A stretch of 63,140 bases of DNA, the filler included, from Asterionella formosa (Eukaryota): the NCBI GenBank assembly GCA_002256025.1. It is 10 parts of 10 records of this genome, joined end to end, with 100 filler letters (N's around TTAATTAATTAA, not from the genome) between each part and the next. Parts side by side here need not be neighbours in the genome. Positions count along the whole stretch, not along the records: positions 25,147 to 50,184 come from NKIB01002091.1; 9 more parts are not named here. One strand, written 5' to 3'. The translations under genes were made by a program, and so were the position numbers. This document shows positions 1-63,140 of the stretch, piece by piece. The notes under the pieces are model-generated. The model worked only from the letters and a program-made list of their open reading frames with translations, did no database searches and was not told the origin of the DNA. Within the stretch, counting starts at the first letter, position 1; each line of letters opens with the position of its first letter.

Positions 1-59
1 TAAAGGCTCATCCTCCAATCAAGGAATTTCAAGTTCAGAATATTGTGGATACCAGTTTG

Positions 60-415
60 CTGCATCATATGCAGCTCGAGCTACTATTTATAGTACATTG
101 TGTATTTTCACCAGGAACATGGGTTTTACAACATGATTTGATTATAGATATGTAATTGATATTGGGATATCAATGTCGATAAGTGATAATTGACAAATGA
201 CTACGTTGTGATACTTTCCGTCGTCGTTCTTGCGATTACAAGGTTGTTGATGAGGTTTTAATCCTATCGGATAATCCTACTACCTTGGATAACCATGGAC
301 GAGGTCCTTATTCTATTTATTCAAGTATATGCCAATGGTCCAGTTACTTTTCAACAAACTATGCATACTACGGACTGAATTAATATCCATTACATCAAAC
401 CTTTTCAAAGGTAAA
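60..415 (+). pseudogene. Degenerate Ty3/Gypsy integrase C-terminus
   Basis: Broken frames read FSPGTWVLQHDLII, DYKVVDEVLILSDNPTTLDNHGRGPYSI and INIHYIKPF. These fit the GPY/F-region of a Gypsy integrase tail. A purine-rich tract (GGGAGAG) and an LTR follow directly. Confidence 0.6.
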
Positions 416-439
416 AGGTTTTCCCTTGGTGTGGGAGAG

Positions 440-636
440 TGAGCGATCTTGCGCATCAATACAGATGTATATAGGGTTAGTGTTATATCATGTATGTATA
501 AGAACTCAATAATGAGAGAACTCGACTAACCCTCATTGTATAGTTTGGTGTCGACTTGGAGAACGAGTTACACACAAGGATTAACAAATAAGCTCATATA
601 TTCAACAAATACTACTACTTCTAGTTAGATACTTCA
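440..636 (+). mobile_element. 3' LTR of the Gypsy relic
   Basis: Runs TGAGCGATC...GATACTTCA with TG..CA ends. It starts immediately after the polypurine tract, and a homologous copy with the same ends lies at 32329-32502. Confidence 0.75.
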
Positions 637-776
637 CCAGGTACCTAGGTGCTATGATGTAAGTTGGAGTACCAGGTACTGTACAAATCTCGCGCCAATA
701 TGGCGTTAGCTGTACATATGCACTACCGGTATGTAATGCCTACCACCACTTCAGTAACTTCATCACCTACACAAAT

Positions 777-1618
777 GGGCGCGCTCTGATAATAAAAAAT
801 TATTATATCATATGTGTATTATAACACAAATTATTCTGGTGATCTGCTACATAATATCGTCCTTGCGCTCTGATAATAGAGATATTTTAGATTACTTCTC
901 TGACATTATATATATTTTTAACTTTAATTTTCAACAGTTAAATTTTCATATCGATGCATCCTCTTGTATGCTATGCCACCTCTTGTTCATTATATGCATG
1001 AGTGCTATATATTCATCATTGTCGGTCACTGACCATGTCAACTTTCATCTCATCTCCTGATGATGATGATGACATTATGATCACATTGCTACTGTCAGCA
1101 ATGTGCTATCCACCAGTAAATAGGACGCCATCGTTCAGGGAAAGTTTGACTGTTGATGAGGTCAGAAGAAGAAGTGGCAAAATCCGTCGCCACGCACTAC
1201 AGCATCCATTATCGAGTCCATTTCTTGTTGCTGGTGACGGCGACGTTCAAGCAGCCTTGGAGAGGAAGGGGAGCCCTCCCTGGCTGCTCTCCTTGACCAG
1301 AAGAAGATGAAGACATGGCCGAAATCTAAAAGCGATGACGATCGATTTATTGAAGAGGTTGATTGATGTGTAATGATATGCAATATGCATACCTATTTTG
1401 GCAAGAGCAAGCCATTTTGAGTATGAGCAAGCAAGTCTTGAAATATTCCGGGAAATTCTATATAGTCATTCATGTCTAAACATCTTTTTATATAATGCAC
1501 TGTTATTTATAACTGTAAAAAATTTGTGTTTGTGTTGACCAAATTTTGGGGTTATGGGTACAACGATTTGTGTTATAATACACATGATATAATAATTTTT
1601 TATTATCAGAGCGCGCCC
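777..1618. mobile_element. Non-autonomous PIF/Harbinger-type DNA transposon
   Basis: Has ~55-bp terminal inverted repeats starting GGGCGCGCTCTGATAATAAAAAATTATTATATCA and a 3-bp target-site duplication AAT (774-776 and 1619-1621). An internal coding-like remnant lies at 1040-1360. The superfamily is inferred from the GGG termini and 3-bp TSD. Confidence 0.8.
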
Positions 1619-2172
1619 AATATTTCATATTTCATGTAGAATACATAGAACATGGTATTTATGAAAACCCTAACAAGGCCTAAAACCTAAGATAGCTATG
1701 TATAGTCAGTTACCGGTAGTTAGTACGGTAAGTATTTTACATAGCAGGTTGCAAGTAAACTCTGCGTGTCTGTCTTTTAGTATACAGTACCGGTACTTTC
1801 GTTGCCACCACACAAATGTCTCGATGACAGACAGTTAGTTGCTGTGGCGGGAGATGATGAGGGGTGATAAAAAAATTTATCTTTCTTGTTATGTACTCTC
1901 CTGCCTTTTGTTGCCTTTTATTGCCTTTTTTAACATGTGGTCGACGGATCGCCGAGGTTATTTTTTACAAACCCCCTCCATTCTTGATCGTTATCATACA
2001 ACTACCGGTATCGGTATATTCGTTCCTGTATCAGCAGCAATAACTTGTAGGAGTACTTGTCTATATAACAAACAAAAGTATAGTCAATAATTGTAAGCCC
2101 TCACGTCGTCCTGGATTGTGAGAGATCCATCTAACCACGAGCAACTTGAAAGGGGAAACTTTAGAAATCATC

Positions 2173-4065
2173 ATGGAAAAACTAAATGGCCAAGACGAAC
2201 CGAAAGGGAAGCGACAAAAGTTGGATCTTGCGCCTGCTTGTAGCAGTATCAACAACAGCAACAACAATAACGGCTCCGACCTGCCATTGCCAGGAATTAG
2301 CGCGAAGGATATGGAAATAACCATGAGAGTGTTGACACAAGTATCAGCCCTGAACAAGCAGAAGGAAACTGGTTTTGAAATATTCAAGTCAGTTCCACTC
2401 CGTCCCCTTCGTAAGGCCTTGTCTGGGTGTTTGGAACTACAACAAAGACTCATGTACAATGGCAAGTCGGAAGCGGACCATTATGATCAGCACAAGCAGG
2501 ATCGATCGCTACGTCGACAGAAAATGGCAGAGCGAGTGCAACAGAAAAAATACATTGCCGAAACGCAGTTGCGCCGAGGTCGGGTCGAACGACTCGAACA
2601 ACTCAAGGCCGAAGCCAAAGACGAAGAACATGCAAAATTGCGTCTCATGAGCGTCATGGTGCCCGATGGTCACGTACAGACTGTGCAATCAACGCTAGTA
2701 TTAGAACCAGAAGCGGTGCAACTTCCCAAATTGCGATCCTGTTATGCTTGTAAAGTCAGATACCGTACTCTCCATCCATTTTATGATCAGCTTTGTGATA
2801 CCTGCGCTCCGTTCAATTATAAAAAGCGACACCAAACCGCAGATCTCACAGGAAAGATTGCCATTGTGACGGGAAGTCGCGTCAAAATTGGGTATCAAGT
2901 ATGCCTCAAATTATTGAGGGCTGGAGCTACCGTGGTGGCCACAACGCGCTTTCCGAATGCTGCCGCTGCTACGTATAGAGAGGAAGGTGATTTTATGGAA
3001 TGGAAGGACCGGTTGCAAATTTATGGGTTGGATTTGCGAGATGTGACGGGAATAGAGCTCTTTGTAAGATTCTTGAAGCAGAGATACGGAGAGAATGGGA
3101 TCGATATTTTGATCAATAATGCATGCCAAACAGTGCGTCGGCCTAGAGGGTACTACATTCCCATGGTGGAGAAGGAAGAACATTTATGGAGAGAAGGAGA
3201 TAGCAGCCAAAAAGATCTACTACTTGGTTGTGTGGAATTCGAGCGAGTTCGACGACAGGTGGTCCTTGAACAAAAGAGTGACTTCAAAGAGATTGGGCAG
3301 GAACACAAACAAGTTCTGTTGCACATTTCATCGGATGAGCCTTCTCCTCAGAAAGCGGAAGCAATGGCGGATGTGCAGTGTGTTGACATGGTAGCTAAAG
3401 CTTCGTCGTCAAGTGTTACTACTTCGGCAAATTCACCTTTTGAAGGATCTGGAATTTCTCATTCTGCTGCAATGTCCCAAATGATCATTTTACCTGAAGA
3501 TGTTGGAGTATCCGACTCCGTTCTTCCTCCTGGGGTCTCGGATATCAATGGCCAACAATTAGATCTCCGGACTTCAAACTCATGGCTACTCAAAATAGAA
3601 GAAGTATCAACACCAGAAATTATGGAATGCATGTTTATTAATGCAATTGCACCATTCATTTTGAATTCACGACTCAAACCCTTGATGACGACACCGCCGT
3701 CTGAGAGGCGCCCTGATCGCTTCATCGTTAATGTCTCAGCAATGGAAGGAAAATTCTACCGCTTCAAGACGCCCAACCACCCTCATACCAATATGGCCAA
3801 AGCAGCCCTCAACATGATGACTCGTACATCAGCTGAAGATTTGACGAAACACCGCATATACATGAACTCGGTAGATACTGGATGGATCAATGATGAAAAT
3901 CCGTTGGAGAAGGCTAGCAAAATTGCCAAGACTAATCTTTTCCAGACCCCTATTGACGAGATTGATGCTGCTGCTCGCATTTTGGATCCAATCTTTGTGG
4001 CCATCAACTTGGGCGAAAAGATATATGGCAAATTTCTTAAAGATTACAAGGAGACAGAGTGGTAG
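2173..4065 (+). CDS. Atypical short-chain dehydrogenase/reductase with N-terminal extension and CxxC..CxxC motif
   Basis: Intronless ORF with first ATG at 2173. Shows the Rossmann motif IVTGSRVKIG, plus ILINNA, IVNVSAMEG, HPHTNMAKAALNMMTRT and NSVDTGW; CYAC...CDTC lies upstream of the SDR domain. Confidence 0.85.
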   Translation: MEKLNGQDEPKGKRQKLDLAPACSSINNSNNNNGSDLPLPGISAKDMEITMRVLTQVSALNKQKETGFEIFKSVPLRPLRKALSGCLELQQRLMYNGKSEADHYDQHKQDRSLRRQKMAERVQQKKYIAETQLRRGRVERLEQLKAEAKDEEHAKLRLMSVMVPDGHVQTVQSTLVLEPEAVQLPKLRSCYACKVRYRTLHPFYDQLCDTCAPFNYKKRHQTADLTGKIAIVTGSRVKIGYQVCLKLLRAGATVVATTRFPNAAAATYREEGDFMEWKDRLQIYGLDLRDVTGIELFVRFLKQRYGENGIDILINNACQTVRRPRGYYIPMVEKEEHLWREGDSSQKDLLLGCVEFERVRRQVVLEQKSDFKEIGQEHKQVLLHISSDEPSPQKAEAMADVQCVDMVAKASSSSVTTSANSPFEGSGISHSAAMSQMIILPEDVGVSDSVLPPGVSDINGQQLDLRTSNSWLLKIEEVSTPEIMECMFINAIAPFILNSRLKPLMTTPPSERRPDRFIVNVSAMEGKFYRFKTPNHPHTNMAKAALNMMTRTSAEDLTKHRIYMNSVDTGWINDENPLEKASKIAKTNLFQTPIDEIDAAARILDPIFVAINLGEKIYGKFLKDYKETEW

Positions 4066-4221
4066 ATGCATGCAAGGATTTTCATTATCACTAAATGGGT
4101 TTTTATTCCAATTTTCCCAATTTTGATACTTTCTTTAAATAATGTGCCTCGAGTGACAATTCTCGTAGTTAAAAATGCAAATGGATATTGATAAGAATGT
4201 ATAATCTCATTTCATGCGACT

Positions 4222-6496
4222 CTAGTCTGCGGGAAGCTTCGGAGCTGCCTCGTCTTGGATGAATGCAGTGATGAGGTTCGTGACTGGATCTCGGACTGTT
4301 GGGTTTTTCCCTAGGACAATCAAGCCTTCACTCCAACCAACAAGTCTTGAGAGGTTATGAACCACAAGGTTGGTGCCCAAAAAGGGATGGCTGGCAACTT
4401 TATCATCGTGGATTCCGTGGCCTAGAACGACAGCTTCATATGGGCCAATTTGCATGAAGGTTCCCTCTTCAAGGACGAAACTGAAAACGCAGCTGCAGTC
4501 TCGTAAGTCGGGTGCATTGATTTCAGCAGGAAAAGACCAGGCGGATGATCCGATGGAGCGAATGGGATGCCAGCTTGTCACCAGTACAGAGCTGTCCAAT
4601 TCCACGAGCTTTTGAACACCACCTTCGCAGAGGGTCTTGACGACGCAGCGGACACGAGCGGCTTCACCTGAAGTCACAACAACATCTCCGGCCCTTATTT
4701 GGCTCACATCAACAAAGGTACCATCGGCGAGTGCCACGCTACCTTTGGCAAAACACACATCGTTGCGATTGTAGTATCTAGTCATCGAATGCACTGTTCC
4801 AAAGGAAGGATCAACTTCCCGTGACGGTTTTGGCGGGGGAAGCCTGATGAACGTTTCCTCGATAATTTCCCTGATTTTGTCAAACTTCTTTGTTGCGTAC
4901 CCCTGTACTCCTGGATCTTTAAAGTTTGTGCACTGCTGCATCACATGGGCACGAGCGAGGGATAGGAGGTAGTGACGTCCCCACCTCTTATGATTTTCTT
5001 CTAGACTGTACGCCTCGACCACTTGCCCATTAAGGTCTTGCAAGAGAGTCTTCACTTTTTCGTCGTGAACGGCGACGAATCGAAACTTGGTGTTGACTCT
5101 CTCTATCTGTTCCTTGGCTGCCTGTAACAATGACGGAGTGATATCAAATCAGTGAGAGCATGTCGACTCAAGTGTTGTTGGCTTGAAATTGGTAGGTTCT
5201 TACCTGGTGAACACTGATCCAGTTTCCTTGTTCTTGTCCTTCGCAATTGCTTATTAGCTTGGAGATGTTGTATGCCAGTGAGGGCGCTGCTATCATATCT
5301 CTGTTGCTTATCACTTCTGCGCATGTGATGATAGATCCGGTCCGTCCTCCGAGATGCCAGGTTGCACGGAATGGCGATTCTCCCATTTTAATTCCATTCA
5401 CTTTGAAAAGGATATTCAGTGTTTGCCCGTAAATAATTTGAGGCAGCTCAATTGAAAAACCCCATGAGGTCTTGTGAACTGGCAATCCACTCATGTTTTC
5501 ATCTATCTCAAAACCCTCGTTCAGTTCCAAATCCAGGGACGATGGCGCTAAAGCTGTTGCGAGAATATTCGAAGTCATATTGACGAAGACTGTTCCAACA
5601 AAAGAGCTGTCAGGAATGAAGCAAAAATGCCCTTTGCCTACAACAGCGATTTCTTGCAGAAGAGCACTGTCCAGTCTGTATCCAAAACCAAATGTCGAGA
5701 TAGTGCAGGATAAGGCCGGGTGACGTCCCTTAAATTGACGTATGGACTCGACTTCACCTCGTGGAGGACGAATATTGGGTTGTCCATCAGTAAGGACAAT
5801 TACGTTGGCCATGTTGACTTCTTCTAGAAGGACCAATTTCAATGCTGAGGCTATGCCATCCCAAAGGTTTGTTGAGCCGCATGTCACAAGGGCGTTCACT
5901 CTTTCCCAAGCATTAGCTCGATTGGCTTCTATCATTTTGGTAGGAGGAAGGATCACTTGAGATGTGTCAGCATATGCAACTATTGCGAGGGTATCCAATG
6001 ATGACAGGCTTTCGATGACGGTGCGAGTTGCGTGCTTGACAATGTCAAGAAGCGAAAGACCAAAGCCTCCTTCGCGGTCTGAATGCATCACTGCAGCATC
6101 GTCCATTGAATGGCTGACATCGAGCACGCAAATGATGAATGCCGGTTGGCGAGTATTTCCGTTGTCATCTGCTAGGCTCAGCTTCAGAAGGCTGTATCCG
6201 TCATTACTTGTTACGACGATAGATGCGCCAATGTCCGGAACACTACGGGATGGCAACATCTTGACGTCGTCTGTGTTAGATTTGTTGTCATCTAGAAGTA
6301 ACAGAACGTCCCGGAGTGCACGATTAGGTGTGAGTTGGTCGATTCGAAGTGGGTTTCTCGTGATTGGCGATGATGCGTTCTTGGAAAGCCACTCAAGGAT
6401 GGCAGCCTTATCATAACTGTTTCCTTCTTGATCCATGACGGGGTCACACATAATCTCCCCCGTGATAGGACAAATCAAAGCTTCGTTATTTTTCAT
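4222..6496 (-). CDS. Vint-type protein: U-box + vWA + Vwaint + Hint domain; join(6496..5204, 5121..4222), ~730 aa
   Basis: U-box: CPITGEIMCDPV..YDKAAILEWL..SPITR..PNRAL. vWA MIDAS: VLDVSHSM, T, VLTDG. Vwaint: RWGRHYLLSL..NFKDPGVQ. Hint: CFAKGSVALADG..IRAGDVV, VTSWHPI. An 82-nt phase-0 GT-AG intron at 5122-5203 joins the two ORFs in frame. Confidence 0.88.
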
Positions 6497-7081
6497 AATA
6501 TCGTGAATTTTGGATTGTATTCAATTCTCTTTTATTGTGAGAACGATTTAATCGCTTTCTTTTGGGCCCACAAGAGATCCTTGGTGTATATACCTGGAAA
6601 TGTTGAATCGTGTTTTCTCTCAGAAACGCATTTTATTCGGGTACTTAGCTAGAAGGTTGCCATGATTGAATCGTATTGCAACGTTTCAAACGTCTTTCGA
6701 GCTTTCCACGTTTCATTTTCTCTCAGTTTGCAATTATCATGTCTCAAAACAAATTTCTTGTCGTCGAAAGTATGGGTACAGATACAGAAGAAGAAATGTG
6801 TTTCCAATACATACACCAAATGATCAAGCACTTGGTACTATATTCATCATCTGATGAAAAAGTAACGTGGATGTATTCCTTGTGCTACAAATACCAAAAG
6901 ACGCAAGACTACTAAACTGCAGCGTCTGCCGAGACAGTCATCATCCATATATTTTTGTTGATTGGTTAACGTAACTCGACAAATATGTAGACTTCTCTTA
7001 TAATTTGTCTTACCATCACTGGGATTATTAGCCTCTCGAAAATCGATTCATCGAAAAAGTTACCTAACCTAGTATTTATAT

Positions 7082-8005
7082 TTATGCTTTCTTCTTCAGA
7101 CGAGCAGCTTCTTCTAGTTCGCGCATCTCGTCACGTTCTTTCTTTGCATTCAAATATTCAGCTCGTGCTTCAATTTGTAACTTCACCCACTTTTTCTTTT
7201 GATAAAGTGTAGGGGCCTGATAAATCTTGAGTGGAAAGTCTATTTCTCGCAAAACCACCCGCATATGAGAATGCTTGTGATGCATGATGCCCATCCGCCC
7301 TCTTCCGTGAAACTTCATCCGCTTTAAGTGGCTCCCTTGAGTCGCAAAGCATTCAGCCACCTCGAGTTGACATTGCTGGATACCGTCTCGAATGTCAGCG
7401 AGATTAGAAGTCCTTTGTAAAACCTTCTGAACCACTGGAGCATATCCTTTGTCACAGAATTCCAGTTGCTTGAGAGCCTCAAGGAGGGGCAAACTTGCAG
7501 CCATTTGACAAATTAAATTGAGTTTCCAGGGAGAATGTCGGATTTTCTTCTCGGTGCCAATGTAAGTTTTCAGGTTTGCAATTCGACGATTGACGAGACC
7601 AGGCTTCAACTTTCGTCTGTGGTCTGGCTTGACAATCGTCATATATTTCTTGGGTCCGACATTGGTCCCATCTTCGGCGGCAATCACGGGCGCCCCTATG
7701 GCCATATCTTGTGAAGTTGAAAGGTTGGTTGAAAAGTACCTGACGTCACCAGAGTTCTTATCACAAGTTCGTGGCTGAAAACTAATGAAGCTTCGAAAAG
7801 TTAGGCACTGCACCGCTCTCATCCCTTTCATTGAATTTGACATTGAAAGAAGAGGTGTAGGGACATTTGTTGAAGTCTGAGCGCCTGCATTAGATAATGC
7901 AAACCCAGCGAAACGACGAAGCAAAGCGTTCATTGCCATTGTCGAATTGCTGTGGCTGGCAACGCTGCAATGCCTGATCGATGCTGCATCATAATCAGCA
8001 AGCAT
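7082..8005 (-). CDS. MRPL22: Mitochondrial ribosomal protein uL22m
   Basis: uL22 motifs IRHSPWKLNLICQM, EALKQL and LKRMKFHGRGRMGIMHHKHSHMRVVL. Long Ser/Arg-rich transit-like N-terminus. The true start may be the ATG at 7939. Confidence 0.85.
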   Translation of the reverse strand: MLADYDAASIRHCSVASHSNSTMAMNALLRRFAGFALSNAGAQTSTNVPTPLLSMSNSMKGMRAVQCLTFRSFISFQPRTCDKNSGDVRYFSTNLSTSQDMAIGAPVIAAEDGTNVGPKKYMTIVKPDHRRKLKPGLVNRRIANLKTYIGTEKKIRHSPWKLNLICQMAASLPLLEALKQLEFCDKGYAPVVQKVLQRTSNLADIRDGIQQCQLEVAECFATQGSHLKRMKFHGRGRMGIMHHKHSHMRVVLREIDFPLKIYQAPTLYQKKKWVKLQIEARAEYLNAKKERDEMRELEEAARLKKKA

Positions 8006-8239
8006 CAGATAAGAAGACCGGTCCTCAATTAGATGTAGGGACTACAGCCCTTACAAGGAAGGCACTACGTGCGGATGTACTACCGGTACATACTAACAGT
8101 ATCTGGTACTGGGATATACCAGATGCACACAAGTTGCTGTGATAAAACGTTTAGCTGTGTTTCCTTTTCAACAAGAACCGTCTTCTACCAAACTTCCAGG
8201 GTGGTGGTATCTTACAGTTCGGAGTACAAGGTAGATGGT

Positions 8240-8530
8240 ATTGTACCTGGTACCAAGTCCCCTGTACGCCGGAGTGAACCATGGTACCAGGTACCAGGTA
8301 CCTGCAAGTTGCGGTCATTGTGCTTAAATAAACAATATAATATGGGATAAAGATAGCTAAAGGTTTAGTCTCAGCAAAATTACCGAAACTTGCTGGTACC
8401 AGGTACCAACGTATTAGGTGATCCCCGATACGGGTACCTGGTACCTGGTACCATACTCGGAATACTGCACTAGTTCTCTACGTATAAAAATATGTAACGG
8501 TAGCGGTACTAATTTTATACCAGGTACCAC
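8240..8530. promoter_or_regulatory. (GGTACCW)n / TACCGGTA cluster in the divergent intergenic region (representative of many such clusters)
   Basis: ATGGTACCAGGTACCAGGTACC, GGTACCAGGTACC and GGGTACCTGGTACCTGGTACC lie between the head-to-head uL22m and TAZ genes. A regulatory role is inferred only. Confidence 0.45.
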
Positions 8531-8770
8531 GTATTAATTAGGCACTGCCGGAATTTCTGGACATGTCTGGTTGTCAGTGGTTGAAGTCGTTTGTTCTCGT
8601 TCTAGTAGGTCTTACCAATGGAAGATCGGCAGTCTCATACATAAACTAAGCGAAAGGATGCGAAAAGTATCACGAAAACCTTGTAATCGAAGCCCTTCAC
8701 CTTTACTACTTATCGTCATTGACACCCGTAATAACTACTTGCACATTTTCCATTCACTAAGAACATTCAA

Positions 8771-11700
8771 ATGAACGTGCGAACGTCTTCTCAAAATGAA
8801 CAAGAAGAATCAAAGGAAACGACCGATCACAAACCGTCGCAGATGATGTGCTTGGAATCTGGAATCTCAGAGTCGCTGCCGGTGAGTGAATTGCGTCATA
8901 GTTTCTCGTTGTGCGAGTTTTTCATTTAAGAGCTTGTTTTGATCGGACCAATAGATATATCCGAAATTACATGCGTGGCACACCTGGATTTCTTTCCACT
9001 TCGACTGAGCATGTTTTTATGTAGGAAGCTTTGTACATACAAGGGAAAATTTGAGGTCCCTCTTTATGTAACTGGCACTACTCTGCCGTAAAAACAAAGA
9101 TTTGTTCCATACTTTCACAGAGAGTCGAATTGATGTTTTGTCGCGGTATTGTTTTTCTCCATTGAATAGCGGGTGTCACCTTTATGAAACGCATTGGCCA
9201 GCGTTGATTGGTTGCTTGACGTTTTCGCAGATCCGAACAAGTGCGTACACCAACCCAGCAAGATGGTTTCTGAAACCAGGGCCATGTTCCCTTTTTCATC
9301 TACATACTCTCGTACATACTTTGTCCCTTCCTGATCCGTGTTGGAACTGACAGTCGTTGTACGTGTGTTTTCGTTGCTTCCCGTCGTTTTTCTCCTTTGC
9401 AATAATCATCCTGGTGTTGGTTTTGATCGCCCAGTGCCTTCCTCCTCTTCATTGGTATCACTTGCTTCTTGATTAAGAAATTCGGACTAACAAATCCTCT
9501 TATCATTTTCCTCTTGTAGGAGGTAGCAATGTTACATGAAAGCGCGGTACCGCAAGAGGACCAGGAAACAGAAAGTAGCCGCCAGCAATCATCTGAACCC
9601 CTGACTTCGTCTCTTTCAGTTCCAGACTCAATGCGCATAGAACTGGATCGGTCTGATGCAGCAGTAGACCTTGGAGAGTCGTCTTATACGGAGACCCCGA
9701 AAAAGCCACTTTCCGAATCAAGCGGAAGGATTATGTCATCGTCGACATCTAGTACTGAGAGCAGCGCTGCAGGAGATGCACCAAGCATCAAATCAGAAGA
9801 AGCTCAAAGGGCGCCAAGTTTAGAAACAACGCCACGCGACCTCTCGGGTTCTGAATCGTTACAATCCGCGGAACAAAGAGAATCAGAATCGTCGTTGCCT
9901 TTGGAAGTTACCAAAGAAGCTGTAATGAGCTCTTCAAGTACGGGCCTATCGTCCTCATCAGGATCTATGGGCCCTCAGCATGTTGTTGCGTCAGCGCCGT
10001 CTCCACCTCCTCCACTCAAGTCGTTGCGAATGTCTCATTTACACAAGAAGTATCATGCTGAACTTGAATACATGCTTAAAGAATTTCGCAAGTTAGAAAG
10101 TCAGCTTCTTGGAGCAAAGGGAAATGGGACTGGGGTTCAAGAGTCTGAAGGGTCAAGAGAACGCCGAGAGAAACTTCACTCTTTCATTTTGCATTTGGAG
10201 GATACTATTCGGCAGATTGAAATGGGCGTGGCCTTGGAGGCCGAGGGAGTGTCAACTGGTAATTCAGCGTTTACAGACTCGGATTCATTAAACATAATAA
10301 CAAAAGAAAAGGAGCACGACGAAAGCGTGCAAAAGCTTGAAGAACATATCTTGGCGAATTTACTACCGGTCAAGGTCCGTCTCAAGAAGCAACTAGCAGC
10401 CCAGCAAGGGGCGACGCGAAACCCTATAGGCATGCCCACAGCTCGACGAGGTATGTTACAACCATCGGCTGTTACGGAAAAGGGGACTTTCGCCGTCGCT
10501 GCTGAGCAACGACTTATGGCAGCTGAAGCTGCTCGATTAACAATGGAGCAACAAGAATCGCAATTTCCGATTGCGTCACCCACCGCTGCCTCTCAGTTTG
10601 GAAGGCCATTATCTGGGGGTGGTTCTTCTCTCACGCAGAAATTGCATGGCTCTGTTCTTGGTTCCAAAAAGCGACCTCATAGGTATGAGGTGGGGAACGA
10701 AGACGATGAGGGACCACGTCAGGAAGAAAGCGAAGAGACGCAGCATAGAAGAAAGGTGTTTTATGGAGGACTGGCTCCAGGAAGTGAACAGGTTCATTCA
10801 GGTGTTTCAGCTGCTGCTGGTGTTCACAAAATGATCATCGAAACACCTGCGTTGGTCAAAGCACAGAACATGCCTGTTATTCAAGCAACAAGACTGTCTT
10901 CAAGTTCCACCAATACTGCATTACCACCTTATTCACGAACCAGTGCTATGAACTCTGGTATAGCCGCTCATGCAGGAGTGGTCAGAAATGCTTCTCTGGA
11001 TCAACATCCGACGAGAAGAATTGATGACTCCGCTCTATCAGATGAAGAAAGGAAGCGTTTAAGGAAACTTCGACGAAGTAAGAAGAAACGAAGAGAAGCC
11101 AATCGAAGGGAGAAAGAGCGACAAAAGCAGATTCTAATCCAGCAACAAGCAGCACAAGCACAAATTCCAAAAGTGGTTAGCAAGAAAGGTGGCAAGACTG
11201 GAACGGTCAAGGTGCAAGGAAAAAAGAAGGGACCGAGATCGGTAGAGTACATATGTGCTCTTTGCAGCGAAACGTACGCCTCGACCTGCGACCACAATCC
11301 TTGGTGGGCCCTTTCTTCTCACGAGTGCCCGAAGTGTCGAAAAACACAGGTAAGTCGAACCGATCTAGATTTTATTAATGGTCAAGCATAATTTCTCATT
11401 TGATTTGACACTCGCAGGTTCCTCGTGTGGACATAACTTCACCTGCGAATGCAATTGAGTATCATCCTGCGCTCTTGGCACATGCAGATGAAACTGGCAG
11501 CACTGAAATGGGTGGAAGCTCTCCAGTTCACACTTCAGTAGTTGGAGTTGTCAGACTGAATCCAGGGAACGTCGCTACAACTGGTGTGTGCCATGGAAAT
11601 CAACTCGGAAACCGGAAGTTCCAAAAGTACCCACCCATCAGTATGAGTGACTCAGAAGACTCAGATTTTAGTGATTTGTCAGATGGTCCTCTTTCTGATT

Positions 11701-13442
11701 TCTCGGGGGATTCTGATGACTCTGATGACTTGCCACCACTTTCCCCGGCCGAGCAAGCGGAAAACGAGAATTTCGGGCACGGATACTGTGGACCGGTCAT
11801 GGATGACATAGATGCTAAACGCTTGCTTGTCCTTATGGGACACGCCTCAACTTGCCCAGGTAGACACAAAAATGCAAAACACCGCGATGTTTGCAACAGC
11901 ACGAAATATCTCATGCTACACATTCGTGATTGTCCTGGTACTACTGCAACCTTTGACATATGTCCTTTTCCCTGGTGCCGAAAAGTCAAACATTTGCTAT
12001 ATCATTTGGTGTCGTGTCAAAATCCGGAAGAGTGTATGATCTGCAACAAAGAAGGGCTATCGAAGAATCTCTATTTACTTTCCAGTCTTAATGATTACAG
12101 GAGACAAAAGCAAAACGAGCGCATAAAAGCTGCTATGGCCGCAGCAAAAGCTAAACCGAAGAACTTGATCAGACCGGGGCTTCAAAGAAAGCCTATTCCC
12201 ATGAATATATCGAAAGAGCCAACAAACAAGCCTTTGCCATGTGCGCGACCTGTCACTGCACAAATTCCACCGCTTCCACTACTGTCAGGGCCGAACCCGG
12301 GTCCATCCCCAATGGCAACAACTACTCCTTCGATATTTGCGTCAGCTCAACGGACCACGACGATCAATGGCGTACATCCGGCTGGAACGGCTCTTCTTAA
12401 CGCAAACATGCAGTCGATACCGAAACCTTCAATTGTTGTGTCATCTGTGACAAAAGTGGCTGCAACCCTACCTCTGGTAAGAGCGCCTGATGCGGTATCG
12501 TCTGCTGTTCCAACCTTGGGATTGTCAGTCAACAATGCTGTATGTGTAGATCTACAAACAAAGCAGAGACAAGCCGACCTAATTGGAAACAGTGCTGAAG
12601 TTGACTTGATTGCAACCAGTGTTGAAGTTGACCTGATTGCAACCAGTGCTGAAGTTCACTTGACTAGACTGTCGCCAGTCCCTAATCCCACGACAAGTTT
12701 GGAGAATGTGGTGACAGTGTCTTTGGAAGACGTTGTGCAGGTCGACAAGATGACCTCTATTGCTCCTGAATTGACCTCAGCGTCCCTGATTGAATCTAGC
12801 GTTTGCGCACCTTCTACCGCCTTTGACGAGGCCAAATCTTCACTAGACGCCCATACAGTGGTTGCATGTCTGGAAGCAAACTTTGAAAGCGCTGCTGCAA
12901 CTCAACCAACTGAAGACCTAGTAGAACTCTCTGTCGCCTCTGCTGGTATTACCGTTGCCGAAATGTTTCATGTAAGTGATCTCACCAGTGCGTTTTCAAG
13001 TGGCACGAGTCCCTCCCTCATGGAAGGCACTTTCACGGAATGTGTTCAATTTTCATCGGAACAGGCGAACAGCACGCAAAATTCTGTTTCCGTTAATGGT
13101 GAAGTCATGGACGCCACTACCGTCAAGACAGAGAGCTCAACTGCGCCATCCGTTGATGTGGTGAACGTAGTATCGTCGTTTCCAAAAATGAGGCACGAAG
13201 GTTCACAAACAAAGGCTGCAGCCCTAATGCTACCTCACTTACCACCAATTGTAGCTGACGATGAAGCCGCTGAAGCATCTGAGTGTTCCAGCACAGACGT
13301 TGAAGTCGCCGAGGCCTCTCAAATCATGTGTATATCAGCAAGTGGTGCTCTCGATGCACAGGTGAACATAGAGGGTTCCACAGGAAGTACTGGTATCGAG
13401 CAATCTGACAAGAAAGCCCAAACAGTGGAAATTGAATGCTGA
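8771..13442 (+). CDS. TAZ zinc-finger / C4 zinc-ribbon nuclear protein; join(8771..8881, 9520..11349, 11418..13442)
   Basis: Phase-0 GT-AG introns at 8882-9519 (GTGAGT donor, CTAAC branch point, TGTAG acceptor) and 11350-11417. The motif CALC...CPKC sits at the end of exon 2. TAZ-like region: RLLVLMGHASTC..C..HIRDC..C..WC..HLVSC. Basic NLS KRLRKLRRSKKKRR. The first exon is inferred. Confidence 0.75.
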
Positions 13443-14223
13443 ATATGCTTACATCATTGGGGTGCATATTAGGTATCTTTGCACAACTCGGGGAAGGGAC
13501 GACGCACTTACTTTGGGATTCGTTCGTGCGCTGTACCAATGTTCGTCCGTTTTATATAATGGCCATTCCTCATGGCATACATAATTGCTATTGTCTAGGC
13601 GCTAAGAAGCTAAGCTAATTGATTATTCGAATGTGACCTTGTCATGACGACAATCGTTTCGCGTAGCGAAATCAAGGAAAACACTTGTCTATTATTCCTT
13701 TGCTTAAATTGTAAATGAGCCATAGCGGTACCTGATACCGGGACATAGTAGACTACCGGTACACAATCTGTCACAAGTGCTTCGTGATGAATGAAGTATC
13801 CTCGAACTCCATGCTTGTTTTCTCCCATAATAGAATGAAATGCGGCCGACAAGATACTTTCCATGATGAAAGATTTGCCAGACGGTTTGTTTAGGTGTGT
13901 ATATAATGATTTTGTCATTTATGTATTTTACATATTTTCCGGTACCGGAGAATAGAATACAAGGTAAAAAAAGCAGACAAATGCAAAAATTGAAAATATG
14001 TACCGGAGCCGTCGTGGTCGATATTGTTGTCATGAACGATTGTCTTCAAATGATTTACATCTTACAGATGTATGAATGTTGACGAATACAAATATTCATG
14101 TACGAATATCGATTAAACCATTGACACATGAATGTTTTTGTTCGAGTATTTTCATGTAACAATGTTATCCAAGGGCTTCAACTATAATGAAATACAGAAA
14201 ACTACTTTCATTCAAAACTTGCC

Positions 14224-14935
14224 ATGAAGAGAGATGTTGGAGCGGTCACAATGTTTGCAATCCTGGTGCGTTCGGGTGCATTTCTTCTTGTCCCCAGACA
14301 ACTCAAAACTGCTGCTTTCATGAAGTACCACTGTCGGTTCATGACAGTAGACAACAACGACCGAAAAAGTGTTTCAGGTATTGTTTACGAAGCTTCCACA
14401 GCTGACTCACCAACGATTCGATTGTTTACCAAAGTGGGATGCACTTTGTGTGACAAGGTGAAAGATGTACGTATCATTTGATAGTGTGCGCTGTTTAGTA
14501 TACCGGTAGTCAATTTTCCATTTGCGATTGCATTAGATTCTGTTCTTTTTTGGAAGGACATTATGTGTCATGTTTCTCATGTACGTCTCGTTGCCTCGCC
14601 TGCATTGCGTCGTACTTTCTCTCAATGTGAAGGTGCTGGCGTCTGTTGAACCTGAGCTCCCACATCGACTTGTGGCAGTAGATATTACGGATGACGAAAA
14701 CTCAGAATGGTTCTCGAAGTATAAATATGATATCCCTGTATTGCATGTTGGCGATAAATACTGGGTCAAACATCGATTGTCACCAGAGGACGCAAGAGAA
14801 GGGCTTGCCAAGGCTCGTAGTAACTCTTTTAACACAGCGAATGAAGGAGAACCTGATGCTGGTAAAATGGAGAGACGGCAAGCTGAGCGAGCGAAGCAAA
14901 AGTCGGCCGACAATAATGAATTTCTAAACGCATAG
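14224..14935 (+). CDS. Glutaredoxin-like (DUF836-type) protein; join(14224..14466, 14633..14935)
   Basis: Spliced product reads RLFTKVGCTLCDKVKD|VLASV..VDI..W..KYKYDIPVLHV..KHRL, a CxxC thioredoxin fold. The GT-AG intron at 14467-14632 is in frame. Confidence 0.8.
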
Positions 14936-14977
14936 TTCAATAATTCTCAAGTAGACTACAATTTACTGTGTTCTACA

Positions 14978-17900
14978 CTATTCATTTCCTTCAACTCCAT
15001 CAACAGCATCGTCTTCCTGTCCTTCGTCGCCTTCGTCAATTGTCGCCTCACCTCGAGGCTGCTTAGCAATCATCTCGTCATTAATTTCTCCGTCTGGTGC
15101 AGAACGTTTGATGCTTAAAGAGCTGCCAAACAGAGGCTTCGCTTGGACTGCGCCACCGCCAAAGGGACTACCAGTGAATGCACCAAATGGACTCGCTGTA
15201 AGTGGCTGAGGATTGGATGGAGTTGGTAATATAATTGGCCCCGACGTTGATCCAAAAGTAAAGGGAGCTGCATTTGAACTAGGGGGCTTCATATTTGTCA
15301 GAAAGGCGCCGGTCGATGGAAGAGACGACTCAGGTACACCAATTCCAGAAAATCCGCTTGTAGATTGGATGGAGGTACTGCTATCAAAAGTATGAGATGC
15401 CGCGGTAGGTGCACCAAAAGAGGAGTTTCCAAAGGTTTTTGAGCTTGTTCCGAATGGAGTCACTGATCCAAACACTTTGCCAAACACCATTGGGGGGACA
15501 ATCTTTGCTTCTTCAACGGCTACTTCCCCAATGGTTGTTGAGGGATTCACTTGGGGTACTTTTTCAATAGTGTCAGCGGTGGATATTGTGACATCCATTG
15601 GCTTTGTTGTCTTGGCCACTGGCTCATCAATATTGGGTGCGACTTTATTAGTTTCTTCAGTCTTTACCTTCTTTGCTGATGGCTCTTGTGGCTCCCCCGG
15701 AATGAAACCAAAGGTTGACATTTCAGAGTTTGCCACAGGTTCTGCTTGCTTTCCTTCGTCCTTCACCTGTGTGGATATAGGAACTGCTCCAAGACGGTCG
15801 GCTTTGGATTCGATAACTGTGTTGACGTCGGTTTTCTTCTCCTGATCGTCAGCTTTCTCGTCCCCAATAGTGGTATCGATGGGGCTTTTAGAAAGTTGCG
15901 CTTGCTTCTGAGCCTTTGCTTCTGCAAGCTTACGCTTCTTTTCGTTGAGTTTTGCTATCAAGGCCTTCTTCTTCATTGCCTCTGAGTCATCACCTCCGGT
16001 TTGCAAGTCAGCCTTTTCCCGCATCGGAGAATTAGGGCGAACAGGAGAAGGCTTGATGCTCATGTTCGGCAATTCTTGCTTTGGGACACCATCACCCTCT
16101 ATTTTGCCTTGAGGCGTTGTTCCCTTCGTGGACACGGGAGGAGAAGTTTTCGACTGAAGCGAATCTGGAGGCGTTGCTAACTTCGTGGTCGTCGGAAGGG
16201 AAGCTTTCGTCTGGAGCAAATCTTGAGTCGTTGCCGCCTTCATGGCCACGGGAAGTGGAGCTTTCGTCTGGAGCAAATCTTGAGTCGTTGCCGCCTTCAT
16301 GGCCACGGGAAGTGGAGCTTCCGTCTGGAGCAAATCTGGAGTGACTCCTACCTTTGTGGCTGGTGGAAGTGGAGCTTTCGTCTGGAGCAAATCTGGAGTG
16401 GCTCCTGTCTTTGTGGCTACGGGAAGTGGAGCTTTCGCCTGAACAAAATCTGGGGTGGTTGCGGCCTTTGCAGCTACGGGAACAGGAACATTCGTCTGGA
16501 GAAAATCTTGAGTCGTTCCCGCCTTTGGGGCCACAGAGATTGGAGCTGTCGTCTGAAGCAAACTGGAAGTCTCTTCAGTATTTTTGTCAAGGGGAGTTCG
16601 TTTTCCTCCAGGTGCAAATTTAAATCCACCTTCGGGAACAGTGGGACGGTCGTCCTTGGCTTCTTGATTGGGAGTAGTCGCCTTCATCTCTTTAGGGATA
16701 ACTTGGGCTTTTCCTTTTTCGGTTTCCTTATTTGCAGCTGTTTTTTCGGGTAAAGGTGACTTTACCGCGGTAATAGCGGGCGTCGTGGTGATGATGGGTT
16801 TAGTAGCTGTTTCTGTCACAGTCACTGGAGGTACTGATGCAAGTGCCTTCTCAAGTTCGTCAATTTTTGCTGTTTGTTTATTTAGAATATCCTGGAATTG
16901 CCGCATTCGTTTTTTAAGCATTTCATTTCTTTGATGAGCACCCTCCATTTCTGTCTTATCCGATTTTGCATCGGACTCCATTTTTTGGATTTTCTCCTTC
17001 AATTGGTCACGTTCCTTAATCATTTCGATAGATGCTGAAGACTTTTTCGCAGCAGCGTCCTTTTCTGCTCTCGTTTTGACGAGTAAGGCCGCCTGTTTCT
17101 CTGCCATCGCTTTCTGTTGAGAAAGATCCTTGTTAAGTTTTGCCAGGGCAGATTTTGCGCCTGCTGTTTCCTTCTCGGCGTGTACTACTTTTGCTTTCAG
17201 AGAAGCGGTCTCTTCTTTGAGTCCTTCAACTTGGCTGACAACTTTGTTATGCTCATCGGGGTCGATCTAGAATTGACAACGAGTGAATTCATAGTTAACC
17301 GGCGATCAAAATATAAAAACTCAGAGCACGTACCGTATTAAATTTCGAGACCATGCTGTGTAGTCTCCCCTTCCACGTTTCCAGTTCTCTCTTAAGACTG
17401 CTATTCTCAGCTGAAAGTGCAGCCTTCTGAATTTCAAGTTCTCCTTGATTCTCCTCAAAAGGTTTAAGTTTGCTCCTCATATCATCCAGTTCAGATTGTG
17501 TTTTATTCAAAGAAGTTTCTAGTTTTGTCATCTCCGCGCGAAGGAGCTGGTTGCTTTCACTGAGGAGAATCAATTGCATGTCAGCATTCTTCAGTTTTTC
17601 GATTTGATCGGCGTCCCTAGAAGTATGACCGGCAACAAACTCTTTGTCTTGGAGAACCTTTATCTCTGCTCGTGCTTCCTCGAGACAACGCTTAACGGCA
17701 ACAGTTGCAGCTCGCTCGCGTTCTGCAGTTCGGCGAGCCGCATCTACCTGGGCCTGAATTAGCTCGTGCTCACCCCGCATGTACCTGACCACTTCCCGCA
17801 GTTCTGAAATAGTCTTTTGAAGTTCACCGGCTTCGTCTAACCCTACTGTTGTCCCGTCTTCACCAGCTGCAGCCTCAATTCGCGCAGCTTGGCTCATCTC

Positions 17901-20900
17901 TACTTGCTCGGCAAGGGTAGCCAACTGCTTATGCAAAACATTGTTTTGCCCTCGAGTTTCTTGCAAAAGATTTTCTGCCTCTTTCATAGACGATTCGATC
18001 ATCTTCTTTTCCTCCTCTGCAGTCATCTCTTTCTCTGCAATCGTAGCCTGTAACTTTTCGAAGCTCTCGTCGGCGACTCTCCGCAGGTTTTGTTCCATCA
18101 TGACCGTCTCGTTCGCCTTTCGGAGTTCAGTTCGCGCCATGGCATGCAGGTTGAGCTCACGCTCATAATCATTCTTCAATGGAAAACAATCACAATCTAG
18201 TTAGTCTTTTAAATCTGCCAAGGAAATATAGTTTTGTATCCACATATAATTGAAATGTTCGTACCTGTGCTTGACTAAGTTCTGATCGATACTTTTCCAT
18301 CTCTATCGCCAATGAATCCGCTCGTAGCGTGGCACTTTCGGAGTCTTTTTTGGCGTTTACAACTTCATCTGTCAACGCAGTAATTTTGTTCTGTAACTTC
18401 TCCATCTCGATCTCTTGGTCACTTCGACGTTTCGTAAGGTCATTTGTAAGTTCAATAATTAGGTCTTGCTTCGCTTGGTTCTCTTTCTTTAGGACGTCAA
18501 TTCTCCTTGTTAGTTCTTCGATCTCAGCAGCGCAGCTACTCTTGAAAGCTTCTGTCGCTTTCGTTAAATCCCCAAGAGCGTCTTCGCTGGCCTTTGAGAT
18601 TTTCTGGAATTCAGACACTCTCGTGTTTGCTGCCGTCAAGTCCAATTTGGTTTGTTCCAACTCTCCAATTACGACTTCGAGCCTTGCCCCCAGTGTCACT
18701 TCAGCATCATCCACATCCACATCTCCTAACTTCCTCTTCGCAGATGCAAGTTGAGATTGAAGCTTATCACACTTTGAAGTGAGAATGTTTAATGCAGTAG
18801 TTGATGCGAGTGATTCTTCTTTTGCAGCGACGAGTTCTGTGAGGGCTCCGTCCTTCTTCGACTCGATTGACTTGATTTCAACCTCCAAATCTCTGATGCT
18901 ATTTTGCATGTTCTCCATTTCCACGGTATACTTGGATCGTTCAGCTTCCAGTAGCTGCGATATGCGGTCGTGAGAATCCTTGAGCTTTTCTTTCTCTTCG
19001 TCGTTCCTTGCGGCCATTCCTGCTTCAATCTTCCTAACACTTTCCACAAGGCTGCCTTGACGAGCGAGCTCGGACCGCACTTGACTGAGCTCAACATTGA
19101 GGCGAAGCTCGGAAGACTTGGCTGTTTGAGATTGTGCTTCAGCAAGTCGTTGTTTGCGTTCTGCTTCACGAGCTTGACTTTCATACTTGACAACCTCTGC
19201 ACCAGCAGCAACCAAACTCTGTTGAAGGCGAGCATTTAGTTTCTGTAATTCCATTTTCCCCTCTTTAGTTTTCTGAATCTCATCTCGAACAGAATCGAGA
19301 CTTTCTTCAACACGTACGCACTTGTCGCGGAAATATCCGCCTTCTGCTTGGCTTCGTGCAGCCGCTGACAGAGCCGACGACAACTCGTTTTGTAATTTGC
19401 CTATCGACGAAGCAAGCTCGGATGTATGAGCATCATATCGTGCAATTCTCTCTTCCAAACTGTCCCTGTCATTTTTGATCAACATCACTTCAGTTTGCAC
19501 TTTTGCCAAATCTTGTTCCAAGCGCATGTTGCGCTCTTCGACAGTCTTAGTTTGTTCGGTATGTTGAGCAACAACCAACTGAGAGACAGCAACCTCGCCA
19601 ATGGAGTCACCATGCTTCGCCAACAATGCACGGTAGAGATCTCTTTGTTGAACGATTCCAGAGACAAGAATTTCTTGACGTTGGCGGTGTTCGCGTAACA
19701 ACTCGACTTCCTTTTCTGCTTCCTCGAGGAGCAACGTCGTCCTGTCGTTACGTAATTTTTCTTGCAGATCTTCGATCGAAAAAGTCATCCTGGCATGCTC
19801 CCCAATCAGCTTGAGGTTCTGAGCTTGAATTTCCTCCACCGAAACAGGGATGCCTGAGGGGACAGTACCGCCAGTTTTGCTCGTCAACAGAGCCTGTACT
19901 TGTTTGGCTAGCTCTCTGGTTTGCAGCTTCAGGGTGTTTCTTTCCGTTTCCAACCGTGATGTTACTACTCTCGATTCTTCGGAATCTTTCCGAACTGCGT
20001 ACAGCTCTTGAAGCGCTTCTTGAAGTCGACCTTGCACTTCATCGAGTTGCTCCATTGCTCGTTCATGTTCTTGTCGCTGGCGCTGCAGCAAGGGTGTCTT
20101 GGCGGCAATGTCGGCGTGAACCCTTTGGTAGATTAGCTCTGCTTTCTTGCGCTTGATGCGTTCAGCATTGAGCTCATCTTCCGTGGCGTTTAGTTTGGCG
20201 TACAGATCCGTTAAGCTCATAGGTTCATCATTTTCAGCTTCGGTCAACTGTCGGCTCGATCGCTTGTGGGGCGATCCCAACAATCCATCTTCAGCCTCGT
20301 CGCGGGCACGATTCGCATCGTCGAGCTTTTTCTTGAGAGCAGAAATTTCTTTCTGATGGGCCATTTGCAGGTCCTTCACTACCTTCTCGGAGTCAGAAAT
20401 GATCGTCGCATTGATTTCATCAACTTGCTTCTGTGTGTCATCGGATGCTTGCATGGCCAGAGAGCGAAGAGCATCAAGTTCTTTTTCTAATCTTTTATAC
20501 CGGCTCTCACTACGATCAAGTTGCTCTTTCAGCATTTCTATCAATCGTCTCTCAGCAATGAGCTCCTTCTCTGCGGATTCGTCTGCAGCTGCTGCCTCTA
20601 GTCGGTGGATACGAAGATCGGAGGCCAGTTTTTCCGCCCGATTCACGTATTCCTGGTTAGATCTTTCCAGCTGCAAAATTCTAGATTCGTTGTCATCTCG
20701 ATCGGCGACAGATTGGTCTAAGGCGTCTCTTAGCTTGAGGAGTTCTGTGCTATGATCGAGTTTTAGTGATACCATGGCGTCGTTGCGACAAGCTAATTCC
20801 AGTTCCAACCAATTAGTATGGCTGGTGAGTGAATCAATCTCTTTCTGAAGACGTTCAACTTCATATTGCAAGGGAATAGCGGCTGAATCGTTTAGCTTGG

Positions 20901-21404
20901 CTTTTGTCTCTGACTCGACTAGCTTGTCGTTAAGATCCTTGTTGCCCTTTGTGAGGCGACTGAACGACAAGAAAACCGATCAATTTAATGAATTTTGACT
21001 CAAACGGCATTGTGTGAAGACCCACTGGTGAGATTGACTTACCTGATTTCTTCTCGAAGCTTGTCCCCTTCTTCTTCCAATCTCGTCAGTCGTTCCTGTT
21101 GCATCTTTTGTTGAGCTTCGGCAATCAAAGACTTTTCTTTCTCCATCTGACAATCTCGAGAAAGTTCTGCCTTTGATGCTTCAGCGTGGGTAAGTACATT
21201 TTGAAGCTCTGATGCTCTCTTCTCGAGAAAATTAGCTCTCTCGCTCTCCGATTGTGCTTTATCAAAAAGCTGGTCTCGTTCACGTTCCATGGCGACGTAA
21301 CGAGCTTCCAAGTCAGCCAGAAAGGCCTCCTTGTTTCGTTGATCAGAAACAGCAATTGTTTCCGACCATTCTGTCAGAGCGGACGAGTCTCCTCCCGTTT
21401 CCAT
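14978..21404 (-). CDS. TPR: Nuclear basket nucleoporin TPR/Mlp-like; join(21404..21043, 20959..18265, 18173..17334, 17266..14978), ~2060 aa
   Basis: Long coiled coil with TPR-type segments: MSLTDLY, KTPLLQRQRQE, VEEIQAQNLKL, QQRDLYRALL, NDYERELNLHA, ELREVVRYMR, WKGR..IDPDEH. Three frame-consistent GT-AG introns (83, 91 and 67 nt). Disordered C-terminal tail. Confidence 0.82.
16130..16560 (-). repeat. 60-bp coding tandem repeat (~7 copies, TTQDLLQTKAPLPVAMKAA-like) in the TPR tail
   Basis: GTCTGGAGCAAATC and variants recur at 60-nt spacing (e.g. ~16210, 16266-16270, 16323, 16380 region) and match a ~19-20-aa protein repeat. Confidence 0.85.
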
Positions 21405-23039
21405 GGTTAGCCTTCCGAAGGATTTCCAAGCTCGAAATGGGAAAGGAAAAGCGAGCAATGAATCGAAATGCAATGCAACAAATGACAAAACGCAAACAAG
21501 AAATATATGAATGATGTGTACTAGCCTTAAGACAGCGGTCAGGATAAAAAGTTTGAAGTCCCCACAGCACTCACCATTTTCCAACTACCGGTAGTCTACC
21601 GGTACCAGGGTAATAGGTACCGCTATCGTACATAGTCTACCAGGTTCTCCGGACGAGTACCTGGCAACAAAGGTATCGGGCCCAGCAGCTAAACGAGTTG
21701 TTGCTTGTTGAGTATGGTACCTGGTACCAGGGTACCTGGTACTGGTGTATATGATACCACCTACCGGTAGAGGTACCTGGTACCAGGTACCAGGTTTTAT
21801 GATAAGCCACTGCACCTGTCTCCTCTCAGCATCGGTGTCACCATTTGTCACTGACTGATGATACATACATAGATTTGATTGGTATCATGACGATGATGAA
21901 ATCGGCACCTTTGGGGTATATACCCCGTACCAGAGTTGTGGTAAAACTACCAGGTACGTACTCCCTCTGTCTAGTAACAGTTGCATCGATTCGCCGGCAC
22001 CACCAGTGTCTTTACTGTTCGCATATGAAGGATTATGTAGCCAACATACCAAATTTGTACGTGAGGGTCGGCTTAGTCGAGAAAATGCGTTTTTGGATGA
22101 GTTACATAGACGTGAACATATACTCGGTTTCTTTAATTAAAGAATTAGCATGTAAGTAAAATAATCGAAACCAATTTAACATACGCATATTCATTGCATA
22201 CATGTACATATCGCCAACTGCTGTTTCACATAGGCCGGCCAGTCAAATATTTGCGGGAAACCAAACACAACAAGCCACTATCATAATTATAACATGATTA
22301 GTATAATTGTCGTTTGGTATACTTTCTACGGTTGTTGCAATGCTCGAACCAGTCTTCTGTTTCTTAAAAGGTTGCTTTCGAAGTTAGCGGTTTTGATGAA
22401 ATAGTGATATCTTCATTCTTTTCAACTGCCACCAGGGCTTTTCTTGGTTTTGTGTGGGGATTGCCAATGGAGTTGCTATGTCACTCACATCCCAGGCCAC
22501 AGTAACAAACAACTGGTACTGAAACATAAAATATTGTGTTACCAATTGTAGTAACATGCAAATTTGACATTGTACTAGATTGCTGCCCTGGAATGACCGG
22601 GCTAGCAGTTCCTCCGTCTTGCACGATTCACTGCTCCTCATCCTTATTTTCATTTCACATGCATCAAATGCCCATAGTCAAAAATTTCCAGTTTTCCAGG
22701 TTTGCTATTAAAGCTAAAACTTGTTTTCATAGTTTTGCCGAGTTTTTTGAGGAGGCTGGTCAAAAAGACACTTCAGTTTTAAGCCTATTACTACATAGTA
22801 ATCATCGGTCAAGATTAATTTGATGGATTAATTTGATACCCCTAGTAAATATCAATTAAGACAACAAAGCTGGTGACTCTCCAAGAACATCCATGGTGGT
22901 ACCTTCTAAGACCATTACAGAGCTAAAAGCAACCTTTGGAGGCGTATTTGGATTCATTGGAGACCGTGTACCACTATAAGAGTCAATGGATGAGTTTGTC
23001 TGTACAAAAATAGTGACAGTATAGTGGGACGAACTAAAT

Positions 23040-24140
23040 TTATTAGCTTCGTAAGTTGTACTTTTTCTAGTCGAAATCAATCAAATCAAGTCGCCATTGA
23101 AGTAACGAAGTAATATTAAATCATTCTAAAAATGTGATTTATTTGACTTCGCTCATAGATTTGATTATCATACTAGCTAGTTCTTGTTGGCTCTTGGCAG
23201 TGGACCATTCATGTCCAGCTCCATTGCCACTACGGCGCTTTCGTGTTTGTTGGTTGTTGGCTGAAACTGTTGCTTATAGGCGACGCATTGCGGAGAAAGT
23301 CTATTTCTTGATGCTGTATATGACGTTGCTCTTTTGGTGCTTGTTGAATGATAGCATTGGATGATTTGGGTGACATTTCCGGTACCACTAGTACTACTGT
23401 GCTTGCGGGCTTGTTGGTTATTGTTTATAGTGGGCACTTTGTGAAAGCAAAATTTTCTTAATTTCGTAGATATCATTGCTATTGCGGCGCTTACTAGCTA
23501 CATGACGGCATTGGATCCTTTGGGTGAAAGTTCCATGAAGGCACTTGCTGGTTGTTGGACAAAGTGGACGCTTTCAACCCGTTGATTGGTGATTTTTGTT
23601 GTTTTCTGATAGCTGCATTCAATGATAGACAACTCTTTGATTTCCTTCTGTAGAATAGTCACCCTCTTGGCACGACATGGATCTATTTCTAGATCAACAG
23701 CACAGTGGAAAAGCGGAGCAAAACATACCAGTCAGCAGCAGAGCTCTTACTGTCGCTTGAATCAGGCTCATCATGGTGATGATACTTTGTATACCATGTG
23801 TAGCATCATTGTGATGTAACTACCGGTACATTAACATGACTTTCTTATGTCAAAACATAGCAGATCCAAAAGTCCGAAAAATAAGATTATTGTTTCTTCG
23901 CAATTTTCAACTTCTTCGTCTCTCAGCCAACCAAGGTCAAATTTCAGACTTAAGATTGCCGTAAATCTTTTACTTTTAAGTCTGAAATGTGACAAATACC
24001 AGATCTTAAAGTCCGAAATAGTAATATATTATTGTGCATTACTTCGCAATTTTCAACTTCTTCATCTCTCAGCCAGTCTAGGTCACATATCATACTTAAG
24101 ATTGCCGTATATCTATTATTTTTAAGTCTAAAATGTGACA
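23040..24140. repeat. Dispersed non-coding repeat family A, copy 1
   Basis: Several blocks are reverse-complement similar to 38640-39600, e.g. CAACAGCACAGTGGAAAAGCGGAGCAAAACATACCAG and TCTCAGCCAACCAAGGTCAAATTTCAGACTTAAG. It has an internal ~145-bp duplication at 23870-24140. Confidence 0.65.
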
Positions 24141-25046
24141 AAGAATGGCAAGCAAGCATATGAAGGAAATCGTTTTCCGATCAACCCCTCATTTCCTTTC
24201 TCTTGATTGCAGTGACGAAACAAAATTAATTTAGCTTTAAAAGGTGTGAAGAACTTAGAATTTTTTACCACCCAAATCAATTGCCCTTTGCTTTAGTTGC
24301 ATATGGTTTGAAGCACAAAATGTTGCATGTGTTTGTTCTGTGGCTACTGCTAGAGTTATGAATCGCTCATTCTGTCTGCCAGTATTTTCATTCAGACACT
24401 CCTCAGGCTACATATAACCTTCGGACACATGTCGTCATCAACAGCCTACCTAACAGACACATTCTGACAATGGTGGCTGATCTACAGGAGAGAGCACCCC
24501 ACATGCACCAATTATTTCTTTGTTATGGATGTCATCGACTTCTGTACATACATCGACTACCACCTAAAAACTGAGAGTCATATAAAGTTTACCCCATGTT
24601 TCGACTCAAACTATTTTAGTCAAATTTCATGGTGACAACAAATCAAGTACGTAGCTAAATGTAGAACAGGCTCTCCGCTTTCAATAGGTCTGTTTAATTA
24701 GTAATGAAGCTTCATAATTCAAGAGATATGAAGTTTTTAAAGTTGATGATTATGGTCGTTTTGTATGACTATCAATACATATTTTTTACTACGTACCTGA
24801 AGACAATTTTATATTCAAATTCTGGTTTCGATTACCCTATTGTTCACTCTAAAGCTTTTTCCTGCCACAATATTATTTGTCCGTTGCATCATCTACCCAT
24901 TTATTATTAATTGTTTTCATTTTTTAAACCTTAAATAATAATGCGTTTGCCTTTTAACTCAAATATTATTTCAGTTTTTGTGTCAATAATCTTACTTTCA
25001 TTCGTTTTGATGATGGTTTGATATAGATTTATATAGGGATTATTTA

Positions 25047-25146
25047 NNNNNNNNNNNNNNNNNNNNNNNNNNNNNNNNNNNNNNNNNNNNTTAATTAATT
25101 AANNNNNNNNNNNNNNNNNNNNNNNNNNNNNNNNNNNNNNNNNNNN
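25047..25146. other. Artificial contig linker; same linker at 50185, 51809, 53428, 55047, 56666, 58285, 59904 and 61523 (100 bp each)
   Basis: N44-TTAATTAATTAA-N44 gives stops in all six frames. The eight short contigs are all 1518-1524 bp. Confidence 0.97.
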
Positions 25147-25820
25147 ATACCGGGCGGTGCTTCAAGACGAAATATTGTACGATCATGTCTTCTTCAATAC
25201 CTCTGTGATTTGTGGACAATAAAAGGAGACACTTGGAACATGTTGGTTTACTGGTGAGGGATGACAAATCAATGATCTATGAAAAATTGAATTTTAGAAT
25301 TTTACATTGACAATGCGCACAAATTCTATCATGTCTTCTTCAATAGCCGGATGGGATGGTTGAGTGCCAGGATGAACTGAAAGAACAAAAACCTCGCCAG
25401 CGCGAAGAAGATACTGTGTAGCAGGCATGAAAATACCGGGCGGTGCTTCAAGACGAAATTTTGCACGATCATGTCTTCTTCAATACCTCTGTGATTTGTG
25501 GACAATAAAAGGAGACACTTGGAACATGTTGGTTTACTGGTGAGGGATGACAAATCAATTTTCAATGAAAATTTAACTTTTATAATCTTTAAGTAAATGG
25601 TTGTATCAATTTGGTGCATCAGGATGGTAAAATCTCCGTTCTATGTATCCTTGTCATTTCCTGGTCGATTCCTACATTTTTTGGCAGATGTTGTTATAGA
25701 CAATAGCAGGAGATAGTTGTAGCATTTTAGTTAACTGGTGAGGGATAACAACTGAATTATCTATGCAAGTTTTTAAAATATAATTTTAGAATTTAACATT
25801 GACATTCAATATTTCTATAA
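25147..25820. repeat. ~285-bp tandem repeat (two close copies plus one decayed partial)
   Basis: ATACCGGGCGGTGCTTCAAGACGAAA...GGTGAGGGATGACAAATCAAT occurs at 25147 and 25433, with a decayed partial copy at ~25700-25820. Confidence 0.75.
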
Positions 25821-25929
25821 GCCAATATAGAAGGCTTGATGAAGGCCATCGACATGTATTTGTACTGTTCGTTAAATGGAGTTGTATGTCGCAATGAATC
25901 ATCCTCTTATCTAGAATATTTCTTTATCT

Positions 25930-26290
25930 TCAAATGAATTAGTTGAAATATATGTTTTTTGGCTTGAATTCACTGTTTGATTGTGAAACATCACATGAAA
26001 ACCAAGAGTTATCTTGTTGTCTAGAATAGTGATCATTATTGAGGTGATGTGAACAACTGTAAATTGTTGATTTCCTTGCATGAAATTAGACACCACAAAT
26101 ATGGTACTATTTTCATAAATGAAGATTCGTGTTGTAAATGAATTATTTAGCACAAGAGAAGAATCTTAGTTGATTTTTGAAATGAATTAGTATTTGAAAT
26201 ATCAACTAGCTCACAATTCAGTCTCGAGTTGAAAGTTCATTGTGAAAACTTCACATGAAACCATTAAAAGTAACATTGTTATTTTTGGGA
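25930..26290. repeat. Dispersed repeat family C (also at 60004-60270)
   Basis: Shares AATTCAGTCTCG..CATTGTGAAAACT(T)CACATGAA..TTAAAAGTAA with 60100-60190. Confidence 0.6.
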
Positions 26291-28090
26291 AGAGTGTCAT
26301 TGCTTATTCATGTGAAGTACACAGCAACCCTGTAACCAGGTACCAGTAAAAGACAGACATGAACCGCCCAATAAGTTAGTGTGTTTGTTAGACTTCTCCG
26401 ACAAATGGTCAATTCTATCAAATCTCGGACCCATCTGGCTGTTCGATAGTGTCAGAACCGCATCGATCAATCAAGCTGTCATGATGAAATTCCAGCTAAT
26501 TGAACGATTATCATCAGAAGATACAGTTAGATCATGTGTATTCATGATGCCGCACCTTCATATATTTCTCTCCAACTTTCAAGTCCAATGGTAAGATCAG
26601 TGCGAGTGCATTTTGTGGAATCTGCTCCCCGCAATGGCAATTGTCGATGTACCTTTGAAGAAGCTGTTGCCTTGTATTCGGAACTGCTGCAGCACCCTCA
26701 CGTCAATTCCAAATTACAAGACTTTTGAGTTCAGTCACATTGTATGATTCAAGTGGCTTTCCTGTTGCTCATGCAGCATCAACGTTGTCCACCACTTTTT
26801 AAAATCGAACATTTACTCGCTTTTTCTTTTCTTCTTGTGCAATCTGTTTTCTTTTCATAACTTCTTTGGAATGATTCCAAAGTATGACCCAGTAGACAGT
26901 CACCAGCAGCAAAGTGGAGTCCAGCAGTAATACATTTGTTTTGATCTCCCATTGCAGTCTATGTTGTTTCCTTTCATGATCATCAGTATCTATTCCCTTC
27001 CTGCTTGCGTCTTCTCGTCTCTGCGAAAGGCAAAAAATTTTCCATCACCAACCCAAAATATCCATCGGTCAGATTTGGCATTTCAAGCTTTACATTCGAA
27101 TCTTTTATGGTTCCAGAAAGTGATTAATTGTTGAGTTGAGTACTTGTGCTGGTGACACGAGGTACCTGGTACCAGTAACAGGTACTCCGGTACAATCAAC
27201 TTCGTACCTGGTACCTGGTACCTCGTACTTGCACCGCCCACTCACACTATTTTTAGTCCAGTGCATGCTTGTAAGTGCATCATCCTAAGTTTGCAGTAGC
27301 TTTCACTACGACAAAAAATGATAGTATTGGGGGTAGAATTAAATGTCAATACTGGCACAGTATCACAATTAATTCCCTGTCCGCCCAGAACCTTGTCAAA
27401 TTATACGGAGTACCGGGTACATCAGTTAGTGATTTTGCGTGCGCACATGTATCTAAATTTCATGGTGGGGAGGTAACAGGAAGATCAGCCAATCATCGAT
27501 ACTCAATACCATCGAAATACCGGTACCACTTTTATCTGTTGATACCAAGGATACCTTTAAATATTGATATTTGGCAATATTGTCTTATCCTCAACGCCTC
27601 GTTTCATCCAATGATATCCCTACCAATGTACAAAGATATATTCAAGTATTGATAATACATAGGAATACATATTCTCTCCCGGTATTAGGGTACCACAGGT
27701 ACTTCATTCCCGGTGCACTATGTATTTTTACCTAGTACTACCGGTAGTACAGACGTGCATACCGGCTACCAGCAGCAGTCCCCGTGAAGGAAGACTGGTA
27801 AATTGCTAATGCGTGCACGTGCTGTCAACAACGAGTCCTACAGTTGTGACTTCGGCCCCTTTGCTACATGTGTTATTCGTACGTACCCCATCGTTAGCAC
27901 AGGGTGTGAATGTCACGACCAAAGGCAGCCGTACGAAAATGAATGCATGATTGATTTCAATTTATGGGGACAAAGTAATTCATAAATTTACCGGTGGCAC
28001 GCAAATTCTAGTGCCGATCATCAAAAAAAGCATTTCAAACTACCGGTAAAACAAGCAACTAAAAACAACACAAAGTCAGCCCAAATAGTC

Positions 28091-30085
28091 ATGTTCCATC
28101 ACCGCAATCGAACACGCTCTCACTCGTTTGCCGACATTGACGAAGCTAAGGCTAGTGGACTACTCACTGATATCATCCGCGAGAACAATGTCTTCCTCGG
28201 AGGCTCTTCCATCGGAAAAGGTCTCAAGACCGCTGCCCGATACCAAATGCAGCAGCTCCTCCAGCACAACCCTTCCATCGTTGAAGATGGATTCTACGTG
28301 GTCGACTTGGGCATTCTAGTTTCTCAGGTGTATCAATGGCGCAAGTACTTTCCACGCGTGGAACCATTCTATGCAGTCAAGTGCAATCCCGACCCTGTCA
28401 TTGTCAAGACACTTGCCACCCTTGGTTGCCACTTTGATTGCGCAAGCCGCGCAGAAATCAAACTGGTGCAAGATGTGTCGGCTAATTTGCCTCTCCAACC
28501 AGATATCATTTACGCAAATCCATGTAAGGCCAGAGGCCACCTCTCCTACGCCCTAGCTTGCGGTGTTCACATGATGACGTTTGATAACGTTGCAGAAGTT
28601 GTCAAGTGTGCTTCTATGAGCAAGGACATCAAGTTGTTGATGCGAGTTGTAACGGACGATCGAGGCAGTCAGTGTCGCCTCTCTTCCAAATTTGGAGCAC
28701 CGCGCTCCCGATGGCGCAACTTGTTGCGGGCAGCCAAGGAGAACGGCCTCGAAGTGGTCGGTTGCAGCTTCCATGTGGGAAGCGGCTGTCGCGATGCTTC
28801 CCGCTACGCCGCTGCCTTGAAAGACTGCCGTGAAATCTTTGACATGGCCAAAGAGGACTACGGCTTCGACTTTTCTATTTTGGACATCGGAGGAGGCTTT
28901 CCTGGAGAGACTCATTCCTTGTGGAACCCAGCAGAACTGGACAAGGACGACGACGAGGAATCCGATGAAGGTATCGATTCTGCTGTCAAGGACAAAGCAG
29001 AGGAAGTGGTGGAAGAGAGCGATCATTTCATGTTCTTCACTGAAATTGCTGAAGCTGTGGCTCCAATCATCGATGAACTCTTCCCTATTGAAGATGGTGT
29101 CCGTGTCATTGGAGAACCTGGCCGATATTTCGTTGCTGCTGCAGCTACATTGGTGGCGTCTGTCCTCGGTACGCGCTCCAACGAAGTTGATGAAGAGGTC
29201 AAGTTGGATCCCATCAGTGACATGGAAGCGTCGCAGGTGGTGGGAAACTGGTCGCGTGAAGAGCAGGACCAAGCCATTGCCGAGATGGATGCTGGTACCA
29301 CGGTGATGGAATCGATTGCAGAAGGGATTAATGACTATGCCAAGCTCATCGCACACCAAAACTTGGCACAGCAAGAGACTGATGTCTACAACGATGCTAT
29401 GGATCTATACACTCAAGACTTCGATACCGCTGCCGATTTGCTAGGCATGCCCGACGAAGATCAGAAGAAGGATCAGATCCACTCTGTGGAAGGAATGCCT
29501 TCATCCTTGTTGGATGGTGACGGCGAGCCTCTCATCTCTCTTGCTGCTGCTGGAGAAGCCGCTGTCAATGGGATGGTCATGCAAGCTGTTGCTGATTCTA
29601 ACCCACTCCAGGACGACTTCGCTTACTATATCAACGATGGTGTTTATGGAGCCTTCAACAACTTGATGTTTGATCACGCCACTATTCGTCCTCGCGTCTT
29701 GCGAAATGTCTTGGAACAGGTCAAGGCCGAAATGGGCGAGGTTGCCGATGGTTCCATGGTAACTCTCTTTGAAAGAGCCGACTCCCCTCCTTTGGAGCAG
29801 GACAGACTCCTGTACGCGTCAACCCTCTTTGGACCTACTTGTGACTCCATCGATGTTATTGCTCGGTCTGTGCTGCTTCCTAAACTAAAGATCGGAGACT
29901 GGTTGTACTTCCAGAACATGGGTGCCTACACCATGGCCGCAGCCTCTTCCTTCAATGGATTCGAGCCTACTGTCAAAATGTATGTCTGTTCTGTCCAGCC
30001 CGAATATTTTGAGGATATTATTGCTGGTCCTGACGCCGCCACCGCTCACCAAATCCTGTGCGAAGAGAAGAAGGATGATAGATAG
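28091..30085 (+). CDS. ODC: Ornithine decarboxylase (group IV PLP-dependent) with acidic insertions
   Basis: Motifs PFYAVKCN (PLP lysine), FDCAS, YANPCK, SFHVGSG, LDIGGGF, EPGRYF, YYINDGVYGAFN, FGPTCDSID and MGAYT. Confidence 0.92.
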   Translation: MFHHRNRTRSHSFADIDEAKASGLLTDIIRENNVFLGGSSIGKGLKTAARYQMQQLLQHNPSIVEDGFYVVDLGILVSQVYQWRKYFPRVEPFYAVKCNPDPVIVKTLATLGCHFDCASRAEIKLVQDVSANLPLQPDIIYANPCKARGHLSYALACGVHMMTFDNVAEVVKCASMSKDIKLLMRVVTDDRGSQCRLSSKFGAPRSRWRNLLRAAKENGLEVVGCSFHVGSGCRDASRYAAALKDCREIFDMAKEDYGFDFSILDIGGGFPGETHSLWNPAELDKDDDEESDEGIDSAVKDKAEEVVEESDHFMFFTEIAEAVAPIIDELFPIEDGVRVIGEPGRYFVAAAATLVASVLGTRSNEVDEEVKLDPISDMEASQVVGNWSREEQDQAIAEMDAGTTVMESIAEGINDYAKLIAHQNLAQQETDVYNDAMDLYTQDFDTAADLLGMPDEDQKKDQIHSVEGMPSSLLDGDGEPLISLAAAGEAAVNGMVMQAVADSNPLQDDFAYYINDGVYGAFNNLMFDHATIRPRVLRNVLEQVKAEMGEVADGSMVTLFERADSPPLEQDRLLYASTLFGPTCDSIDVIARSVLLPKLKIGDWLYFQNMGAYTMAAASSFNGFEPTVKMYVCSVQPEYFEDIIAGPDAATAHQILCEEKKDDR

Positions 30086-30890
30086 CGCCCCCACGCCCCC
30101 TGATAAAAAATCTTTGTGGGTGATTACATGTGGCCCCACATCAAGTGCTGCAAGACGAAAGCCAGTACGAATGAAGGGATGCATCTACTGCTGGGCAATC
30201 AAGAAAGCAATTCGAATGCCAAACGAACTAAAATAAATCGTCTTATTTGTCACTTGGCACTAACTAGTGCCCTGCGCCACTCAATATGTTTGAACATCGA
30301 TACATCACCTTTCCAACTGATGGCGAAGATTGCCAGTTTCACACGCGTGGATATCACCGAATTCGAGTCAAGCTGTGCAATGAGCATGTCCGGTAGAGGA
30401 CCCCATCAGAGCAAGGAATGTAGAAAACTGCAGGAATACCACTATTGCTGTAAGAATTCCCGGTTAAAACACGTCGAAGGCAATTTACCCTCTATTATAA
30501 TAAGGTATAATAAAGCGTGCCATCCGCGACCTGCCGATGAAAAAAAAGAATGAGAGTTTGTGCGAAGGAATGAGTGAAATCTTTCACGGAGCCTGACGGT
30601 AATTTCCCCAAAAATCGAATTCATCCTTTCTGAATCAACGGTGGAAATGGGCCATGCTAGAAGTCGCAAACTGCCATCCGAAGGCGAAGGATAGGAATTT
30701 CGATGGCCAAGAGGAACCTGAAGTGGAGGCTAGGTGTTCAACAGCGTTCGAGGTCCTTTCCCCACATTGCCACTTCGAAATATCCAACGGCGGAACATGC
30801 GCCAGCAAGCATAGTGAAGGCACTTGGCAAACTCCAATCACTTCTCTGCAAGCGGATTAGGCTCGCTTCCAGCGATCGAATCATTCTTTG

Positions 30891-31873
30891 TCAACACAAT
30901 GGAGCGGGTCCAAAGACCTTCAAGGAGGCCCAGTACAAAAAAATATAAACAAAAAAATTAAAGCCTTGCCATCTTAACAACAGTCGAAATAAGTACACAG
31001 CTGTGGATGGATCGTCGTAATTGATTTGCAACACAGAAAAGGAGATATCCTTCCACAATTCATGACTGAGGTTAACATTGAGATATTTGTCCTCGCCAAC
31101 CTGTGATGAGAGTATTCGAGGCACCATCCATCGTGACAAGCATACATTGGCAATCATGATTGTAACAGACAAAGGAAAAGCCAGCTGGTGGATCCCATGA
31201 GCGGCAGTTAATAATAACGGAATGGTCCAAATGTGATGGGTACACGTAATTCGGGTAGCCCAAGATGTTCCGGGCCAAGTCAAGTATTTGGCAACACCAA
31301 TTGGAAACTTACAAAAGCCACTGTGACCGTTTGGTTATTAGATGCGAAAAAGGAAAAACAAAAGATTGACGTTACAGTTCAGGGAATTTGAGGATGTTTA
31401 TCTCACCTCATTGTGTATCCCAGCAAATCGATGTACCAGAGCAATTGATCTATACCAATAGTTATACAATAGGCCGACGCAATAGTGGGTCGATTCCAAT
31501 ATAAACCCAAAGGCCCCATCACCAAGGTCACATTGCACAACCATGTAGCTTCATACAGAACAGCTTGCTTGTTCGCTAGAGTAAGAAGTCTCAATGTTTG
31601 CATCAAGAAAATATACCATCCACAATAAGCTGCGACTGTTTTTCGAAATGAAACTGCTTGCATTGTACTGCATTCCTCCTCAATCGTTTCGCGACCAAGC
31701 AATAATAAATCATGCATTCTGAAGGTGATCGCACCTACAACTGCATAATGGAGGACGACAACCACTAGTGGATGCAACCATCCCTTGTGTTTGGGTGCTT
31801 TTGGCCCTTCGTGTCCAATCCACCGATGCAACTGATTCAATTCGTAAATCTTTACTGCTTGAAACCTGGTCAT
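30891..31873 (-). CDS. Multi-pass membrane protein of unknown function; join(31873..31407, 31320..30891), ~298 aa
   Basis: An 86-nt phase-2 GT-AG intron (31321-31406) joins two hydrophobic ORFs. Conserved-looking segments: TWLCN, IDQLLWYID, PIGVAKYLTWP, THHIWTIP, LNVNLSH. Confidence 0.72.
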
Positions 31874-32328
31874 GTTGTAATTGTATATATGTAGCTAGCT
31901 CGTAATGTTCACAATAGAATGTTGCTAAAGGAGTTCAGACGAAACAGAGAGATAACATGGGGCTGTACAGAGGCCAAAGGGTCTTGTCGATGCTTTGAAT
32001 ATTCGTATAGCCATGCTGACTGCTTGCTTATACTGTAATGCCACCTTTTGTGATGCCGACATGCCGGCATTTATTTTATCATGTTTCATATATTAAATAT
32101 TTTTTATTGGTACATAATGACGAATGAAAATTACGCTACTAAAATATGACTACACATAATCGCTTATCTACTGGTACATCAATCGTCGCATGTAGGAAAT
32201 AATGAGGTCCTTTTAACCAGTTTTTCGACTTTTCCATTATCATAATATATATTTCGAGAAAACCAAGGCAGAAACATTGAACCATACTACCGGGTACCGG
32301 TATTAGTACCTCGTACCCTGGTACCTGG

Positions 32329-32502
32329 TGAGCGATCCTGCACATCGATACAGATGCATATAGGGTTAGGGTTATTTCAATTATATCAGAACTCGACTAA
32401 CACCAATTGTATACTTAGATGAGAAAGTGGGAAAGAAGTTGTATATAAGCTTAGTTAGCTCATATATTCAACAAATACTACTACTTCTAGTTAGATACTT
32501 CA
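32329..32502 (+). mobile_element. Solo LTR of the same family as 440-636
   Basis: TGAGCGATCCTGCACATC...AGCTCATATATTCAACAAATACTACTACTTCTAGTTAGATACTTCA; the last ~45 nt are identical to the copy at 440-636. Confidence 0.75.
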
Positions 32503-32904
32503 CCTACTACCAAGTACCAACAGTCTATTGCTTCATTTTAATGATTTGAAAATACATTTCTCAAATCTCACCATTGTAACATTGCTTGTAAGTGTACCTA
32601 CAACTTTATCATTTTCTTTGCTCATCATTCATCATTCATCAACAATCTTATAATCCCAACGAAGAATGAATCAACAATGATGACTATCAAAGGGTCTGGT
32701 TTCAAGGTTGTCGCTCTTGACCCAAACTTAACCATGAATTCAGTAAGTCCCTCTGGCTGCCTCCCTAAATATGTCAATTGTTCTAGTAACTTGACTTATT
32801 CACATGCTGATGTTGCAGAAACCATTGTTTTTAAAAGGGTAACCCATGTTTGTGAATATATGTATGCATATATATCTGATAAGGGAAGGGCTTAGTGGTT
32901 GATG

Positions 32905-33441
<537 letters not shown>

Positions 33442-34901
33442 ATACTACTATCTTTCATATATATCTGATAGTAGATGACATGACCAGCCCCTCTGACCTC
33501 TCATTTGATTTCATTTGAATATTATAAATGCAGTATTTTTTGTTTGATCTTGTTTAGACATGATATGTACTTTATAGCTGATAGATGGATACCATGTTGG
33601 TCATATCCAAAGCCATGACTGTCTATCATTGATGGTTTAATTACCAACTGACTGCTTTATCCATGCATAGTTTTGACATCTTGTATTGATCCATTGCATT
33701 GCTGTTCAAACTTTAACCTAGTACTGGGTACTATAGTTCACAAGTAGTGGTTACAGGAGAAGAATACATAATAACAAACCCAAGTTAGACTAGCTCCTGA
33801 TATACCTGGTAGCCCCTGGGATGATATACCAATTATCTGGCTTACCAGGACGACCTTTTAAAAAGCGAGGCGTAAGGGTATGTGTGAGCGCCATGCTTGA
33901 AACAAAAATTTCCTGCTTAGATGATGGTCACAGAAGAATGGGTACCAGTTACAAACTGTAATCCACAACTAGTAGTAGCTATGACGACTTTTGAACTGTA
34001 AGCAACTGCTAATTGGAGTAAACGCACAGTTTGAACTTTGTTTGCAAGATCCATTAATTGCTGTCACAAAGGAGCTGTTTGGATTTATATAGTGAGTAAA
34101 AACTTACGTACTACTTGTTTCATTGTTAATTAATTATTATTGCCCAAAGGTTGCTGTCAACGCGAAATTGCGAAGAATGGATATTATCACGTTTACTCTA
34201 TTGAGCTGGCATCACCTTTTCTATATGTGAATATGTATAAGAAGAGTAATATTTCTTCACCTAGCTATAATTAATTGTGGGTACAACGTCATTGCGCTTT
34301 AGAATCTGCTATGCATTAGAAGAATTCGGAGGCTGATGCTGCAAGCGCAAAAAGCATACTGTATTGCACATAACAGGCAAAGTAATATGAAAAAGAATTT
34401 ATGGTGTATAAATGAAGTAAAAAAGTCACGGTTTGGGGGAAATATATCCATGCACGGATAGAAACATATGCTCTGTAAGCCACTACTGTGCTGACATTTG
34501 AAAAAATTAGATCTTTATGGCTCAATTCCATCAAAACTTATTAGTACTTATTTGTTGAGAAAGTAGTAGAGTACATTGTAAAACATACACTTGTTAGTAA
34601 TCGCATCAGGTTTCGATTGTTTTATTACTTAAATATTTTCAGTCAGATGATGGAGTAAAATAACATTGGCTTACAGCTTTTTACTGGTAGTATTTAGTTG
34701 GAGTGATAAACTCAGACTGAGATGCTTGAGAATAGTATGTGAACTGTAATAGCAACCCATGATTTTACTGGAATCAGTATTTTTATTATTCCATTGTATG
34801 ATGGCAACATTTTCAAAGTTGGTGCAGGTCAGGAATAGCTTAATTGCTGTTGTGCCTTTGGATCATTCCCAAACCCTATTTATGGTTATCCATGTATTGA
34901 T

Positions 34902-35254
34902 TTGTTTTATAGCCCATTCATGCTCCCCTATCTCTACGGCAAGTATTCCATTGTGCTACCTGCCATCAAAACCTGTGCTTCCCTTGTTTTGTTAGCAAAG
35001 GTGAGTCCCCAATCACCTTTTGTGGAAGGTGATCATATTAGCTGCAGTGTTAGCTAGTAGGGGGAACTCAGACCACCTTGGAAGGCAGCACAAGCTGCTG
35101 CTTGTAGGGGGGCAACCCACTATGACTTGCACACTAGGCAAGACCATGTGGGATAGTAAGGAGTGTGGGAGTTGAACCCAACAAATGCTTCCAAAACAAA
35201 TTGTGGGAATCAAACCACACAACCTCAGATCAAAGCATGCTAAACCACTGAGTC
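34902..35254 (-). mobile_element. tRNA-headed SINE-like element, copy 2
   Basis: The minus strand starts TGACTCAGTGGTTTAGCATGC..TGAGGTTGTGTGGTTTGATTCCCAC, has a second box GGGTTCAACTCCC, and stays colinear with copy 1 to an ATAAAACA end. Confidence 0.62.
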
Positions 35255-35489
35255 ATTCACTTATATATGGTGATCTATAGATGGTTTCCTAACTGAAATG
35301 CTCAACCAATTTCTTGCTATGCAGATGTATCAGATTGTGGTTTATTCCCATCAAGGTATTCAACACGATGACAGAGTACACTGATTATAGTAAATGAGTA
35401 CATGCACTCCCATTAATCATTGTTCTAACTAACTTGACAGGTTCAATATTGCGTGAAAAAACCCGCCGTCATCTAGAATAGATGAGAAA

Positions 35490-38112
35490 TTATTTGCCAT
35501 TGGTTTCACGAAGGGTCTCCGCGTCAATAGTAAGCGTTCGCAGTTTTTCGACTCCTTCAACAGTGCCTGGATCTATACCGACATCTTGCACACACTTGGC
35601 GAACTCCTGGTAGTCGAGCAACAGTTGGAGCTTGACCTTTTCACCATCACTCATGCCACCAACAGAGGTTCGCTTGGACTTACGTCTCTGCATAGCAACT
35701 TCGGTTCTTTGGACTGTTGCGATCAACTCTTCAACTGCCATGCTGTACCTCAATGATACTGTGTTGACCACTACATTTTTCCATCGGACACCAACTTGTG
35801 GTGGCGTTCGGTGTCTGAACTCCCCGTCGAATTCCTTCAAGGCTCGTAGAATTGTTGCAACAAAAGGCGATGCTTGTGTCGGTGGAGGCCGATTTGTCAT
35901 TCGATATGTAGCAGCGACACCCTTGACAGCAGCAAGTGGCTGACAACATCGTTTGGTAAGAAATTCAACAATAATTTCATTCCAGGCTTTCAGAATAATC
36001 GGAGAAATCTGCCCTGACGCCTCAGACAAGACTTCTTTGGCAAGCATTTTAAGTTCGTCCTTCTCACCGTCAGTTGCATCGGAACTAGCCATGGCATCGC
36101 CTACCAAATCCAAATACTCATGGGTCAATTTGGATTCTAACACCGTGAGGTCCCACGAAACGGCTGCGACGACTTCGATGCGATCATTCCAATAAAATGG
36201 TGCCGGTGCAGTGTGGCTGGGTTTCGCTATGCTATGAATCACGTCGCCACTTTCATCGTTGCCATTTTCTTGATTTGAATCCAGGGCCACCTTAGGCTCT
36301 TCTCCAAACTGTATTTTGCCTTCTAGTCCATCGCGTACAAACGCCGTTGTACGACCAATCATTTGGACCACTCCTCGCAAAAAACGATGTGACAATGGTC
36401 TCAAGTAAACCCGCGGACTCCAAAATTCCGATATGATATCATACAGGTCAACAAACAAGTTGAGGTCCAAGCCGGTTTCCTGTTTCAGAGAATCAAGTCG
36501 TTCCGGAGAACCACCGAATACATCAGCCACCCATCCTTCCTTTTGTGTTTTTGTGAGCGATGTATTGAATCTTTGACAGGAATCTCCAAATCGTAACTGA
36601 TAATAAATTGGCAAGTTCCATTTCTTTGAGAATTCGGCCGTTTGGGGGTGTAGATAAATTCTTCGCTGCGCCAATCGAATCATATTTTTGGTCACTTCTG
36701 GACAATAGTAAAGTTTTGACAGTGGTTCCTCGTTCTGTCCGTCTTCGTAACTCCCAGTCAACTTTCCTTCTCCACCCTTCAACAGGCGCCCGGCCAATTC
36801 TGATAAGAAGGCATCCAAAGCCTTGTAGTTTGATTGCAAAATTGTCGCAATGCCCGGACTGAAAATCGCCATTTTGATACCAGCATCGGCCATGAGCGCC
36901 GTACAAATTGGAACCCACACGCCATCCGTAACCAAATCGACTTCGCGATCAAACATGGTTTCCGACAATAGCAAGACGGGACCATAATTGGTACTAATAT
37001 CAGTAACCATGTCGTCCAAGAGTCCTTGTAGTCCTTCGCATTCACCTCGATTCCCACCTTGATCCAATCTTCCCATGCTCACTTTGTTTCGAATCAATGG
37101 CATAATGGCAACTCGAGCAAATACATGTTCGGCTTCCTTTCCTTTTCCTAGGAGCGCCAGTCCGCGAAGACAGTGGCCAATCATGATTAGTTCGTCTTGG
37201 GGCGAGGCGACACGGTCCTCATCTTTTACTAACTTAAGGACAGCTTCGAATCGATAAGTGAGAGAAAGGATGACATCGGATTCGAGCCTTCGAATGCGTG
37301 GCGCTAACTTGAGAATAAATTGTGCGCGTTCCGTATCGTTGTCTAGTGGTGCCTTCATGGTAGGGAGTGTGGATTCGCCGTTCGTCAGCTTCGACGTCAA
37401 CGCGGAAATTTGAGCACTGCTAGCCTTGAGGTCATGTACCAGAAACAAGGCAGTGTGTGCGGCTCGTTCTAGAGAGGCAACGTGGTCGAGGTCGTCTGTT
37501 GGACAATGAGTGTGGGGTGAGATGTAGAATTAGTTTTAGTCCAACCGAGGTTCTCAGTCCTGTCTTCACTTTCTATTGGCAACACAACGGCATTTGTTAT
37601 TTCTTACCTGAACACCCGTTCTCTACAGATCCACCTTCACCATTTTTAGTTTCATTAATCATGACAGAACGTCCTCCTCGTCGCAAGGAGGAATCGCGCT
37701 TCACATCTCGTTCAGCGGCGATCAGGTCCTCTAGCAAATCCGCACATTCCGCCGCATGTTCAACTCTTCGTTGTTCAGCCCGAATAGTGTTTCCGACACC
37801 CACAATTTTCTGCAAGTTCGCTAAATTGGTCTTCTCCGTAGCTTCGGCGGCACTTAAAATGGGATGAAGTAGTGTCAAGAGTGAGTGAAGATCCGGCGGA
37901 AGAGTGGAGAGTGAAGATCCAATGTGCAGCAGATTCTGACCGCTCTGCGAGGTTGCCAGCTTTTGCGTGAGAGCTTGCGAATGCTGATTGGAAAGCTCGC
38001 GGAGAGATCTAAGCTTCTGGTCGAGAGCTGCCGTCGAAAGGGCCGTAATCACCTCGTCCCGTTGAGCCAAAGTCGCCATTGCTGCATCGCCAGAAACACT
38101 CGGATTTTCCAT
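35490..38112 (-). CDS. COG2: Conserved oligomeric Golgi complex subunit 2; join(38112..37608, 37495..35490), ~836 aa
   Basis: COG2-type motifs IFSPG, KKWNLPIYYQLRF, YRMTNRPPPTQASPFV and MSDGEKVKLQLLLD. A frame-consistent phase-1 GT-AG intron lies at 37496-37607. Confidence 0.82.
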
Positions 38113-38639
38113 TCTGTGAATCGACTTGTGCCGTTTCTACTCGTCGAAGAACCCCCTTTTATCGATTCGTTCTAATCAATGGCGAGCTCAACGATCGACT
38201 CTGTCTATAGTTGCAACAGGGTTTTGCGGCAAAGTGTATCATTGAGGAGCCGTGCAATGACCATGGGCATGCGGGCCTATTTATATGTAGTACAATTCTA
38301 CACCACATGGTAGATAGCTCGTATATCCATGTCGGGTACCTCGTGATATACCCGGTATGTAGTACGGTCGGTAATACAGTACCAGCTGCCTGGTACCAGG
38401 GTACATGGTACAAATAATGGTCGCTCGGCTAATTTCTCATTTAGACATATTCATACACGTATATATAAATAACACATGCAACATATCCGTACTTCTTTTT
38501 AGAAGCGACTAAAAGGGCAATTAATTTTGATGGTAAAAAGAATTCTAAAGTCTTTGCATTGTTTACAGCTAAACTAATTTCATTTCGTCGCTGCAATCAA
38601 GAGAAAGGAGATGACCAGGGGCCAATCGAAAAAGAATTT

Positions 38640-39600
38640 GTCAGCCAACCTTGGCCACATTTTAGACTTAATTAAGCTACCGGTAATACATGTACGGCGA
38701 GCTTAAGTCTGAAATGTGGCCAAGATTGGCTGAAAGATGAAGAAGTGGAAAATTGTGAAGTAACAATAATAATGCGGTAATATTTTTGGAGTTTTAGCAT
38801 TGGTATATATTTACGTAGAAAGGTCATGTAGTTCAATCATGATGAACCTAGACAAAACTACTCATACATACAAAGGATTGTAACAATGATGGGCTGAGCT
38901 TGATTCAAGCAACAATTACTCTACTGCTAACTGGTATGTTTTGCTGCGCTTTTCCACAGTGCTGTTGACCTCAAAGTATGCCAATGTTGTGCCATGAGTG
39001 CTGCCATTTTGCAGAAATAAATCTAAGAGATGTCTGTATTCAAATGCAGCTAGTGGAAACGACAATCAAAAAGTTGATGCAAGCACCCTCTTCATCCAAC
39101 AACCAACAAGTGTTGAAATGGAAATTTCAGCCACCAAAGCATCAAATGCAAGCTAGCTATCACAAGCGCCACAACAGCAATGTACAACATATACAAAATC
39201 AAGAACAAGAGGACTGTTTTCAGTACATACAAGTGACAACAAGCGCCCACAACAAGCAACAAGCATGCAAGCAACGAAGTGACAATGATACCAGAAGATC
39301 TCATTGCCAAGAACCAACACAAGGCATTATGAGCTCCACAACAGCAATGACATCTACGAAATCAAGAATAAGACTGTTTTCACAAGACACAAACGCCCAA
39401 AACAAACAGCAACCAACAAGCACAAAGGTACCGGATGATCTCACTGCTAAGAACCAACACAAGGCATAATGACAATCACATCTACGATTGCATTAAGAAA
39501 TACATTGTTAGCATAACATAACACTACTCCATTACATTTTAGCTTCAATGGCGATTTGATTGTTTGATTGATTCTCGAGTAGAAATAGTACAGCTTTTCT
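38640..39600. repeat. Dispersed non-coding repeat family A, copy 2 (inverted relative to copy 1)
   Basis: Reverse-complement similarity to 23040-24140. Confidence 0.65.
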
Positions 39601-42206
39601 AGCAAATATGACATGATACCGTCACACCACGATACATGAAAAATACGCCATCAAACAATGAGAAGAACACGAAACAATCTATTCGCTTGGTTTTGACTAA
39701 CTTCGAGAGTAAACAATAATTCAAAGATCATCTCAAGCACATCCCCAAGCATGAATTCTAACAAAACATTAGATCGTCTTTACATAAATGAAAGCAATCG
39801 TGACATATCAAGAGAACGGTCGTGTCTGGCTGGTGTAAATTTATAACACAAGATCGTCTTTGCATTGTTGAAGCCAATCATGTGATGCATCAAGAAAACG
39901 AGCGTGTTAGGTGTCAATTTGTATGCAATAATTTGACATCAAATGGTCAAGAGGCATGAAATCATGAAACAATGGGGGTCAAACACAAGGCCCTTGAAGC
40001 AATCATATTAACATTTCTAACACTAGTGCTGCTGCTAACCCTGACCCTGTCCCTCTTCCCTCCTCTTGCGTGGAATTTCTACACAGCAGAGCGAAATCAT
40101 GCTGATACTGGGGTGGGAAAAATGATCTTCTCTGCTCTATTGCTAACAGTCGGCAACCAGCCTGATCAAGTGCTGTTCTGACAGGTAATGTCCACTGTTT
40201 CCATGGGTGGATGCAATATTTGGGGCCACCGCCGGGTAGACCCTGTAGGCCTACTAATAGTATTAGCATAAACCCTAAACCTATGGTATATAATATTTTG
40301 CGCCTGGATTGGCATGTTATAATCACATCCACCATGTTGTTATTATTCTGTTGCTTTACTCAACAATAGAACATCCTCCCATGCCGCTTCAAATAGCTTT
40401 CTTTCCTTCATGAGTAGCGCTACTAGTATCAAACACTGTTGGGCATGGAGATTCACGCCTTCATGACCAATGGTTTCACATTCTTGAGCTTGATAGTGGG
40501 CAAGCTGGAGTTGAAACTGTACTGGAATGTCTCAAATAAGATCATACAGTAGTTGCAATGAAGATACAACAACGATTTCACACCCATCACTGTACAATGG
40601 ACTTTGATTTCATGTTTGTCATGAATGAATGCAACAACGTGGACAGCAAGAAGATTGTGGATGCATGTGTACATTAAATTTATTTATATTTATGTTATTT
40701 ATCTAGAACATTTCACTTAAGCTAAAATTATGTTATGCTGGTAGCCAGAATTATTTTGTACCGGTAGCAATGATGGCTCCCCAATTTAGTTTCATGGTGC
40801 ATCCAGCCATATTTAGCTTGTAGCACGCACGGATATACTAAATAACTGATAAACTCATATGTACACAAATGCTATTAATTCTAATTACTGGTAGTCTAAC
40901 ATATTGCTTACCACACCGAAAAAAACTCATGACTCAATTTCTTCCGAAAACTGTTCTTGGCCATTCCTTGCCATATCAGAAAGTTTTCTGGGTTGTGATT
41001 TCCCAAAACTCACAATAGATGATTTTCTTTTGAAACTTACCGTACCAGTAGGCCTGTTTGGGAAATTGATTTCACATCCAATGCACTAGAAAGAATAACA
41101 ATTATAATAGAATTTTAGGGCCTAAGATATTTCATAAGGTACCTGGTACCCAGGTCGGTGCCAGTATCTGGTACCTCCTGGCACCCCCCAGGAGCAAGGA
41201 GCTTGTACCAGGGTACAATAATGCCTTACCAGTTACCATCACCAAGTACCCGGTACTCCTCCCACCAAGAATAACAGACTAGAAAATACAACATGTGGTT
41301 AATAAACATGAATAGATTTCGAGAGCAATGGGTCTTCGCGTCCTTCAGACAAGTGTGCACCGCTATTCGGGAACCATTGTTAGTCGCGCAACGCACATAC
41401 TACCGGTAATTGAAAATATATAGCTAAGATACTGGTAGTCTGTTGTTGTATCACCAATTAGTGCCTCGTGACTGCATCATAGATACATGGGCACATGGTA
41501 TATACCAGCTACTAAATAATCGCCATATGTAGAGCGGCCCCTACGAACTCCCTGATGATTCTTGGGAGGTCCGGGAAAGGATATTATATTTTCTGTGCAT
41601 AAAGTCAGCAAAGTTTCTAATTTCCTGTACCATGGTACCGTACCTTGGTACCTACAGGTACCGGTACATTTATATTGATATCACTATCAGGTACTCGGAG
41701 TACAAGGTGAACCAGGTATGATATCCCGGTATCTTATGTAAATAATGGTGATGTGTGATTTGTAACGGTAATCTTGTTCGTGACAAAATTGCAATGTATC
41801 CAATCAGTTCCATTCCCGGTATCGAATATTTCGTAAGCGTGTACTAGATATATTTATAGGCATATGTAGAGTACCTCTATGTAATTAGTGCGAAACGGAT
41901 GATGGATACAACTACCGGTATAGTACCCACTCATAGTATCTTTAGCTGAAATTTTGTTGGAAACGGTCCAAGGTGCGGTCATTGCATATCGTATAATTAT
42001 CATTCATTTGATATCCTTCTCTGCCGCTGCGACAGGATTTTCCAAAACACGACCACGACCACCTTGAAACTCAAAGCACCACATTCATTGAACAAGTTTG
42101 GAGGTAAGCAGCATAAGCATGGCGTTCAAGGTACTACGAGCGTAACTCTGCGTGAACGTCGTTGGTGGATCTCAGCTGACACAAACATGCTTGCGCCTTT
42201 GAATAG

Positions 42207-45206
42207 ATGAAGGCATCTTACATTGCGATCGGCTTGATTGCGAGGTTCGCTGCTGTAGCAGCGGACCAGTGCGACAACCAGATGGCGGTTCTGCAAGCTG
42301 CTGTCGATTTGGGTACCAATTGTGATTCCACGAACCCTTCTGCAGACATTGCGGTTTGCTTGCAACCCTTGCCTCTGAGAGAAGGTGCGCAGCTGTATCA
42401 AGACTGCTGTGCCTGTAACCAGGTGAGCTGCGAACAAGTAGCCGCTGCTCTGTTCACGGAACAAGGGGGCTCTGTTGAGGGCATGTGTAATGCCATGATC
42501 GATGGATCGAACTGGTGCGTCACCCAACACAGCTTTGGACCGAAAACTCTAATGGATTGCTGCCCCGGCGCTTGCCAAGATCCTTGCGTGCTCTATGCAT
42601 CGCAGAAATTTGAGAGCCCCAGCGTGCACAAAATGTGTCTTGAAGTGGCATCGTCCAGTTTCAATAGCAAGGACCACTGTGGAGAAATGCTTCCTTCGTC
42701 CTTGACTGGCCGAACACTGGCTGAGTGTTGCCCAATTGCATGCCACGACACTTGCGAGAATTATGCGCGTGATCACTACTCCGACGGAACGATGGAATCC
42801 ATGTGCAATGATATTTTACAATCGGGTGGAAGTGATCACGAGTTGTGCAAACAGAGGATGGCCTCCAACAGTCCCATGGTTGGAAAAGATTGCTGTCCTG
42901 AAGCATGCAGCTCCCCTTGTGAGAAGTTTGCCCAAGAGCATTTTCAAAATCAAACTGTTCACCAAATGTGTCTTGACATTGAGGCTTATGGTGGATATAG
43001 ACACGGTGCTTGTGCAGAAAAGGTTGTCGGAGACGCTACTGTGGCCGAGGAGTGTTGCGTTGAATCTTGTGGCAGTCCTTGTGCTACCTACGCCCATGAC
43101 CATTTCGACGGACACTCGGTTGACGACATGTGCAGCGCCATTGCAACTGTTGGCCACGAACATGAAACTTGTAACGCTCAAATCGGAGATACCACTCAAA
43201 CAATTGGCAAGGACTGCTGCGTCGAAGCTTGCACGAGTCCTTGTGAAGCCTACGCTAAACAGAACTTTAACGGTGAAACAGTTCACGCTATGTGTCTGGA
43301 AATTGAAAATGCTGGTGGTTCCCATCACGAATCTTGTGCGGCACCGATTGGTGGATCGACACTATCGGCTGAGTGCTGCCCCATGGCTTGCCGAACTACG
43401 TGCGAGATTTTCGCATCCAACCACTTTCAAAAGAACAGCGTGGACGAAATGTGTCAGGTAATTGCAGACAATGGAGGGCACACCAATGATGTCTGCCAAC
43501 AAACAGCTGGAGTGCATACTCATATCCTTGGAAAGGATTGCTGTCCATCCCAGTGTCGTGACTCTTGTGAAAATTACGCTTTCAATAATTTCAACGGGGC
43601 CAGCGTTCATAGTATGTGTCTTGCGACCCAAGATGCTGCTCACGGTCAATGTGAGAATGATGTCGGCGATGGCAAGAAACTTAAGGATTGCTGCCCTGTT
43701 GGTTGCCGCGATGATTGCGAAAATCATGCGATTGATCATTTTGGAAAAAATTCCGTTGATGAAATGTGCGACGTGATTCAAAATAGCGGCGGAAGTGAGC
43801 ATGAATCTTGTGGCACACTTCAAGGGGCCAAGACTCCTACCTTGGGGTCTGATTGCTGCCCAATGGCCTGCCGCCCACCCTGCGAAGCTTATGCCAACGA
43901 GAACTTCGACAAGAAGAATATTGATGGTATGTGCAACGATATTCAATCCAATGGTGGCCATCAGCATGCGGCTTGTAAAGCTCAGGTCAAGGACTCGACT
44001 GTCGGGGAGCAGTGTTGCCGAGAAGCATGCGAACAGAGCCCTTGTGAAGCGTTTGCGGTTGATCGATTCCAAGTGGAGTCGGTTTCAGAAATGTGTGCAA
44101 GGATTGTAGACTCTGGTGGTTTTGAGAATGACGCATGCTCCGCAGACGTTGGCGAATTTAAAGTGCGTGAGGAGTGCTGTGTCGAGGCTTGTCGCACGCC
44201 TTGCGAAAAGTACGCATTTGAAAACTTCAATAGTGGCACCACAGTGGATGACATGTGCAATCAAATTGAAGGTGCAGGAGGATACCAGAGTGATCGCTGC
44301 TCGGCAGCTGTTGGGAATTCAACTGTGTCGGAAAAATGCTGCACTGCATCATGTCGTAAGCCATGCGAGAAGCATGCTTATGAATTCTTTGGAGGTTCCA
44401 CAGTTACTGATATGTGCATCGCCATTAAAGACAATGGCGGCCATGACAACAGTGCTTGCAATGACATGGTTGGATACGGGGATAATACTCAAATTGGCCA
44501 GACATGTTGCCCTGAGTCTTGTCGTACGGGCTGCGAGACGCACGCTTTCGAAAACTTTGGGGGCGCCAGTGTTGACGGCATGTGCCAAGCTATTCAAGAT
44601 GCGGGTGGCCACGAGAATGAGCATTGTACGCATGAAGTGGACGGTGTTGCGATAAGTACAAGTTGCTGTGTCAAAGCTTGCCGCAGTCCGTGCGAACAGT
44701 ATGCTTGGGATCACTTCGGCGACGTAGTGCCGGGAATGTGTTTTACTATTACAAAGATTGGTGGTTGGCAAGTGGATCATTGTTCAGCAGCAATCGGAAG
44801 TTCCACCTTGAACAAGGAATGCTGTGTTCAAGAGTGTTACAAGCCCTGTGAGAGTTATGGTTTCGAGCACTTCAACAATGCCGATGTCGATGAAATGTGT
44901 CTTAGCATCAAAAACTCTGGCGGACACGATAATATCGCCTGTGGAGATAACACTGTGAAACAAACATGTTGTGTTGATGCCTGTCGGGAGCCTTGTGAAG
45001 CCTACGCATTTGAGCGCTTTAATGGGGTTACTACTGACCAAATGTGCACAGAGATTAAGGAGGCTGGTGGTAGCTCGAATCCTGCCTGCAATGATAGTGT
45101 TGGCTCATCTACAGTTGGCGAAGCGTGCTGTCAGACTTGCGCTGAGGTTGAAGATTCCTGGCGTCGAAATCGACGTCTACGAAGTCGGGCGGGATCCTTT
45201 CTCTGA
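42207..45206 (+). CDS. Secreted Cys-rich protein with 17 tandem ~53-aa six-Cys repeats (paralog 1)
   Basis: 999-aa ORF with signal-peptide-like MKASYIAIGLIARFAAVAA and repeat CExYAxxxF-x4-VxxMC-xx-I-xxx-GG-x5-C-x9/13-CC-xxx-C. Ends RRNRRLRSRAGSFL. Probable 5' UTR intron (GTAAGC at 42104 to AG at 42206). Confidence 0.88.
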   Translation: MKASYIAIGLIARFAAVAADQCDNQMAVLQAAVDLGTNCDSTNPSADIAVCLQPLPLREGAQLYQDCCACNQVSCEQVAAALFTEQGGSVEGMCNAMIDGSNWCVTQHSFGPKTLMDCCPGACQDPCVLYASQKFESPSVHKMCLEVASSSFNSKDHCGEMLPSSLTGRTLAECCPIACHDTCENYARDHYSDGTMESMCNDILQSGGSDHELCKQRMASNSPMVGKDCCPEACSSPCEKFAQEHFQNQTVHQMCLDIEAYGGYRHGACAEKVVGDATVAEECCVESCGSPCATYAHDHFDGHSVDDMCSAIATVGHEHETCNAQIGDTTQTIGKDCCVEACTSPCEAYAKQNFNGETVHAMCLEIENAGGSHHESCAAPIGGSTLSAECCPMACRTTCEIFASNHFQKNSVDEMCQVIADNGGHTNDVCQQTAGVHTHILGKDCCPSQCRDSCENYAFNNFNGASVHSMCLATQDAAHGQCENDVGDGKKLKDCCPVGCRDDCENHAIDHFGKNSVDEMCDVIQNSGGSEHESCGTLQGAKTPTLGSDCCPMACRPPCEAYANENFDKKNIDGMCNDIQSNGGHQHAACKAQVKDSTVGEQCCREACEQSPCEAFAVDRFQVESVSEMCARIVDSGGFENDACSADVGEFKVREECCVEACRTPCEKYAFENFNSGTTVDDMCNQIEGAGGYQSDRCSAAVGNSTVSEKCCTASCRKPCEKHAYEFFGGSTVTDMCIAIKDNGGHDNSACNDMVGYGDNTQIGQTCCPESCRTGCETHAFENFGGASVDGMCQAIQDAGGHENEHCTHEVDGVAISTSCCVKACRSPCEQYAWDHFGDVVPGMCFTITKIGGWQVDHCSAAIGSSTLNKECCVQECYKPCESYGFEHFNNADVDEMCLSIKNSGGHDNIACGDNTVKQTCCVDACREPCEAYAFERFNGVTTDQMCTEIKEAGGSSNPACNDSVGSSTVGEACCQTCAEVEDSWRRNRRLRSRAGSFL

Positions 45207-46623
45207 TATCAATAAACCAATGGCACTCCCACCAAAGTTGAATCAAGAGATGAAATCGTAGAGTAGCGACAGTTTGGCATTATAGGTTAGACTATAGTTT
45301 TCGATCTTATACTACAAATAGTTTTACGTACAGGCATCGTTTGTGGTTTTGACGATTCAAGGCATTCATACTCGTTCCATTATTGCGCATGCAATAGCAA
45401 TGAAATTTGCGAGGAATTGGAAATTGTTCGTCTATGTATGGCTCTATTACTGCTTGGTTTTTCGATTTTGGATTGAATGTATTCCAACTGCAGCAGCTAC
45501 ATACTTGCCAATGCGCAGATACAAGCATAAAAAGGAGAGAGAAACTATGAACGCAACAACAGGATGTATTTAGGGACCTCGGCACCCCATTCAGCGCAAT
45601 GGATTGATATCATGAATGGACATTGGAGATGACAGTATTTCTACCTCAAGCGTATTCCTACACCTTATAGATCTAAGCTAAATTATTCAGCACCCTTGCA
45701 GTATGATGCGGACCTCTGTGTGTGTTGATCTAAGCGTTGTTCTGTACTTTGCTTCACGGATGAAAATGTTGGGATTAACTATCACTTCTCGTAATATCCT
45801 TGATAACATTTTCATATTGAAACTGATATTTTCAACAATGTTGCCATCAAGGAAGAATACCGGTACCAACATGGATTCAAAGGGTAATCAATCAGCAAGT
45901 ACAGTGTGCTTGAAATTCATAATAAAATCCCACCCGTCACATCGATGATGGTTGACTGGCATCGCGTTTGAGGACCTGTACCAAGCAAGTTGCTGTAATT
46001 TTGCAGAACTAAAGATTTAGCTTTTTTTATCCAAGATGAAACTGTTTCTTTGAGCAAAATGACCGCAACTTGTAGGTACCAGGTACCAGGTACCCAACAA
46101 TAAAGACACATCCTTGGCTGTTCTTACGTGCGTATTCATCGACTTTTAAAAGTAAAAATGTCTGTACCGCTATTTTATTTAGATTCTGGATGCATGTGTA
46201 CATTCTCATGTATAAAAACTGGTACCGGTACACAAAATGTATGGATGTTACCAGGTACTCCCTACCTGGTACCAGGGTACCAATTCAGATCTACTACTAC
46301 CGGTACATACAAGATTCATTCATTTATACTGTAAGAATAGCTGTCGTCCGGTGAAACAGTCATCGGCTGTTGCCTACATAGATACATATCATAAATACCG
46401 GCATACCACAGTCATAGTTTGGAATAATAGTTGGAGAAACTTGTTCACGAATTGCGAGGGACACACCTTCCATCAGACACATTTGTTGTTGGCAAACACA
46501 TATTGTTAGCGGCAAGATTCAACAATTTATTTCATGGTGCTTTTGATTCAGAAGGTATCCAATTGAATCTAACGTAGTCTACTGGTGTACCCTTCGTCCT
46601 GTTCAAACTTTGATAGATATAGA

Positions 46624-49600
46624 ATGAAGAAGCTTTCTATCGCGCTAGGCTTGATTGCAAACATCGCTGGCGCAGCAGCAAACCAATGTGAGAACCGGCT
46701 GGCAGTATTGAGAGCAGCAGTCGATTTAGGCACCAATTGTGATTCACTTGCGCCAAATCTAGATATTGCAAAGTGTCTTCAACCGTTGCCTCTGAGTGAT
46801 GCTGCGAAACTGTATCAAGACTGCTGCGCTTGTCCCCAGTTGACCTGCGAACAAGTAGCTGGAGCCATTTTCGCGGCCGAAGGAGGCACGGTTGACGCCA
46901 TGTGCAACGCCATGGTCGATGGATCCGACTGGTGTACGAACCAACGTAGTTTTGGACCCAAGACACTCATGGATTGTTGTCCTCAAGCATGCCAGGACCC
47001 TTGTGTGGTACATGCGACGACTAATTTTCAGGACCCCAGCGTGCACAAGATGTGTCTTCAAGTTGCCAGTGGCCATACCAAGGATTACTGTGGTCAATCC
47101 GTTGGGAACGGTGGTACACTGGCCGAGTGTTGCCCGGTTGCTTGCCGCGGAACTTGCGAAAATTATGCGCATGATCACTACGCCGAAGGGACGATTGAAG
47201 CCATGTGTGCTGATATTGAAAGGTCCGGTGGACACGAGCATGAGTTTTGTGGGAAGAGAGTTGCTTCCAACACGCACATGCTTGGAAAGGATTGCTGTCT
47301 GGAATCCTGCAGCAGCCCTTGTGAGAGGTATGCCAATGAGCATTTTCAAAATCAAACTGTTCACCAAATGTGTCTTGATATTGAAGAATATGGTGGATAC
47401 AGGCACAGTGCTTGTGCGGAAAAAGTTATTGGAGATGCTACTGTGGCCGAGGAATGTTGCATTGAATCTTGCAACAGTCCTTGTGTTAGCTACGCCATCG
47501 ACCATTTTAACGGAAAATCCGTTCAAGATATGTGTGGTGAAATAGCGAATGTTGGGCACGAACACGAAACTTGTAACGCTCAAATCGGGTTTAAGGCTAA
47601 TACTATTGGCAAGGACTGCTGCGTCGAAGCTTGCACGAGTCCTTGTGAAGCCTACGCTAAACAGAACTTTAACGGTGAAACAGTCCATAATATGTGTCTT
47701 GCCATTGACGGGGGTGGTGGCCACAATCATGTGGCTTGTGCTGCACCGATTGGTGGATCGACACTGTCGGCTGAGTGCTGCCCCATGGCTTGCCGAACTA
47801 CTTGCGAGATTTTCGCATCCAACCACTTTCAAAAGAACAGCGTGGACGAAATGTGTCAGGTAATTGCAGACAATGGAGGACACACCAACGAATTCTGTGC
47901 CGCAGCAGCTGGAGAACATACTCACATGCTTGGGAAGGATTGCTGTCCAGTACAGTGTAGGAATACTTGTGAGCATTATGCTTTTACCAATTTCGCAGGG
48001 GGTAGTGTTCATAAAATGTGCCTCGCCATTGAAGAAAACTCTAGTGAAACCTGTGAAGCAGATCTTGGAGACGGAAAACGTGGCAAAGACTGCTGCCCTA
48101 TTGCATGCCGCAACGCTTGTGAGAATCATGCGATAGATCATTTTGGAAAAAATTCCGTTGAAGAAATGTGCGACGAGATTCAAAATAGCGGCGGAAGTGA
48201 GCATGAATCTTGTGGCACACTTCAAGGGGCCAAGACTCCTACCTTGGGGTCTGATTGCTGCCCAATGGCCTGCCGCCCACCCTGCGAAGCTTATGCCAAC
48301 GAGAACTTCGACAATAAGAATGTTGATGGTATGTGCAACGATATTCAATCCAATGGTGGCCATCAGCATGCGGCTTGTAAAGCTCAGGTCAAGGACTCGA
48401 CTGTCGGGGAGCAGTGTTGCCGAGAAGCATGCGACCAGAGCCCTTGTGAAGCGTTTGCGGTTGATCGATTCCAAGTGGAGTCGGTTTCAGAAATGTGTGC
48501 AAGGATTGCAGACTCTGGTGGTTTTGAGAATGACGCATGCTCCGCAGACGTTGGCGAATTTAAAGTGCGTGAGGAGTGCTGTGTCGAGGCTTGTCGCACG
48601 CCTTGCGAAAAGTACGCATTCGAAAACTTCAACAGTGGCACAGTGGACGAATTGTGCAATCAAATTGAAGGTGCAGGAGGATACCAGAGTGATCGCTGCT
48701 CGGTAGTTGTTGGGAATTCAACTGTGTCGGAAAAATGCTGCATTGCATCATGTCGTAAACCATGCGAGAAGCATGCTTATGAATTCTTTGAAGGTTCCAC
48801 AGTTGCCGATATGTGTGCCGCCATAAAAAATAATGGAGGCCATGAAAACCTGGCTTGCAACGCCCTCGCTGCCGGTAATGTGAACGAAAAAGTCGGCGAA
48901 AAGTGTTGCCCTGAGTCTTGTCGTACTGGTTGCGAGACGCACGCTTTCGAAAACTTTGGAGGTGCCAGTGTTGATGGCATGTGCCAAGCTATTCAAGATG
49001 AAGGTGGCCACGAGAATGAGCATTGCATGCATGAAGTGGATGGTGTTGCTCTTGGACAAAGTTGCTGCGTGAATGCATGCAGCACTCCCTGCGAGCATTA
49101 TGCTCGTCAACACTTTGGTGGCGATTCCACACTAAGTGAAATGTGCGATATCATTGTAAAGATTGGTGGCTGGCAAGTGGATCACTGCTCGGCTGTAGTG
49201 GCCGAAGGACTTGCGTTCAACAAAGTATGCTGTGTTCATGAGTGCTTCAATCCATGTGAGAGTTATGCCTTCGATCATTATGCTAGTGCTGATGTTAATG
49301 ATATGTGCACTACAATTTCGAATGGCGGTGGTTATAAAAATAATGCTTGTTCTGCACAAGTTGGAAAAGATAATTTTCGTGATAAGTGTTGCATTGAGTC
49401 ATGTCACACTCCATGTGAGAAATATGCATCTGAGCAGTTCAATGGGGGGAAGGTTGAGACCATGTGCACCATCATTCAATATGGCCATGGCCATGACGAT
49501 GTGCACTGTGCTGGAATTGTGGAAGACTCAACTGTAGCTGCTACTTGTTGTGTTGAGCCATGTCGCTCACCCTGTGAAAAATATTCAATTGCACACTTCA

Positions 49601-49779
49601 ATGGGGCCACTGTTGCCCGCATGTGTTCGGAGATTAAAGAGGCTGGTGGTAACTCTAATCCTGCATGCAGTTCATTTGCTGGCACATCCACTGTAGGTGA
49701 TTCATGTTGTGTGGATGAATGCGCCCAGTTAGAGGATGCATCACGCTTCCGTAGACTTCGAAGGCACCATGTTGCTTAG
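46624..49779 (+). CDS. Secreted Cys-rich protein with 18 six-Cys repeats (paralog 2)
   Basis: ATG at 46624 gives MKKLSIALGLIANIAGAAA. Colinear with paralog 1 plus one extra repeat near the C-terminus. Ends SRFRRLRRHHVA. Confidence 0.88.
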   Translation: MKKLSIALGLIANIAGAAANQCENRLAVLRAAVDLGTNCDSLAPNLDIAKCLQPLPLSDAAKLYQDCCACPQLTCEQVAGAIFAAEGGTVDAMCNAMVDGSDWCTNQRSFGPKTLMDCCPQACQDPCVVHATTNFQDPSVHKMCLQVASGHTKDYCGQSVGNGGTLAECCPVACRGTCENYAHDHYAEGTIEAMCADIERSGGHEHEFCGKRVASNTHMLGKDCCLESCSSPCERYANEHFQNQTVHQMCLDIEEYGGYRHSACAEKVIGDATVAEECCIESCNSPCVSYAIDHFNGKSVQDMCGEIANVGHEHETCNAQIGFKANTIGKDCCVEACTSPCEAYAKQNFNGETVHNMCLAIDGGGGHNHVACAAPIGGSTLSAECCPMACRTTCEIFASNHFQKNSVDEMCQVIADNGGHTNEFCAAAAGEHTHMLGKDCCPVQCRNTCEHYAFTNFAGGSVHKMCLAIEENSSETCEADLGDGKRGKDCCPIACRNACENHAIDHFGKNSVEEMCDEIQNSGGSEHESCGTLQGAKTPTLGSDCCPMACRPPCEAYANENFDNKNVDGMCNDIQSNGGHQHAACKAQVKDSTVGEQCCREACDQSPCEAFAVDRFQVESVSEMCARIADSGGFENDACSADVGEFKVREECCVEACRTPCEKYAFENFNSGTVDELCNQIEGAGGYQSDRCSVVVGNSTVSEKCCIASCRKPCEKHAYEFFEGSTVADMCAAIKNNGGHENLACNALAAGNVNEKVGEKCCPESCRTGCETHAFENFGGASVDGMCQAIQDEGGHENEHCMHEVDGVALGQSCCVNACSTPCEHYARQHFGGDSTLSEMCDIIVKIGGWQVDHCSAVVAEGLAFNKVCCVHECFNPCESYAFDHYASADVNDMCTTISNGGGYKNNACSAQVGKDNFRDKCCIESCHTPCEKYASEQFNGGKVETMCTIIQYGHGHDDVHCAGIVEDSTVAATCCVEPCRSPCEKYSIAHFNGATVARMCSEIKEAGGNSNPACSSFAGTSTVGDSCCVDECAQLEDASRFRRLRRHHVA

Positions 49780-50284
49780 GCCATCAAGCATTCCGATTTA
49801 TTTTATGATGGCATTTCTCAGAAAAGGTAATTAATTTTTTTGGGGTACCTAGTTCTTCCTCTGGGTGTTCGCAGTTGTGGTGATTTGCAATGAATCCAGT
49901 GCTGAGCAGCTTTCATTTGGATGGTATACATAGATATAATTCATTTTTCTATGTGTGGGTTGCCTTACTCAAAGACATCCTTTTTTGAGTGACATAGATG
50001 TGAGTATAAACTCTCAGTTTCCAATTGAATTATTAGCATCAAAATACTGGTAGATTAGTTGAAATCAGTCGAACAAAATCGGCAAATACAATCAAAGTAT
50101 GCTTTATTGACAATTGATCCACATTGATCTATGTAAAGTTGCATTGGAGTCCCTAAATGGGCCCCAAGGGATTGATGAATGAGGNNNNNNNNNNNNNNNN
50201 NNNNNNNNNNNNNNNNNNNNNNNNNNNNTTAATTAATTAANNNNNNNNNNNNNNNNNNNNNNNNNNNNNNNNNNNNNNNNNNNN

Positions 50285-51560
50285 AATTTCTGCTTCTTGT
50301 TTTGTTCCTGGATTTCATGCCGGTGTTTGATTTCCAGCAGCCATATGCTCAAAAAGCGGTGGTCCTAGACAAGTGTTTCCAACAGCAAAGTGCAGTCCTG
50401 TGGTCATTCATTTGTGTGTGTCGATTGCTGCTTGTGCTGTTTGCTTTCTTTTCCTTGCATGTTCTGCTGCATCATTACCATTTCGCACATCTTCTCTGTT
50501 TATGTATTCAACAATTTGATTTGTAAGAGTTCCTGAAAGTCCTTCTTGCAGGTTGAGCTGGTCAGGTGTAATAGAGGTTCTGTTGCTGTGTGAGATTCAA
50601 TTCAATGGGACAACACCCAAATTTCGTCAGCTGTATTTCAGGATTCAACAAGCAATTATAATTCAAAGGTCCCCAACCTCGCTCTGCTACCGCTTTTTTG
50701 TTTGTGCGTAATCTCGCAAAACTTTTTTCCCAAGAAGTGAATTTGCAAGTTGCAGTCCCTCTCGTCATGTGATGGGCGACTCTCGGCATATGATGGGCGA
50801 ACACATTTTACTCAACTGATCAATGAGCTCCACAATGTAAAGTTCCACTTCAAGCATAGGTGAGAGGCATTCTGTGTTTGTTCCTTGATGGTTTTTTCTT
50901 TTTGCATATGTTCTAACTGTTTCGAAATTAATATTGACTGCAGGAAGAATACCAATTGCCTCCTTTTCTCTCAGTATTATACAGGTAAGTGTATTTCTCT
51001 TCACTCGTGATTCTCCTCCTTTTTCTTTTTCCTCTTCTCTCAACATATATTCTGCTGCCGAATTGGAAATACATTCTTTCACTTTTTCTTTGGATGACCA
51101 CCATAGGGCAGGGTTGCAGTGACAGAAATGGTGCTGGTGCTGCTGCTGCTTTCAGTTGATGCAGTAGTAGTGCTGCCTGGCAGGAGGCAAACTAGAACTT
51201 GTAGACATAATCATAGTAGTACTAATTGAAGAATGATGATGATTTTTTCTGCTATAGCTGTAATTTTCTACACCTTCCATTGTCAGCATAGATATTTCGC
51301 TTTCTTGTTAATCCTCTTGCTCATCCTCCTCAGGCTGTTTGTCCGTTCTGGTAGCTACTGGTGCCACCAGATAACCTTTTTTTCCTTAGAAAGTATTTCA
51401 CTTTCTGTGTAGTCTCCCATGGGACAAGTTCTTGTACATCGTGCACAGAACGAGAAATTGCGCCATATGGTAGTTTTCCATTATTTTTCGCTTTCAACAC
51501 TTCCATATTTGTAGAAATGTTCAATAGGAAATGTTCAATAGGCAATGTTCAATCATCCTC
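50285..51560 (-). pseudogene. Decayed DNA-transposon-like ORF (possibly pogo/DDE_1 type)
   Basis: Fragmented frames NGKLPYGAIS, INFETVRT..SPMLEVELYIVELIDQLSKM and WEKSFARLRTNKKAVAERGWGPLNYNCLLNPEI. The family call is from recollection, not a search. Confidence 0.45.
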
Positions 51561-51908
51561 GCTTTGTTTGTGCTGCTAATAGACTGAGCCGCCTTGCCGG
51601 AAGGCACAGTCGATTTCTTTTTTGCCATAAATTGGATGCATATTATGAGCTGAAAATTGTATACTGGTATGTACTCATTTCCTTTCAAGTGTATGGGTGA
51701 TAGGGCGCCAGTTTATGATGCTCAAGTTACTTAGGCACTATCAAGTGACAGGGATAAGGATATGACAGGAATCATACAACAAATAAATCGAAGGCGATAT
51801 TTTTGTATNNNNNNNNNNNNNNNNNNNNNNNNNNNNNNNNNNNNNNNNNNNNTTAATTAATTAANNNNNNNNNNNNNNNNNNNNNNNNNNNNNNNNNNNN
51901 NNNNNNNN

Positions 51909-52791
51909 AATTAAGTCGTACGCAACGCCGGGTGTACCAGGAAAGACATTGAACAAGAATGACGGTGAAGTCATTATGGAAGGAGAATATCGAAAAATTG
52001 TGGGCAAGTTACTATGGTCTACAAAGAAGGATTCGCCGGACTGTGCGAATGCGGTTCGGGAACTATCGGCTCATTTAAGTTGCCCAGGTGAAGAACAATG
52101 GCATGCAGTGGCAAGAGTCATTGGTTACCTATCCAATATGGAGGATAGAGTTCTCAAGTTGCGTAAGCCAAAAGAGTTAAGAGTCATTGCCTACGTGGAC
52201 AGTGACTGGGCTGCTAATAAGGTTAACAGGAAGAGCACGACTGGCTATCTTGTTACTATTGGCGGGGCACTTATCAGTTGGCAGTCGAAGGGACAACAAA
52301 CGGTTACGCTGTCCAGTACGGAAGCCGAGTATGTGGCGATGTCCCAGTGTGGACAAGAGATCAAGTTTATAGCAATGCTACTGAATGAGGTTACTGGTGG
52401 AAAGGTCATGTTACCAAGTATCCTACGAGAAGACAATACAGGAGCTATTTTTATCGCGAAGAATCAGCAAATCGGAACCAGGACAAAACATATTGATATT
52501 AAGTATCATCATGTAAAGGACATGATTGAGGATGAAGAATTGGAAGTCATTTTTATAAGGTCGGAAGATAATTTTGCGGACATTATGACCAAGAACGTGA
52601 AGGAACAGATTCATACGAGATTGTCCGAACCAGTTCAGAGTGGAACGATGTTACAGCCTCTTGAGCGTGGCAATGGGGAGGATGTCAAGAATATTAGCCC
52701 GAGTCACAAGGATTGTGGACTCGATTGTAATCGAACGAGTCGAATATTGCATTGCCACGTCAATCAGCTGTCTAACGAGATCAGAGATTGA
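51909..52791 (+). mobile_element. Ty1/Copia reverse-transcriptase end and RNase H (partial)
   Basis: Motifs YRKIVGKLLW, YVDSDWA, RKSTTGY, TLSSTEAEY, EDNTGAI, RTKHIDIKYH and NFADIMTK. Confidence 0.92.
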
Positions 52792-53088
52792 AGATTTCTA
52801 TGGAAATGTTAAGTGGAAACTCGAAGAGAGTCTTAGAATGACTTTGCAGGAAGCAAAGATGCATGGAAAGGAAACATTTAGTTTAGCTTATAATTTAATT
52901 TGAGATTTAGATTATCAACCGAGGAAACAGTGTGTTAATTGACAGGAAGGTCAATTAGTCTATCTAGCAGGAAGGCTAGAAGCAGAGACAAGAGAGAAAG
53001 TGAGTGGTACTAGGTAGTACTACGATCACGTAAGAGTCTACGTGAAGAGAGACCCAACCCGCGGGAAGGAGTACGGACCATTTCAACA
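52683..53088 (+). mobile_element. Copia 3' LTR (right end uncertain: 52944 or 53088)
   Basis: Polypurine tract GGGGAGGA is followed by TGTCAAG. Candidate ends are TTGACA (52944) and TTTCAACA (53088), after which GGTACC-rich host-type sequence begins. Confidence 0.55.
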
Positions 53089-53909
53089 TTAGAATACCTA
53101 CCGGTAGACCTACGTGCCGATACTCTACATATTCCTTATTCATATGTACCGGTAGTATCATAATTTTATGCACGGTAGACTGTTACGTACTTCCTTCATC
53201 GATGGTACCAGGTACCAGGTACCTGGTACCAGGTACCAGGTATGAAGGAAACCCCGGGAGGCCATCGTTCAATTTCTTCTTTACCTGGTAGATTACCATG
53301 TACCAGGTACCAGGTACCATCTATTTTTATGTCAAGTCGCCATGATGTGAGTGAGGATTGATAGCTATACCGGTATTCCTCAAATGAGCGACCCGCAACG
53401 AAAACACGGAAGGATCAAGCATTCGATNNNNNNNNNNNNNNNNNNNNNNNNNNNNNNNNNNNNNNNNNNNNTTAATTAATTAANNNNNNNNNNNNNNNNN
53501 NNNNNNNNNNNNNNNNNNNNNNNNNNNTGTGAACTGAATTACAGAATTAATTGAAGTATTTCAAATAATTATGTGAAGTATTTCAAATAATTATGTGAAG
53601 GTGATCACGTAATATAGTGATGATCAGGAATGCATGCATGATACTCTGATCAAAAAATGAACATGATGTATTCAGATAATATATAGATATATTCAAGTAA
53701 GCATTTTGATGTATTCAACTAATTCATGTGATCCATTCAAAATCAACTAGGCTTATTTACGTGATGGTCACTTCACGTAATACGCGGCTTAGATGTGGCC
53801 ACACTGGATGCACATGTAACATTTTCTCGGGTGTTGGCTGGTACAATATCCACAGTAGGTAGCTGATCATCATTGATCATACGCATACCAGTATGATCAG
53901 GCACTTTGC

Positions 53910-55046
53910 TTACCAGTACATGGAATGGACAGAGTGCGCTGCTTTTCCTTTGATGTTTATTGCGGCCACAATGATTGCAGACATTTGTTCCTTTCCTCCT
54001 TGTTTCCTGATGTTCCCTTCTGAGCGCAACACCAGAACTGTAAGTCTTACCTGATTTTTTATCTTGCCTTTCCTGTTTGACTGTTTCAAATTGTGCTGCA
54101 TGTATTTTTCGCTTCTTTTCCTCTTTCGTTTGAATTGTGCTTTATATGCTCCATCGTCACTTCGTCGCTTTTCTTTTTGTCTCCAGAAGGATTCTTGCAG
54201 TGCTGACATCTGCATTCCACATTGCTTGCATACATTCCTTGTGTATTGTGTTGCTCCTTGTGTGTGTTGCCTAGCAACCGAAGCCACTCGATATTGAAGG
54301 CCTCCAGATCCCGCAAACACCTTGTTTTTTGGACATCGTCGCGACACTGCATTGTTCACTGCCTCATTAATCTGCGTGTCAAAGGGATGTTGCCATGATA
54401 GTAACTTTTCGCCTTCAACTTTCGTTGCAACATGCAGCATTAACCATTCGTATAAATCTTTTTCCTTTTCCTTGTTATGATATTTTCCGTTACTAAACAT
54501 TTTTCCTGCTTTTACAGGGCACCATGTCTCTGAGCAGTAACCGTGGCAGCCAAATAAATGGTTGATTGGTGCCTTGGAGGAAATACTGAATTCGGCCAGA
54601 GAGAGGTTCCGTTTTTTTAATCCAAGCGCCATAGTAAACTTTCAACCGGAGACAATCTGCTTTTGAGGGATGCAAAAGGGAGACCAAGCCATTGGATTTC
54701 ATAAAAGCTGGGTAGAGAAGAAGGACCCGTACTCTGTGGGATGGGTCAGACAGAAATGTAGGTTCGGGTACAGTCAGTGGAAGGCATCCTTTGTCCGATT
54801 TGTTTAATCCTTTCAATGTTCTTGTCCATTGGAAGGATGGCTGTAGTTTCAATAACTCCTTTTAGGACCACTTAGAAACAGCTCGAATAGTAGAATCATC
54901 ATCACAGATGATTGTAGAGTAGATAACATTGTTTTTCATTACTGCATCAATCATCATTTCTACACCAGCATCTGGTTCCATTGCTTTCGAACTACCAGTT
55001 ACATGATTCTTGGGACAAACATGTTCCTTGATTGGTTTCTTGTACC
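53910..55046 (-). pseudogene. Frameshifted Mutator-like transposase
   Basis: Across shifted frames: SSKAMEPDAG, IICDDDSTIRA, FLSDPSHRVR, HLFGCHGYCSETWC and TQINEAVNNAVSRRCPKNK. Confidence 0.6.
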
Positions 55047-55146
55047 NNNNNNNNNNNNNNNNNNNNNNNNNNNNNNNNNNNNNNNNNNNNTTAATTAATT
55101 AANNNNNNNNNNNNNNNNNNNNNNNNNNNNNNNNNNNNNNNNNNNN

Positions 55147-56665
55147 GAGCGGAGAATGCTCAAATGTTAAATACACTTGAAGAAAACAAAACATTTTACA
55201 CTGAACGTCAATTTCAGAGAGCTAAGCGAGCTCGTGATCTATTTCATGCCTTGGGTACACCATCAATTAATGATTTCAAGGCAATAATTCGTATGAATAC
55301 GATCAACAATAATCCAGTGACTACCGATGATATCAAAATTGCAGAGAAAATTTTTGGACCTGACATCGGAACACTAAAAGGCAAGACAACTCGTCGCAAG
55401 CCGCTGCCAGTCGTGAACGACTACATCGAGATTCCTAAGGAGCTTATCCAAGCTCAACGTGAAGTGACTCTTTGCATGGATGGAATGAAAGTCAATGGAC
55501 AATCATTTCTCACAACAATTTCTCGAAACATTATGTATAGGACAGCGCAATGGGTCAAGAATCAGACAGCTGAAGTCTATCGAGATGCTTTGATTCAAGT
55601 ATTCCGTGTTTATAATACCGGAGGATTTAAAATTACAACAATCCACTGTGACAACGAGTTTCGACCTTTGATGGAACAAATTTCCAATGAATTTCAAGTC
55701 ACTATGAACTACGCAAACCCACAAGAACATGTTCCCGAAGCGGAGCGAAATAATCGAGTGATTAAAGAACGCGTGCGCGCAGCTTATCATCGATTACCTT
55801 TCAAACATTTGCCGCGACTGATGATTAAGATTCTAGTGACAGAATCTGCAAGGAAACTGAATTTCTTTCCGGCAAAGAACGGGATATCCCCGTATTACAG
55901 TCCTCGTATGATTTTACATCAACGAAACCTGGACTATGCTCGACATTGCCAGTATACATTTGGCACTTATGTCCAAGCACATGAAGAACCTGTGTTTTCA
56001 AACACAAATGCACCTCGCAGCCTAGATTGCATTTTTCTACGCTACAATGACAATGTGCAAGGAGGTCATGAATTGTTACACCTACCTACAAATTCATTGA
56101 TCACTAGACGAACAATTACTCCTCTACCACTTACCCCAGCAATCATGAATCAAGTACACGCCCTTGCTGTGCAGGAAAATATGCCAGATGGTCTCAAGAT
56201 AGCAAATCGAACGGGGCAACTATTTTATGATAGTGCTTGGATTGCAGGAGTGGATTATGATAATGAAGCATTTGAAGATGCACAAGATGAAGATTATGAA
56301 GATCAAGATGCTAGTGACGACGAAAGCAATGATGAAATTCTCGGAGAAGAAGACTATGATGAAATGACTCCAGATGAAATATATGAAGCAGAACAGCTCG
56401 AATTAAACGACAATACTCAAGAGGATGACCCTGAACCTGACGAGGGCAACAATGAGAATATTATTGAAATGAATGCAGATGATATCCAAGATGAGGATGA
56501 AGAGCCAGCAAATGAAACTGAAAACGAAGAGGCAAGAATGTTAGAAGTCAATCCAAGCACTCAGGATGACTCAGACCCAAATGTTAGAACTACAAGGTCT
56601 GGAAGAGTCTCAAGACCACCATCAAAACTAACTATGGTCCAAAATCATTTGCATACCCAAGCACA
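55147..56665 (+). mobile_element. Copia-type (diatom CoDi-like) integrase fragment, copy 1
   Basis: HHCC-region remnant LFHALGTPS, DDE core (LCMDGM, IHCDNEF, HVPEAERNNRVIKER), acidic linker and TRSGRVSRPP. Confidence 0.85.
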
Positions 56666-56765
56666 NNNNNNNNNNNNNNNNNNNNNNNNNNNNNNNNNNN
56701 NNNNNNNNNTTAATTAATTAANNNNNNNNNNNNNNNNNNNNNNNNNNNNNNNNNNNNNNNNNNNN

Positions 56766-58284
56766 TGTGCTTGGGTATGCAAATGATTTTGGACCATAGT
56801 TAGTTTTGATGGTGGTCTTGAGACTCTTCCAGACCTTGTAGTTCTAACATTTGGGTCTGAGTCATCCTGAGTGCTTGGATTGACTTCTAACATTCTTGCC
56901 TCTTCATTTTCAGTTTCATTTGCTGGCTCTTCATCCTCATCTTGGATATCATCTGCATTCATTTCAATATTATTCTCATTGTTGCCCTCGTCAGGTTCAG
57001 GGTCATCCTCTTGAGTATTGTCGTTTAATTCGAGCTGTTCTGCTTCATATATTTCATCCGGAGTCATTTCATCATAGTCTTCTTCTCCGAGAATTTCATC
57101 ATTGCTTTCGTTGTCACTAGCATCTTGATCTTCATAATCTTCATCTTGTGCATCTTCAAATGCTTCATTATCATAATCCACTCCTGCAATCCAAGCACTA
57201 TCATAAAATAGTTGTCCCGTTCGATTTGCTATTTTGAGACCATCTGGCATATTTTCCTGCACAGCAAGGGCGTGTACTTGATTCATGATTGCTGGGGTAA
57301 GTGGTAGAGGAGTAATTGTTCGTCTAGTGATCAATGAATTTGTAGGTAGGTGTAACAATTCATGACCTCCTTGCACATTGTCATTGTAGCGTAGAAAAAT
57401 GCAATCTAGGCTGCGAGGTGCATTTGTGTTTGAAAACACAGGTTCTTCATGTGCTTGGACATAAGTGCCAAATGTATACTGGCAATGTCGAGCATAGTCC
57501 AGGTTTCGTTGATGTAAAATCATACGAGGACTGTAATACGGGGATATCCCGTTCTTTGCCGGAAAGAAATTCAGTTTCCTTGCAGATTCTGTCACTAGAA
57601 TCTTAATCATCAGTCGCGGCAAATGTTTGAAAGGTAATCGATGATAAGCTGCGCGCACGCGTTCTTTAATCACTCGATTATTTCGCTCCGCTTCGGGAAC
57701 ATGTTCTTGTGGGTTTGCGTAGTTCATAGTGACTTGAAATTCATTGGAAATTTGTTCCATCAAAGGTCGAAACTCGTTGTCACAGTGGATTGTTGTAATT
57801 TTAAATCCTCCGGTATTATAAACACGGAATACTTGAATCAAAGCATCTCGATAGACTTCAGCTGTCTGATTCTTGACCCATTGCGCTGTCCTATACATAA
57901 TGTTTCGAGAAATTGTTGTGAGAAATGATTGTCCATTGACTTTCATTCCATCCATGCAAAGAGTCACTTCACGTTGAGCTTGGATAAGCTCCTTAGGAAT
58001 CTCGATGTAGTCGTTCACGACTGGCAGCGGCTTGCGACGAGTTGTCTTGCCTTTTAGTGTTCCGATGTCAGGTCCAAAAATTTTCTCTGCAATTTTGATA
58101 TCATCGGTAGTCACTGGATTATTGTTGATCGTATTCATACGAATTATTGCCTTGAAATCATTAATTGATGGTGTACCCAAGGCATGAAATAGATCACGAG
58201 CTCGCTTAGCTCTCTGAAATTGACGTTCAGTGTAAAATGTTTTGTTTTCTTCAAGTGTATTTAACATTTGAGCATTCTCCGCTC
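56766..58284 (-). mobile_element. Copia-type integrase fragment, copy 2
   Basis: Reverse complement of copy 1 with the same ends and a few SNPs. Confidence 0.85.
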
Positions 58285-58384
58285 NNNNNNNNNNNNNNNN
58301 NNNNNNNNNNNNNNNNNNNNNNNNNNNNTTAATTAATTAANNNNNNNNNNNNNNNNNNNNNNNNNNNNNNNNNNNNNNNNNNNN

Positions 58385-59903
58385 TGTGCTTGGGTATGCA
58401 AATGATTTTGGACCATAGTTAGTTTTGATGGTGGTCTTGAGACTCTTCCAGACCTTGTAGTTCTAACATTTGGGTCTGAGTCATCCTGAGTGCTTGGATT
58501 GACTTCTAACATTCTTGCCTCTTCATTTTCAGTTTCATTTGCTGGCTCTTCATCCTCATCTTGGATATCATCTGCATTCATTTCAATATTATTCTCATTT
58601 TTGCCCTCGTCGGGTTCAGGGTCATCCTCTTGAGTATTGTCGTTTAATTCGAGCTGTTCTGCTTCATATATTTCATCCGGAGTCATTTCATCATAGTCTT
58701 CTTCTCCGAGAATTTCATCATTGCTTTCGTTGTCACTAGCATCTTGATCTTCATAATCTTCATCTTGTGCATCTTCAAATGCTTCATTATCATAATCCAC
58801 TCCTGCAATCCAAGCACTATCATAAAATAGTTGTCCCGTTCGATTTGCTATCTTGAGACCATCTGGCATATTTTCCTGCACAGCAAGGGCGTGTACTTGA
58901 TTCATGATTGCTGGGGTAAGTGGTAGAGGAGTAATTGTTTGTCTAGTGATCAATGAATTTGTAGGTAGGTGTAACAATTCATGACCTCCTTGCACATTGT
59001 CATTGTAGCGTAGAAAAATGCAATCTAGGCTGCGTGGTGCATTTGTGTTTGAAAACACAGGTTCTTCATGTGCTTGGACATAAGTGCCAAATGTATACTG
59101 GCAATGTCGAGCATAGTCCAGGTTTCGTTGATGTAAAATCATACGAGGACTGTAATACGGGGATATCCCGTTCTTTGCCGGAAAGAAATTCAGTTTCCTT
59201 GCAGATTCTGTCACTAGAATCTTAATCATCAGTCGCGGCAAATGTTTGAAAGGTAATCGATGATAAGCTGCGCGCACGCGTTCTTTAATCACTCGATTAT
59301 TTCGCTCCGCTTCGGGAACATGTTCTTGTGGGTTTGCGTAGTTCATAGTGACTTGAAATTCATTGGAAATTTGTTCCATCAAAGGTCGAAACTCGTTGTC
59401 ACAGTGGATTGTTGTAATTTTAAATCCTCCGGTATTATAAACACGGAATACTTGAATCAAAGCATCTCGATAGACTTCAGCTGTCTGATTCTTGACCCAT
59501 TGCGCTGTCCTATACATAATGTTTCGAGAAATTGTTGTGAGAAATGATTGTCCATTGACTTTCATTCCATCCATGCAAAGAGTCACTTCACGTTGAGCTT
59601 GGATAAGCTCCTTAGGAATCTAGATGTAGTCGTTCACGACTGGCAGCGGCTTGCGACGAGTTGTCTTGCCTTTTAGTGTTCCGATGTCAGGTCCAAAAAT
59701 TTTCTCTGCAATTTTGATATCATCGGTAGTCACTGGATTATTGTTGATCGTATTCATACGAATTATTGCCTTGAAATCATTAATTGATGGTGTACCCAAG
59801 GCATGAAATAGATCACGAGCTCGCTTAGCTCTCTGAAATTGACGTTCAGTGTAAAATGTTTTGTTTTCTTCAAGTGTATTTAACATTTGAGCATTCTCCG
59901 CTC
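58385..59903 (-). mobile_element. Copia-type integrase fragment, copy 3 (nonsense allele)
   Basis: Same ends as copies 1 and 2; a GAG-to-TAG change at 59620-59622 splits the ORF. Confidence 0.85.
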
Positions 59904-60529
59904 NNNNNNNNNNNNNNNNNNNNNNNNNNNNNNNNNNNNNNNNNNNNTTAATTAATTAANNNNNNNNNNNNNNNNNNNNNNNNNNNNNNNNNNNNNNNNN
60001 NNNCTTTTTACGTGAAGAGTGGCATTAATGCATGTGAAGTACCACATAATTAACACTCGTACGTAAACGAAATTTCGAAAAGTCAAATGAATTATTTGAA
60101 ACATCAACTAATTCAGTCTCGCGTTCAAAAGTCATTGTGAAAACTCACATGAAGCAGTTAAAACTTCACATGAAACCGTTAAAAGTAATCTTTTTTACGT
60201 GAAGAGTGGCATAATTGCATGTGAAGTACCACATTATTAACCCTCATACGTAGACGAAATTTCGAAAAGTGGCGTATTTCGCGTCTTAGATGCCGTGTAG
60301 GGTGTAGGTGAAAAAATCCTGGCTGTGACATGTAAATGATTAGAAGCATTGATCCATTATGAATCAACGGAATACCATCTTATTCGGTACTATCTTCCAA
60401 TGAGATGAGTGGTTCTTAGGTATTGATTTCTCCAATATTGATGAAGTTATTGACAAATCAGCAGTGGTAACAATCATCACCGTGTAGGGTGTAGGTGAAA
60501 AAATCCGGGCTGTGACATGTAAATGATGT

Positions 60530-60832
60530 CTGACAATACTTTCAATGGCACACTTCCCACAGAGATTGGACTCTTGACAAGTCTCAATTATCTAGATGCA
60601 TTCAATGGATCAGTTCCTCAAGATTTCTAAGTACTGATGACATAATAGTGGTCCATATGTGTTATCCACAGAATGCTACTAGGGTTAGATAAAATAAGTA
60701 GGCAAGATTGGACTCTTGATAATTTTTACTGATCTATATTTGTTGAACAATACTTTCACTGGCACACTTCCCACAGAGATTGGACTATTGACAATTTTTA
60801 CTGATCTACCGGTATATTTGTTGAACAATACT
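60530..60832 (+). pseudogene. Plant-type leucine-rich repeat gene fragments
   Basis: DNTFNGTLPTEIGLLTSLNYLD and NNTFTGTLPTEIGLLTIFTDL occur in broken frames. Confidence 0.7.
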
Positions 60833-60834
60833 TT

Positions 60835-61330
60835 TTTCCTTTGGAGATGTAGCCCCTTGATGTTTTGGAATTAGAGTCTGAGGGTTCTGTCCTCTATGGC
60901 TATGGGTTTGTCTCCCCATGTGATTTGAGACTCTATGTCTGGATTTCTTGTTGTTGCCTGTATCTTTGATTGTAACCTTTGGCTGGTTGTCTTGCGCTTT
61001 TCTGAGTTTTGTTGTGAATTGCTTTGTTATCTCTTGTGATTTGTTTTCTGGGTTTCTCAGTTGTGTTTTATCTGTGTGTAACCATGGGACCTGCCCTGAT
61101 TGTGTGTGTTCTGCTACTTGGATGTCTTTGTGCTCTGGCTATATGAACTGGAGAGTGGTATGATTTGTCTCTATCATTTCTTCTTGGTGGTTTTGTTGCT
61201 GTCTTTTTCCTTGGTAGATATCTTCCTCCTTTGCCTTCGAGAGGCTTTGGGTGCTTTTTGCCTGTAGTCTTGTTGGATATTTGATAGTGGTAGGGCTGCC
61301 AGTTGTGTTGATTTTTCAGGTCAAAGTACC
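60835..61330 (-). pseudogene. Possible non-LTR retrotransposon relic (start of AP-endonuclease)
   Basis: The minus strand reads TWGDKPIAIEDRTLRL*FQNIKGL, resembling the first motif of a LINE APE domain, and has a strong A/C strand bias. Confidence 0.5.
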
Positions 61331-61624
61331 CTTGGTACCTACATATACTGGCAAAGGTGTATTATGATTGGCCAAAACACGCTTTTCGTTCGTTTGCTTC
61401 GAGGCAAAGTATACATTCTGATCATAAGCGCCATTCCACCTAGTATGTGCAGGTACTGACTGTGCGCAAGAACCATTAAAAACCGCCAGTAAGATGCTGA
61501 GATGAATTTTTTAGCCACACAGNNNNNNNNNNNNNNNNNNNNNNNNNNNNNNNNNNNNNNNNNNNNTTAATTAATTAANNNNNNNNNNNNNNNNNNNNNN
61601 NNNNNNNNNNNNNNNNNNNNNNAA

Positions 61625-63140
61625 TCAAGAAAGATGGAGATTAAGGCTATTTTGGATGGTGTGGTTGCAAGAAAGGTTGCTGAATACATTTCCGATAATG
61701 AAGGCAAAATACAAGTTTGTATGAAGGTTGCCAGTGTGACTGCTATTGTAAATGTAATGCCAGACGTTGTACTGGAAAGTACAAAGTCGTCAATCTGTTC
61801 TTACCCTGTGCAAATTATGAAGTCCCCTCTTCTGAGTGAGAATCCAGCCGACATTTCGCCAGCGAAAGTATTCAAGCTTCAATGGCTGCCGACTGTCTCA
61901 CTGCATCCCTACTATGCACCTGGAGACGGATTGGTACCTCAAGTGATCTCGAAAGCAAGCTCTGTTTCTGTTGCTCCGAAAGTCTATAGGGGGTCATCTT
62001 ATGATAGTCCTATGCATACTGATTACTGGGTGGATTACAGGCCAGCCAAGGAATGCCACATGCGACGAGATGATTTATTGTTCCTACATTGCTACTTTCC
62101 TAGCAAATCATGGAAATCAAGAAAGATGGAGATTAAGGCTCTGCTGGATGGTGTGGTTGCAAGAAAGGCTGCTCAATACATTTCCGACAATGAAGACAGA
62201 ATGCAAGTTTGTATGGAAGATGACAGTGTGAATGCTATTGTTAAAGCAATGTCAGAACTTGTACTGGAAAGTACAAAGTCGTCAATCTGTTTTTACCCTG
62301 TGCAATTTATGAAGTCCCCTCGTCTGAGTGTAAATGTAATGCCAGACGTTGTACTGGAAAGTACAAAGTCGTCAATCTGTTTTTACCCTGTGCAATTTAT
62401 GAAGTCCCCTCGTCTGAGTGAGAATCCAGCCGACATTTCGCCAGCGAAAGTATTCAAGCTTCAATGGCTGCCGACTGTCTCACTGCATCCCTACTATGCA
62501 CCTGGAGACGGAATGGTATCTCAAGTGATCTCGAAAGCAAGCTCTGTTTCTGTTGCTCCAAAAGTCTATAGGGGGTCATCTTATGATAGTCCTATGCATA
62601 CTGATTACTGGGTGGATTACAGGCCAGCCAAGGAATGCCACATGCGACAAGATGATTTATTGTTCCTACATTGCTACTTTCCTAGCAAATCATGGAAATC
62701 AAGAAAGATGGAGATTACGGCTCTGCTGGATGGTGTGGTTGCAAGAAAGGCTGCTCAATACATTTCCGACAATGAAGACAGAATGCAAGTTTGTATGGAA
62801 GATGACAGTGTGAATGCTATTGTTAAAGCAATGTCAGAACTTGTACTGGAAAGTACAAAGTCGTCAATCTGTTCTTACCCTGTGCAATTTATGAAGTCCC
62901 CTCGTCTGAGTGAGAATCCAGCCGACATTTCGCCAGCGAAAGTATTCAAGCTTCAATGGCTGCCGACTGTCTCACTGCATCCCTACTATGCACCTGGAGA
63001 CGGATTGGTACCTCAAGTGAACTCGAAAGCAAGCTCTGTTTCTGTTGCTCCAAAAGTCTATAGGGGGTCATCTTATGATAGTCCTATGCATACTGATTAC
63101 TGGGTGGATTACAGGCCAGCCAAGGAATGCCACATGCGAC
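61625..63140 (+). CDS. Open-ended ORF of ~164-aa tandem repeats (missed by the ORF track)
   Basis: The frame of ATG 61634 has no stop to the window end (~500 codons). Unit starts are at 61634, 62126 and 62708 (492 and 582 bp, both multiples of 3). Coding status is not proven. Confidence 0.55.

Follow-up and report, generated by a model that had tools for sequence, protein, structure and literature searches.

A tandem pair of lake-diatom genes encodes putatively secreted chains of a six-cysteine module without recognized family

Most of what is known about the proteins of diatom walls and adhesives comes from a small number of marine model species. Among them, the frustulins coat the wall and are described as carrying multiple Ca-binding, acidic, Cys-rich domains of ≈50 aa (PMC4557024), in which the hexapeptides CQGDCD and VPGCSG recur as ACR domain motifs (PMC4712521). 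The pleuralins, also secreted wall proteins, are reported to have tandem acidic Cys-rich PSCD domains (PMC4557024). Proteins of diatom adhesive trails contain six-Cys repeats that cannot be assigned to a named domain; one of these, the CaTrailin3 repeat, is reported to occur also in several further diatoms and in some fungi (10.1101/2023.03.06.531300). Silicanin-1, finally, is described as a type I membrane protein with an N-terminal RXL motif and an NQ-rich domain holding 18 Cys residues (PMC5525289).

Here we describe two genes, A and B, in a window of 63,140 nucleotides of joined Asterionella formosa sequence (assembly GCA_002256025.1, filler included); all features given below lie on the plus strand. 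The host is a diatom, since its genome holds silicon transporters (seven matches, the best at 575 bits), although a multi-copy silicon transporter is no araphid marker because multi-SITs are reported across all diatom classes (PMC6114903). Gene A (42207..45206) is an intronless ORF of 999 aa and gene B (46624..49779) an intronless ORF of 1051 aa. Neither has an internal stop, and their products are 70–73% identical, in agreement with the tandem pair of ≈1000-aa proteins proposed in the initial annotation. RNA contigs cover the ORFs in all four runs examined (X1, X5, X6, and X9), with contigs specific to B in X1 and X6 and parts of B in X5 and X9, so that the transcript support on which that annotation had made its reading depend exists for both genes. 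Positions 41307–41613 and 45605–45911 have no contig cover in the four runs. Contig depth over A far exceeds that of B-specific contigs in X1, X5, and X9 and is similar in X6, although contigs cannot rank the genes. Runs X12–X20, whose shares were small, were kept out of any inference on habitat. A 103-nt 5′-UTR intron of gene A (42104..42206; GTAAGC...TTGAATAG) abuts the ATG; it is read from its GT..AG ends and from a 103-nt skip in a contig of X9, a run presumed to be RNA, with a shorter flank of 29 letters. The fit of an X1 contig to the gene A locus begins at 42205. The assembly holds only these two genes. Contig C13586 is 100% identical to window positions 45848–50184, and the assembly is thus redundant here; a third gene copy was ruled out, as C13586 and C7505 fit a second haplotype. 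A and B are paralogous tandem copies of a diatom gene whose distribution is lineage-restricted.

The pattern C-x15..18-C-x9..14-C-x8..16-CC-x2..3-C occurs 17 times in A and 18 times in B; 2000 shuffles of each ORF give 0.29 and 0.32 occurrences on average and never more than 3, which substantiates the annotated number of six-Cys repeats. Cys spacing and module alignment delimit repeat modules 1–17 of A (42423..45143; typically C-x16-C-x13-C-x12..14-CC-x3-C) and 1–18 of B (46840..49725), with a CC-to-CC period of 49–56 aa in both. All six Cys are invariant when the 35 modules are aligned, and conservation is at least 90% at A7, F11, and M19. Three residues link successive modules, four at one junction. 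Module 16 of A is short and resembles a fusion of two modules; it looks like the leftover of a one-module deletion. Ahead of the repeats lies a cap, module 0 (42264..42419 in A, 46681..46836 in B), with six Cys spaced 16-11-15-0-1 and 55–71% identity among A, B, and the related protein P0005. The initial annotation had recognized this cap as Cys-containing and missed that it follows the six-Cys layout of the repeats. The cap scores only 0.5–3.4 bits against the repeat profile, and the Cys spacing, the one basis for the comparison, suggests a divergent module. A search for the cap among shorter proteins found it in none of 48 candidates. With the cap included, every Cys falls in a module (108, or 18 × 6, in A; 114, or 19 × 6, in B).

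Cys makes up 10.8% of residues, Asp plus Glu ≈14%, and His 3.8% in A and 4.4% in B, with pI values of 4.6 and 4.9; of the richness in His, Asp, and Glu noted at the outset, the acidity is evident and the His enrichment only moderate. Pro stands at ≈3% and Trp at 1–4 per chain. The most hydrophobic stretch of A and B is the N terminus, where a hydropathy heuristic marks residues 1–19 as signal-peptide-like (42207..42263 in A, 46624..46680 in B); it also finds a hydrophobic N terminus in P0024. Past residue 30, the hydropathy of 19-mers never exceeds 0.93 in A or 1.11 in B, and there is no TM helix. By this heuristic, the signal-peptide-like start and the lack of a TM segment that had been annotated are both borne out.

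The repeat had originally been left without a family, and our searches agree. A module profile of the kind that had been proposed, searched against 1.84 billion proteins, found few relatives. Pfam returned no family at E ≤ 1 for either ORF, NCBIfam and PHROGs gave one match for four chains (E 0.22, 9.4 bits versus a cut-off of 1100), the PDB sequence search gave no match, and the ESM Atlas offered nothing usable for A or for residues 580–745 of P0005. Six scattered Pfam families, each matching one or two of the 35 modules (E 0.006–0.19), were rejected as noise. No paper describing this six-Cys repeat was found in the literature searched, which took in only a minority of subscription journals.

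The ShK domain (PF01549) shares with the A/B module six Cys crowded toward the C-terminal end, and ShK-like domains are in tandem elsewhere in this genome. The loose likeness to ShK suggested earlier is not supported, however. The A/B module has ≈53 positions, a CC-x3-C ending, and no W..GEC core, whereas ShK has 31–37 positions and C-x3-C-x2-C, a spacing that is absent from A, B, P0005, P0023, and P0085. The ShK profile matches none of the 35 modules at E ≤ 10; of the 22 places in the genome that it does match, 17 exceed the cut-off and none is at the A/B locus, and hhalign against ten of the genome's own ShK domains gives a probability of 1.9% with one column aligned. The PLAC domain (PF08686), which ends in CC-x2-C, is also a six-Cys domain with C-terminal crowding, and its profile matches no module and nothing in the genome at E ≤ 1. 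EGF-like repeats, already judged a poor fit, were rejected: no EGF family is among the Pfam matches, and the EGF-like fold is a beta-hairpin, whereas the module model is helical.

That model consists of five short helices and a two-residue bridge (pLDDT 93.5, pTM 0.72; five models 89.6–93.5). One module is thus predicted to be a compact, mostly helical domain, as the initial annotation had supposed. A three-module model has a pTM of 0.56 and pLDDT of 61–83, with its five models disagreeing on packing, and does not bear out the beads-on-a-string array proposed initially; a two-copy prediction for residues 20–345 of A, with a score of 0.00, is uninformative on self-association either way. The proposed Foldseek check gave no match at E ≤ 0.001 in the PDB or a viral library, VIA-align over 48,161 chains reached at best a Z of 3.0 (3v0u_A; rmsd 2.9, 38 aligned), and a further VIA-align set matched 0 of 11 chains, blanks that do not prove a new fold. 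No ShK-type chain is among the matches listed by these fold searches, in which small domains are easily missed.

The module profile recovered only two long relatives and one fragment, and a separate search one further partial relative; orthologues are 50–59% identical. P0026 and P0027 (E 2e-5) were dropped: both are repeat proteins of bacterial type that contain Cys but lack the six-Cys pattern. Of the pattern matches in metagenome scans, 0 of 203 and 0 of 22 were confirmed, and of those in a viral scan, 0 of 87. Because the profile found no relatives in the proteins of other diatoms, a general wall component is excluded. For modules 0–13, the best match is the same-numbered module of P0005 in 14 of 14 cases for A and in 14 of 14 for B. 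The module order, which the initial annotation had overlooked, is thus fixed across lineages, though modules within A are on average only 37% identical and identities between modules span 23–52%. Such an order points to a defined shape or to contacts specific to each position, not to a featureless spacer. Six-Cys units number 18 in A, 19 in B and P0005, and probably 16 in P0085, with the variation near the C terminus.

Between A and B, dN is 0.16 and dS 0.61 (dN/dS 0.26), and the pair is under purifying selection. No Cys is changed in any of the 14 full-length A-cluster members compared, and among the environmental A-type proteins, 12 of 14 depart from the A sequence at only 5–8 of 999 residues. 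The dS between the genes is 0.9–1.8 in modules 0–3 and 0.00 in modules 10 and 11 (43875..44195 in A), where no synonymous difference from B occurs; the middle of the pair is gene-converted.

Both chains end on a basic site of RXL type, overlooked in the initial annotation: R-N-R-R-L-R in A (residues 987–992; 45165..45182) and R-F-R-R-L-R in B (residues 1041–1046; 49744..49761). The form R-x-R-[RG]-L-R closes all five chains checked and is the only RxL past the signal region in four of them. RxLR ends none of six neighboring control proteins; a bare RxL lies within the last 20 residues of two of six unrelated neighbors and is therefore a weak signal. The five family members have the RxL-type end in common by descent. 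By its sequence, this end resembles the RXL site at which diatom wall proteins are processed, a motif described in frustulins, cingulins, and silacidins (PMC4557024). As reported, RXL usually lies just past the signal peptide or between repeats (PMC5525289, PMC4557024), positions at which A and B have none, and the frustule-localized Tp12162 is described as having it after residue 410 of 415 (PMC9650480).

We propose, with about even confidence, that A and B encode a secreted, acidic, disulfide-stapled scaffold of the cell surface or wall that works like a frustulin without being one. The product would enter the ER via its signal peptide, and each module of 50–55 residues would fold as its own small helical domain closed by three disulfides, a number suggested by the Cys count and by the way both chains start and finish with complete sets of six Cys. 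By analogy with diatom RXL precedent, the short basic tail would probably be clipped, leaving 18–19 modules on three-residue links with a net charge of about −75 to −82. The location and function we infer follow from what the chain lacks (enzyme domain, membrane anchor, retention signal): most likely it is extracellular and serves the organic wall coat or mucilage as a structural or scaffold protein that resists proteases. Cation bridging would hold it in place, and though it would work as frustulins do, its module would be unrelated to theirs. A bolder form of this proposal, which we consider doubtful, is that the module is a small disulfide-stapled helical fold with no counterpart among solved structures and that 16–19 non-interchangeable modules in a fixed series make a defined rod. 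In freshwater planktonic diatoms, this rod would be the chief protein of an extracellular structure specific to the lineage, for example the mucilage pads that join cells in colonies. If true, it would offer a first molecular way into how non-gliding diatoms link up in colonies.

It is unlikely, in our estimate, that the chains are instead multivalent recognition or defence proteins whose modules, in the intact chain or after release, bind or inhibit a protease or a ligand of parasite, bacterial, or self origin. Binding is often the role of small, secreted helical modules rich in disulfides, and here the modules are diverse yet conserved by position, in a narrowly distributed family whose module number varies near the C terminus. 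Selection is purifying rather than diversifying, however, the environmental A-type proteins are nearly unchanged, and the assembly has two genes only; the absence of RxL between modules and their three-residue links argue against a peptide polyprotein. A surface metal-binding protein, in which clustered His and acidic residues would capture or sequester Zn, Cu, Cd, Fe, or Ca, strikes us as quite unlikely. Cadmium chelation is reported for frustulins (PMC4557024). Of the His residues of A, 21 of 38 are invariant in A, B, P0005, and P0023, His clusters at four module positions, and from B to P0005 His is retained at 23 of 31 sites versus 165 of 314 for other polar residues (p = 0.016). From A to P0005, in contrast, the comparison is weaker (20/31 versus 157/317, p = 0.079); no His, Asp, or Glu is invariant across modules, several modules have no His, and at two of the favored positions, which come after Gly-Gly turns, His may have a structural role. 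Very doubtful is a role in the lumen of the silica deposition vesicle, where the protein would help to shape a lineage-specific frustule feature: its signal peptide, acidity, abundant Cys, and RXL-type site are reminiscent of the lumenal, disulfide-bonded part of silicanin-1 (PMC5525289), but there is no TM helix and no RXL past the signal peptide, the silaffin/cingulin-like K-[SG]-[SG]-K is absent from all five chains, and KxxK occurs at most twice per chain. An artefact (noncoding repeat, pseudogene, or assembly duplication), to which the redundancy with C13586 might point, is refuted by the intact 3-kb frames, RNA cover, spliced 5′ UTR, dN/dS ratio, orthologues, and the ≈27–30% of residues that differ between A and B, with C13586 and C7505 accounted for as above.

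If the scaffold that we favor is found in the wall coat or colony-linking mucilage, it would represent an independent, frustulin-like solution in diatom surface biology. The locus provides an expressed, constrained, and putatively secreted lake-diatom protein whose module had no counterpart among the families and solved folds searched. Because the 53-aa module is confidently predicted and directly expressible, its structure, disulfides, and ion binding are cheaply testable.

Like frustulins as they are described, A and B are secreted (by the hydropathy heuristic), have several acidic Cys-rich modules of ≈50 aa, and contain RXL motifs, which occur in frustulin precursors. Unlike them, A and B are made of 18–19 abutting modules with a CC doublet, and the A/B family is found in few lineages only, whereas frustulins are reported as general among diatoms. 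C[EQ]GDC, GDCD, and DCD are absent from all five chains, and VPGC, Pro-rich or poly-Gly linkers, and a Trp-rich domain are absent from A and B. We therefore rejected frustulin membership, although the ER signal peptide is, by the heuristic, a shared feature. Pleuralin membership fails on period, Pro content, and the lack of a PDB sequence match; the PSCD domain is described as ≈90 aa and rich in Pro, Ser, Cys, and Asp, behind an N-terminal Pro-rich region, whereas A and B have the shorter period and low Pro content given above. Silicanin-1 as described shares a signal peptide, an RXL motif, and a Cys-rich part, which in that protein is folded and lumenal (PMC5525289), and differs from A and B in its TM helix, in the position of RXL, which is C-terminal here, and in lacking their repeat build. 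Compared by description only, CaTrailin3 and the DUF1/DUF2 repeats of Craspedostauros australis are, as in A and B, tandem, six-Cys, and secreted. The trail proteins are reported to bear CAA or PTS-rich domains as well (10.1101/2023.03.06.531300), whereas modules fill the whole mature chain of A and B, with no Pfam match to the CAA domain and without the stretches rich in Pro, Thr, and Ser that typify diatom adhesives (PTS 13–16%). Nor does the A/B module profile have a set of relatives as wide as that reported for the CaTrailin3 repeat. Overall, the kind of protein, a secreted chain of tandem Cys-rich modules, is familiar; what is new is the fixed order of its modules across lineages, together with the conserved R-x-R-[RG]-L-R end.

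Two tandem open reading frames, A (42207–45206, + strand, 999 aa) and B (46624–49779, + strand, 1051 aa), run without internal stops and encode arrays of a ~53-aa six-cysteine module. The six-cysteine pattern occurs 17 times in A and 18 times in B, as against three or fewer occurrences in 2000 shuffles of each protein, which bears out the tandem arrays described in the initial annotation. The cysteine totals of 108 in A and 114 in B divide exactly into 18 and 19 six-cysteine sets, with a usual module spacing of C-x16-C-x13-C-x12..14-CC-x3-C followed by a three-residue link. Across the 35-repeat alignment the six cysteines are invariant, and A7, F11, and M19 are almost invariant. The first set, described earlier as a cysteine-containing cap, has its six cysteines spaced 16-11-15-0-1, but its score against the repeat profile is as low as 0.5–3.4 bits. 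Both chains are acidic, with a pI of 4.6 and a net charge of −82 for A and a pI of 4.9 and a net charge of −75 for B. By a hydropathy heuristic, the N-termini are signal-peptide-like and no membrane helix or anchor is seen beyond residue 30, in agreement with the earlier description.

Structure prediction of a single module from the 35-row alignment gave a confident model (pLDDT 93.5, pTM 0.72, five of five models in agreement) made up mostly of predicted helices, at residues 2–10, 16–25, 32–35, 43–46, and 49–52, plus a tiny bridge, consistent with the helical module proposed earlier. The three-module prediction reached a pLDDT of 82.8 and a pTM of 0.56, with models ranging from 61 to 83. Fold searches returned no match (best Z 3.0), which does not in itself prove a new fold. 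The loose resemblance to ShK-type modules suggested in the initial annotation is not supported by the sequence comparisons: none of the genome's 22 ShK-like domain matches, 17 of them over the cut-off, falls at the A/B locus, and hhalign comparison of the module profile with ten aligned ShK domains of the same genome gave a probability of 1.9%. PLAC likewise gave no match. Elsewhere in the genome, four ShK-like domains share one 558-aa frame at locus L020 (G000:C6124), and further tandem ShK proteins are found on C3398, C3235, C9665, and C4978.

Database relatives are few. The clusters recovered with phmmer number three: one of 18 A-like members, one with a single B-like member, and that of P0005 with six. 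The 35-module profile, run against 1.84 billion representatives, returned five matches at E ≤ 0.001 (P0004, P0005, a 52-aa fragment, and two others), two of which were dropped as unrelated. One more relative, P0085, 51–54% identical to the others, emerged when this profile was used in a word-based search. None of these relatives carries an informative name, and our literature search found no description of the A/B repeat. Judged from these sequence searches, the family is narrowly distributed at the sensitivity used, and its module appears not to have been catalogued.

The host genome comprises 68 Mb in 15,436 contigs, several of which are joined by N linkers to make up the window. A and B are carried by C2091 (window 25147–50184), where genes for an ornithine decarboxylase and for COG2 precede them. 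The ornithine-decarboxylase-like protein (27986–30085, + strand, 664 aa) is ~200 aa longer than solved relatives and has long acidic insertions. Apart from a stop-containing row at E 0.08, which was ignored, searches of the same genome picked up nothing beyond A, B, and contig C13586. The latter matches window 45848–50184 at 100% identity and shares an overlap with C7505, in which the A–B spacer recurs at 96.8% identity; we read the two contigs as a second haplotype of the locus rather than a third gene. Because B ends 405 bases short of the contig end, further copies could conceivably lie beyond it. Between A and B (45974–46100) lies a MITE-like dispersed repeat of ~120 bp. Its inverted ends are long (DNA fold z −4.35), a second copy is at 8283–8404, and dozens of copies, 82–89% identical, came from the 40 candidates scored out of 944. 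A long poly-G/poly-C tract with a few N at ~33050–33250 is possibly a sequencing or assembly artefact. Other features of the window include a gene for a U-box, VWA, Vwaint, and Vint (Hint) protein (4222–6496, − strand), with 730-aa full-length forms in its cluster, and short contigs with copia-type retroelement fragments (51909–59574). These fragments comprise an RNase H-like piece identified by reading and integrase/SH3-like pieces with weak Pfam matches, and two of the contigs are near-identical in opposite orientation. An open frame of >500 codons at 61623–63139 (+ strand), composed of long near-identical repeats, continues past the window end. The genome also yields seven silicon-transporter matches (best 575 bits), on which grounds we take the host to be a diatom; at L006 (G000:C15220), silicon transporter domains lie head-to-tail in one 824-aa open frame, resembling the multi-SIT genes described in PMC6114903.

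Sequence from this stretch is present in part in 20 public runs of 17 studies, and at least a fifth of its words are present in 11 runs, nine of them lake or freshwater metatranscriptomes. Transcript support comes from contigs on A in all four runs examined (only part of A in run X6) and from B-specific contigs along most of B in X1 and X6; as these are assembled contigs, expression levels cannot be ranked. Bins 41307–41613 and 45605–45911 have no contigs in any of the four. A contig of X9, a run classed as RNA by guess, skips a 103-nt GT..AG intron ending just 5′ of the ATG of A, its shorter side being 29 letters.

A and B are 70–73% identical (dN 0.16, dS 0.61), with dS by module of 0.9–1.8 in modules 0–3 and 0.00 in modules 10–11; the zero value suggests that gene conversion has taken place there recently and in register. 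Two members of the A cluster, P0008 and P0018 (61 and 34 differences from A, respectively), have B-type middle modules and are either A/B recombinants or assembly chimeras. Every cysteine is retained in the 14 full-length members of the A cluster that entered the comparison (drawn from 15 of its 18 members, one truncated sequence being left out). The orthologue P0005 has 19 modules, is 56–59% identical, and is colinear with both chains: for modules 0–13 its best match is the same-numbered module in 14 of 14 cases for A and 14 of 14 for B, at 50–79%, whereas modules within A average 37% identity to one another. The array is thus old and frozen and is not undergoing homogenisation along its length. 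Beyond module 13 colinearity is weaker and module number varies, A being one module short and the partial P0085 consistent with a 16-module chain. The feature is real and expressed, and it is under constraint.

We give about an even chance to A and B being structural or scaffold proteins of the wall coat or mucilage. The chain would be secreted, its basic C-terminal tail would be trimmed off, and the remaining acidic chain of predicted disulfide-stapled helical modules would serve the coat or mucilage in a frustulin-like manner. R-x-R-[RG]-L-R lies within ~15 residues of the C-terminus in all five chains checked (A, B, P0005, P0023, and P0085), which share the site by descent, and is the sole RxL past the signal region in four; among six unrelated neighbours, a bare RxL occurs near the C-terminus in two and RxLR in none. 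PMC4557024 and PMC5525289 describe RXL as a motif at which the precursors of diatom wall proteins are processed, and PMC9650480 describes a frustule-localised protein whose RXL lies five residues before the end. That A and B act as binders in recognition or defence seems to us unlikely. Somewhat less probable again is a metal-binding surface protein, to which the histidines lend slight support. Of the 38 histidines of A, 21 are invariant in four full chains, clustered at four module positions; in one comparison histidines were retained more often than the remaining polar residues (p 0.016), but not clearly so in a second (p 0.079). A protein of the silica vesicle is the least probable of these.

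The structural or scaffold role proposed here does not make A and B frustulins, an identity that we reject: PMC4712521 lists for frustulins ACR hexapeptides, linkers of Pro or Gly, and a domain rich in Trp, none of which occurs in either protein. Among published proteins with unassigned six-cysteine repeats, CaTrailin3 (10.1101/2023.03.06.531300) comes closest; the comparison is one of published description, which qualifies the novelty of the module. The function of A and B is one that we infer; their protein type is already familiar from diatom surfaces.
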